The translations under genes and the position numbers were made by a program. A stretch of 63,174 nucleotides of DNA, the filler included, from Craspedostauros australis (Eukaryota), in assembly GCA_030167865.1 (NCBI GenBank). It is 12 parts of 12 records of this genome, joined end to end, with 100 filler letters (N's around TTAATTAATTAA, not from the genome) between each part and the next. Parts side by side here need not be neighbours in the genome. Positions count along the whole stretch, not along the records: positions 1 to 8,522 come from JALAGF010005746.1; 11 more parts are not named here. One strand, given 5' to 3'. Shown one piece after another: positions 1 to 63,174 of this stretch (the first letter of the stretch is position 1; each line of letters begins with the position of its first letter). A model generated the notes under the pieces. That model made no database searches, had not been told where the DNA came from, and worked only from the letters and a program-made list of their open reading frames with translations.

Positions 1-43
1 CACGGAGACGCAAGAACCATCACCACCGAAGGAAGAACACACT

Positions 44-2515
44 ATGAGCGTGAACATGGCAAGGTACCAACAGACCTCCATGAAATACAGCCCGACATCA
101 AAAACCCTTCGGCTAACCAGAACCCAACGAAAACCGAACCCCCTCGAAATGGCACAAAGGAAATCACCCAGAACCATCAAGCGCACCAAGAGCACACCGG
201 CCTCGCCCAACCGCCAACAGACGCGNAATTCCAGTGTCGTATACGACATGACCGACAACCGTACCACGAATCAGAACCACGAGCCAGCTGGCGCGCCAAC
301 CGACAAATTCTTGATCCGGCGTGGCGACACACCACCATCAGCCCTCACCGACGAATTCAGCACATTCTCGAGCATCAACCCCTCATGTGGAAGCGACGTC
401 CTCTACTACCCAAGAGACATGCTGGAGACAGGACCCATCATGCCAAGGAACCAATCACACGTCGCCACATCGACCAAGTTCCGGAAACCACCACCTGGAG
501 CCACCATGCCAGCCATCACAGAAGGTAACTGTGAAACTTCCTTCCACACGGGCCTGGCACCTCGGGTTTTCGTCACACCTGAGCACGAAACGTACAGGTG
601 TGACATGTTGATTGCTGACCTCCAAGAAGACCTGGCACGGAACGCGACCGCACCCTCTATTGCATTCCGCGACATGAACATGCTTTCACCACAAAAACGG
701 AGCCGCCACAACCAGGGCCCCAGACACAACCTCTCCCCATTCCAGACGAGGACACGCAAGATGACATTCCCAAAGTACACCCCGTTCTACGACGGCATTC
801 AATGCCCCGTCCCCGGATCCAGGGTGCTATATCCCGCAGGAAAGAAGGGACCCTTCCAAGGAATCGTCGTCGGATACAGTGGCCGCAGAGTCCGAATCTT
901 CTGCACGAAGGGAAACGATAACACACCAGCCGGCCGTATTTCCCACGTAGAGAAACAATCCATCTACCCCCTCACCCTCTCTGAATACCTGGATAACAAC
1001 CTCCAAACCACCGAGGTCCTCAGCATCGCCATAGCCGATGGCCAGTGCTTCTACCCCGCCCAGGACGGCGCATGGGGCGAACCACCCGACGAGTTCCGCG
1101 CAACCATGCGGAAGCCATCCATATGCCACTTTTTCAAGGTGAGGAAGAACCGGATCCCAATCATCCTCGCACACGCAAGGAAGGCACGAATGGTCCGAAA
1201 ACAAAGCGACACCCTCGCCATCAACCTTGTACGAGAGAAGAAAGCACTCGCGAACGAGCCTTTTCCCCCTACCGATGAGGATGACATGGTCGACGGAATA
1301 CCATCCCTCGAAGACACCCGCCCCAGTCTCGAAGTGGGAGAGACACCAGAAGGCAGGTTCCTGGATGAGATCCCTGACGGATACTTCGATGAAAAGATGA
1401 CCGCAGAAGAAGCCAGCCATCAGGAATCTGAATCAGAGGCGTACCGCGATGGAGATCAAGAATCGCAGGGCTCAGAAGGCGTGATTGACGTGGAAGCAGA
1501 GATCGCAAATGGAGCGGTAATCAGCCATCCCAGACCCCCCATCAGACGATCCTCACGACCATCACCGGCGTCCAAAATCTTGACAGCCACGCGAGATGGA
1601 CAAGGGTACACCGACAAGGTACGACCAAAGCCCGTGATCCCAACCGACCATTCCGTGGACAGTGCGTCCGTCCCAGAGCCCGGCGACAGTGACGATTCTG
1701 GGTCCATCTACCGACCAGAAGGCAACTCAATCAACCGGAACCAAGCATCGCGACGACCCTCCTCTGGAGCCAGCAGCAAGCAAAACAACCGCCCCAAGAG
1801 AAAGGGGCTCTTCGATGAATCTGAGGATTCAACCGTTTCCTCGGGAATGTCAAGAATCAAGACGATCAAACAGGTCAGGTCCGCCAAGAAAACCACGAGT
1901 GGGACCATCAACGCGAAAGGAGCTCCCACCACGGCCGCGGAGAATCCTCCCGATGCAGCAGAGCCGATGCCTCCCACAACCCAGGATGAGCAACCAGAGG
2001 TCCCTACACCACCGGAGGGGCCAACCGATGATGACGTGCCGATAGCAACCGCGTACCCGGCACCTGCGAACCACAATGAGGATGCGAACGCCAACACCCG
2101 CAGTTTCCCCGTCTTGAACCATCCCCTGCCATCGACACCCAACACTCCGGAGACCAGCAACGCTAACAAGAGGGCCCGAACGGAGCCCCGACCAGCGATC
2201 GCATACCCGTCGCCCCGACGTCTTCGATCTGGGTACATCATGTCCAGCAACCATGGACCGGCGACGATGCAACCATCCATGTTCCGGATGCCTCATGACC
2301 CCACCGCCCAAATCAGGGCCGCCCTCCAAAACGACAACAGGACTTCCCCGGTCATCCAAGCTCTCGCCGACATCCTTTTCCGCGGAGGGTTTGACCACAT
2401 CAACCAGGTTCAACAGGTCAGCATCACCTCCTCGTTGAACAAGGCATTGGAACTCATGCACACCATCCGCCTCCAAGGCCGCGGCTACAACGTCAACAAC
2501 GAACAGCCCGAATGA
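44..2515 (+). CDS. Unknown 823-aa protein in the 3' internal region of an LTR retrotransposon (extra ORF or long pol C-terminal extension)
   Basis: Long stop-free ORF whose frame is also open from base 2 to the ATG. It has no gag/PR/IN/RT/RH motifs. It ends ~90 bp before a purine tract and an LTR. A beta-rich segment (GSRVLYPAGKKGPFQGIVVGYSGRRVRIF) lies at ~810-975. Confidence 0.7.
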   Translation: MSVNMARYQQTSMKYSPTSKTLRLTRTQRKPNPLEMAQRKSPRTIKRTKSTPASPNRQQTXNSSVVYDMTDNRTTNQNHEPAGAPTDKFLIRRGDTPPSALTDEFSTFSSINPSCGSDVLYYPRDMLETGPIMPRNQSHVATSTKFRKPPPGATMPAITEGNCETSFHTGLAPRVFVTPEHETYRCDMLIADLQEDLARNATAPSIAFRDMNMLSPQKRSRHNQGPRHNLSPFQTRTRKMTFPKYTPFYDGIQCPVPGSRVLYPAGKKGPFQGIVVGYSGRRVRIFCTKGNDNTPAGRISHVEKQSIYPLTLSEYLDNNLQTTEVLSIAIADGQCFYPAQDGAWGEPPDEFRATMRKPSICHFFKVRKNRIPIILAHARKARMVRKQSDTLAINLVREKKALANEPFPPTDEDDMVDGIPSLEDTRPSLEVGETPEGRFLDEIPDGYFDEKMTAEEASHQESESEAYRDGDQESQGSEGVIDVEAEIANGAVISHPRPPIRRSSRPSPASKILTATRDGQGYTDKVRPKPVIPTDHSVDSASVPEPGDSDDSGSIYRPEGNSINRNQASRRPSSGASSKQNNRPKRKGLFDESEDSTVSSGMSRIKTIKQVRSAKKTTSGTINAKGAPTTAAENPPDAAEPMPPTTQDEQPEVPTPPEGPTDDDVPIATAYPAPANHNEDANANTRSFPVLNHPLPSTPNTPETSNANKRARTEPRPAIAYPSPRRLRSGYIMSSNHGPATMQPSMFRMPHDPTAQIRAALQNDNRTSPVIQALADILFRGGFDHINQVQQVSITSSLNKALELMHTIRLQGRGYNVNNEQPE

Positions 2516-2604
2516 AGCCCGCTCGCCGCCATCTTGGGCGGCGGAACAAACCACACTACGATTAGCTTTCTTGCTTTCAGTCAACTCACGTTTCAACGTG
2601 AGAT

Positions 2605-2613
2605 GAAGGGGAG
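2605..2613 (+). promoter_or_regulatory. Polypurine tract (GAAGGGGAG)
   Basis: Immediately precedes the LTR start; resembles ATAGGGGAG at 8912-8920 and GAAGGGGCG at 54971-54963 (minus). Confidence 0.75.
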
Positions 2614-3162
2614 TAATAGAGCTAAACTAGTAACCACCTTAGCGAGAGAGACTACGAATCATCCGACTCGTCAGCATTCCAGTAGGTCGAATGGACACTT
2701 CGCCGAACCCCACGTTTGGAGACAGATCCAGAACCTTGAAGCGGATCTTCGGAATTCGTGTCAGGGGACCAATGGGGTTCCGATAACCAAGTTTCTGACA
2801 CCCANNNNNNNNNNNNNNNNNNNNNNNNNNNNNNNNNNNNNNNNNNNNNNNNNNNNNNNNNNNNNNNNNNNNNNNNNCATTGTCTCTCACAGAACCCAGA
2901 CGACGGATCTCGACCCACGGTACTTGGGCTACACAACCCACACGCATTGTCATACAGGACACCACAGGAGATTCCCCTCGAAGAGAAGAACCATAGCACT
3001 AATCTCATAATCCGCACGTTTCTTCACCATCTACCAGTATTCTCAATTGACTACTTGTGGAACAGAAGACTCTCGTTCGGACCCGCTTGCCAGTCAAGCC
3101 TCTACAGCCAACAGCTAAAGAACAGCCAACAAGACAACAGCCATTACGTTTGGGCTCTATTA
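2614..3162 (+). repeat. 3' LTR with 9-bp terminal inverted repeats (TAATAGAGC...GCTCTATTA)
   Basis: Perfect inverted ends and a preceding PPT. The right flank resumes mid-gag of Copia family A (AAGTGAGACACC, uninterrupted at 12659 and 13217). Confidence 0.8.
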
Positions 3163-6100
3163 AAGTGAGACACCACCAGGAGGAGAATTTGTGACGAAAA
3201 CAATCTCCGCGCAACAACAAGCGAAAATCGAAAAAGTGACAACACAGAAACAAACGGAAATCAAGGGCGCGAGCGCACCAACAACGAAACAACAACTCAA
3301 CATGGCGACATCAGCCAACATGAACAAACGACGCATCAAGGCGCCGATGTTCAGTGGTGAACAGGAAGACTACAGCGCATGGGAGTCCCAAGCGAAGGCA
3401 TACGCTCGTGCACAGAAGACGAGAGACGTGATGTTGGGGAAGACCAAGGTGCCAACAGTGAGTGAAATCGCGGCAGCGACCGACGTTGCCAAGGAAGCGA
3501 TGGAGGAAATCTACGAGCTGGGATGCGACTGCTTCAGCGATCTGATCCTCATGATGGATGTAGAGAAAGGAAAAGGCAAGCAGGCCATCCAGTACATCAA
3601 CCAGTGCGTCTCCGACGACTACCCCGAAGGAGATCCACACGTAGCGTGGAACGTTCTCGCGGAGAAGTTTCGTCCATCCGATGCAGCGACGAAGATCAAG
3701 CTCAAGCGCCAATTCAACAACGAAAAGATGAAGAGAGACACGGACCCAGACATCTACATCACGCGACTCGAGGGTCTACGATCGCGTCTCCACGATGTCA
3801 AATACGAGATCACGGACGAGGAAATGATCATGCAGATCCTCAGCACGGTGAGCAGCGAGTACAGAACTCACATCGTGAACTTCCAACACCAACTCACGTT
3901 CAATCCGGAACTGGTTACCATCAACGCAGTCAGAGGAGTACTCCGCACTGCATACGCCACTCACCAAGGAGGCAAAGCGTACGTCGACGACTTCCAAGAC
4001 AGCAACACGAAGAGCAACGACACCGGCTTCACGAGCACCGGTAACTTCAAGGGGACCTGTCACAACTGTGGTGTGTATGGTCACAGATCCGCCGATTGCC
4101 CAGAACGCAAGAAATCGAACAACAAGAAAAACAACAACAACAACAAGATGAACGGGAAGCGCAACAACAATCGCAACAAGGGAAGCGGCTTCAACGGGAA
4201 GTGCAACTACTGCGGCATCTTCGGACATCGCGAGGCGGAGTGCCGAAAGAAGAAGTTCAACGAAAAGAAGAAGACCGACGAACAAGCCAACGCGGCAACG
4301 GAAGGACACGACATGAGCGGGCACGAGATGGTACTCTCGGCAAAAGACATGCCGCTCTGCATGTTGGTGTCCGACAACTACATCGAAGACTCCTTCTTCG
4401 ATAACTTCGAGTACGTCAGGAGTGACGACGAAGTGGAGGACGATGAGATCGTTCCGGAGTGGCTCAGCGAGGAGCCCATCATCCACGAGGTGGATCCAAG
4501 ACGCGAAGTGAGCTACGAATGCTGCTTCAATGCAAACAACCTGATCGGTCCATACGGCGACAGAGCCGAGATGGGCAACGAGGCCATCGATAGCGACATC
4601 GAAGAGGCCATGAGTGAAGAGGCCGATGATGAAACCAACGAGAATGATAGAGGCCAAGACGAAACGAACGGCGGCGCGGCGCCGCCTCCTCCAGCAGCGG
4701 GGAACAACAGATCGGGCATCTTCGATGAAGATGACAGCAACGAAACCGAAGATCATCCAGACGACAGCTTCAACCCAAACGAGCGTGTCGTCTATCCAAG
4801 AGACATCGACTTTCCACCGATTGAAAATCCCAACCAATCCAACTTCCTCCATCGACATGACACCGTCCCATGTGCAACAGAAACAGCATTGGTAATCCAG
4901 AAGCAACTCATCTTTGACGCCGTAATGGAAGCAGGGATGAAACTATTCTCAGGAATCGAACGAGGAGTACTCAGACCGATATGGGTCAACATGATGGGAT
5001 CCATCCTATCCGAGAACTTCAGATCAATTGAAGAGATTCTCGCCAATTCGGTCGTCATCAACCGCATATTGGAAGCGAATGAGACAGAGACGATCCCAGA
5101 GATGGACCTGCACTACATCCTTGGAGGATGCATGCGCGTACTCTTACGCGAACGACCACGCGTCAACCCATATGATCCAGCCACAGGATCACATCGGAAC
5201 AGCACGATTCCATCGGACTACGCGCAACTACCCAACGACATGGAAGACGAGGATCACCATCATCCATACAACGAAGATGGAGTTCACGAAGATGAAGACG
5301 ACGGCAGCTTCAACGACGAGATAGCTGCGGCAGCCGTGGAGCAGCTCCACGAGCTCAGCACCAGATACAAGGACAAGGTCAACAAGGACACCTGGCTCGC
5401 TGACAGTGGAGCTTCGTGTCACATCGTCAATTCGGACGCCGCTCTCTTCAACGTGCGGCACATCAAGTCCTTCGTCCAAGTGGGAGACAGCACGAAACTG
5501 GACTCTCCCAAAATGGGATCCATTCGCTTGAAGGTCAAGCAACGAAACAACACTGGCCACATCATCCGGCTTGATGATGTGAAGTACACACCGAAAATGG
5601 CGGTGAACCTTTTCTCCACGAACAAGGCTCTGTAGAACGGTTACCAACTTGGTAGCAACGGCATTCTGATGGACATCATCAACGGATCCGGAACGAAGAT
5701 CGTGTTTGATCGAGTCTTTCCCACATCCAACGGATTCATCACGGGAGTGCAGATGCATCCCATCATGCCAACGGACGATGACAAGGCTTCCNNNNNNNNN
5801 NNNNNNNNNNNNNNNNNNNNNNNNNNNNNNNNNNNNNNNNNNNNNNNNNNNNNNNNNNNNNNNNNNNNNNNNNNNNNNNNNNNCATCGGCGAGATGCCGG
5901 TATGTCGCGACTGCGCGGTCGCGAACGCAAGAGTGAAGAACATCCCGAAGGCAACCATTCCGAGAGCGACTCGCCGCGGCGAACGTCTCTTCATTGACAT
6001 TAGTTACACTAAACACACAAGCTTTGAAGATAAACGCTACTGGACCCTGATCGTGGACGACTGCACAGATCACTGCTGGAGTTTCTTTCTCAAGAACAAA

Positions 6101-8522
6101 AGTGATCAATCAGGGTACATCAAACGATTCATCCAAACGATCAAGTCACAGACAGGTGACCAACAGATCATCTTCTGAGGAGACAACAGCGGAGAGAACA
6201 AATCTACGCAGGATATTCTCATCGATGCAGGACTGAACGTGAAATTCGAATTCACGGCATCAAACACGCCGCAACAGAACGGTAGAGTAGAACGGAAGTT
6301 CGCGTACCTCTACACCAAGATCCGCTCCATGCTAAATGGAGCACAACTCGACGAAGAGTATAGACATGGCCTGTGGGCAGCAGCTGCGAGCACTGCCACC
6401 GCCATCGCCAACATCACCGTAGCAAAGAACCAGAAGGAGTCACCATACCGCCAATTCTTCGGCAGCGATCCACCATACGCGGATGCACTCCGCACATTTG
6501 GAGAGGTGGGTGTTGTGAAGACTACCTACAGCGGGATTACCGCCAAGCTCAAGAATAGAGGAGAAGAGATGGTGTTCATCGGCTATGCACACCAACACGC
6601 ATCAGGGGTCTACAACATGTACAGACCATCAACCAAGTCATTGATCTGCTCACGCGACATCAAGTGGCTCAACCAATCATACGGACAGTTCCGTGGCTGG
6701 GCACCAGCACCGAACATATCCAACGAAGCAGGAACAACGGACGCAGACGGCTTCACAACCATCGGACGGAAGGGAGCAACGCCAAAGACGGCAACGCGTC
6801 AAACATCAGATGCAAAGAGAGTATCTTTCGCTGACAGCAACAGGTATCACATCCTATCAGACAGCGACGATGAGGATAATGAGGACGATGGAGTAGTGAC
6901 TCAACTAATCCATAACGACGAGGAAGATCGGAGTGAATCCAATCATGAGGATGATGAGATCACACCATCTGGCGACGAAGCCGACGATGACACAGGCGTC
7001 ACTCCTCCGAACACACCAGCGAGGTCTACACATGACACACCATCCAGACCTCCACCNAGNAAACCAAGCAAGCGTGACATAGCTAGAAAGGAGAGGATCC
7101 GACGTCACGAAGCACGAGGCAGGAAGGGAGAAGCTAATCCCAAATCAACTACAGGGAAGAGCATTCCCAGAGCTCTGCGTGAGCTCGCAGACTTCAATGA
7201 ACGAGGTCGAAAGGAGGAAGGCTATGAGAACAAGTCATCATCCAATGAAGATAGTGATGAACTCAGCGACGAGGTGACCGACGACTCCAACAACGAAACC
7301 ACAGATGACGAAGAAATCACGGATGAAGAAGAGATCGAGATCACTCACTATAGCGCAACAGGACTGTACGGAATGAATGCAATCATTACCGAATCACCAG
7401 CGATCGACATCGGNNNNNNNNNNNNNNNNNNNNNNNNNNNNNNNNNNNNNNNNNNNNNNNNNNCACCAGCACCGAACATATCCAACGAAGCAGGAACAAC
7501 GGACGCAGACGGCTTCACAACCATCGGACGGAAGGGAGCAACGCCAAAGACGGCAACGCGTCAAACATCAGATGCAAAGAGAGTATCTTTCGCTGACAGC
7601 AACAGGTATCACATCCTATCAGACAGCGACGATGAGGATAATGAGGACGATGGAGTAGTGACTCAACTAGTCCATGACAACGAGGAAGATCGGAGTGAAT
7701 CCAATCATGAGGATGACGAGATCACATCATCCGGCGACCAAGCCGACGATGACACAGGCGTCACTCCTCCGAACACACCGGCAAGGTCTACACATGACAC
7801 ACCATCCAGACCTCCACCAAGTAAACCAAGCAAGCGTGACATAGCTAGAAAGGAGAGGATCCGACGTCACGAAGCACGAGGCAGGAAGGGAGAAGCTAAT
7901 CCCAAATCAACTACAGGGAAGAGCATTCCCAGAGCTCTGTGTGAGCTCGCAGACTTCAACGAACGAGGTCGAAAGAAAGAAGGATATGAGAACAAGTCAT
8001 CATCCAATGAAGATAGTGATGAACTCAACGACGAGGTGACCGACGACTCCAACAACGAAACCACAGATGACGAAGAAATCACGGATGAAGGAGAGATCGA
8101 GATCACTCACTATAGCGCAACAGGACTGTACGGAATGAATGCAATCATTACCGAATCACCAGCGATCGACATCGGACTGTCGATGCAGGACCAGAACAAA
8201 GAACCAGATAAGCACATCGAACCAACGACATTCGATGGAGCCTTCAATCATCCAGATCCCATCCATCGAAAGGGATATCGAGCAGCCATCAAGAAGGAGT
8301 TCGACTCCATGGANACACGCAAGGTGTACAGCAAGATCAAACGAGACGCCATCCCACGCGGCCGCAGATGCTGCAAGTGCAAATGGGTCTTCAAGCTGAA
8401 GTGTGACGGCACACATCGAGCGCGGCTCGTTGCATGTAGCTATTCACAAGTCGCAGGAGTGGACTTCCAAGAGCATTACTCACCTGTCATCCATGACGTG
8501 ACCTATCGGGTCATGATGGTGA
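3163..8522 (+). mobile_element. gag-pol: Ty1/Copia family A gag-pol, defective copy, truncated in RT
   Basis: Gag with two CCHC knuckles (CHNCGVYGHRSADC, CNYCGIFGHREAEC), protease WLADSGASCH, integrase (FIDIS, GDNSGE, PQQNGRVERK), RT start (KWVFKLK...RARLVA). Stops at 5633 and 6176. Confidence 0.95.
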
Positions 8523-8622
8523 NNNNNNNNNNNNNNNNNNNNNNNNNNNNNNNNNNNNNNNNNNNNTTAATTAATTAANNNNNNNNNNNNNNNNNNNNNN
8601 NNNNNNNNNNNNNNNNNNNNNN
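8523..8622. other. Artificial scaffold-joining linker (44N-TTAATTAATTAA-44N); identical linkers at 12379, 23605, 27205, 29017, 36899, 40080, 44494, 48295, 50392 and 53149
   Basis: Invariant 100-bp structure with stops in all six frames; unrelated sequence on either side. Confidence 0.98.
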
Positions 8623-8896
8623 GGGAATTCCGCTGGACGGACCCGCCTGGATGTTCGGAGACAACCAGAGCGTGATCACATCCTCCACCATCCCAAACAG
8701 TGTGTTGTCTAAACGACACAACGCACTAGCGTACCACCGCGTGCGTGCCGCAGTAGCTGCGAAGATCCTGCATTTCTGCAAGATAGACGGAACGGAAAAC
8801 GTAGCCGACGTCATGACCAAGTTCCTTCCATGGGCNNNNNNNNNNNNNNNNNNNNNNNNNNNNNNNTTCTGGAAAGGAGAGACTCTGGGTGGATGA
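8623..8896 (+). CDS. pol: C-terminal RNase H fragment of a CoDi-I-like Copia pol
   Basis: FGDNQSVITSSTIP...KRHNALAYHRVR...ENVADVMTK, homologous to the RH end of the 54710-63030 element. Confidence 0.92.
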
Positions 8897-8920
8897 ACAA
8901 GACTCCCGACCATAGGGGAG

Positions 8921-10144
8921 TATCAACATCTAGATCGAAATTAGGTACCCATCTCCCATGACTGAAACGTGATTCACTATTTTGATTCGACTCGATTTTG
9001 AGAGTATAGTCGAGTGAGTCTTGATACACGATTGCGATCCAGTCACTACTGTCATCGAACATGACGTAGGCACTGACATCATCGTATGACGTCAGAGGAT
9101 CGGTCATTGTGATCCTCGGAATCNNNNNNNNNNNNNNNNNNNNNNNNNNNNNNNNNNNNNNNNNNNNNNNNNNNNNNNNNNNNNNNNNNNNNNNNNNNNN
9201 NNNNNNNNNNNNNNNNNNNNNNNNNNNNNNNNNNNNNNNNNNNNNNNNNNNNNNNNNNNNNNNNNNNNNNNNNNNNNNNNNNNNNNNNNNNNNNNNNNNN
9301 NNNNNNNNNNNNAGAAAGACCCAAAGGCGAGAATAACACGGAATATCGTGTAAATCAACATGCCATCTTGGGCAATGTTTTAGGAAAGACTGCGAGAGAA
9401 ACCACGAGGTAACCGAGCAGCACGTTAGCAACCGTGCAATAGGCACCATCATTAGAAATAGGAGATCATCATCTCATAATCCAAACCTCAATCATCAATT
9501 GAATACAACCATAACTTAGCAACAACTATCACCAAACACACCGGCTTCACCTGACGGATTGATCACCCTGGCGGAGGAGTAAGTGCNNNNNNNNNNNNNN
9601 NNNNNNNNNNNNNNNNNNNNNNNNNNNNNNNNNNNNAGATTATATTTTAGTCATGGTATGCTGACCTGTCTAGCCTAGCCGAGTGCATCATCGAGCACGT
9701 GGCAACAACATTTAGAGTAGAGATCGTCGTCGTCAGAGGTGATGCATGCACCTCGTCGACGTAGACGGATCAATCCATATATGATCAAACAGAGATCAAG
9801 ATTAGGCAAGACCAGGAGAGATGAAGAAAGACCCAAAGGCGAGAATAACACGGAATATCGTGTAAATCAACATGCCATCTTGGGCAATGTTTTAGGAAAG
9901 ACTGCGAGANAAACCACGAGGTAATCGAGCAGCACGTTAGCAACCGTGCAATAGGCACCATCTTTAGAATGATGAGATCATGTTCTCATAATCCAAACTC
10001 AATCATCAATTGACACACCAATAACTTAGCAACAACTATCACCAAACATCTCCAACTCCACCTCTCGGATTGATCACCCTGGCGGCGTAGTAAGTGCAGT
10101 GTTTGGTGCTCCCCTCTTGTCCTGTGTGTAATTGCTGATTATCA
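8921..10144 (+). repeat. 3' LTR sequence present as two diverged, gapped copies (8921-9586 and 9638-~10144)
   Basis: Starts TATCAAC right after PPT ATAGGGGAG. 9314-9586 matches ~9825-10097. Abuts the satellite; the right end is approximate (10141-10144). Confidence 0.7.
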
Positions 10145-11283
10145 GTGGCTGTCGATGCAATGCTGTTGGGGAGCTTGGGCACGGACTGCATGCTTGCATC
10201 GATGAGGAAATGGCTGTGGCTGTGATGCTGTTGGCGAGCATGGACTCGGACGGCATGCTTCAATCGAAGTGGATGTGGATGCGATGCTGTCATGGAGCAT
10301 GGACTGCATGCTTGGATCGAAGTGGATGTGGCTGACGATGCGATGCTGTCGTGGAGCATGGACTTGGACGGCATGCTTCAGTTGCAGTGGCTGTAGCTGT
10401 GGATGCGATGCTGTCGTGGAGCATGGACTCGGACGGCATGCTTCAATTGCAGTGGTTGCGGTTGTGGATGTGATGCTGTCGTGGAGCATGGACTCGGACG
10501 GCATGCTTCAATCACAGTGGCTGTAGCTGTGGATGTGATGCTGTTGGCGAGCATGGACTCGGACGGCATGCTTCAGTCGCAGTGGTTGCGGTTGTGGATG
10601 TGATGCTGCTGGCAAGCATGGACTTGGATGGCATGCTTCAATCACAGTGGCTGTAGCTGTGGATGTGATGCTGTTGGCGAGCATGGACTTGGATGGCATG
10701 CTTCAATCGCAGTGGTTGCGGTTGTGGATGTGATGCTGTCGTGGAGCATGGACTCGGACGGCATGCTTCAATCACAGTGGCTGTAGCAGTGGATGTGATG
10801 CTGTTGGCGAGCATGGACTCGGACGGCATGCTTCAGTCGCAGTGGCTGCAGCTGTGGATGTGATGCTGTTGGCGAGCATGGACTCGGACGGCATGCCCCA
10901 ATCACAGTGGCTGTAGCAGTGGATGTGATGCTGTCGTGGAGCATGGACTCGGACGGCATGCTTCAATCACAGTGGATGTAGCAGTGGATGTGATGCTGTT
11001 GGCGAGCATGGACTCGGACGGCATGCTTCAATCACAGTGGCTGCAGCTGTGGATGTGATGCTGTTGGCGAGCATGGACTCGGACGGCATGCTTCAATCAC
11101 AGTGGCTGTAGCAGTGGATGTGATGCTGTTGGCGAGCATGGACTCGGACGGCATGCTTCAGTCGCAGTGGCTGCAGCTGTGGATGTGATGCTGTTGGCGA
11201 GCATGGACTCGGACGGCATGCTTCAATCGATGCGGCTGTGGCTGTCGATGCGATGCTGTTGGAGAGCATGGACATGGACTGCA
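10145..11283. repeat. 65-bp tandem repeat (satellite), ~17 units
   Basis: Unit ~GTGGATGTGATGCTGTTGGCGAGCATGGACTCGGACGGCATGCTTCAATCACAGTGGCTGTAGCA. GCATGGACT recurs every 65 bp from 10486 to 11201. Edge units are degenerate. Confidence 0.97.
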
Positions 11284-12478
11284 TCTGTCACTCTTTGGGG
11301 TTGGCTTCTCGCATCGATGTGGATGTGATGATGAGGGGCTGGGCTTTTCAGTTTGGTTTTGTGCTGTTGATGTTGATGTTGTCATTGTCTTTGCTGTCGT
11401 GGTCACTTGCATTGTCACTTTCATTTTCACTTTTGTCGTGGCTGTCGTCGTTGTTGTCGTTGTTGCTGTGCTGTCGGCTTTTCGTCTTCTGCCCATTTTG
11501 CCGCCTTGATGTGCAATGGACATGAACAATGACGCAAGCCCACACCAAAACAAGCCAAGTTCCTTGTTCTGGGCCATCCAAAACCGATGACTTTCATTGC
11601 CGCAGAAACCGACACAACTGTCCAACCCAGAACCTGGATACCACGAACTGTCGTTGCAGACATCAAAACGACTATTTTTACATAATGGAGTGATTTCGCA
11701 GTTTTTTCCAACGCCTCGATGAAATTTGTTTGAAATCGAGTGTAACATGTGGAAGACGTCTCATGCTGCTTGAAATCGATCAAAACACGACCGAGGTCGA
11801 CGCCGAGCACAACCAGAGGAGAGGAATCGGAACCACCTCATCTACACGTGGAGGAGGGACGTCCTCCCGCATCTGTCAGTCTGAACGTCGACTTGCACGT
11901 AGACGTAGCAAAGCAACCATGAAGGCAACTGTACTAAAGTAACATAGTAGAAATATATGCATTCCTATTACCATTATCGATCTTCCACATGCATAGGAGA
12001 CGTATAGACCAGCTAGTGTCGAAGGAGAGGCATTGGTGTATTATTCGTGCTCACATCAAGTGCTGCATGAGTGCGCTGCAATTTTGGCACTAGTCTGTAA
12101 AGCACAGGAACCAGAAGTAAATTTGCGGTTGCAACGTCCGTATGTATCGCGTAACGCAAAAACCGTGTTGTTTCCACGCAGTGGGGTGTCATGTTTGCGT
12201 TGGGGTCTGTTTTTTTGTGATTTTGACCCCCTCTGAGGGGCCGGAATTCTGCCTTTAAAGGCAGGCCTGCCTTTGAAGGAAGAATTGGGGCCCTCTGACC
12301 CCTCCGATCTTCCTTTGAAGGAAGGTGCACTAGGAAAGCTTCCTTCAAAGGAAGGAAAAAACTCACCATGGATATGGTNNNNNNNNNNNNNNNNNNNNNN
12401 NNNNNNNNNNNNNNNNNNNNNNTTAATTAATTAANNNNNNNNNNNNNNNNNNNNNNNNNNNNNNNNNNNNNNNNNNNN

Positions 12479-15400
12479 AGAAGAGAAGGAAGCAGCCGCG
12501 GCTACTGTCCTATCAGGCGCAGACGCAAGCGCGATCGACGAGACCGAAGAGGAACGGTCTGCGAGGCTACATCGCGAGGAGAAGAGCATTCTCAAGACGG
12601 TCAAGCAGGAGGAGACTGGTGTGACGGAGAGTATTCGCACAGCCAAACGGAGTGGTAAAAGTGAGACACCACCAGGAGGAGAATTTGTGACGAAAACAAT
12701 CTCCGCGCAACTACGAGCGAAAATCGAAGAATCGCTAACACGGAAACAGACGGAAATCAAGGGCGCGAGCGCACCAACAACGAAACAACGAATCAACATG
12801 GCGACATCAGCCAACACGAACAAGCGACGCATCAAGGCGCCGATGTTCAGCGGTGAACAGGAAGACTACAGCGCATGGGAGTCCCAAGCGAAGGCATACG
12901 CTCGTGCACAGAAGACGAGAGACGTGATGTTGGGCAAAACCAAGGTGCCAACAGTGAGCGAGATCGCGGCAGCCGACGGTGAAACCAAGGAAGCGATGGA
13001 AGAGATCTACGAGCTGGGATGCGACTGCTTCAGCGATCTGATCCTCATGATGGATGCTGAGAAAGGAAAAGGCAAGCAGGCCATCCAATACATCAACCAA
13101 TGCATCTCCGACGACTACCCCGAAGGAGACGCACACGGAGCGTGGAACGTTCTCGCGNNNNNNNNNNNNNNNNNNNNNNNNNNNNNNNNNNNNNNNNNNN
13201 NNNNNNNGGTGGGAAAAGTGAGACACCACCAGGAGGAGAATTTGTGACGAAAACAATCTCCGCGCAACAACAAGCGAAAATCGAAGAATCGGTAACACAG
13301 AAACCGACGGAAACCAAGGGCGCGAGCGCACCAACAACGAAACAATGAATCAACATGGCGACATCAGCCAACGTGAACAAGCGACGCATCAAGGCGCCAA
13401 TGTTCAGCGGTGAACAGGAAGACTACAGCGCATGGGAGTCCCAAGCNAAGGCATACGCTCGTGCACAGAAGACGAGAGACGTGATGTTGGGCAAGACCAA
13501 GGTGCCAACAGTGAGCGAGATCGCGGCAGCCGACGGTGAAGCCAAGGAAGCGATGGAAGAGATCCACAAGCTGGGATGCGACTGCTTCAGCAATCTGATC
13601 CTCATGATGGATGCAGAGAAAGGAAAAGGCAAACAGGCCATCCAGTACATTAACCAATGCATCTCCGACGACTACCCCGAAGGAGACGCACACGCAGCGT
13701 GGAACGTTCTCGCGGAGAAGTTCCGACCATCCGATGCGGTGACGAAGATCAAACTCAAGCGTCAATTCAACAACGAAAAGATGAAGAGAGACACGGACCC
13801 TGACATCTACATCACACGACTCGAAAGTCTACGATCGTGTCTCCACGATGTGAAGTACGAGATCACGGACGAGGAAATGATCATGCAAATCCTCAGCACG
13901 GTGAGCAACGAATACAGAACTCACATCGTGAACTTCCAACACCAACTCACGTTCAATCCGGAACTGGTTACCATCAACACGATCAGAGGAGTACTCCGCA
14001 CTGCATACGCCACTCATAGAGGAGGCAAGGCATACGTCGACAACTTCCAAGACAGTAACACGAAGAGCAACGATACCGGCTTCACAAGCACCGGTAACTT
14101 CAAGGGTACTTGTCACAACTGTGGCATGTATGGCCATAGATCCGCCGATTGCCCAGAACGCAAGAAATCGAACAACAAGAAAAACAACAACAACAACAAA
14201 ATGAACGGAAAGCGCAACAAGGGAAGCGGCTTCAAGGGCAAGTGCAACTACTGTGGCATCTTCGGANNNNNNNNNNNNNNNNNNNNNNNNNNNNNNNNNN
14301 NNNNNNNNNNNNNNNNNNNNNNNNNNNNNNNNNAACAAGCCAACGCGGCTACGGAAGGACACGACAAGAGCGGGCACGAGATGGTACTCTCTGCAAAGGA
14401 CATGCCGCTCTGCATGTTGGTGTCCAACAACTACATCGAAGACTCCTTCTTCGATAACTTCGAGTGCGTCGGAAGTGACGACGAAGTGCAGGATGATGAG
14501 ATCGTCCCGGAGTGGCTCAGCGAGGAGCCAATCATCCACGAGGTGGATCCAAGACGCGAAGTGAGCTACGAATGCTGCTTCAACGCGCACGACCTGATCG
14601 GTTCATACGGCGACGAAGCTGAGATGGACGACGAGGCCAACAATAGCGACATCGAGGAGGCCATGAGCGATGACGACGACGACGACGACGCCAACGAGGA
14701 CGGCGCAGATGAAGACGACGAAACGAACCGCGCCGCGGCGCCGCCTCCTCCAGCGGCGGGGAACAACAGATCGGGCATCTTCGACGAAGATGATAGCGAC
14801 GAAACTGAAGACCATCCAGACGACAGCTTCAATCCAAACGAGCGTGTCATCTATCCAGCGAATATCGACTTCCCAGATATTGAGGATCCCAACAGTGTCG
14901 ACTACCTCCTCCGTCACAGCGTCACCCCGAATGCAACAGCAACAGCATTGATAATCCAAAAGCAGCTCATCTTTGACGCCATAATGGAAGCGGGGATGCG
15001 AGTGTTCCCAGGAACCACACGAGGAGCACTCATGCCAATATGGGTGAACATGATGGGATCCATCCTATCCGAGAACTTCGGATCAATCGAAGAGATTCTT
15101 GTCAATTCGGTCGTCATCAACCGCATACTCGAAGCGAACGAGACGGAAACGATCCCAGAGACGGATCTGCACTACATCCTTGGAGGATGTATGCGTGTAC
15201 TCTTGCGAGAGCGATCACGCGTCCACCCATACGATCCAGCCACAGGATCACACCGAAGCAACACGATTCCATCGGACTACGCTCAGCTATCCGATGAGAC
15301 CGACGACGAACATCACGAGAATCCATGGAACGAATATGGAGTTCACGTCGACGAAGAGGACAAAGACAACATCATGACCGATACAGCTGCAGCAGCTGTG

Positions 15401-18400
15401 GAGCAGCTCCATGAGCTGAGCACTCGATACAAAGACAAGGTCAACAAGGACACCTGGCTNGCCGACAGNGGAGCTTNGTGTCANATCGTCAATTCAGACG
15501 CCGCTCTCTTCAACGTGCGGCACATCAAGTCATTCGTCCAAGTGGGAGACAGTACGAAACTGGACTCTCCCAAGATGGGATCCATTCGCTTGAAGGTCAA
15601 GCAACGAGACAACACTGGCCACATCATCCGGCTCGATGACGTGAAGTACACACCGAAAATGGCGGTGAACCTTTTCTCCACGAACAAGGCTCTGTACAAC
15701 AGTTACCAGCTTGGTAGCAACGGCATTCTGATGGACATCATCAACGGATCCGGAACGAAGATCGTATTCGACCGAGTCTTCCCCANNNNNNNNNNNNNNN
15801 NNNNNNNNNNNNNNNNNNNNNNNNNNNNNNNNNNNGACCGATACAGCTGCAGCAGCTGTGGAGCAGCTCCATGAGCTGAGCACTCGATACAAAGACAAGG
15901 TCAACAAGGACACCTGGCTTGCCGACAGCGGAGCTTTGTGTCATATCGTCAATTCAGACGCCGCTCTCTTCAACGTGCGGCACATCAAGTCATTCGTCCA
16001 AGTGGGAGACAGTACGAAACTGGACTCTCCCAAGATGGGATCCATTCGCTTGAAGGTCAAGCAACGAGACAACACTGGCCACATCATCCGGCTCGATGAC
16101 GTGAAGTACACACCGAAAATGGCGGTGAACCTTTTCTCCACGAACAAGGCTCTGTACAACNGTTACCANCTTGGTAGCAACGGCATTCTGATGGACATCA
16201 TCAACGGATCCGGAACGAAGATCGTATTCGACCGAGTCTTCCCCACAGCCAACGGATTCATCACAGGAGTGCAGATGCATTCCATCATGCCAACAGACGA
16301 CGACAAGGCTTGCACAACCTTCGTCAAGAACCCATCCAAGGAGATCAGCGCGGTGAACTTGCATCAAATGCTCGGCCACGCGCCACTCGAGACCATGAAG
16401 CGGACAGCCGCCCAATACGGATGGAAGATTATCGGCGAGATGCCGATATGTCGTGACTGCGCGGTCGCGAACGCAAGAGTGAAGAACATTCTGAAGGCAA
16501 CCATTCCGAGAGCAACTCGCCACGGCGAACGGCTCTTCATTGACATTAGTTACACTAAACACATAAGCTTTGGAGATAAACGCTACTGGACCCTGATCGT
16601 GGACGACTGCACGGATTACTGCTGGAGTTTCTTTCTCAAGAACAAAAGTGATCAACCAGGGTACATCAAATGATTCATCCAAACAATCAAGTCACAGACT
16701 GGTGATCAACAGATCATCTTCCGAGGTGACAACAGCGGAGAGAACAAATCCACACAGGATATTCTCATCGATGCAGGACTCAACATGAAATTCGAATTCA
16801 CGGCATCGAACACGCCGCAACAGAACGGCAGAGTGGAACGCAAGTTCGCGTACCTCTACACCAAGATCCGCTCCATGCTCAACGGAGCACAACTCGACGA
16901 AGAGTATAGGCATGGCTTGTGGGCAGCAGCTGCTAGCACTGCCATCGCCATCGCCAACATCACCGTAGCGAAGAATCAAAAGGAGTCACCACATCGACAA
17001 TTCTTCGGCAACGATCCACCATATGCGGANNNNNNNNNNNNNNNNNNNNNNNNNNNNNNNNNNNNNNNNNNNNNNNNNNCACGCGCCACTCGAGACCATG
17101 AAGCGGACGGCCGCTCAGTATGGATGGAAGATTATCGGCGAGATGCCGGTATGTCGCGACTGCACGGTCGCGAACGCAAGAGTGAAGAACATTCTGAAGG
17201 CAACAATTCCAAGAGCAACTCGCTGCGGCGAACGTTTCTTCATTGACATTAGTTACACTAAACACATAAGCTTCGGAGATAAACGCTACTGGACCCTGAT
17301 CGTGGACGACTGCACGGATCACTGCTGGAGTTTCTTTCTCAAGAACAAGAGTGACCAACCAGGGTACATCAAACAATTCGTTCAGACGATCAAGTCACAG
17401 ACTGGTGATCAACAAATCATCTTCCGAGGAGACAAGAGTGGAGAGAACAAATCCACGCAGGATATTCTCATCGATGCAGGACTCAACGTGAAATTCGAAT
17501 TCACGGCATCGAACACGCCGCAACAGAACGGNAGAGTNGAACGCAAGTTCGCGTACCTCTACACCAAGATCCGCTCCATGCTCAACGGAGCACAACTCGA
17601 CGAAGAGTATAGGCATGGCCTGTGGGCAGCAGCTGTGAGCACTGCCACTGCCACCGCCATCGCCAACATCACCGTAGCGAAGAATCAGAAAGAGTCACCA
17701 CATCGCCAATTCTTTGGCAATGATCCACCATATGCAGATGCACTCCGCACTTTCGGAGAGGTGGGTGTTGTGAAGACTACCTACGGCGGGATCACCGCCA
17801 AACTCAAGAACAGAGGAGAAGAGATGGTGTTCATCGGATATGCACACCAACATGCATCAGGGGTCTACAACATGTACAGACCATCGACCAAATCACTGGT
17901 CTGCTCTCGCGACATCAAGTGGCTCAACCAATCATACGGACAGTTCCGTGGCTGGGCACCAGCACCAAACATATCCAATGAAACAGGAACGACAGACGCA
18001 GACGGCTTCACAACCATTGGACGGAAGGGAGCAATGCCAAGGATGGCGATGCGTCGAACATCAGAAGCGAAGAGAGTATCTTTTGCCGACACGAACAAGT
18101 ATCATATCTTATCAGATAGCGACAATGAGGATGACGAAGATGATGGAGCAGTAACTCAACTAATCCATAACAACGACGAAGATCGGGACGAATCCAATCA
18201 GGAGAATGACGAAATCCAACCATCCGGCGATGAAGCCGACGATGACACAGGCATCACTCCTCCGAACACACCAGCGAGGTCTACACATGACACACCATCG
18301 AGACCTCCACCAACCAAACCAAGCAAGCATGACATGGCTAGAAAGGAGAGGATCCGACGTCATGAAGCACGAGGCAGGAAGGGAGAAACTAATCCTAAGC

Positions 18401-20517
18401 CGACTACAGGGAAGAGCATTCCTAGAGCTCTGCGTGAGCTCGCAGACTTCAATGAACGAGGTCGAAAGGAGGAAGGCTATGAGAGCGAGCCATCATCCAA
18501 CGAAGAGAGTGACGAACTCAGCGATGAGATAACCGACGAATCCAACAATGAGACTACAGATGACGAAGAAATCGTAGATGGAGAAGAAGAGATCGAAATC
18601 ACTCATCATAGCACAACAGGGCTGTACGGGATGAATGCAATCATCACCGAGTCACCAGCGATCGACATCGGAATGTCGATGCAGGACGAGAACAAGGAAC
18701 CAGAGAAGCACATCGAACCTACAACGTTCGACGGAGCCTTCAACCACCCAGATCCTATCCATCGGAAGGGATATCGAGCAGCCATCAAGGAGTTCGACTC
18801 CATGGATACACGCAAGGTGTACAGCAAGATCAAACGAGATGCCATCCCACGCGGCCGCAGATGCTGCAAATGCAAATGGGTCTTCAAGTTGAAGCGTGAC
18901 GGCACACATCGAGCACGGCTCGTTGCATGTGGCTATTCGCAAATCGCAGGAGTGGACTTCCAAGAGCACTACTCGCCCGTCATCCACGACGTGACATATC
19001 GAGTCATGATGGTGATCATGCTGATCAAGAAGATGGACTGCGCACTCGTCGATGTCGTAACGGCATTCCTACACGGAGACCTCGANNNNNNNNNNNNNNN
19101 NNNNNNNNNNNNNNNNNNNNNNNNNNNNNNNNNNNNNNNNNNNNNNNNNNNNNNNNNNNNNNNNNGACTTGTGCAGAGCGCCAGGCAATGGTTCAAGATG
19201 TTGGTATCGACCCTCAAGAATATCAACTTCGAACAGAGCGCAGCAGACCTGTGCCTGTTCTACAGGAAGACGAAGGAAGGAAGCATGATCGTGGCCATCT
19301 ATGTGGACGATTGCTTCTGCTGCGGAGACTCCAAAGCGCTGGAGACATTCCTGAAGGACATCCAAGGCAGTTAATTCAAGGTGACAATCGAGCGCGGACT
19401 CGGAGATTACCTCAGCTGTAACATCGAACTGAACCATGACAAGACTAGAGCAACATTGCGTCAACCACATCTCATCCGACATCTCATCGAAGAGTTCGGA
19501 TCCAAGGTTGAGAAGATGCAACGCTACACGACACCGGGAACTCCAGGTCAAATCATCGTACGGCCATCCAAAGATAACGGACTGCAGAAGGTCGGACCAG
19601 AAGAACATGCTGAATACGGCTGAGGCGTTGGTATGCTACTCTTCCTCATCAAGCACTCGCGACCAGATATCGCGAACCCTGTGAGAGAACTCTCCAAGGT
19701 ATTGATCGGACCCACCAAGGCCGCAATGAAGGAGATGTATCGGATCATCAAATATGTGATCGATACAAAGGACTATGGATTGAAGATCCATCCAGCGCGT
19801 CCAGATGACGACAGCTGGGACATGGAACTCTTCTGCGATAGTATTAGCATTATGCTTTATTCCGCACAGCTCTCTCTTGTGTTCCAGCTTAGTTGTGCGT
19901 ATGAATCGTATCCTGAACCAACGCGAACCATGAAATGGTCACATTACGAGCGAATAGCTCGACGAGAAACAAAACTACAGCAGTACCAAGGTACTGGGTA
20001 TCAGAGAAAAGGGTACCATGAACAAGATCGATACTGTGAGCCAGCTACTGACCCAAACCAGTTGAACCTGAAGAGATGTAAAGATCCTATCCGATGCATG
20101 CAGAACAGAGGAATGCAAGAGCAGAGACATGGACATGAACAGAGGTCAGAGAGTAAGCTCACAACTCCTAAGTTTGTAATAACATTCGAGTTTCCAACAG
20201 ACTTCCAGTGAACGCCCCCTTCTCGATCTGATCAATTGCAGAAGGACGCGTTCTCCCCTACGTTACCACCAATTCCTCAAGTCTAACAGATAGCGAATAT
20301 GCAGGAGACAAGAACACGAGAATCAGCATAGGAGGGTTCATCCTATACCTGTGCAAGGTACCAATCCTTTGGCGATCCAAGGCACAGAAGGCCGTCACAC
20401 TCAGCTAATCCGAAGCAGAATACGTTGCCCTTTCCGAAGCGACAAAGGAAATCTTCTTCGTCGTGCAGCTACTCGAGAGTGTGGGCGTCCCTGTGAAGAC
20501 ACCGATCAAGGTCCACG
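12479..20517 (+). mobile_element. gag-pol: Ty1/Copia family A gag-pol, mosaic of overlapping assembly copies, gag through RNase H
   Basis: Gag, PR, HHCC (LHQMLGHA...CRDC), IN, RT (IYVDD at ~19300), RH (FCDS/EYAGD...SEAEY). Stops at 13345, 16671, 19372 and 19621. Two LTR insertions in RH. Confidence 0.95.
19842..20288 (+). mobile_element. Solo LTR (447 bp) with 5-bp TSD GATAG, inserted in Copia RNase H
   Basis: GATAG at 19837-19841 and 20289-20293; ends TATTAG...CTAACA. Removing it restores MELFCDSEYAGDKNTRISIGG. Orientation is inferred. Confidence 0.92.
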
Positions 20518-21312
20518 TGTCGAGATGTACATGTGAGTATATGTCGAGATGTACGTGTATATGTGCATCGTTCACCCGTTATTCTCTATTTCGCACTTGG
20601 ACGGTATAACTACACTCGTGTCAATAGTATGCTGTGATTCGTCAGAATTACAGCGGAAACGGAACACACGAAAAAGAGCAAGATTTCTGGAGGAAATTTG
20701 CAATCGACGATTTCTGACGAAACTAGAAGATCGTCCGTCCATCCATCAATGGTACCAAGAGAATCTCGAGGTACTTCCCAACTAAACCTCAGATGACGAT
20801 ATCATCTGACAGACTGCTGCATCACCAATGGAACGTGACATCTGGAGAGCAGAAGGACGCCTACTGACGTCGACAGGATGTCATTGTGTCACCACGTTGA
20901 CATCTGTCTCCAAGTCAGAGCAGGAGGTGAAGATCAGATGACCCATGAAGATCATGGATACTGAAGGTGAACTTCAAATGGTAAGTACTCATGGAGTAGG
21001 AACCAGTACTGAATGAACAGAGTGTCGAATGCGGAGTATGCATCGAACACAGAGTATCGTGTAGCACGAGCACACGATGTTGAGAGAGAGAGAGAGAGAG
21101 AATACAGAGAGGAGCGAGAGAGCATCTCGCGTACCGACTCATAGTCGGAGACTGAATCTACGAAACAGATTGAAGCGCCAAGAGCATTGGGCAAGAGAAC
21201 TGGTGTACACCGAGAGGATTGGAGTAGCCAAGTAATGAAATAGCAAACAGACGACTATAAACCAACATCATCTTCCACGATCGTAGGTTACCGTGAGCGG
21301 AACTTGCCAATA
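20518..21312 (-). repeat. LTR-like repeat family L4, copy 1 (795 bp)
   Basis: Homologous end to end with 49568-50371 (inverted) and partly with 54010-54359. Ends TATTGG...TCGACA; internal (GA)n tract. Confidence 0.85.
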
Positions 21313-21934
21313 CAAGCGAATGATCCACTCAGGCGTGGACGGTCTCTCTCGTGGTGATATGAATGCCGGGGTGATGGCCGGCCATGACATTCATTCCTTC
21401 CTGCCATTGCAGACCACAGCACTGGTGCTATCTCCTTCTCTGGAGCAGTGGATACAATCCTGGACACCAGCAAATGTCGAGTTTCTGACACCAAACAGAT
21501 GGGCCAAGACACACGTCAACCAAGGCACCTACGTATGGACACCTCCACCAGCGGCGGCTGCAGCAGCGATCGAGTTCATGAACGGCTCCATACACAAGCA
21601 ACCATTCTCAACGCATGTGATCGCCATTCCTCGTATCATGACGGCGTGGTGGTACAAGATCGGTCTGAAGGCATCCAATTTCGACATGATGGTGAAGGCA
21701 GGAATGGCCAGCTGGTGGGATACTGTACAACTCGAACCCCTCACACTCTTCCTTGTTCTTCCTCTCAGCAAAACTTCCCCTTGGAAATACAAAAACTCAC
21801 CCACCATTTCACGAGCTAAGCGGGAGTTGCAAGCAGTGTGGGAGACAGGTGCGGAAGGGAGCAGGGCTGTTCTACGCGAACTACTGTCACAAGCGAGGCT
21901 TCGACAGCGAGTGTCGTGGGACATGGTGCGGTAA
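21313..21934 (+). CDS. DIRS-like retroelement: RNase H C-terminus plus methyltransferase-like domain, 5'-truncated by the L4 repeat
   Basis: RMIHSGVDGLSRG matches the DIRS RH ADxLSR motif. YVWTPPP and VIAIPRIMTAWW match DIRS MT-like motifs. Overlaps the YR ORF in another frame. Confidence 0.75.
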
Positions 21935-23309
21935 CTGCTACCATCTCCTTGGCGACGACACGTTCCCGATCCGCAGACCAGTGGACGAAGATGGCAATGT
22001 CATGCAGTTCAAGCTGGACGAACGCCGCTTCCAGCACGCCCGCCTTGGGGACCACCTTATGCTCAGCTTCCAGTGCGAGCTGTGTCACTTCCGCAACTTG
22101 CAACAGAGGGATCCAGTGGTGGGAAGCGGAAAGGACTCCGCTCTCATGAAGTTCATCAAGCGAGCGAACCTCGATGCGTTCTGGAGTCGAGAGAGCTCCA
22201 CCGTGGCACGGAACTGGTCTCACCTACACCGGATGGTCATGCAGTCCAGTGCACTGGGATTGTCACCAACATACAATCTCCCACCTCTGGGCCCAACGAA
22301 AGTGGAAGACGAGATCGGCATGTTTCTTGCGGTGAATCTACTCTACAGATCGCTCGACACAGGAAAGAACGAGCCAACGGTCCAGTTCAACACGGTTCGG
22401 AAGATGAGATCATCCTACTTCAACCTTTGGCAGGCCTCTGCCAACAGTGCAGATGCACAGACAGTAGCGGTACGCAAAGCCCAGAAGTTCGAGATGACGA
22501 CCAGTCCCTCCAGCAGGGTATGGTTTGAGCGCTTCACCAGGGGAATGCACAGCCGTATGGGAGACAAAACCTGCCCTGACCTGGCTATTTCGATCGGAGT
22601 AATGCTCGAGCTCATGGCTCGGTTTGAGAACAGATGGTGTGAAGGCATCGCGAACGGGTGGTCGGACTCGGACATGGAGCACATCTTGTTCCCGGCACTC
22701 TTTGCGGTGCTCGCTTTCATGGGTGGACTCAGAGCAGAAGAAGTGGTGCTGTGCGATCTCGTGGGAATGCGGAAGCACCACAACATGGGCACGAACCACA
22801 GGGACCCAACCTTGAGACACACGGTCATCGCCTTGCTGGGGCGATTCAAGACGGAGACTGGAGAGAAATACCATTTGATGCCAATAGCGCTGGAATCTCG
22901 CTCCGGCTTGAAACCAGCGGCATGGGTGGATCGAATGCTGGTCTGGTACGAGAAGCGAACAGTGATCGATGGACCTGTCTTTCGATCCTCGATGGGAGAT
23001 CGAATCAAGCCGGTCAAACTTCAACCCAAGATCCATGAAGTCCTCTTGGAGATCCAGGATGACAGACCAGATCTCATACCATTGCATCTCGATGTCACTG
23101 AGGAGTACGCAGTGGGACGGAGCTTTCGCAGAGGCTCCAACACACAGGCCATCAACCAGAAGGTAGATGAGCGCGACGTTGACCTGAACAACAGATGGCG
23201 TCGATTTGAGGCAGCGGCTGGGAGGCAGCCGAGGTTGCAGATGCAACAACATTACGGGGACGTCATGCAGATGCTGCCGTCCCTGCTACGATATTCCGCT
23301 GCCCTTTGA
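21753..23309 (+). CDS. Tyrosine recombinase of a DIRS-like (YR) retrotransposon
   Basis: GGLRAEEV (Arg I), GRFKTE (Lys), GRSFRRG (HxxR box), RWR, QHY (Tyr); Cys-rich N-terminus. The true start is uncertain (first in-frame ATG at 22002). Confidence 0.88.
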   Translation: MFFLSAKLPLGNTKTHPPFHELSGSCKQCGRQVRKGAGLFYANYCHKRGFDSECRGTWCGNCYHLLGDDTFPIRRPVDEDGNVMQFKLDERRFQHARLGDHLMLSFQCELCHFRNLQQRDPVVGSGKDSALMKFIKRANLDAFWSRESSTVARNWSHLHRMVMQSSALGLSPTYNLPPLGPTKVEDEIGMFLAVNLLYRSLDTGKNEPTVQFNTVRKMRSSYFNLWQASANSADAQTVAVRKAQKFEMTTSPSSRVWFERFTRGMHSRMGDKTCPDLAISIGVMLELMARFENRWCEGIANGWSDSDMEHILFPALFAVLAFMGGLRAEEVVLCDLVGMRKHHNMGTNHRDPTLRHTVIALLGRFKTETGEKYHLMPIALESRSGLKPAAWVDRMLVWYEKRTVIDGPVFRSSMGDRIKPVKLQPKIHEVLLEIQDDRPDLIPLHLDVTEEYAVGRSFRRGSNTQAINQKVDERDVDLNNRWRRFEAAAGRQPRLQMQQHYGDVMQMLPSLLRYSAAL

Positions 23310-23704
23310 TCGGATTGGCGTCCGAACGAAGAAGGGAAAGCAGCTGGGACCCGGAGGGGGAAGGATTTCGGCACTCAACCGACAAGCGGTTCTCGGAATA
23401 TCGGCATTGCAGGATCAAGTGAGAGGCTGAGTGACGTACGTCACTTTGGGATGTGGCAGCGACCCAGGTCGCGAGCACTTTGCTTCGGGCACCCCATATC
23501 CAAATGGATAAGCTTCTTGCAAGATAGCATTTGCTATATGAAGATGAATCGGGACTGGACTCGATATGCAGGCAGTGATGCAGATGGAACTCTCAGGATC
23601 CCCTNNNNNNNNNNNNNNNNNNNNNNNNNNNNNNNNNNNNNNNNNNNNTTAATTAATTAANNNNNNNNNNNNNNNNNNNNNNNNNNNNNNNNNNNNNNNN
23701 NNNN

Positions 23705-25028
23705 GCATGTCCTCGTTGGTGTCGTTGGTCTCGTTGAGGAGGATGGCGGATGTGGAGATGTACGTTGACGCTGGGTCTTTGGCGGAAGGTGGATCCTCAC
23801 CGTCCATGTCCATGTCCATGTCCATGTCCACATTGCTGTGGTTGGATTCCTTGGAAAGGGAGTTGGTGGAGTCCTGGTTGCCGTGGTTGCTGGTCGATGA
23901 ATTGGAGGTGGCGGCCGTGCGCTGGGTGCCGTCATTTTTTGGCGGAGACCATGGAAGAGAAGAGCCCGGAATCCCCATTGGAATGGGCACCGAATTCGCC
24001 TGGCTTGCGTTTGTTGACAGTTCTGGTGGATGGTCGCTCCGTCTCGTCGCCCTCCTCGCCTTCGACGACAGACTCCAGTCCACCTTCCTGGCGGATGGAG
24101 GACATCCTCTTGTCGGAGGAGAAGCCGAAGGACGAGATCCCCGTTGGAGGAGGCGTTGGGGCTGCCTCTGACCGGCGGGGGTGTCCTGGCTGTCGCGGTG
24201 GTGGCGGTGTTGGGAGATGTTCCGATCGCACGTGGGCGCTGGTCGGATGTGGAACGGAATTCGTCACGAAAGGAGTCGTCTCGCATGGAGTCGTCCTCGT
24301 CTGTGAACTCGTCGAAGCCTCCATCGGTCNNNNNNNNNNNNNNNNNNNNNNNNNNNNNNNNNNNNNNNNNNNNNNNNNNNNNNNNNNNNNNNNNNNNNNN
24401 NNNNNNNNNNNNNNNNNNNNNNNNNNNNNNNNNNNNNNNNNNNNNNNNNNNNNNNNNNNNNNNNNNNNNNNNNNGACTGTGGCTGCGACTGCGGCTGTTG
24501 GCGTCGGCACCCTCATCGTCGTCGCTGTTGTCGCTGTCAATGTCGTCGTCCAGGCCTTCTTCGAAGCCTTCGTCGAAGGGCTCCTCGTCGCTGTCCACCA
24601 CCCTCCTCGCACTGATGGAGTCCACCATGTCGGCGTCGAAGTCCTGCTGNNNNNNNNNNNNNNNNNNNNNNNNNNNNNNNNNNNNNNNNNNNNNNNNNNT
24701 CGAAGGGCTCCTCGTCGCTGTCCACCACCCTCCTCGCACTGATGGAGTCCACCATGTCGGCGTCGAAGTCCTGCTGCGAGTGCCTGGAGAACTCTGCCTC
24801 ATTGTCATCGCTGTACACGGTCTGCTGCTTGCTGCCCAGGTCGTCCATGTACTTGGAGGTGTAGGCGGAAGCGTGGCCGGTGGGCAATGATGCTGCCGAT
24901 GACGACATGGAGCTTGGTGATGGCGCAGAGTTGCGGCCGTACTGGTGGCCGGTCTTGCGTTCAATGCCGGAGGTGGAGGAGGACGACCGTGAAGCCTTGC
25001 TGGTGAACGGGAATCTGTTGTCTTCCAT
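23705..25028 (-). CDS. Host hypothetical protein, acidic/Ser-rich disordered N-terminal part (3'-truncated)
   Basis: Starts MEDNRFPF. The coding-like frame appears to shift at homopolymers near 24140 and 23935. Interrupted by gaps. Confidence 0.55.
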
Positions 25029-26477
25029 CGATTTGTGTTGTCTTCTGTTGCCTTGTATTGTGTTGTTTTGGGAATGATCTGCTCTGTTGCTTCGTTCAAT
25101 CGTTCAATCGCACAATGATCGATGCTCAATGTTGAATGTTGAATGGACGGCCTGTTGCGACGAACGTACTTGCCGATGGCGCAGTATCCAATGTCCAATA
25201 TCCAATGGTGAATCTACTCTCTCTCTCTCTCTCCAGCGATTCTTGAGGCAACGGGGTGATGCGATGGGATACACAATGTGGTTGATGTTGATGATGGTGT
25301 CGCCGTTGCGATTGTTGAGCCTGTCAAAGGAAATGGCTGTCAGTGGTTCTCAATCCACGACGGAAGAAAAGTGTCGGGGATGGTGTGACAGTGAGTTCGT
25401 TGCCACCAACATGCACGCAATGTGGATGACACCAATCATCCTCTTTTGATGCATCAACCACGTCCTTGTTGTCAATGCTGCCATTGCTGTGATTCTTCTG
25501 GTTGTGGCTGTCTCTGTGATTGGGCGATCAATGAGCGAGGAATCAAGTCAACCAGCCGGCATCGTTCGAAGTCTCTCTCAAGAAGCAGAGAGAGAAACAA
25601 GAGAGAGTGTTGGTATTGTACTCGGTGAATAGATACTTGATGGAGACAGTGATCATCATGTGAGCGTTGCGGTTGTGACGATCTGCGTCAGTATTCTGTA
25701 GCGATGTCTGCAGCGCCACCACCATGACCATCATCGTCATCACGAAATGAATCGTTTTGCACACGTTCGTTGTTGATCACGAGACTGATCGTTGATTCAG
25801 TCGCCACAGAGATCGCAATGATCGAGTGAGGCGAGATGAGTCCTGGATACTTTTGTTGTGAATTGTAACACGAGTGGTGTCACCATCGTCATTGTCGTCA
25901 TCCTCTTGACAAAACACGAGAAACGCCTCTGATGTCCACCGAAGAAGTCATCGTGGGTGGATTCTCCACATCGTGGATCTGCCCATCGGAGTCGTCCGAT
26001 GACATCCAACTCCCGAAGAACTGTATCGATTGGAGAAGTTTCGTGGTTGACTCCCCCAAGACCATCACAGAGGGATGTACTATACTCATATTCCACGAGC
26101 TATGGTATCACATGAAGAAGCGCAACTGCGGAGCGTGGCCAAGTCGGGCACCATCGAAGGTCGTATCGTGTGCGCGAGCGAGCGAGTTAGCCAGCTTCCG
26201 ATCATGATGTGGCTGTCCACGATCGTAGCATGCCATGGTGGAACTGCGCAAGTCCATGCAGGCGTGTTGGTTGACGACACGTTGCTTCGTGATCAATGCA
26301 CAGGATCATGAAATGGAGGACAACAAACTTGAGCAGATGAGCTCACAATCGACATCCAGGCTCAACTGATTTGGGACTACATACTCTACCAGCTCTGCCT
26401 ACTCTACCTACTCTACTCGTACGATTGTACCACCAACAGCAATAAGCAGCAACGACAAGAAAAGGACGAACCGCAAC

Positions 26478-27204
26478 ATGGATGATGTCGCCAACACCAA
26501 TACCAACAGCGATCATGATCCAGACTTCAACATTTTCTGGAAACAACTCCATCAAGAAAAGCTGTCACCGAAGACTGTGTTCAATGTGCAGAGTCATCCA
26601 AGACAGCAGGTTGAATGCTGCAGCGTCACACCCAAGCGGATGGAATACTGGGACATGGCCATCAAAGCAGGATTCACCTTTGCTGACTTGGAATCGATGG
26701 TGGAGCGGCACAAGCACATTGCTTTAGCACCTCATGTTCTGCTGAGCGATTCGTCTCGCAGGGGCTGGTGGTGGATGGGCATTCGATCCCTGAATCTGGA
26801 ATTCGACACCAAGGACCAATTCGGAGAAGAAGACAAGCAAGCGATTCGCTTCGTAGTTCGATTGGCTGTCGAACACCCACCCGAATCTTCATCCGACGAA
26901 GGCATCCACTTGCCTCAAAGCTTCGTGGAGATGAAGCAGCTCCACGATATCCCTCTTGTGACACATTGTGTGGATTTGTGGTCATGTGATCTTGTTGATT
27001 GCGACAAGCTCATGTTCAACATCTCCCAAAACTCGAAATACGTTTCGTTTAGTTTCTGTGAGCTCGCCAATGGGGGCGCTGATTTGTGCAGATGGCTGTC
27101 TCCAAACAATTGCAGAATCGCCGAAGTATCCTTTTTCCGCACCTATATCACTTGTGATAGCTTGGCAAAGCTATTCCAGTCAAACAAGCGCATCAACAAG
27201 CTCC
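26478..27204 (+). CDS. Hypothetical protein, possibly RNI-like leucine-rich repeat (3'-truncated)
   Basis: ORF open to the linker; degenerate LxLxxC/N periodicity (VDLWSCDL, VSFSFCEL, IAEVSFFRTYI, NKRINKL). Confidence 0.55.
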
Positions 27205-27304
27205 NNNNNNNNNNNNNNNNNNNNNNNNNNNNNNNNNNNNNNNNNNNNTTAATTAATTAANNNNNNNNNNNNNNNNNNNNNNNNNNNNNNNNNNNNNNNN
27301 NNNN

Positions 27305-29016
27305 TCTGCGGCCGCGTGGGATGGCGTCTCGTTTGATCTTGCTGTACACTTTGCGTGTATCCATGGAGTCGAACTCTTTCTTGATGGCTGCTCGATATCC
27401 CTTTCGATGGATAGGGTCTGGACGATTGAAAGCTCCATCGAATGTTGTAGGTTCGATGTGCTTCTCTGGTTCTTTCTTCTCGTCCTGCATCGACAATCCG
27501 ATGTCGATCGCTGGTGACTCGGTGATGATTGCGTTCATTCCGTACAGTCCTGTTGTGCTATAGTGAGTGATCTCAATCTCTCCTTCATCTGCAATTTCTT
27601 CGTCATCTGTAGTTTCGTTGTTGNNNNNNNNNNNNNNNNNNNNNNNNNNNNNNNNNNNNNNNNNNTTGGATGATGGATCGCTTTCATATCCTTCTTCCTT
27701 TCGACCTCGTTCGTTGAAGTCTGCGAGCTCACGCAGAGCTCTAGGAATACTCTTTCCTGTAGTTGACTTGGGATCAGTTTCTCCCTTCCTGCCTCGTGCT
27801 TCGTGACGTCGGATCCTCTCCTTTCTAGCTATGTCACGCTCGTTTGGCTTGCTCGGTGGAGATCTGGATGGTGTACCATGTGTAGACCTCGCTGGTGTGT
27901 TTGGAGGAGTAACGCCTGTGTCATCGTCGGCTTCGTCGCTGGATGGTGTGATCTCGTCATCCTCATGATTGGATTCGCTCCGATCTTCCTNNNNNNNNNN
28001 NNNNNNNNNNNNNNNNNNNNNNNNNNNNNNNNNNNNNNNNNNNNNNNNNNNNNNNNNNNNNNNNNNNNNNNNNNNNNNNNNNNNNNNNNNNNNNNNNNNN
28101 NNNNNNNNNNNNNNNNNNNNNNNNNNNNNNNNNNNNNNNNNNNNNNNNNNNNNNNNNNNNNNNNNNNNNNNNNNNNNNNNNNNNNNNNTGGATATGTTCG
28201 GTGCTGGTGCCCAGCCACGGAACTGTCCGTATGATTGGTTGAGCCACTTGATGTCGCGTGAGCAGATGAGTGACTTGGTCGATGGTCTGTACNNNNNNNN
28301 NNNNNNNNNNNNNNNNNNNNNNNNNNNNNNNNNNNNNNNNNNGAGTAACGCCTGTGTCATCGTCGGCTTCGTCGCTGGATGGTGTGATCTCGTCATCCTC
28401 ATGATTGGATTCGCTCCGATCTTCCTTGTCGCTATGGACCAGTTGAGTTACTGCTCCATCGTCCTCATTATCCTCATCGTCGCTGTCCGATAGGATGTAG
28501 TACCTGTTACTGTCAGCGAAAGATACTCTCTTCGCTTCCGATGTTTGACGCGTTGCCGTCCTTGGCGTTGCTCCCTTCCGTCCGATGGTTGTGAAGCCGT
28601 CTGCNNNNNNNNNNNNNNNNNNNNNNNNNNNNNNNNNNNNNNNNNNNNNNNNNNNNNNNNNNNNNNNNNNNNNNNNNNNNNNNNNNNNNNNNNNNNNNNN
28701 NNNNNNNNNNNNNNNNNNNNNNNNNNNNNNNNNNNNNNNNNNNNNNNNNTGTTGGTGTGCATATCCAATGAACACCATCTCTTCTCCTCTATTCTTGAGT
28801 TTGGCGGTAATCCCGCCGTAGGTAGTCTTCACAACACCCACTTCTCCGAAAGTGCGGAGTGCATCCGCATATGGTGGATCGTTTCCGAAGAATTGTCGAT
28901 GTGGTGACTCCTTTTTATTCTTCGCTACGGTAATGTTGGCGATGGCGGTGGCAGTGCTAGCAGCTGCTGCCCACAGGCCATGCCTATACTCTTCGTCGAG
29001 CTGTGCTCCGTTGAGC
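27305..29016 (-). mobile_element. pol: Copia family A pol fragment (IN C-terminus to RT start)
   Basis: Near-identical translation to 6330-8370; gapped and internally redundant. Confidence 0.93.
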
Positions 29017-29116
29017 NNNNNNNNNNNNNNNNNNNNNNNNNNNNNNNNNNNNNNNNNNNNTTAATTAATTAANNNNNNNNNNNNNNNNNNNNNNNNNNNN
29101 NNNNNNNNNNNNNNNN

Positions 29117-32100
29117 CACCAGCGAGTTCTGCTCCGCCACGGATCGGTTGTGGTAGATCTTCGAGATCCGGGTATTCTCCTTCACCAGCTGGGCGTTGGG
29201 GACGCCTGCATGATCAACGTCGTGGATGAGCGCCGAGAATGCACATGCGAACTGCGTCAACGGATCGGACGTGATGCCGTAGGTGTGATCGTGCAGGGTC
29301 GCCGCGATGCTTTGGGCAGCCTGCACGTCGGATGAGAAGGCACGCGAAGACGGAGTGCCAGGCTTGCTGTTCCCGTGAGCCTCATTCGCCACCGATGCAG
29401 CGTCTTTCCGCATCTTGAGCTCATCGGCCGTCGGAGCGACGATGCGGGATAGCAGCTTGATGACGGACATGGTCACGTGAGATGCATGTTCGAAGTTGTG
29501 GAAGGAGTTGCTCTCGTTGTACAGTTGCGCGATGGCTGTGATAAAGGACCGGAGCTGCTTGGTCACGGCAGCTGGAACTTCTACCGTCTCCCCGCCGAGC
29601 TCTTCGGTCGTCGCTTGCTCCACGTCTGGGTTGAACGGAGGGAGGTAGATGATCTCCTGGACCTCGTTGAGGGGGAACTTCATGGAGTCAATCCCAGATT
29701 GCTCCTGCTGCTCCTTCCGTTGCCGCAGTTGGAACTTCAACATGTGATCGGATGTGGAAGCCTTCTTCGTTGGAATCTTTGTCATATGTCGACGGTACAC
29801 CATGATGCGCTGCATCAGCGTCGTCATCATCTCGACATTCCAGTTGACCAACCGCATCGTCCGCTCACTCATGTCGTCATTCATCGCATCGGACGAGGTC
29901 CCACCCCTTCGTTTTGGACCGACCGAGTCAGACAGGCTGCCGTTTGTACTCACAGTTTCCGTGGCCACGCTAAGGCCGTCGGATCCCTGTTCTTGGATGC
30001 GCTTGATCCAAAATCTGTTGGGAGTAAATGTGAGCATAGGATGTGTGGAGTATCGTAGAAGAGTCGGAAAAAGCAGAGAAGACGTTTGGATCGACACAAT
30101 GTGTGAGAGTGGCAAGAATTTGTGCATGCATGGCAGAAGCATTCTGGCAGGCGCAGTATGAGAAGACCATTGACGTCCGCCCTCTCCGTCACCACACGAG
30201 TCAGCAAGGCATGGCGCAGCACATTACAGCGCAACACAGCACAACATCCTCAAATACGCCATACGAGTACGTACGTTTGCATTTCCCCTTTGCCTTTGGC
30301 ATGCACCAGCCCATCCCTCTTGGCAACCCAATGTCCCTTATCGCAAACAGTGAGACAGTCTGCCGTTTCTGCCGATATGTGGATGCGGCCGATCTGGCCA
30401 GTACTCTCCATGCGCGAGGCCGTGTTCATCGTGTCTCCAAACAGCTGGAATCGAGCTCGCTCGCCGCGCAGCACGCCAGCTGTCACCGGGCCCGAATGGA
30501 TACCAATGCGCAACGAGAGCTCGGCAGTGTCTGGCCCATGAGAGATCTCCAAGTCCTTGGTCATGGTATCCATCCTGCGGAGGATGTCGTGTGCGAAGCG
30601 GACCATGACCACGGCGTGATCCTTCTTGTACTCGGGGATCCCAGTCGCTGCGACGTAGCAATCGGCTACAGTTTCAACCTTGAACACCCTGCGGGCCATT
30701 GCTAACCGGTCGAAGGACGAGAAGATAGCCTCCAGGAACGTGAATACCTGCGATGGCTCTCGGATGGAACTCCAGGCCGTGAAGCCTGCAATATCGGCGA
30801 ACATGATGCTCGTCTCCAGGAACAGATCAGCGATTGGCTGCTTGTTCAGGTCGTCGTCGCCCACGCGGCCTGCGAGGAAGTTCTTCATGTTGGCGATGCG
30901 CTTTTCCACGTCGTCATGCTCATTTGAGTCGTGTTGGATGATCCGGTCGCGGATGTTGGAGGGGATGAGACTTGAAACGAGAGCGTTGGACTGGGCCGCG
31001 CTGGCTACCAGCTTCTCGTTGCGGCGGTACACGAACATGTCGTAGATGTAGAAGATGATCGCGACCATGAATATCACGGCTGATACAGCGCCGGCAAAGA
31101 TCCTTGGAAGAGCATTGTAGAATTGGTCTTCGAATCTTCTGGAAGGGTAGGCGAACATTGTGTATTGACAATGGTTGGGAGTTGCTGCGAAGTCAGGATG
31201 ATTGCTGAGTGACAGATCGATAGTGAACTCATACTTGTTATACTTCGAATCGTGAAAGTCGCCTGTGCAAGTTGGGACAATGTTGACGAGAGTAGAGCAG
31301 AGCAGAGTATTGGTGTACGCAGCAAGGTAGTCGGAATGGTGTGAGCGACAATCAGCATATGTGAACATGTTGACGTGCACACAAGTGCGAATCAGGATAC
31401 GCAGAGCGGTGCAATTTGTTCCTCTTCTGTGACAGCACGAGCTTAGATTGAGCAACCCCAAGCACAATCGCAAGGAATTGAGCTTGCAACAGTGCCAGCC
31501 AACCAATCTGCGCACACTCACCTTCTCCCTGATAAAGTGCGTCATGGCCATCAATGATGTAGGTGAACGTTTGACCACAGGTATTCTTGATGACTGCGAT
31601 GATTCCCTTCCTGTTGGTGGGAAGCAAGTCCCTGAGCGGCGCATCCAAGCTAACTGCGCCGCTCAGCAAACCAACAATCCTTGATGTCGGATCTGACGCA
31701 TGCTGATGGACAGGATGGTACACGAAGGAATGCGGATGGTCTGTCTTTGATGCTCGGAGGCGGGAATGGTACTTAGCATGCTCTTGCTCGGTCATCACGA
31801 CCTGTATTTGTTTCCTGATGTCGAATGCGCCAGTCATGAGGGTCTGGTTACGAAGACGCAAGAGCGCGTTGACGATTCTATCTGGTCTGGTGGCCATGTC
31901 CCTGTTGATCAACCCGTATGTGAACGGCGGGGGGCCGAACTCCCAGGCAGGAAAACGTGAGTCAGGTCTATCAGGTGATAGGGTTGGATCGATGGCGTAT
32001 ACATGGGGGTTGTAGCCCACCGGCTTCAGCCTATTCGTATGACCGTACCTCTCCACGTGCCAGTCCTCGACCATCTTTTCGTAGCGCTCACTTGCGTACT

Positions 32101-33683
32101 TNNNNNNNNNNNNNNNNNNNNNNNNNNNNNNNNNNNNNNNNNNNNNNNNNNACTGCGCCGCTCAGCAAACCAACAATCCTTGATGTCGGATCTGACGCAT
32201 GCTGATGGACAGGATGGTACACGAAGGAATGCGGATGGTCTGTCTTTGATGCTCGGAGGCGGGAATGGTACTTAGCATGCTCTTGCTCGGTCATCACGAC
32301 CTGTATTTGTTTCCTGATGTCGAATGCGCCAGTCATGAGGGTCTGGTTACGAAGANGCAAGAGCGCGTTGACGATTCTATCTGGTCTGGTGGCCATGTCN
32401 CTGTTGATCAACCCNTATGTGAACGGCGGGGGGCCGAACTCCCAGGCAGGAAAACGTGAGTCAGGTCTATCAGGTGATAGGGTTGGATCGATGGCGTATA
32501 CATGGGGGTTGTAGCCCACCGGCTTCAGCCTATTCGTATGACCGTACCTCTCCACGTGCCAGTCCTCGACCATCTTTTCGTAGCGCTCACTTGCGTACTT
32601 TTCCCACTCCTCTTCTTCGTCGCCTGGCTCCACTCGATGGAAGGCCCCAGCCAACTCCATCTGAGACAGCTGCAGGAAGTTGTCAATGTGGGTCTGGAAG
32701 GACGGCATGGTGATGAAGGGCCAGGTCTGATTCGTTGATTCGACATAGATAGACATGGAGTCCGCAAGTGTTTTGCAAGCCAACTGCAAGCGTCCAACAT
32801 GACCCAGTGCATTGTCCTCAAGTGATTGTGTGACGCTTCGATACTATCGTAGGAGCATTCGGACAGCAAGGGTGTAAAAGGTAAGCATGGTGTCGAGTCG
32901 GATCAATTGGGTGTGAGAGCATTGCTCGCATAATGATGGACGAAGTGACGAAGCGTAGGCAGTCATGCATGGTGAACGATCGTCGACAGAGTATTGGTAT
33001 ACCACGAGTAGAGCTAACCATATCACAAGAAGAAGAAGGTTCCCAGTCAGCTGAGCAGCGGCTCAGCAGCCAATCAGTCAAGCAAACGCTCTTGGTCAAC
33101 ACCGGGATGCTTATCTGGTCGACTTGTATGGTACATCCAACCACACAGCCCCAAAGCCTACAAGCCCCAAAGCCACGAAGACTCATAGTCGTAATCCCCA
33201 GCCGTACGAGCACAGCCGGTACTCACCGTGGCCTCCATGATCGAAGTTTGCTCATTGTCAAGCAGCTACGAGTATTGCCATGGTATGGTACATATCGAAA
33301 GAAGGGGAAGGACAAGGGGAGAAGCAACAGTCGTGAGAAAGTATCGTGTCCAATCACCCGCTCTGCGTCGCCGGAGTATTCTGCGGTAGTTCCACTCGCA
33401 ATGTTGCGGCACTGGAGAGCAGACCGAAGTGAGAGAAGCAACGTACCATATAGGTGGTGAGGCTGACTGCCACCGCCGTGGCAAACAGCGCCCCCGTGAC
33501 AATCCAGCGCCAACATCGGACGCTCCTCGTGTCGCGTCTGGCCACGTCGCGGATTTCCTGAACCTCGTCAACCTTGGGTTCATCGTAGGAGCTGTGGAAT
33601 GATGTCGCGTCCGAGCTGGCTACGTTGACGTTGCCCTCCTCGATGGCGCCTGGTTTCCTGGAGTCTTCGTTCATCATCGTCAC
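29117..33683 (-). CDS. Membrane class III nucleotide cyclase (guanylate-like) fused to a class I phosphodiesterase domain; multi-exon, 3'-truncated
   Basis: TM1 (WIVTGALFATAVAVSLTTY), extracellular region, TM2 (IFAGAVSAVIFMVAIIFYIY), cyclase (FADIAGFT, FKVETVADCY, RFQLFGDTMNTASRMES), PDE (FHNFEHASHV, HDVDHAGVPN). GT-AG introns 31521-31263 and 30274-30015 keep the frame. Exons between 33446 and ~32790 are unresolved. Confidence 0.9.
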
Positions 33684-35107
33684 CTCCCTGCTTTGGCCGT
33701 ACTTGTGCGAGTGCTTGTCAAGAGTTGTTGTGTTAGCGAAATGATTGTGATTGAGATTGAGATTGTGTTTGTATTTGTGATTGTGTCACTCCGCAACAGG
33801 GAACAGCAGAGTAGAGTAGAGCAGGTCGCAGCGCAGAGTACGCGTATCTGAATGTGTTGGCTTTGTGGATTGTGTTTGTTCTTGCGGAGCCGCAACAAGT
33901 GGTTTGTGCAAGGCTTCACTTCATGTACGGATGGTGTGTCTTGGGCATGAAGTGCTTTTTCCGCACGGTCTGTTGGTGGAGAGATTGTGAGAGAATCAGA
34001 AAGAGGAAAACAGAACATCGTTTCGCTAGTTTGTTGAACAAGGCCTTCCTCAATCATAGCGAGAGATGACGCCGCCGCGAGTGCGAGACATGAGCAATTA
34101 TGCTCTTCGAAGCAACCTGGGAGAGTCAAACGTGTGAACGGCTCATTGATTTGCCGAAGTCTGCAACCGAACGGACCACACGACTTTTATCAATGCATAC
34201 ACACAAACGCAAAGCGCAACATGCTCTTTGGTATCGTTTCCGCCTTCGTGCAACAAAAACAGGAATCCTCATGTTGTTGGCACAATCGCCATGTTCCATG
34301 CGAAACAGTGATTCTTGTTCGCCTTTATCCATCATCACCAACGATCGTTCGTGAATACAAACTGAACTCACATCGTGGATACAAACAACAACACAGCCTC
34401 CTTGTGAACGAACTTCTTGTTTTCTGAGAGGTTGAACATGACAGCGACCATGCCACTTTTTCTTGTTCCCAAGAAGGACCAAGATGATGCTGAGCGTTCC
34501 AAGGATGTGCCGAATGTGGTCCCGTGTGAAGTTGGAGCGTCTTGCCAACTGCCCAAAGAGTTTCATGACACAATCGAACGATACTTCCGCCGCCCCAACA
34601 CAGCGCGAAATAATCCTCAAGTGTTCTCTTTAGCACGCTGACATTCGATGACGCATCAATAGGCCTGCCAAAGAAAAGATGGGCTGCAGATACGTTTGTC
34701 GTAGAGGACGCATGTGAGACATGAATACGACGTCAGCCAAGAGAAACGAATAAGCCTAAAGGTTGAGGGAAATATGGTTCAAGGTGGTTAATCCAGTTGA
34801 GATCGCGACCTTGCACTGTGCGTAGACTGCATAGTAGAGTAGAGTAGAGTAGTGCGGAGGAGCGCCAGGAAGAGTGCACTGCACAAAGTACAGTACGTAC
34901 GGTCCTGAAATCTCGTCGAACAAAAAGAGACCAGCGCACCCTGATCCAGGCACATTTGTGGCTCGCAGAGCGGAGTCGAGTTCTCTGGGAGGCTTGTTTA
35001 AACCGCAGTACCAAATGTAGTATTGATTCAGGAACAGGCCAAAGCACATCGAGTATAGCCATCTTAGGCTCAATGTGTGTGGACGGCATCACCAATCAAC
35101 CAGTACT

Positions 35108-36250
35108 TGTTGAGAATCCAGAGTTATAGTAGTATTCTAAGTTGTTGTTAGATCGTACCGTTTTGAACTGTAAGATCAATCGTATTGTCTCCTCTCAACC
35201 CCAATTCAATAGCAAGCAAAATCCATAGTAGCACACCATGATCATATGCATGCCCATGGTTGCTTTCATCTGTATCATCATCTTGCTCTCTCTCTCTCTC
35301 TCTCTTGCCATCTCATGGCGCATTTCAGTAGCTTTGTTTCTCTTCTACACTCATGCAGGACATCTTGTAGCCATGCAGGACATCTTGTAGCCATGCAGGT
35401 ACCTTGCCATGGGTCTCATGTCGATCGATCCCACATCATCGTCAATACCTCAGTATTCCTCCCATGCTGCCACCACATTTTCTGTGATTGTCTTTGTCAC
35501 ATGTCATGTCACCATTCGTGCTCTTGGGTGACTGAGGGATCGCCTCCATTTCTCTTGCTCAGTGTTTCTCCCTTTTGGGAAATTCTGGAGTGTCTCTATC
35601 CATCGAGGCATGTCAACTTGTTAGAGATGCATTGTTTGTACCATTCATAGTCTTGGCTCATGCGCAGATGCATCCCTTGTGGTCGGATCCCAGGTTCGCA
35701 CTCATTCTTGTGACAGACCATGGACAGACTCTGTTGCAGGGCATGACTGGGTGTGATGCCAGTCATGGATGGTCATCTGAGGTAGGACATGCTACAAGGT
35801 GGTCCGAGTGTGATCAACAATAGTTGAATCTATTGAGACGTCATGATGTATGGAGAGGTGCGGTAACCGTAGGTATCTTGACAAAGTCGTACTCCCGATT
35901 CCTAACAGTTTTCACAAAAGGGTCGTAGGGCTGTGTAGCACCAGTACCACAGGTGGTTCCGTTCATTGAGATGGGAGCATGGCAAAGGTCTGCAATACAG
36001 GTTCCATGTCTTGCTGTTCCCTGGATCCGGCTGGCTTGGCCGGACATTGAGATTCCTATGGAAAGAGTTCCAATGACCTGGTCATTGGAATCCTTTTTCT
36101 TGGATCCAAGGGTCCAAAGATCTTCTTCAATGACTCATGCTTGCTCCAAACGTGGCGATATCCAAGGTGTGGTCCGGACCAATCCGAGTGAGAGTGAGTC
36201 ATGAGTGTCAGGAAATCCTCTCCTAACCTAAATGCTAGTTTAGCGTATTA
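35108..36250 (-). repeat. Probable solo LTR related to the 2614-3162 LTR
   Basis: The minus strand starts TAATACGCTAAACTAG (cf. TAATAGAGCTAAACTAG) and shares CCACGTTTGGAG. Candidate end ...CTCAACA. An alternative end at 35091 would give TSD GCATC. Confidence 0.55.
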
Positions 36251-36998
36251 GCATCCCAAACACACCATTGCATAGGTTGCAATGCAATTGCATAACTGGC
36301 ACCAATTTGCAAGCAATGACAACACCAACAACAGCGATCGCGACAAGTCAAGCGTGTTTTTGGTCTTGGATATAGCGGTAGATACTGATATGCCACACTT
36401 ATCGAAAGTGCGCCGACTGAATCGACTGGACCCTCCAACAGTACGATCACGATGATACTCTGCGATGTGAGATTCATCGTGTGTTCTGATTCGCTCGTGA
36501 TTTCGATACATGGGACTCACAGTAGCCAAACAAAGATGCAAAAACGTGTGCCAGCATTCAGTCGCTCGTTGGCAAACGGCCGTCGCGGAAGCGGGCGTTC
36601 CACTCCTCGCTCCACCCAGACGTTGTCCTGCCTTTTTGTCATCGACGATCAGGATCCAAAAAAGCTGCAGCACGGATCTTGTCTTCACAAGAGCGTCTTC
36701 GCCCATGCCACTTTGGGAGGCAGTGGATCTGGCACGAGGGACGTCGGCCATCCAGTCACAAAGAGTCCAAACAGGAAACGGCCGCGCCATCGACGAGGGT
36801 ACTTTGGCACAGGGATGCATCTCTGTCGCTCGTCCAGTCTTGACTTTGATGCCATTCTCTCACCCGCCAAAAGTCAAGGCGCCCAACCTCTTGCTTGTNN
36901 NNNNNNNNNNNNNNNNNNNNNNNNNNNNNNNNNNNNNNNNNNTTAATTAATTAANNNNNNNNNNNNNNNNNNNNNNNNNNNNNNNNNNNNNNNNNNNN

Positions 36999-37800
36999 AT
37001 GCAATGCATCTGTGCAGATCTTCCCTTGAATTGAACCATCATCTCATCTATGGCGCAAGCATAGCCAGGTTTCAGACACAGCTGCTTCGACACACTGTTG
37101 GTGTGGTTGAGAAGGGGCTGAACCTTGCCATACCACGACCGATCGGTCTGGAGCACTGGATGATACTTGGCGGATTGTTTCTGCTGTGATTGTGTGGATG
37201 CTCTTGCCTCCCTGCTTGGACTGTGGGGGCTACCAACATGATGCTCCTCATCTTCTGGTGGCAACCCTTCTGACACTCCTGATACATTCAGTTCCCAAGC
37301 TGAAACAAAGTCCATGGGGGCTCATGTCATCCTCAGCTTCTGGTGGTTCAGCTGCAGTCTCCACCGACAATTCAGACATTTTGTTCAAGGTTGGCAATGC
37401 AATGAAGTGCATAGGCTTCCATTCCATTTCATATCTTGCTCTGGACATGTGTGTCATGAGTAGATGAGTTGGAACAGAGATCAAGGCAGCTCTCCAGTAG
37501 TTAATTGTTGCTGGAGCTCAGAAGAATCCCATTTAGTAGTACATGGCAAAGAAGATGTACAGCTCAGGGACAGTGATGGCAGTTGCCATCAATTTGGTGT
37601 TGCAANGATGGCTGTTGGTGTNGAATTGGNTCTTCTCCAGTAGTGAAACTGGAAAGAAGATTNCCAGGATAGTGTCANTGTTCATTTCCACATTGTGGAT
37701 GGGCTGGACGTGCAGTTGTGTGCACTCACAGGTAGTGGCACATACTGAAGTGCTGGCTTTGTCTCATGTTGATGTTGTATGTGGTTCCCTGGATGATGTT
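36999..37800 (-). pseudogene. piggyBac-family transposase relic
   Basis: KVQPLLNH...AIDEMMVQFKGR (first catalytic Asp region); upstream ITVPELYIFFAMYY and MSRARYE motifs; stops and frameshifts. The upstream boundary is approximate. Confidence 0.8.
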
Positions 37801-40179
37801 GAGATGCAGATGCAGCAGATGTATTGTCATCTGCACTTCTATCAATGGTTGATTGCAACAGAGATGGGCTGGCAAACTTGGGTGGGCTGCTTGCTGATGC
37901 TTGATCCGAACAGAGCTGGACTGGCACTGAATGAAGGATCTCTCCTGGCTGAGGCAAAGTGCCTTGCCATTGATGATTGATCCATGTGGCGAATAGTTGG
38001 CTTGATCCATGTTGAGCAGTTGCATTCGATGCTCCTGTTGCTCGACCTGGAGGAAAGTGCTGTGCATCGTTGGCTCATGGAATCGGTGTGGTCAGATGGA
38101 GAAGTCTGCTGGGGTGGATTTGATGAGCTGTTGTAGGAAGACCACACATCCCTGTTGACACTACCTCATAGATTGGTGGGGCTGTTGGGTGGACCACTCT
38201 CCAAGAAATCACAGTAGGTGGGCATTGGTGGCAGATGTGCTGTTTGAGATTTGCTGTCATTGTTCATTGGAGACATGAGAGACTCGTGGACGAATACAAC
38301 GTATGGGCAACCGATGCCATACGCAAGTATGCTCTCTGCTTGGAATTGTGGAGGATTGGAAGCAGGATGCAATTTGGGTGTTGCTGTTGCTTTTTTGTGG
38401 GGGCTGGAAGATCGAGGGTGTAGTGGTGGCTTGGGTGTGTGTTTTGGAGATGGCACCTTGGTAGTATGGGTGCGGTGATCGTGCGAGTATGATGATTTAT
38501 GTGAGTGCGATGAAATTGTGAGCTCCATGATTGTTTGAGTTTGCGGAAGGTGCAATGTCACAAAGCCAAGACAAAATGAAGATGAACATCACAAGTGATG
38601 ATGTTGCCACACCCATGCATGCTTGAAGGAAGGAGGTGATGAAGATGTGAAGGACATGAGAGGAGATGACAACCTTGGAAGAGGAAAGCAAGGAATCGCT
38701 GAAAGTGAAGTACAACAGCAGTTTCAGCAAGTGTGATGTGGAAAACGGATTTGACGTTGCCAGCCTCACAGTTTGAGCCTTGCCGAACAGTTTCACTTCA
38801 ATCCCATGGTGCAGAATTAATTCACAAGTACTTCAGGCTTGATTAGCGATAAGATGGCAGTAAGAAACATTAAACTTAAACATATTCATTGGAAAGCTGT
38901 GCTCAACAGCTTTCGAAAGATGTAAAGAAAGTGGTATTGTTCACAGATGTTGTTGTCAAATATGAAAAGAACTGAAACTGAAAACAAGAAACGATGTATT
39001 ATATATCGTCAAGGTCATGAACGGATAGGATGGCCTCATCCTCACTTCAGGTCGATTCCCTGCCCACGTGTTTGGACCTCCTCTCTGCTAGTCGTCGCCA
39101 ACAGCCAGCATTGGCTTCTGTCTGTTGTTCATCTGTTCTCCTCTTGGCTTTTTGTTTCAGTGTCAATGAACCTGCACGCACTCAAATCACAACACAAGAA
39201 GCAACACGGAAAACAACACTTCCACCACCTGTCTCTTTCTGTGCCATGCCAACAGCTCAGTAGATGACCATGTTGTCTCATTTCCATGGGAAGCAAAGCA
39301 GGTTTCGCAGGACTTTGTTTTTACAAACAATGCTATAACAAGTGTTAAATCAAATTCTATTTTGCAGACCAAAGGAGAAGTCACTGTGCTCCATTTCACC
39401 ATATCGTATTATAATGTATAATATTATGTTGTGTAGTATTCGCAAGTGTTGCTATTGTCGTGGACGTGGAAGTGGACGTGTAGGGACGCAACCACCATCG
39501 CCGTGCTCCATGGCACAACACGAACAAAGGAGGCAACCCCTCACCAAGCCAAATCCAAAACGATGCGAGGAATCAACGCGGCGCCGAATCTGCCACAACA
39601 TCGCCATCCACACCGCTCGAAACCATTGCAGTCTGACATCGACCGTCAATGACGTCATCATTTTCGTCCACGACGAGGACAAGTCAGCCAGGTATTTGTG
39701 TCGTAGAAGCTAGCTAAATATATCTAAGCCTATGCGACAAGACGCTACACCGTGTGCTAATAAAGTAATGTTATCCGATAAAAAATCGGCAGGATCGTAC
39801 GATCGTACCCTGAATGGGGTCCTATACGATGAACTAAGCCACAATGGATGATATCAGGATATAAGGGACTGATCATTGCATGTGAGGAACACATCGGTCG
39901 GTACCACATTGTTTTGTGATCAATTCCACCGCGTGTTAACACGCGCTTGTCAGGAATCGGGTGTTGTGAAACACCGAATTGCCGCACCTCCCAAGAATGT
40001 GGAGTTGAGCATCGTGGAATACTACACTACCGCACCTCCCAATAACCCAAGAGTCAGGAGTCGAATGTCATGAAATGCTNNNNNNNNNNNNNNNNNNNNN
40101 NNNNNNNNNNNNNNNNNNNNNNNTTAATTAATTAANNNNNNNNNNNNNNNNNNNNNNNNNNNNNNNNNNNNNNNNNNNN

Positions 40180-43100
40180 GCGGAGTGTGTCGGCCAGAGA
40201 CTCGTGGAATCGAGCACCAGATGTGCGCAGTCCATAGAGTGCTTTCACAATGATCATCATGTGTCCAGCAAACTCTTGGAATTCAGGGCCAGCTACGAAA
40301 CAGATCTTCTCTTTTGTGTATGCTTCTAGATAGGCATTACCGATATCACCCACCATGGGCTTGAAGTTGTTGAGTTCTGCTGCCAGCAGTGCAATCCTGA
40401 ATGATCTTAGGTTGACTACTCCAGCATACGCCATATCCTTGCATGGGTCTGTCAAGTGGCCTCCTGCTACGCATCTTGCCTTGTGTCGAAGGTCGTGTTT
40501 CACATCGTACACCCAGAGGAGCTTGATCTGCTTGTATCCATCTGGTTTCCGAGCGTTCTTGCCGAGATCCTTGAACGTGCCATACTCGTGGAGCTGTTCC
40601 ATTTCCTTTCTCTCAGCGTCTACCCACTTGGAGTTGCCATTCTTCTCATCAAGCTGGCGGGCTTCTTTTCCGTTCCGTGGAACTTGAACACCAAACTTGA
40701 AGATAGGACCTTGTGCACGGGTCTTGCGTTTACCAGCATTGATGAGACGATTGAGTTTCTTCTTTCTCTTTGCTAGTTTACGAAATCGTTTCCAGCCAGG
40801 CAGACCGAGTAGGTTGTTATCTGCGGCGTACTTTGCACATGAGACAGGATCATCCTTGGCTATCACATCGAGCGGTTCCATCGTCACACTGCCATCCTCC
40901 CATTGTACCTTCACGTTGTAGGAGGAGCCGTTGTACTTGCTGTGACTGGAGTGGAATGGGCCTTCGTGTCCGGTGATGGCTTTGAAAACGCACATCTCCC
41001 CATCGCCAATCTCTTGTTCGTGCTGCTGTTCGATGATGTCAGCTAGATCCGTGTACGCGATGAGCTCTTCGGTGTCATCGTCGCCGTATGCGATGAGCAT
41101 CTTGATGTTGTCATGGTTGGCTGCGTCTCCGTCCTTGATCTTGCGGATCACTCGAGCTCTCCACTTGAGNNNNNNNNNNNNNNNNNNNNNNNNNNNNNNN
41201 NNNNNNNNNNNNNNNNNNNNNNNNNNNNNNNNNNNNNNNNNNGGATCTGATTCTCCATGTGATGTGGCTACCAGGTCAGATAGTGCATGCACAACGGGTT
41301 GTCTAGCTTTAGGTGTGCTGTCACTGTCGAAATCATCTGGATTTATGGTTTCGCTAGCTTCGTCACCCACGTCACCCTCCTCCCCAGAAGCAAGCAGGGG
41401 GTAGTCCGCCCAAAGGTTTCGCGCGTCATCAGACACACGTCGGATGCTTGAGCGTGGCAACAGCCGTTGCGTTGCGTCATCCAGTACCCAGAACGTCAGT
41501 TCATCACCCTTGTGCTCGCACGGTCCAGCCCAGCGTCCACGCCGTTCCTGCGTGGTGCCAGGGAAGGCAGCATTCCCAACCTTGTAGTACACCGGCTCCC
41601 ACCAGTGGAACTTGAGGTACTTACTCACGTCGGGACGTTGGCCAGTAGCGGCTTGGATGGGCGTGATGTGACCGGCCGTGGACTGGGACAGATGGTTGAA
41701 CAGCCCCACGACGTACAGAGTGCAGATGAGCCAGAACCTGGCAGGAGTGCCAGTTCTGTCCATGATGCCGTTGGTGGTGCGCTTCAAATCCTGGATGCGT
41801 CGCTCGACAGGATTCTGATGTTGGTGGTGTGGCTCGGACTGGTGGTCTGCAATGCAGTACTGCCGGAGGATGTCCTTCATCTTGCCTCCGAGTTGTGCTG
41901 TGGCGTTGTCAGACATCAACACGTCCATGGCACCANNNNNNNNNNNNNNNNNNNNNNNNNNNNNNNNNNNNNNNNNNNNNNNNNNTTGAGGTACTTACTC
42001 ACGTCGGGACGTTGGCCAGTAGCGGCTTGGATGGGCGTGATGTGACCGGCCGTGGACTGGGACAGATGGTTGAACAGCCCCACGACGTACAGAGTGCAGA
42101 TGAGCCAGAACCTGGCAGGAGTGCCAGTTCTGTCCATGATGCCGTTGGTGGTGCGCTTCAAATCCTGGATGCGTCGCTCGACAGGATTCTGATGTTGGTG
42201 GTGTGGCTCGGACTGGTGGTCTGCAATGCAGTACTGCCGGAGGANNNNNNNNNNNNNNNNNNNNNNNNNNNNNNNNNNNNNNNNNGACATCAACACGTCC
42301 ATGGCACCATGCTCCCGAATGAAGTCTTGCACAACATGGGGAACATGGGATTCGCTTGCCAGAGGGTACGCCGCCGTGAGGCGCGTGTTGGATCCTACAA
42401 ACACCTGCACCATGGTACACCCACCGTGTCCAGGGACTCCGTCATGATGAGCAGGCGTGTCAGAGAACAACGTGTCCATGGAAACAACATCGTGAAGTCG
42501 GCTGACATTGGCTGCGGGGAATCTAGACTTATAGTGTTTACGCATGGGATAACGCTCAGACATGCGGTACCACTGGGTAGTACATGCAAGAGTGTCACGC
42601 ACGCGGTCTGCTGGAATCCACCCGAAGTACGGTCGAAGCGCATGGAAGTTGGGCGCTTTACCCACGATGTTGCGTGGTCCGGCCGTGGTTGCCTTCTCCC
42701 CATCCCCGAGCGTCGCAGCGGATTGAACGTACTGAACGCACTTGGAGATGGTGATGTCGATGTCGCTGTCTTCGTCTTCTCCGCGTCCGGTTGCGGGAAT
42801 GTTGTCCAGATCAGCCTCCCCGTCCAGGACAGATGGGTCCCATTCTTGGTCGGAAGTGAAGAACACGTGTGGCAGATCGTCTAGCTCCGCTTGAGTGGGC
42901 TTGTGCATGTCCATGTATGCGAGGCCTTGACGCACGGTGAGTGGGATGATGAATCCGTCCGGCGTGACGATGGTTTGCCGACCGCCAGGGAGGTTCTTGG
43001 GTCGCTCATTGACATCCAATCCAAACGCTGCGAGTTGATTGGCAGAATGGATGGTGCGTCCTCTCCCGTAGTTGGCGTACTGATGGAACCAACCNATCAC

Positions 43101-43600
43101 CGGTCCTNAGGTGGTCTGGATGACAGCAGTGGCCGTGACCAGCGCCAGATCCTTGATCTCTGCGTCACCGATTCCGGAAACATCAGCACGGTTGGACGTG
43201 GACTCCATCACCAGCATGTCATCTCCAATGAGACCGCCGTTCGCACCTCCATCCACCAATGCGCCTTGCACAGTCACGTTCGTGTTGTTGAACTTGTACG
43301 ATACGTTCGCGTGAGACAGGGTGTAGGTGCGACCGTCAATGACGAGGGTAGCCGGCGGGCTCCCGGACGCGCTAGACATGGCATTGGAAAGCATACGGTT
43401 GATTGCTGTTCCNNNNNNNNNNNNNNNNNNNNNNNNNNNNNNNNNNNNNNNNNNNNNNNNNNNNNNNNNNNNNNNNNNNNNNNNNNNTGTGGATCCACTG
43501 CGGTTGGTGTTGTTGGCGGAACGCCTAGGCTTGTCCTTCTTACCACGTCCAGACTTGGCTCGCCGGGCTTGGAAGATGATGAGGGGTATGAGACCACTCG
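40180..43600 (-). mobile_element. pol: CoDi-I-like Copia (family B) pol: PR, IN, chromo-like module, RT
   Basis: LVDGGANGG; SMDT...SDNA...QNPVERRIQ; YNVKVQWEDGSVTMEP; KARCVAGGH, DIGNAYL, KALYGLRTSG. Copia domain order (IN before RT). Confidence 0.93.
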
Positions 43601-44593
43601 AAAGATGACTACCACACTACCGGCGACAGGAGGACCCAACATTCACACAGAAGGGTCAACATTCAACAGAGATATCGCAGGCATGACGATTGACACCACT
43701 CATGAAAAGATGAGCCTGGGTGACTTCATCACTGCGAACCAAGCATTGAACTACAGACAGAACGAAGAGAGGGATCCGAACAAGCAAATGTCGCAATGAT
43801 GCTGGATCCAACCACAATTGACAAATGACGGGGTCATGTGGATCCCGAGCAGAGCAATGAATGGCGGGAGGCCATGATGGTACGGTTCAGTGATATAGCC
43901 ATGGCATGAGCATGGCAGATGATCAAGAAGAACTGGATGCCGAATGATCGGCGAGATACGACAAGCACAGATATGAGATCGATGTGCGATAAGAATGAGA
44001 TCGATGAGAGAGAGAGAGACTCGAATCTGGAAAGGATACAGCTATGAGAGCGTGAGCCATGAACGGCGGATTCCAGATACAGTGAGCCAAGACGCATCGA
44101 TATACGATCAATGAGAGAGACGCGGGCATGTCGGATGAAGAATCGAATGACAGAGCCGGAAGGGAGGAACCTCAGATGAATGGAGGATGAAAGGCAGGAG
44201 GCCACCAACAACTCCCACGACGAAGAAGCTGCAGCATGATGAATCGATGCTATCCAGAAGAGGATGAAGGCGATCGACAACGCGGTTGCAAGGCAACACG
44301 ACGACAGAGCTGGCAGCTGACCACAATATACCAATGCCCAACAAGGGTGACGAACGAAGCATCAGAATCAGGAGATGACGATGGCTGCGCAACTGCACAG
44401 GAGACGATCACCGCTCCAGTGGCAACAGACGGACCCAACTTCGAACAAGGCGGGTCAATCATCAACAAGGACGTCGCAGGCATGAGGATCGATNNNNNNN
44501 NNNNNNNNNNNNNNNNNNNNNNNNNNNNNNNNNNNNNTTAATTAATTAANNNNNNNNNNNNNNNNNNNNNNNNNNNNNNNNNNNNNNNNNNNN

Positions 44594-47500
44594 TCTCGGG
44601 GCACCCTCATTGCTGGGTGGCTAATACTGCCAGACGAAAGTGGGAGTGCTGCCGTAGCAGACAAGTGTGAGACTGGGTCGAAATCCGGTGATCGCAACGC
44701 GCCCACGAAGGCGTGTTGTGCAAGGTNNNNNNNNNNNNNNNNNNNNNNNNNNNNNNNNNNNNNNNNNNNNNNNNNNNNNNNNNNNNNNNNNNNNNNNNNN
44801 NNNNNNNNNNNNNNNNNNNNNNNNNNNNNNNNNNNNNNNNNNNNNNNNNNNNNNNNNNNNNNNNNNNNGTTGAGCTACAGGCGATGCGATTGCTGATCCG
44901 AACACAAGTGAAATTTATAGATAGTGGGGGCTACGGGAGTAACGTACTTAGCGCTATTCAGTTTTGTGCTGATACCTTGGGTGGGGAGCAAGTCATCTTG
45001 CCCTCGCGCAGCGTCTTCTGTATCTTCTTTATCTCCGGTTCTGCTGCTGCGATCTGCGTCGTCGGTCTCCATACCTTTGATGGTCTCCGATCGTCGCTCC
45101 CAAGCTGCTCTCGTTTGTCGAGTGTTCGTACCCGATGTAGAGTCGTCATCTTCCAGATCTATCAGTATTGATCTGTTGGCATTCTCGATACCTCTGAATT
45201 GCCCATATGACTGATTCATCCATGTCACGTCTCTNGTGATTAGGATCTTAGTTGTTGCGAGGTTCAGCATTCGATATACTCCTTTCGCGTGTGACTGGCC
45301 GTATCCGACGAACATAGCTGGTCTTGATCTGTCATCCAGCTTCGCCTTTACCGTGCGGCCTCCGATGTACACCATGCCTATTTCCCCAGAAACGCGCAGT
45401 CCATCCACGTAAGTGGGGATCCGGTTGTTGAATAGAACGCATGCTGGTTCTCTCGTTTTCGTCCCGATGATATTCTCCAATTGGGTAGCNNNNNNNNNNN
45501 NNNNNNNNNNNNNNNNNNNNNNNNNNNNNNNNNNNNNNNNNNNNNNNNNNNNNNNNNNNNNNNNNNNNNNNNNNNNCGTGGCGAATTTTCTTTCCACGCG
45601 ACCGTTCTGTTGCGGCGTAGATGCTGCAGTGTACTCGAACGTTGGACCGAACCCTGCGACGAGCAGTTGCTTCTCCGCGGTATAATTTTCTCCTGCGTTG
45701 TCACATCTGATAATTTTCACTCGTGTTTGCTGATTGGCATGGAGCCATTTAAGCAACAGAATCATTTTTGTTCCAACCTCACTCTTCTCCTTCAGGAAAT
45801 AGCTCCAACAGTAGTCATTGTAATCATCGAGGACTAGGAGCCAATACTTTCCTTGTCCGTAGCTGTGCGTCTGGACACTCGATGTGTCAATGAACAGTCG
45901 ATNNNNNNNNNNNNNNNNNNNNNNNNNNNNNNNNNNNNNNNNNNNNNNNNNNNNNNNNNNNNNNNTTTGCCAATGGCACAGTCCACACATGCATGCAATT
46001 TGCCTGTGACATTCCACCCGTATCGTCCCGCTGTGCGAGAGATCGTGTACGTGTCAACATGGCCTAACATTTTATGGATTTGGTTGACGTCCACCGCGGT
46101 CTGGGTGGACACGCCAACATTGGCTTGATCGTGAGGGTGAGGGGCGGTGATCATGTTAACGCCGCTCACGAAGCCGCTGTGGGTAGCCATAAGTCGGTCA
46201 AACGTAATGCGTTGTCCGCGCTTCTCCAGGCTCATCACAACACCGTGGTTGCTGATGTTGAAGCCGCTCTCAAGCGCTTTGTTGATGCTGAGGAGGTTCA
46301 CCCANNNNTTGGGCACGAACTTCACGTGCTTGAGGAGGATGGTTGCGGTGGTACCGTTTTTCTGCATTACCACCATGCGCTTGTCGCCCACCTTTGTTGC
46401 CTTGATGTAGCGACCGCTGCCTATCTTGATGGAGTGGTCGGCTACGCGTACGTTGGTCATCCCCTCGTCGTTGTTGGTCAGGTGGCATGAGGCACCTGAG
46501 TCGCCCAACCAAGTGTTTGCCTCATGGCGGTCCGGGGCGAGCGTGATGCGGCGTTCTTCGACGCCGTCGATGTCACCGATCACCATTGCCATGTCTGGTT
46601 GCGGGTTTCTCTCGCTGNNNNNNNNNNNNNNNNNNNNNNNNNNNNNNNNNNNNNNNNNNNNNNNNNNTGTCTGGTTGCGGGTTTCTCTCGCTGTAGATGG
46701 GGAGTTCAGGGAACGCATTTGGGCTGCGGACTCCGTAGTGGCCTGGGTGGTTCTTCCACATGACTTGGAGTGCTCCACGCGAGGCCAGGCTCCCGATGAG
46801 TCCATGGTGGATGGCTGGCAACTGCTCCTTCTCCAGCCTTTTGTTGATGAACGGCATGTTCTTCATGACGTTGAATGGAGTCATCATCCCGATTTCGCGT
46901 AGGAGGAAGTAGAGGGTGCGAGCATCCGCGCAAGTGCGTCTGTCTCTCGAGTTGTACTCCTCCACTGTGTCGAGGCACAGCAGGGCAAGCTCGGAGCGCA
47001 CATTGTCAGCCGGCATGGCGTTGCTCAATGAGTATCGCACTGCGAGTGCGAGGGACTCCTCCTTTGCGAGCATTGCGCGGCGTTGATCGCGCTCTTCGTG
47101 GGTTGTCGGCTTCACCACGTCCATTCCGTCCGGTAGATCGATGAGGAATGGCTGGGCTGGACAATCGACGCAGTACGAGTAGATGTACCCTTGTTTGAAG
47201 CACAGTGGGCACNNNNNNNNNNNNNNNNNNNNNNNNNNNNNNNNNNNNNNNNNNNNNNNNNNACCTTTGTTGCCTTGATGTAGCGACCGCTGCCGATCTT
47301 GATGGAGTGGTCGGCCACGCGCACGTTGGTCATCCCCTCGTCGTTGCTGGTCAGGTGGCACGAGGCACCTGAGTCGCCCAACCAAGTGTTTGCCTCATGG
47401 CGGTCTGGGGCGAGCGTGATGCGGCGTTCTTCGACGCCGTCGATGTCNNNNNNNNNNNNNNNNNNNNNNNNNNNNNNNNNNNNNNNNNNNNNNNNNNNNN

Positions 47501-48294
47501 NNNNNNNNNNNNNNNNNNNNNNNNNNNNNNNNNNNNGGCCTGGGTGGTACTTCCACATGACTTGGAGTGCTCCACGCGAGGCCAGGCTCCCGATGAGTCC
47601 ATGGTGGATGGCTGGCAGCTGTTCTTTCTCCAGCCTTTCGTTGATGAACGGCATGTTCTTCATGACGTTGAACGGAGTCATCATCCCGATTTCGCGTAGG
47701 AGGAAGTAGAGGGTGCGAGCATCCGCGCAAGTGCGTCTGTCTCTCAAGTTGTACTCCTCCACTGTGTCGAGGCACAGCAGGGCAAGCTCGGAGCGCACAC
47801 TGTCAGCCGACATGGCGTTGCTCAATGAGTATCGCACTGCGAGTGCGAGGGACTCCTCCTTTGCGAGCATTGCGCGGCGTTCATCGCGCTCTTCGTGGGT
47901 TGTCGGTTTCACCACGTCCATTCCCTCCGGTAGATCGATGAGGAATGGCTGGGCTGGACAATCGACGCAGTACGAGTAGATGTACCCTTGTTTGAAGCAC
48001 AGTGGGCACGATGCCCATCCTTGGTACATTGCGCGCCCTGCTGCTTGGATCGTCTTCTCGATGGGAGACCTGTTGGTGGAGAGCGAGAAGACAGGCTCTC
48101 TGCAGATGTCTTCCGCTCCGATCACCATTGCCACTTCGTTGGTAGTTTCCTCTTCGGTGCTGACGAGGTCTTCATCGTAGATGACCTCGTCGAAGAACCC
48201 GTCGTCTTCAGTGGACTCGTCGTCGGACGGGAAGAGTTCGCGGTTGATGCGCTCGGCGGCGACCGCTGGTGGTCCGTAGTGACCATACACCCCT
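44594..48294 (-). mobile_element. gag-pol: Ty1/Copia family C gag-pol fragment (gag C-region, PR, IN)
   Basis: WLGDSGASCH; IHKMLGH...CVDC; FIDTS, RCDNAGEN, PQQNGRVERK; MFVGY. Related to but distinct from family A. Confidence 0.93.
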
Positions 48295-49567
48295 NNNNNN
48301 NNNNNNNNNNNNNNNNNNNNNNNNNNNNNNNNNNNNNNTTAATTAATTAANNNNNNNNNNNNNNNNNNNNNNNNNNNNNNNNNNNNNNNNNNNNAGCATG
48401 TCACGCCAAGAACCCAAGCCATGCCAACAAACAATCCCCAACAACAAATAGACTCCAACACAACAGTCTCCCACCCTCATACTCAGCCATGCCAGACTTG
48501 GCATTCAACAAACACCCATCCATCTATTCATCCCTGCCACGCCATGCCATGCCAATGCGCCTCTAGAGATAGATAGTATCAACACCTGGGGGATGCTCCA
48601 TCCTGTCTCACATCACACCAAACAAAGATTGTCCCAGCTGTAGTGGACAACCTGATGGGATCCGTCACACATTTCCTCACTGTAGCAAAGCAACAGAGTT
48701 GTCATTCATTGCAGAACCTCCTGACTGTCGCAGATGTGCGGAGCACCGAGTCATGGACTTGGCATGCTATGCTTACATCACTGATCGTTTCAGCAATGAC
48801 ACCATCATCCTTTGCAACAATCGAAGTGGGCATGCATGGTGTATACATTGTTCCTTTGCTCTGTCTTTGCCATCTCATCAGACCACACATTGCCAATGCA
48901 AAAACAGCAGGCAAAGCATCCAGCGAAGCATCTGCCAGACACCAATGTACAATGAATTTGTCAGCAACATTCAACATGCAGACTGCATCCTGTATTCTGA
49001 AACAACTCGCCAATCAGAACACAGCATGTGGCAGGAGCTGAAACATCTGCCAACGATCAACAATGAGTGGGCAGCTCCAGACAGCAGCTGGAGAGCTTCT
49101 GATCACACCCAACAACTTCACACATGGCTGAGCATCGATCAGAGTATTCTGCCACCACCAACTATCAATGCATCAGCTGTGATCCTTGCCAGATGTCATT
49201 TGGCAAGCAGTAGTGAATTGGCAGTGATGATTTACAAGAGAGAGAGAGNNNNNNNNNNNNNNNNNNNNNNNNNNNNNNNNNNNNNNNNNNNNNNNNNNAG
49301 AGGGAGGAGCATCCAGCACACCACTTGACCCAACCAGAGAATCCACAGTTTACCCAACCAAGAGATTCCAGAAAAGCATATCTAGAAGAGAGCTGGGCAT
49401 GCAGCCACAAACAACAAATCCATGGAAAGGATCCAGGAGAAAGCAACCAGCAGCAGGCAAGGCATCGAGCATTGAACATCGAACCTACTGCAAAGCAATC
49501 AGCAATCAGCAACAACCAACAAGCTACAAATCTGCAACACCAGAGTATCCAGAGAACAGAGCACACA

Positions 49568-50371
49568 TATTGGCAAGTTCCGTGGACGGATAACTTGCGA
49601 TCTTGGAAGACGGTGTTGGTTGATAGTTGTTTTGTTTGCTATTTCATTCCTTGAGCACTCCGATCCTCTTTGTGTCTCTGTTCTCTTGCCCAATGCTCTT
49701 GGCGCATCTCTCTGTTTCGTAGATTCAGTCTCCGACTATGAGTCAGTACGCGAGATGCTCCCTTGCTCTTCTCTGTATTCTCTCTCTCAATATCGTGTAC
49801 TCGTGCTACACGATACTTCGCGTTCGATGCGTACTCCGCATTCGACACTCCATTCGTTCACTACTAACTTCTACTCCACGAGTGCTTGCCACTTGAACTC
49901 CTCTTCATGTATCCATGATCTCCATGCCCTTCGGTCATCAAATCTTCACCTTCTGCTTCTGACATGGAGACAGATGTTGACGTGGTGACACAATGACATC
50001 CTGTCTATGTCAGCTGTCGTCTTCCTGTTCCTCCAGATGTCACGTTCCATTGGTGATGCGGTGGTCTGTCAGATGATATCATCATCTGGGGCTTAGTTGG
50101 GAGGTACATCGAGCTTCGCTCGATACCATACGTTTCCATTGATGAATGGACGGACGATGTTCCTGATTCTCTCAGAAATCGTTGATTGCAAATTTCCTCG
50201 AGAAAATCTGCTCATTTTCGTGTGTTCCATTTCCACTGTGATTCTGACAAATCACAGTATACAATTGACACGAATGTAGTTGTACCGTCTGTACATGAAT
50301 AAGAGAATAACAGGTGAACGATGCACATATACACGTACATCTTGACATATACACGCATGTACATCTCGACA
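49568..50371 (+). repeat. LTR-like repeat family L4, copy 2 (804 bp)
   Basis: Inverted, diverged homolog of 20518-21312; TATTGG...TCGACA; no TSD seen. Confidence 0.85.
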
Positions 50372-50491
50372 CAGCTGGATGCTTGAGGTTGNNNNNNNNN
50401 NNNNNNNNNNNNNNNNNNNNNNNNNNNNNNNNNNNTTAATTAATTAANNNNNNNNNNNNNNNNNNNNNNNNNNNNNNNNNNNNNNNNNNNN

Positions 50492-52502
50492 CAACGAAAA
50501 TGATGTGCTCAGCAATGGAAGTGATGGTACCGCATCACCCCAGTTGCTGGAACTGCAGCAACAGCTTGTAAAGACAGCTTTGCAGGCATGGTTCATGAAG
50601 GCCTGGCATGGTAAATCCTATGCCTACACACGTCTGGGACATGCAAACGAGGAACTACTGATGAGAGCAGCCATGAACTGCAAACATGTGGGTGGAATCA
50701 ACACGACCATCAAGGCCGCATTTCATGCTGGCCTCGTCCGGAAACAGAGCAAAACCTACGTACGTGCCTCCATCAATTTCCTGAGCATTGTGGGGGATCC
50801 AACCAATGATGCACACAATGAGGTATTCATTGTAGAGATGAAGACGAGAACAACTCAGAACACAAAACTGAAAGGGGAGTTGCATCGGAAATGTGGAACA
50901 TGTGCACAATTTCCCAACTAGCACCCATCTATATCTGAATGCACAAGAGAAAACATATTGCTCAATCTTCCGGGCAGACAAAGAAATGATTCAGGTGCTT
51001 CACCATGCATATGTGTCTATGATGCGAGAGGAGCTCTGATCGTGATCGGTAAGTGCGCCTTGTGGCAAATGCAACGCAGGTTCTCCCTGTCCAAATGGCT
51101 TCACTTTGTTCCGTACCAACCTCATCTGTCTTCTCACACAACTGTGGATCCCTTTTCCACAACCACCGACTCACATGAACGCTCGATTGGGTGACAGGAG
51201 ACAAAAAGGGAAACATCCTGTGCATTGTAGGAACGAGGTTTTCCCTTGGCCTCTTGCATCATTCTGAGAACGTTCCTGAAGATGCATCCCGTTTGCTCTT
51301 GGCGTTTGCCTTCCCCAAAATTCCAGAGGCAGATCAGCAATCATCCAAGATGCTTGATACAGAGTTTCTCAAGCTGAGCCCAAAGACGAACAAGTTCTGC
51401 AGGGCAAGCAAGAACCTGCGGAACATCACAGGGGATGGAGTATTTCATCACAAGAAGACTTGACAAACCCACCACAACATTCTTGCTTTCCCAGTACCTC
51501 CAGTGAAGACGTTCCTCCCCTGAACTGTGNNNNNNNNNNNTGCCTGAATGGTGGGTCTGACATAACAACAAAGCTCATCCAGCAGCACAAAGCGTCCCCA
51601 CTCATTGCAACAATCCATTGCATAGCAGTCGGTTGACAGCTACAAACCATGTTTGTGGCACTGCACTGATTGATTCACTACGCAACAGAGGCACACTCCG
51701 ATCATGAAATTGAAGCAGGCCACACTGGCACCATCGAACAGTATCCCAGCAGAGTAAATCATGAGTGAAGTCTGAACAAGTTGATGGGATGAATCATTGC
51801 TTGGTTGCGCAAGTTGCTCGCAGTCATGGCTGCAGACGAAAGAAAGGGCAAGAAACAAAAGGGAGGCACGGAGACAGCGACCCACANNNNNNNNNNNNNN
51901 NNNNNNNNNNNNNNNNNNNNNNNNNNNNNNNNNNNNGCAGCACAAAGCGTCCCCACTCATTGCAACAATCCATTGCATAGCAGTCGGTTGACAGCTACAA
52001 ACCATGTTTGTGGCACTGCACTGATTGATTCACTACGCAACAGAGGCACACTCCGATCATGAAATTGAAGCAGGCCACACTGGCACCATCGAACAATATC
52101 CCAGCAGAGTAAATCATGAGTGAAGCCTGAACAAGTTGATGGGATGAATCATTGCTCGGTTGCGCAAGTTGCTCGCAGTCATGGCTGCAGACGAAAGAAA
52201 GGGCAAGAAACAAGAGGGAGGCACGGAGACAGCGACCCACAACACTGATATCATTCCAGCAGGCGGGTCAGCCGTCGAAGATGGCGAGATGCGTCCACGG
52301 GGATGCCCCGAGGACCGTCAAAATAAAAAGGAATGCTTGCCAGCCTATCCACGATGGATCCCAAGGAGGAGATCAAAATGACCAAGGATTGCGGCAGGGT
52401 GAGCATGCAGCAAGGTACTGTCCAGACGTGAGGGGAACCTGTGTTGCATGTTCAGTGTGTAGACACTGGATCTGTCCAGGATGCAACTTGTATGCTTGCT
52501 GA
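50492..52502 (+). pseudogene. Degenerate transposon-like gene with a YqaJ/lambda-exonuclease-type PD-(D/E)xK domain and a Cys-rich tail
   Basis: LGHANE, GLVRK...YVRASIN, IVEMKTR, MIQVLHHAYV; later GGSDITTK and CVAC...WICPGCNLYAC; multiple stops and frameshifts. Confidence 0.55.
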
Positions 52503-54009
52503 TACATCGAAGCTGACAAACAGGAGTGGCTCACGACATGTGGCATTGCCCTAACCATGGCGTTAAGAAACATCCCAAAAGGAGCGGACGCAATCATTGT
52601 TCACAACTTATGTCATCGAATTGTGCACAAGGAGCCTGTCGAATGGGTAGAGAAGGTGAAGGCCCAGCATCAATGGGAGAAGCCACCACAATGAACGCCT
52701 CTACCAGCGCAAACACAGATGAGACAACCACCACAGCTACAGATGCAGTAACAGAGATAGCAAGAGAGATGAGCAACGAAAGCAATGACAATGCTGACGG
52801 TGAAACCACCACTGCCAAGGCAAATCAAACAAACACAGCCACAATAATTAGCTCAAGGGTGCCTGTCCTGAATCTGGAAGCAGCAATACAAGCTGCGCAC
52901 AAGGCAGCCGCCGAAGCCAGGATCCAGAGCAGAGATACAGAGGTCATAACGCACGGTCTGCATGGAAGGAAGCGGAAACGATGATATGCAATACGATTTA
53001 TGTACACCAACGTATTCCACGCACAAGAGGCTCGCAAGGATGACTGTAGCATAACAGTAGCACGACAGTATCATAACAGTAGAGAAAGACAATATAATGC
53101 AGAGTAGAGTCAGTGTTGATTGCTGTTATTGTGGGGATGGAGAGAGTANNNNNNNNNNNNNNNNNNNNNNNNNNNNNNNNNNNNNNNNNNNNTTAATTAA
53201 TTAANNNNNNNNNNNNNNNNNNNNNNNNNNNNNNNNNNNNNNNNNNNNCCCCCCCCCCATACTGTACCGTGTGACTCAGCCCCGTCTTGTATGTAGTAGT
53301 GGTCATGAGGAAGGACACCACACCAGAGAGATCACAGGCACGCACGCGATACTGGAGAACTTGGGATGGGATGACTTTGCCGTTGCTCAAGATGTCGTAG
53401 TAACCCCGCAAGGTACAGGCCTGGCTGTGCGTGATGATGTCACGTTTGGGAAGCATGCGCGCCTTCTGTTCCTCCGATAATCCATGTGCGTGCTTGTCCA
53501 AGATAGCAGTACACAGTACATGAGGCGCAGACATGGCCAAAGTGGCTCTCGCTGTGTGGGATGACGTAGATTCTCCGAGCAAGCATAGGGTGTAGAGGTT
53601 AGATGCCAACATTGCCAGAGGAAGCTCAACCTGACCGCGCACGTATGCAACCACCTGTCCCATCTGACGAGTTGGCACCTCTTCTTCTGGAAGCAGGACA
53701 GTCCAAAGCGCNNNNNNNNNNNNNNNNNNNNNNNNNNNNNNNNNNNNNNNNNNNNNNNNNNNNNNNNNNNNNNNNNNNNNNNNNNNNNNNNNNNNNNNNN
53801 NNNNNNNNNNNNNNNNNNNNNNNNNNNNNNNNNNNNNNNNNNNNNNNNNNNNNNNNNNNNNNNNNNNNNNNNNNNNNNNNNNNNNNNNNNNNNNNNNNNN
53901 NNNNNNNNNNNNGCCCCTGCCGGCGCGTGTCTGTTCCTCCTTTTCGTCAACATACGTGCTGTCGCTCTCATTTGAGGGATCTGCGTACCCCCCAGCAGCT
54001 ACCGTGTTG

Positions 54010-54359
54010 TGTCGAGATGTATATGTGAGTATATGTCGAGATGTACGAGTATATGTGCATCGTTCACCCGCTATTCTCTCATACGCACTTGGACGGTATA
54101 ACTACANNNNNNNNNNNNNNNNNNNNNNNNNNNNNNNNNNNNNNNNNNNNNNNNNNNNNNNNNNNNNNNNNNNNNNNNNNNNNNNNNNNNNNNNNNNNNN
54201 NNNNNNNNNNNNNNNNNNNNNNNNNNNNNNNNNNNNNNNNNNNNNNNNNNNNNNNNNNNNNNNNNNNNNNNNNNNCGTCCGTCCATCCATCAATGGTACC
54301 AAGAGAATCTCGAGGTACTTCCCAACTAAACCTCAGATGACGATATCATCTGACAGACT
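54010..54359 (-). repeat. LTR-like repeat family L4, copy 3 (partial; interrupted by the family D Copia)
   Basis: Starts TGTCGAGATG like 20518; homology stops at TCTGACAGACT exactly where the family D LTR begins. Confidence 0.88.
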
Positions 54360-54962
54360 TGTTGGAAGGCTCCGCGCACGGAGAATCGGTAGTGGTCAAC
54401 ACTCTTTGACGAAAGTGTTTCTGTTACTGTTACTGTTGTTGCTTTTGATTGTTGGTGAGCGAGCGTGGGGTATGAGATGATCAAGATGCTCTCTTGATCC
54501 ATCTCTTCCTTGCTCTCATTGCTTGGTGCAATCCTCTTGCACCTCCATGCACNTTGCTCTCATGTTGCTCGTTGATGTTGACTTGATCGTCAACCTCGTC
54601 GTTTCTCTCTCGTTGTCTCGTCGTTGTTCCATTCTCGGGTTTTGTTGAATCTGATGATTGTATTAGAACTAACTCAGAATCCACAGTAGATGATGTTGGT
54701 TTGTTGTAACTACGATGTTGGTCTTATTTGAAGTTGACTTATGTCTTCTGTTGTTGCTGTTTCTGTTGTTGCTGTTCTTGCTGCTGTTGCTGCTGCTGTT
54801 GCTGCTGCTGCTGTTGCTGCTGCTGTTGTTGCTGTCAGCACACAACCGGTTGTTTTGTTGCTTGGTTCCTTGTTGAGCCTATCTTTTCGTTTGACTCGTT
54901 TGACTCTAATGCTGTTGTCATCCCGTCGTGACGTCACACCTTCGTCTGGTTTCGCTCCAATA
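54360..54962 (-). repeat. 3' LTR of the family D Copia (603 bp; TATTGGA...TCCAACA)
   Basis: Preceded by PPT GAAGGGGCG; near-perfect 7-bp inverted ends; sharp junction with L4. Confidence 0.85.
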
Positions 54963-57900
54963 CGCCCCTTCATGACGGGATGTGGATCATCGGATATGTC
55001 CTGGTGGTGTATGGCGACATAAGCACTTCGTTGAATCTTGTTCTCTGCAGGGATGGATGTCTGAGTTTTGGTGGTTTCTGCTTGCGTCGGTGCTTCTGGC
55101 TGGTTGTCTGCGGGTTGCTGTTTGCCGGACTTGGCAGCATTCAGGTGAGGAGGGTCACGGAACAACGAGAGCTTGGTCAGCCGGTAGAAGGTCGCTTTTG
55201 ATACTGGCTTGGTGAGGATATCTGCTTCGTTGTCATGGGATGAGATGTGAATGAATCGAAGGATTTTGGCTGCGATGGCTTCTCTGATGCGATGATAGGC
55301 GATGCCGCAGTGCTTCTTCTTGAGTACGCTCGATGGGATAGAGGTGTTGAGCACGACTGACTTGTTGTCGCCCAGGAGCACAGCTGGACCGTCCAAGGGA
55401 ACACCCATTGATCGAAGCGCATTCCGTAGCTCGATGATCATGTCGACGGCGATGCGGGCAGCGACGAGCTCAGATCCGTATGTGGAGGATTCCACGGTTC
55501 GTTGCCGCTTGGAGTATGTGCGAACAACCATGCCGTTGACTTGTGCGATGATCCCAGTGACGGATCGGCGGGTGACAATGTCGTGGGCATGATCCGCATC
55601 AACGTATACCGTGAGTGTTGCCTTGGCTCCCTTGGGTGTGATGGTCTTGTATGGAAGCGTCTCTTGTGCGTCAGGATAGTATTCGTTCCCTTGACTGGCA
55701 TAGCCACAGGGAAGGTGGTGATGAGATGGTGTGTGTGGATCGCACAACAAGCGCCCCTGTTTGCGGTGTTTCAGGTAGCCGAAGACTCGTTTCATCGCTC
55801 GTAGATGCCCTTCGCGAGGTGCCATGCTGAACCTGGAGAGTGCCATGACCGCGAACTGTACGTCGTACCGCCCAAGAGTGATGGTCCAGTTGGCGCTGCC
55901 AATGAGAGAGCGATATTTGCTCGCGTTCGAAGGACTGAGTAAGGGAGATTCATCCGTTTCGGCATGATACGACTCGGCCATGGGGACTTGTGTGTTGGGA
56001 AATGTGCAGTCCAGCATCTTCTCGAGCTTGGCGGTTGCGTTGTTGATGTAGGTGTTGGCAGAGAGGGCGGTGAAGATGTCATGTTGTTGCCATTCTGTGT
56101 CGAGGGATTCCACGTTTCCACCCAGGTAATATTCAGGTGCTCCAACGCCTTTGAGGTTGTAATGTTGCTTGAGCTCGTTGATGATGACCATGGGCTTCCG
56201 GCTGAAGACGAGTACATCGTCAACGTACGTCGCAATGAGCTCATAGTGATCATCGCGCTCCTTGATCCATAGGTCAGAATCATACAGTGACGGCGTGAAT
56301 CCCATCTTGCGGAATCGATGTGCAAGGTGCTCATGGAAGCGAGCGCTGGACGTGCGAAGTCCATACAGTCCCTTGTGGATGATCAACCTTTGTCCTTCCA
56401 GTTCCTTGAACTCGGGTCCTGCAACGATGTATCGCTTCTCTTTGGTCTTTGCATACAGAAAGGCATTCCCCACATCAGCTGCACACACCTGGAGCTTGTT
56501 CATGGCTGCAATCGCAAAAGCGATGCGGATGGTTTCAATGGCCACCACACCAGAGTAGACACCCTCTCCGGAAGGCTCACACATGTTGCCATTGGCAACG
56601 AGACGTGCTTTGCGTCGCAAGTCGAACTTCACATCGAAGATGATGTGGTATGGGATTCGTTGATACTCATCCATGTTGTCCTCAGCGGTGGGAAGTCGAA
56701 ATGTGTTGTGGTCATTGATCTGTTTCAGCTCCTTTTGAATTGCATCAGCCCATGTGGTATCATCACTGATTCGGTCGATGAATAGGGCATGCTTCACGGA
56801 TTGGGGTACAAGCACTCCGAACTTGTATCGATGTTTGAATCGGTCTGCCTTCTTTGCGGCATTCACCATCATGGTATGCATGTTGTTGATGTTGTGGAGC
56901 ATCGGATGGACCCATTGGAATTGCGGCTGTTGTAGGAGGTTGGATGTACGTGCATATTGCACAAGGGCATATGGATCGTCAAGGCGGACGTCTTCCATTC
57001 TATGCCATGTCTGTGTTGCATCCGACCAGAGTACATGGACATGTATGTCACAGGGAGACACAGCAGAGGGTCTGGTTTCGTGTGCCAGGATTCGCACGAT
57101 GCGGTGGTCGGGTGTAGGGTTGTCAAAGGGAGCATCCGTGCTGTCGGAAATCACGTCATGCCATTGGACGTAGTGGAGGTGCCTCTCATCATGGGGACTC
57201 AGATGTGTGGCGATGGCCCTGGGTGATTGATCTGTGTGCTGTCGTGTAGTCTGAATGATGTGAGTGGGGGTCAATGGGTTGGCATGGGTGGACAGGAAAC
57301 ATGCCCAGGGATGCTCACGATCACGGATGATGGTGGCTGTGTTCGCAGTTGCTGTCTGAATGGAAGCAATCATGTTCTTGCGTCGTTCTGATGCCTTCCA
57401 TGGAGTACTATCTTTGATTCTTCGCGATCGACGGATGCCTCGTGGTGTTTCGGATGATGGTTTGGTCTTGGGGGTGCGTTTCTTCTTCCATACCGATGGC
57501 TTTGGATTGGTCTTCGTTGTGGTGGCTGAAGGTAGTTCGGTAGTTGATGGTTGTGGAGGAGGTGGTGTATTCTTGGCAATGGTGACGTGTTTGGGAATGC
57601 CAGGAGGCGTAGGTGGCTTTCGGGTAGACATGGTGTTTCCGGTTTGGGCGTTGATGTCCTCCACTGGCATCTTGTTCGTTGGCATGGCGGTTGGTTTGTG
57701 TTTGTGCCTTGTCTTCTTCTTCACCTCACGTCGGAACGTGCATAGTTTCGTGTTGATGGGGATTCGTTCATCGTCAAATGTCAGTGGTACATCAGGCTTT
57801 GGCTGTGGAACATGAGGGTTCAGGTGATGCCCGAATTGGAGCCTGCGGTTGGCTGTATCTTTGTGGAATGGGCGCACAACGCTGTGGATGATGATTCGTT

Positions 57901-60900
57901 GTGTATCATCAGTCAGGATGAAGTAAGTCAATGCGTCTCCACATGAGTGTGCCACTCCCATCCAATATCCAACTCGTTCCTTTGGGTCAGGGAATGATGC
58001 ATGTGGATCCATGTAGTAGATCTGCTCGTAGAATGTGAAGTGCAGGAAAGGCAAGATGTCAACTGTTTCGCCATGTCTGACCGTCATTGGGATTGCATAT
58101 CGGTTGGATTCATCAGCAATCACATTGTGAATGTCTGCCAGGTACTTGAATGCGAGGAACCATGCGCGAGGTGGAGCTCCAGTTCGATCGAGGAGGATGA
58201 GTATGTGGTACTTCAGCCACTTCACAGCACGAAGTTCTGCTGGGTTCTGGTTCTGCTGCTCTGGTTCGCTGTTTTCCATGGCGATGTGTAGGTCTCTGAG
58301 CGTGCGCTGAACATCGATGCTTGTCTGTTCGTTTGCTCCATCTGACCTGAAGGCCCATGGTGCGCCTTGATCGTGTAGGAAGTCCAGGATTGCGTCCTGT
58401 GCATTCTCTTTCCTTCGCATGCCATACACGTTGATCATGTGCGAGGTGGTTCCAAAGAATACCTGGATCATGGTGTAACCTTCGGCGAAGGCAGGGATGT
58501 TGGCAAACATCGTGTCTGTTGCGACCACCTCTCGGAGGCGAGCGATGCGAAGGTTGGCGAACCGTGTACGCATGTGGCGTACCATTGGGAATCTGACGAC
58601 TGCCTTTGCCAGCTGGGTGGTTCGCTTCAATGTCTCTCGGATGATTCTGGCAGGAACCCAAGCGAGGCATGGCCGTACCTTCTCCAGGTCCTGGAGTCTG
58701 TGCTTGGCTTGCATGCGGAATCCGACATTCTCCATTTCTGTGGCTGTCGCAGCTGGATGCTGGTTGATGGCAGGCTCGAAGGCCTTGTTCAGGGCTTCGG
58801 TCAAATCGTCATATGCTGAGACGTCCGTCATCATTTGGTTTTGTTTCGGAGTGGTGTTGTCGATGCGCACTGTGGCTTCATCCCGTTCTGCGCGATCGTA
58901 GGTGTGCTGCTGTTCACCTCCCATTGATGGTTGGTCTCGTGCAGTATGGGCCCGCATGGCTTGCAGCATCATCGGTAATTCATTGTTTCCGTCAATGAAG
59001 TCGCAGAACGCATGGTATGTTGTCAGCACTCCATCAACCGTTTGGTTGCTCTGGTCACTGCGNNNNNNNNNNNNNNNNNNNNNNNNNNNNNNNNNNNNNN
59101 NNNNNNNNNNNNGTTGGCGAACCGTGTACGCATGTGGCGTACCATTGGGAATCTGACGACTGCCTTTGCCAGCTGGGTGGTTCGCTTCAATGTCTCGCGG
59201 ATGATTCTGGCAGGAATCCAAGCGAGGTATGGCCGTACCTTCTCCAAGTCCTGGAGTCTGTGCTTGGCTTGCATGCGGAATCCGACATTCTCCATTTCTG
59301 TGGCTGTCGCAGCTGGATGCTGGTTGATGGCGGGCTCGAAGGCCTTGTTCAGGGCTTCGGTCAAATCGTCATATGCTGAGACGTCCGTCATCGTTTGGTT
59401 TTGTTTCGGAGTGGTGTTGTCGATACGCACTGTGGCTTCATCCCGTTCTGCGCGATCATGGGTGTGCTGGTGTTCACCTCCCATTGATGGTTGGTCTCGT
59501 GCGGTATGGGCCCGCATGGCTTGCAGCGTCATCGGTAGTTCATTGTTTCCGTCAATGAAGTCGCAGAACGCATGGTATGTTGTCAGCACTCCATCAACCG
59601 TTTGGTTGCTCTGGTCACTGCGAGCGTGAGGCTGCATGCCGGATAAGAGTGTGGTAATGCCATCATGTCGGAATCCATCGAGGTGGAAACCCCCTCGAAG
59701 TTGGCGAGACACGAATGAACGGAAGACGTGCGAGTCGAATTCCACAACAGGCGCTGTTGCGGCAAAGCGAGCGGTGTATGCCAGGTATGCATCGATGGGG
59801 TCGCCATACGTGGCAACAAGTGGGTAGCCTGGTTGGGTGTGCAACACCACAGCATCGATGCTGTCATGCTGGGTTGGCCGGGAGTCGCTATCGCCACTGC
59901 ACGGAACGAGAGGATGGACTGCCTTGGTGGACAGGGCGTCATGCTCATGTGGGCGATGGAAGGCCTTGGCTGTGTTGACACCGAAGTGTGGGAGCGGATC
60001 CTTGTCGTTGTAGTGATCGTGGGGCTTCCATGGAACATCCGTGGTGATGTCGATGGTCTCGATGTCGGTACCAGCAATATCGTCGGTGGTGGGCGGGTAC
60101 AGATCGAAGGTCATCAATGCGGATCGGTTGATGAGAGAGATGACCGACTTTGGTCGTGGCTGGAAGGATTGTGTGCCTTTGGTGTCACCTTCATATGAGG
60201 TACGATGGCGATGGGATACCGAGTCGACGATGCAGCCGTGCTCTCGGACTTGGTATTCGGACAGCAGCGTGAGCCTGCTGTTGACGTTGAAAGCGGCCTC
60301 GTTCACACGAAGGAGAACCATTGTGCCATCGTCAAGTCGGGCCTTGGACACAGCAGAGACGATCGGAAGCCCTGTCTTGCGCATAGTGGATGGAACAGCG
60401 CCGATGATGTTGACGGTACGTTGTGGATGCAGCTCGGTCACAACCCAGATGTCTCCCATTCCGCCAAGAATGCAGCATTGGGCACCGTTGTCAACAATTG
60501 CATATGGCTCCTGCAGCATGGATGTGGCATGAACATGGTAGCTCATGAGTTGAGATCCGATCGTCATGGCGCTGTCGGAGGTCAGACGTGGGCGCAATTC
60601 TTCGTGCGTGTATGTGACCTGTACCATGCATCCATGGTAGGACTTGCTGTAGTATTGAGCAAGCATGGCTTGTTGGTCGTCCAAAGTCGCATCAGAGTCA
60701 TACTCTTCAACATCGTCCGATGATGATGACTCATGTTCGTTGTCTTGGTCAATGTGGGTTGCTTGCAGTTGCTGGGACAGTCGGACCATAGCATTGTGGG
60801 TCTGGCGTTGATCCGTCTTGGCAGGCGATGGCTTGTCGCCGTACTGACGAGGTAGGGTGTCACGTGCGGACTTGGTTGGTTTTGTTTCTTTGGTCTTCGG

Positions 60901-63030
60901 GTTGGTCGACCGATGACTCCTGGGCTTACGGCCATGGTTGTTTCTGGCTTCACGCTGTAGTCGGTTGCGCTGTTGCCGGAGCTTGAGGAAGGCACGTTTG
61001 GCACGCGGATCCATGGAGTTGTAGACAGATTCGGAGAGGAAGCTGGGGTCCTCGCGGAAAGAACGAGCGATGTAGAGCGCAAGTTCCGCTTCCGGATCGT
61101 CTATGTCGTCCTCGTCGTCATCGGTGTGTGCGTCCAGGAGGTCATCGTACTGGATCTGAGCGGCATTCCCGAAACGTCGTAGAGGTGGCATTGCTCGGCG
61201 CTTGGATGTCTTGGTGGCTTGTGTCTCCATTAGGCGCGCTTGGGAGATGATGAAGTCATAGAGTTGGGGGAACGACATGGTGTGTGCGTTGGCCTCGGCG
61301 GCGATGGCGATGACCTGCACTTGGCGGTCGTCCGTGTTCTGGAGCATCTGTATGAGGTGTTGGCGTTGTCGGCGTTCATCCCACTTGTCCACTTGTCGTG
61401 AGCAGTTGGAGTTGTAGTTTGCTATGTTCTGACGCATGTTGGCGATGTACTCAGCAAGTGGGGTCGAATGGTGGTATGGTTGTGATGCAAGAGCGATGTA
61501 TGTGTTGGCTCTGGCGTCTTGGCTTTTCTCGCTATTGCACAGCTGAAGGAGTTTCTTGTAGGCGCTGATGCCGTTGCGATTTGGCTCGTTGTGGGTCACT
61601 TCTGCGGCGTCTGTGTCATGCACAGCTTCCATGATCCATCCATAGAGGCAGGACACGTCGTTGACCACTTGCTTGGGGTGGAAGTCGAGACGCTCGTTGG
61701 TGATTGGATCGATGTAGTACTTGTATGCATTGTTGTGGTACTGTTCATAGAGTTGCTGAAAGGCAGGGTCAAGGAGGTAGGACATTTGTTGCAGTCCGAT
61801 CCAATTCTGGAACAGAGTATGGAATGATGCAAACCGAGATGCATCGGTGTACTTGTACTTGCTGGGCATATTGATGGTCCGCTTGATCACTTTGGGATGA
61901 TGCGACGCCCCTGAAGTCACATGGTTGGGCAAGGCTGGTGACGTTGAGATGGGAGTCCTGGACGGACTGGGTACGGATTGAACCGGACTCACACTTGGGA
62001 TGTTGGGAGCACGAGAGTTCCAGTCATTGTGGTCGTTGCGGTGGAAAGCGGATGGTGTAGTCGATGGATGTGTGCGATGGTCATGGTTCTGTCGGTGGTG
62101 ACCACCTGTGGGGTCACGATTGGTCACAGAAGCAGATGAGGGTGATGAGGAATGGATGAAGGATGTGCCTCCATTGTTTCTGGGGTTCCGGTTGTGTGCT
62201 CTATCGGTTTGGTTAGTGAGCGACGGCACCGGCGGTTGGGTGTCTTGGAATGTGAAGCGACTTGGAATGCTATCCATGGGAGCCATGGACTGGACTTCGT
62301 CGTCGAATCCCAGCAGGTCTGCACGTGCGGTGGACTCGTCGATTGTCCCAAGCTGTTGGTTGTTCAGTGTAAACGTGTCAGTGGCTGTGGCTGGATTGTT
62401 CGTACGCGACGTGACGTTCGTGGTTGTTGGGGTTCTTGGGGATGCAGGTGGAGCGAGGATGCGTTGGACAGCTGCTGCTGGTTGGGGCAGTTCGTAGTTT
62501 TTGTCGTTTTGCATCGCTCGACGGTATTTCTCCAGGTTCTGCTTCCATGTGGAGATGGCCTTCTGGGTGGCAGCGTCGTTGAGAGGGTTCGAGGTCAACC
62601 TGCGTGTATACATGTTGATTTTGCGGAGGTCAGGCAAATCTTCGCTGGTTGCGTCAATCGCGTTGTTCTCCATCAGGGCCTTCTCATCGATGTAGCTGCG
62701 GATATGTCTCATGCGAACGAAGTCAGGCATGAGCATGTCAGGATCCACTGGTGTGATGAGTCTACCAAGGGAGGTGTGGATGTCTTCTCCACCAAAGAAG
62801 TGGATGTCGGCAAGGAGCTGCACCTTCGTCATACCATCGATCAGCATGAAGCGATCGAGGAGTGGGAACAGGCAGCAGAATGCGTTTGAGAACTGGAGTT
62901 CCTCAAGGAGGTACTTCACTGTCTCGAGGGAGACGTCAGGAGGGTTGTCCTGCGCCTTCAGGAAGCTCCTCATGATCGTTTGCGCGTCCATCGTCTTGCC
63001 TGTTGTCTGTACCGTTCTCTTGCTCGTCAC
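54710..63030 (-). CDS. gag-pol: CoDi-I-like Copia (family D) single gag-pol polyprotein, ~2,590 aa after removing a 560-bp assembly redundancy
   Basis: Gag without CCHC; PR IVDNGAQ; IN ATDT/RSDGANE/QNPAE; chromo-like VHVLWSDATQTW; RT DVGNAFL and YVDD; RH YVDADHA, STYGSE, GDNKSV, NEADILTK. No internal stops. Confidence 0.95.
54748..54833. repeat. (TGC/TGT)n trinucleotide microsatellite inside the LTR
   Basis: Seen directly; encodes the poly-Ala/Thr tail of pol. Confidence 0.9.
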
Positions 63031-63174
63031 CGTTGTCTCTCTGTTCGCGTGTTGGGTCGGTTGTCGGTCGTATCCTTCGCTGCACCGTTGCTTCGCCGTT
63101 TCTTCGCTGTCTGTCGCTACTCTCGGCCTCCTTCGATGCTTCGCTTGGATATCACGTACAACCCAATCCCCCCC

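Follow-up and report, generated by a model that had tools for sequence, protein, structure and literature searches.

An 837-codon orphan reading frame ahead of a diatom Copia LTR: a possible third gene of a Ty1/copia-type retrotransposon

What is a long reading frame with no recognizable retroelement motif doing immediately upstream of an LTR, and does it belong to the element that the LTR bounds? The question is raised by a 63,174-nt stretch (the window) composed of 12 small, linker-joined contigs from the draft genome of the pennate diatom Craspedostauros australis. In the first of these, a frame that we call ORF837 precedes an LTR, on the far side of which lies the gag-pol region of a Copia-type element (Copia A); the host is a diatom. 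Copia sequence is also present on six other contigs of the window, two of which carry Copia A. Our tentative answer, to which we attach somewhat less than an even chance, is that ORF837 stands as a coding region of its own at the end of an LTR retrotransposon of the Ty1/copia type (CoDi-like). The features on which the argument turns are, in order:

2..2515, plus strand: ORF837, 837 codons, open at the window edge, with stop codon TGA at 2513-2515
854..1060, plus strand: beta-rich stretch within ORF837 (the 'barrel-like' segment of the initial annotation), approximately residues 285-352, a low-confidence prediction
2523..2544, plus strand: GC hairpin, 8-bp stem (2523-2530/2537-2544) and 6-nt loop, 8 nt after the stop codon
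2555..2631, plus strand: long imperfect hairpin, in which a pyrimidine tract pairs with the polypurine tract, reaching 18 nt into the LTR
2605..2613, plus strand: polypurine tract (PPT) GAAGGGGAG, nine pure purines touching the LTR start
2614..3162, plus strand: LTR, a 549-nt unit with perfect 9-bp inverted ends and a 73-N assembly gap at 2805-2877
3163..3301, plus strand: Copia A leader, 139 nt, the PBS region; its first bases are identical to those of copy 2 at 12658 and 13215
3302..8522, plus strand: Copia A gag-PR-INT-RT, ended by the contig end

ORF837 is a real coding sequence. Frame 2 is open from nt 2 through to its TGA, as first described, with the earliest ATG at nt 44 (codon 15); when nt 1-2515 were shuffled 2000 times at the mononucleotide level, no open frame exceeded 395 codons (mean 152), which, together with the periodicity of base use by codon position, shows the frame to be genuine. 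The other two plus-strand frames of the region contain 25 and 20 stops. The shuffle maximum led us to reject the idea that a frame had stayed open by chance because the DNA is T-poor; an antisense gene was likewise rejected, as the minus-strand ORFs do not exceed 258 aa, which is expected from the base skew. By contrast, the argument that the frame stays open while the Copia has accumulated stops carries no weight. Relative to copy 2, just two in-frame stops are private to copy 1 of Copia A (TAG at 5633-5635 and TGA at 6176-6178) in approximately 5.2 kb; at this nonsense rate, around one stop would be expected in 2.5 kb and the probability of seeing none is approximately 0.38, such that the openness of ORF837 is uninformative.

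On sequence searching, ORF837 is an orphan, without a relative in the Pfam, protein, PDB, metagenome or viral collections, or in the rest of the window. No Pfam family matches it at E ≤ 1, which bears out the earlier statement that it contains no retroelement core motif; phmmer returned no match at E ≤ 0.001 from 1.84 billion representative proteins, PDB sequences gave none at E ≤ 10 and the best PHROGs match had an E-value of 0.28. There was no usable ESM Atlas match for 761 aa of the protein, and the best score for a 171-aa part (0.83) was within the noise range. Pattern matches in metagenome contigs (34) and viral contigs (3) included no confirmed relative, and none of 4202 candidate proteins of near length scored. 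Within the window, the best blastp match among the other long ORFs had an E-value of 1.4, and a tblastn search for a second copy found only ORF837 itself below E = 1; hhalign against a nine-sequence Copia A alignment gave a Prob of 0.1% and an E-value of 0.54.

The predicted protein is rich in Pro, Ser, Thr and Arg, and is mostly disordered. The acidic and basic tracts noted at the outset are indeed present: residues 401-500 form an acidic block of net charge -23, and there are also basic blocks, with patches that are NLS-like. The protein contains no transmembrane helix (the highest Kyte-Doolittle mean over 19 residues is 0.69) and matches no env family in Pfam; the lack of a membrane helix argues that it is not an envelope protein, in agreement with the original proposal. 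Two single-sequence AF2 models, of too low a quality to be usable (mean pLDDT 35.9 and 33.5), place strands at the same residues, with pLDDT below 50 there, and predict, at low confidence, one beta-rich part of roughly 100-150 residues; the last 60-70 residues are predicted to be helical. The suggested beta-barrel is not confirmed by this analysis, given that the strands are predicted only at pLDDT <50 and that no Pfam family matches the segment. An SH3, KOW, Tudor or chromo-like barrel was found neither in Pfam at E ≤ 1 nor among PDB sequences at E ≤ 10, and the searches lend no support to such a fold or to an anti-silencing role. A G..V....GPF.G.V pattern may be KOW-like.

The 98 nt that separate the stop codon from the LTR are structured. 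The GC hairpin CGCCGCC/ATCTTG/GGCGGCG was reported at 2524-2543, where we confirm it, and it folds with the slightly longer stem given above. The long imperfect hairpin beyond it has arms of 31 nt that are 74% complementary, and its core is the palindrome CTCACGTT-TC-AACGTGAG; the fold of 2513-2640 has a predicted energy of -49.6 kcal/mol (z = -5.75), and none of 200 shuffles was as stable. As to the polypurine tract, a purine-rich stretch does adjoin the LTR as claimed, but the tract originally proposed, GAGATGAAGGGGAG, contains a T: the purine-rich stretch begins at 2600, and the pure run amounts to only 9 nt (2605-2613). With purines at 52%, we estimate the chance of a 9-nt purine run at the LTR start as 0.52^9, or approximately 0.003. 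The sequence GGGGAGTA occurs only twice in the 63-kb window, the second time at 8915-8922, where it closely follows the stop codon of pol in another Copia; the ORF837-side PPT/LTR junction and the pol-proximal junction of this other Copia have the form GGGGAG/TA in common.

The LTR itself is bounded at both ends. Its ends, TAATAGAGC (2614-2622) and GCTCTATTA (3154-3162), are perfect 9-bp inverted repeats, exactly as annotated, for which the estimated chance is approximately 4^-9 per position; the reverse complement of the last 9 nt is found once upstream, at 2614-2622, directly after the 9-nt purine run. Moreover, the right boundary is set independently by the start of the homology to copy 2 of Copia A (3162 corresponding to 12658 and 13215). 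Elsewhere in the window, the terminal 9-mer is absent at zero mismatches and present once at one mismatch. No second copy of the LTR exists in the window, so that it is identified as an LTR by its inverted ends, the PPT and the Copia boundary; the LTR-leader junction, taken as an exact 29-mer, had no match in metagenome contigs. Because of the 73-N gap inside it, the length and continuity of the LTR are provisional, and its two halves could stem from different loci or families. We also considered a TA-target MITE with 7-bp TIRs inserted in the Copia leader. This was rejected: the sequence to the left of the unit shows no similarity to that to the left of the copy 2 leader, so that such an insertion would leave the shared boundary unexplained.

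To the right of the LTR, the Copia A internal region (leader, gag and pol) starts exactly after the last LTR base (3162/3163). A canonical Copia gag start follows the 139-nt leader; no TGG-type PBS was seen after the LTR, and there are no tRNA genes in the window. The Pfam domains in 3191-8521 are Retrotran_gag_2, zf-CCHC, Pol_BBD, SH3_retrovirus and RVT_2, a Copia-type gag-PR-INT-RT order, and the relatives are Copia polyproteins; these domains and relatives suggest that Copia A is of the broad CoDi-like kind. The initial annotation had treated this Copia as a neighbour of the element containing ORF837, which it probably is not: the homology of the internal region to copy 2 begins exactly at the last base of the LTR, and the LTR therefore serves as the 5' LTR of Copia A. 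To the left, 98 nt lie between the end of ORF837 and a bounded LTR, with a purine run immediately in front of the latter; ORF837 is therefore most likely internal to an LTR element and located at its 3' end, as had been supposed. The complete order is ORF837, stop, two hairpins, polypurine tract, LTR, leader, gag, PR, INT and RT. With a single LTR that has a PPT before it and a gag leader after it, ORF837 and Copia A most likely belong to one element type.

Synonymous sites bear on the origin of ORF837 from another direction. We made in-frame composition comparisons for the ORF thirds, gagN, int, rt and the whole set, using as host reference the one host gene available (GC/PDE). The share of T at 4-fold sites is 8% for ORF837, compared with 11-16% for the Copias and 21% for the host gene; in RSCU, ORF837 correlates with Copia A at 0.80/0.74, with Copia B at 0.82 and with the host gene at 0.62. 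The synonymous-site make-up of ORF837 is thus retroelement-like: T-poor like the Copias and unlike the host gene. C, however, accounts for 41% of 4-fold sites against 25% in Copia A (chi-square p = 3e-5), and the overall 4-fold-site make-up is nearer to Copia B than to Copia A.

If the LTR were the 5' LTR of the Copia only, ORF837 would be a host gene, or an ORF of some other mobile element, at the insertion site, and the purine run would be a coincidence. The exact abutment of the LTR and the Copia internal region, the absence of a retroelement motif from ORF837, its single copy in the window and its C-rich synonymous sites, unlike those of Copia A, would all fit. We regard this as quite improbable, given the low estimated chance of a purine run touching the LTR start (approximately 0.003), the GGGGAG/TA form shared with the pol-proximal junction of another Copia, the low T content at 4-fold sites (8% versus 21% in the one host gene available) and the continuation of the structured 3' UTR of ORF837 into the LTR.

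Since no stop precedes ORF837 within the window and its frame runs open to nt 2, it could also be an outsized C-terminal extension of pol, continuous with the reading frame of an RNase H located outside the window. In favour of this, a further Copia of the window (minus strand, 53249-63174) codes for a polyprotein of roughly 2900 residues, with long stretches that lack a Pfam match and, by estimate, approximately 170 residues after RNase H; in the relative P0012 the corresponding estimate is approximately 190. Four of the five Copia A relatives listed reach the end of RNase H, and by eye all four stop within approximately 190 residues of it, whereas the fifth, P0005, breaks off before that point. 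Against such a background, a fused extension of at least 837 aa would be unusual, and a separate ORF is favoured. Additionally, Pfam and hhalign against Copia polyproteins detect no RNase H remnant in the 837 residues in view, and there is an ATG at codon 15. An extension of pol is very unlikely, and we infer that ORF837 is separate from it. In copy 2 of Copia A, RNase H is broken by another insertion at 20506; among the relatives, P0016 carries a chromodomain after the integrase. A search of viral contigs with the Copia A profile produced 22 pattern matches, none of which was confirmed.

A further possibility, albeit an unlikely one, is that ORF837 comes from a different LTR-retrotransposon family, X, and that the sharing of an LTR with Copia A is secondary. 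Terminal bases can be common to related families, and the scaffold gap might have joined the left part of an X 3' LTR to the right part of a Copia A 5' LTR; alternatively, copy 1 might be a recombinant in which strand transfer at the PBS brought in the LTR of X. The 73-N gap lies inside the LTR, as the first route would have it, and the 4-fold-site composition, which departs from Copia A towards Copia B, points the same way. So does the situation at copy 2, where the internal region sits behind unrelated sequence upstream of the same junction, in two assembled versions. In the nine relatives of Copia A, moreover, the polyprotein takes up nearly the whole contig (5.1-8.5 kb), and at most one contig may have space left for a third ORF of 2.5 kb. 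Conversely, perfect 9-nt inverted ends are most simply explained if both halves represent one LTR type, and the terminal 9-mer has no other exact occurrence in the window and a single one with one mismatch.

We return to ORF837 as the proposed last gene of a Copia A-type element. Several observations count against this reading in their own right: the unrelated sequence upstream of the junction in copy 2; the occurrence in the window of a single ORF837 and a single LTR despite Copia sequence on six other contigs; the C-richer 4-fold sites of ORF837 relative to Copia A; relatives' contigs almost without room for a third ORF; the lack of any homologue that would point to conservation or function; the gap in the LTR; and the frame open to the window edge.

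The link between ORF837 and Copia A is seen only as a permuted junction, in one copy on a gapped draft contig. The single LTR would act as the 3' LTR for the left side and as the 5' LTR for the Copia on the right. Tandem LTR-element arrays, 1-LTR circle junctions and collapsed assemblies all present the order 3' internal end, PPT, single LTR, leader and gag. The junction described here matches the three alike, on a draft contig with a gap; it could derive from two tandem copies, from a 1-LTR circle, or from collapse by the assembler or scaffolder of the two LTRs of a multicopy family, and each of these origins would imply a complete element of the form LTR-gag-pol-ORF837-PPT-LTR. As to function, our best guess is that the protein would be a lineage-specific accessory factor of the nucleus or the particle, binding nucleic acid or chromatin, and a candidate role is that of an adaptor for targeting or counter-silencing. 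The fuller scenario, in which a diatom Ty1/copia lineage gained a third gene of approximately 2.5 kb encoding a nuclear, largely disordered protein with a small beta module and a helical tail, for the choice of integration sites or for anti-silencing, is doubtful.

Extra retrotransposon genes reveal how elements deal with their hosts, through targeting, escape from silencing or particle formation. In this fuller scenario ORF837 would, as far as literature searches show, be the first report of an accessory ORF in a diatom Copia and would represent a wholly new protein family; an 837-residue orphan carried by such an element would add a new example and offer a handle on the conflict between transposable elements and their host in an ecologically important alga. 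With a single copy, on a draft contig that contains a gap, it serves for now as a lead that would be cheap to settle.

Comparable arrangements exist elsewhere. In plant LTR retrotransposons, additional ORFs (aORFs) can lie in sense between pol and the 3' LTR, outside the core gag-pol machinery and often without a recognizable domain, according to Vicient and Casacuberta 2020 (PMC7264820). ORF837 would resemble these in both position and lack of a domain, although its host is a diatom, it has no sequence relative in the libraries searched and one copy is known here. Bdelloid rotifer LTR retrotransposons have captured lineage-specific ORF3s downstream of pol, not all of which are env; those described by Rodriguez, Kenefick and Arkhipova 2017 (PMC5408684) include env-like, GDSL esterase and DEDDy exonuclease families. 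ORF837 would likewise be a non-env third ORF downstream of pol, but it has no recognizable family, and the rotifer elements are retrovirus-like and animal, whereas this one would be a diatom Copia. A further comparison is with the CoDi-like Ty1/copia elements of diatoms themselves (Maumus et al. 2009, PMC2806351; Llorens et al. 2009, PMC2774666). The portions of these two articles to hand mention no ORF after pol in CoDi elements, and their supplementary element maps might show one. They do describe, in CoDi-A, a chromodomain after the integrase, so that diatom Copias acquire extra modules; this chromodomain lies inside pol, whereas ORF837 lies after pol and has no chromodomain match. Copia-type elements rank among the main repeat classes of diatom genomes, and stress-responsive members are known, as reported by Maumus et al. 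2009 (PMC2806351). Overall, the gag-PR-INT-RT of Copia A appears to be of the same broad kind as that of the CoDi-like elements portrayed there, in a host that is also a diatom.

The window is not a single locus: a linker (N44-TTAATTAATTAA-N44), present in 11 copies (e.g. at 8523-8622 and 12379-12478), splits its 63,174 nt into 12 small contigs, and features on either side of a linker are not physically adjacent. ORF837 (the open frame at the start of the window), the LTR that follows it and the first copy of Copia A (the gag-PR-INT-RT element to the right of the LTR) all lie within the first contig, 1-8522. Gaps of 50 N are numerous, with near-identical duplicates on both sides (e.g. 6702-7413 and 7464-8175, 97.5%); these are unmerged overlaps. 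The closest matches of the one clear host gene, none above 64% identity, come from raphid pennates (Nitzschia, Epithemia, Cylindrotheca, Seminavis, Fistulifera), which makes the source a pennate diatom without proteins of its own in the searched collection. The features are as follows:

2-2515, plus strand: ORF837, frame 2 open from nt 2, 837 codons, first ATG at 44, TGA at 2513-2515
2524-2543, plus strand: GC hairpin, between the ORF837 stop and the polypurine tract (PPT)
2555-2631, plus strand: long imperfect hairpin, in which an upstream pyrimidine tract pairs with the PPT, reaching 18 nt into the LTR
2605-2613, plus strand: pure purine run, GAAGGGGAG, adjoining the LTR start
2614-2622 and 3154-3162: perfect 9-nt inverted ends of the LTR
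2805-2877: gap of 73 N inside the LTR
Between LTR and gag: Copia A leader, 139 nt
3302: canonical Copia gag start, after the leader
29117-31662, minus strand: host gene fragment, fusion of a guanylate cyclase and a cyclic-nucleotide phosphodiesterase
53249-63174, minus strand: Copia B, a second type of Copia, very large, whose uninterrupted polyprotein of ~2900 residues runs off the window

The intact long frame described in the initial annotation is confirmed, and it is open to the window edge. Its strand contains little T (14%), and long open frames are likelier in such DNA; even so, the longest frame in 2000 shuffles reached 395 codons, as against 837. Because of this length, the 25 and 20 stops in the remaining two frames, and the differing base use of the codon positions, we conclude that ORF837 is coding, or was until recently. 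The further argument that it stays open while the adjacent Copia has stops carries no weight: Copia A copy 1 has only two in-frame stops, each differing from the copy 2 codon by one base (TAG where copy 2 has TAC, TGA where it has CGA), and two in ~5.2 kb predict about one per 2.5 kb, such that the probability of finding none is ~0.38.

The product is an orphan; most of it is disordered, and it is not env-like. It is rich in P, S, T and R; basic blocks and strongly acidic ones (net -23 at aa 401-500) are present, as originally noted, and, again as anticipated, no membrane helix was found (highest 19-residue hydropathy mean, 0.69). No relative was returned by Pfam and PHROGs, by a word-indexed set of 5.8 billion proteins (near lengths), by phmmer against the complete set of 1.84 billion representatives, by PDB sequences and the ESM Atlas, by metagenome and viral contigs, or by the rest of the window; against a profile of Copia A polyproteins, the top Prob was 0.1%. 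There was thus no alignment, and AlphaFold was run on the single sequence, giving two models with mean pLDDT of 35.9 and 33.5. Strands at ~aa 285-303 in both, and helices at ~aa 767-826 in the larger, are too low in confidence to count. An SH3/KOW/Tudor identity would be a guess, as would a KOW-like glycine pattern.

Downstream of the frame, the GC hairpin and the perfect inverted LTR ends are present as annotated; the pure purine run does touch the LTR, but the longer PPT originally delimited includes one T. For the region 2513-2640 the folding energy is -49.6 kcal/mol (z = -5.75), and in genomic RNA the imperfect hairpin might either hide the PPT or expose it. Homology between Copia A copies 1 and 2 starts at 3162/3163 (12658, and the duplicated 13215, in copy 2), which coincides with the final base of the LTR; the right end of the LTR is thereby fixed without recourse to the inverted repeat. 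Its terminal 9 nt recur once upstream as the reverse complement, immediately after the purine run. Together, these observations identify the unit as a true LTR, both preceded by a PPT (a 3'-LTR signature) and followed by leader, gag and pol (a 5'-LTR signature). The simplest readings of this junction are two tandem copies with one LTR in common, a 1-LTR circle, or a merging by the assembler or scaffolder of both LTRs of one multicopy family, which the 73-N gap would fit; under each, ORF837 and Copia A would belong to one kind of element, with ORF837 at its 3' end. The PPT-LTR joint, GGGGAG-TA, recurs once in the window (8915-8922), just past another Copia's pol stop, although this is weak support, as at least two matches occur in 13 of 100 shuffles. 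The original placement of the frame inside the element therefore stands in that it most likely lies 3'-terminally in an LTR element; the Copia called neighbouring is probably of the same element type, given where the homology between its copies starts.

Several points weigh against ORF837 and Copia A being one element. Upstream of the LTR/leader joint, copy 2 has quite different sequence in both assembled versions, so Copia A internal regions also occur behind other sequences. This sequence (12479-12657 and 13208-13214) is unrelated, purine-rich and open in frame with gag, exactly at that joint; a different type of LTR, a recombinant, or upstream coding sequence fused to the element would each be a possible origin. 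No further copy of ORF837 or the LTR is present in the window, though six other contigs contain Copia sequence. C at four-fold sites is 41% in ORF837 versus 25% in Copia A (chi-square p = 3e-5). Nine Copia A relatives (29-44% identity to the first aligned, P0007; 37-49% to the query locally) encode polyproteins 1369-1955 aa long, and their contigs measure 5.1-8.5 kb, leaving essentially no space for an extra 2.5-kb ORF, and four of five inspected, complete at the C-terminus, end within an estimated ~190 residues of RNase H. If it belongs to Copia A, ORF837 would therefore be a lineage-specific addition, more likely as a separate ORF than as a pol extension.

At four-fold sites ORF837 has 8% T, compared with 11-14% for Copia A, 16% for Copia B and 21% for the host gene. 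Its codon usage (RSCU) correlates at 0.80 and 0.74 with copies 1 and 2 of Copia A, at 0.82 with Copia B and at 0.62 with the host gene. These figures suggest a retroelement-like rather than host-like composition in a comparison based on a single host gene. Overall, membership of the Copia type that follows the LTR, separate and fused forms counted together, is marginally favoured.

Elsewhere in the window, the N-terminal ~1350-1380 residues of Copia B lack a Pfam family, and an estimated ~170 follow its RNase H. Another element (20506-23604) interrupts the RNase H of Copia A copy 2; its segment 20506-21312 recurs at 49568-50386 (83%), and its 537-aa ORF (21696-23306), with a Cys/His-rich N-terminus and no Pfam match, resembles a Crypton/DIRS-like tyrosine recombinase in its C-terminal part. 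A 65-bp tandem array (10145-11284; ~17 copies, 77-90% identity) shares its contig with a Copia 3' end.

CoDi-like Copias of diatoms have been described (PMC2806351, PMC2774666); in the literature searched, none of these diatom elements was reported to have an ORF downstream of pol. CoDi-A is reported to have a chromodomain after integrase (PMC2774666), and one environmental relative of Copia A, P0016, carries one too (PF00385), located between its integrase and its reverse transcriptase. ORF837, seen as one copy in a gapped draft, would represent a known kind, the accessory ORF of an LTR element, in a new host and with a new protein: additional ORFs located after pol and before the 3' LTR form a known category in plants (PMC7264820) and likewise in rotifers (PMC5408684), and ORF837 probably shares this placement.
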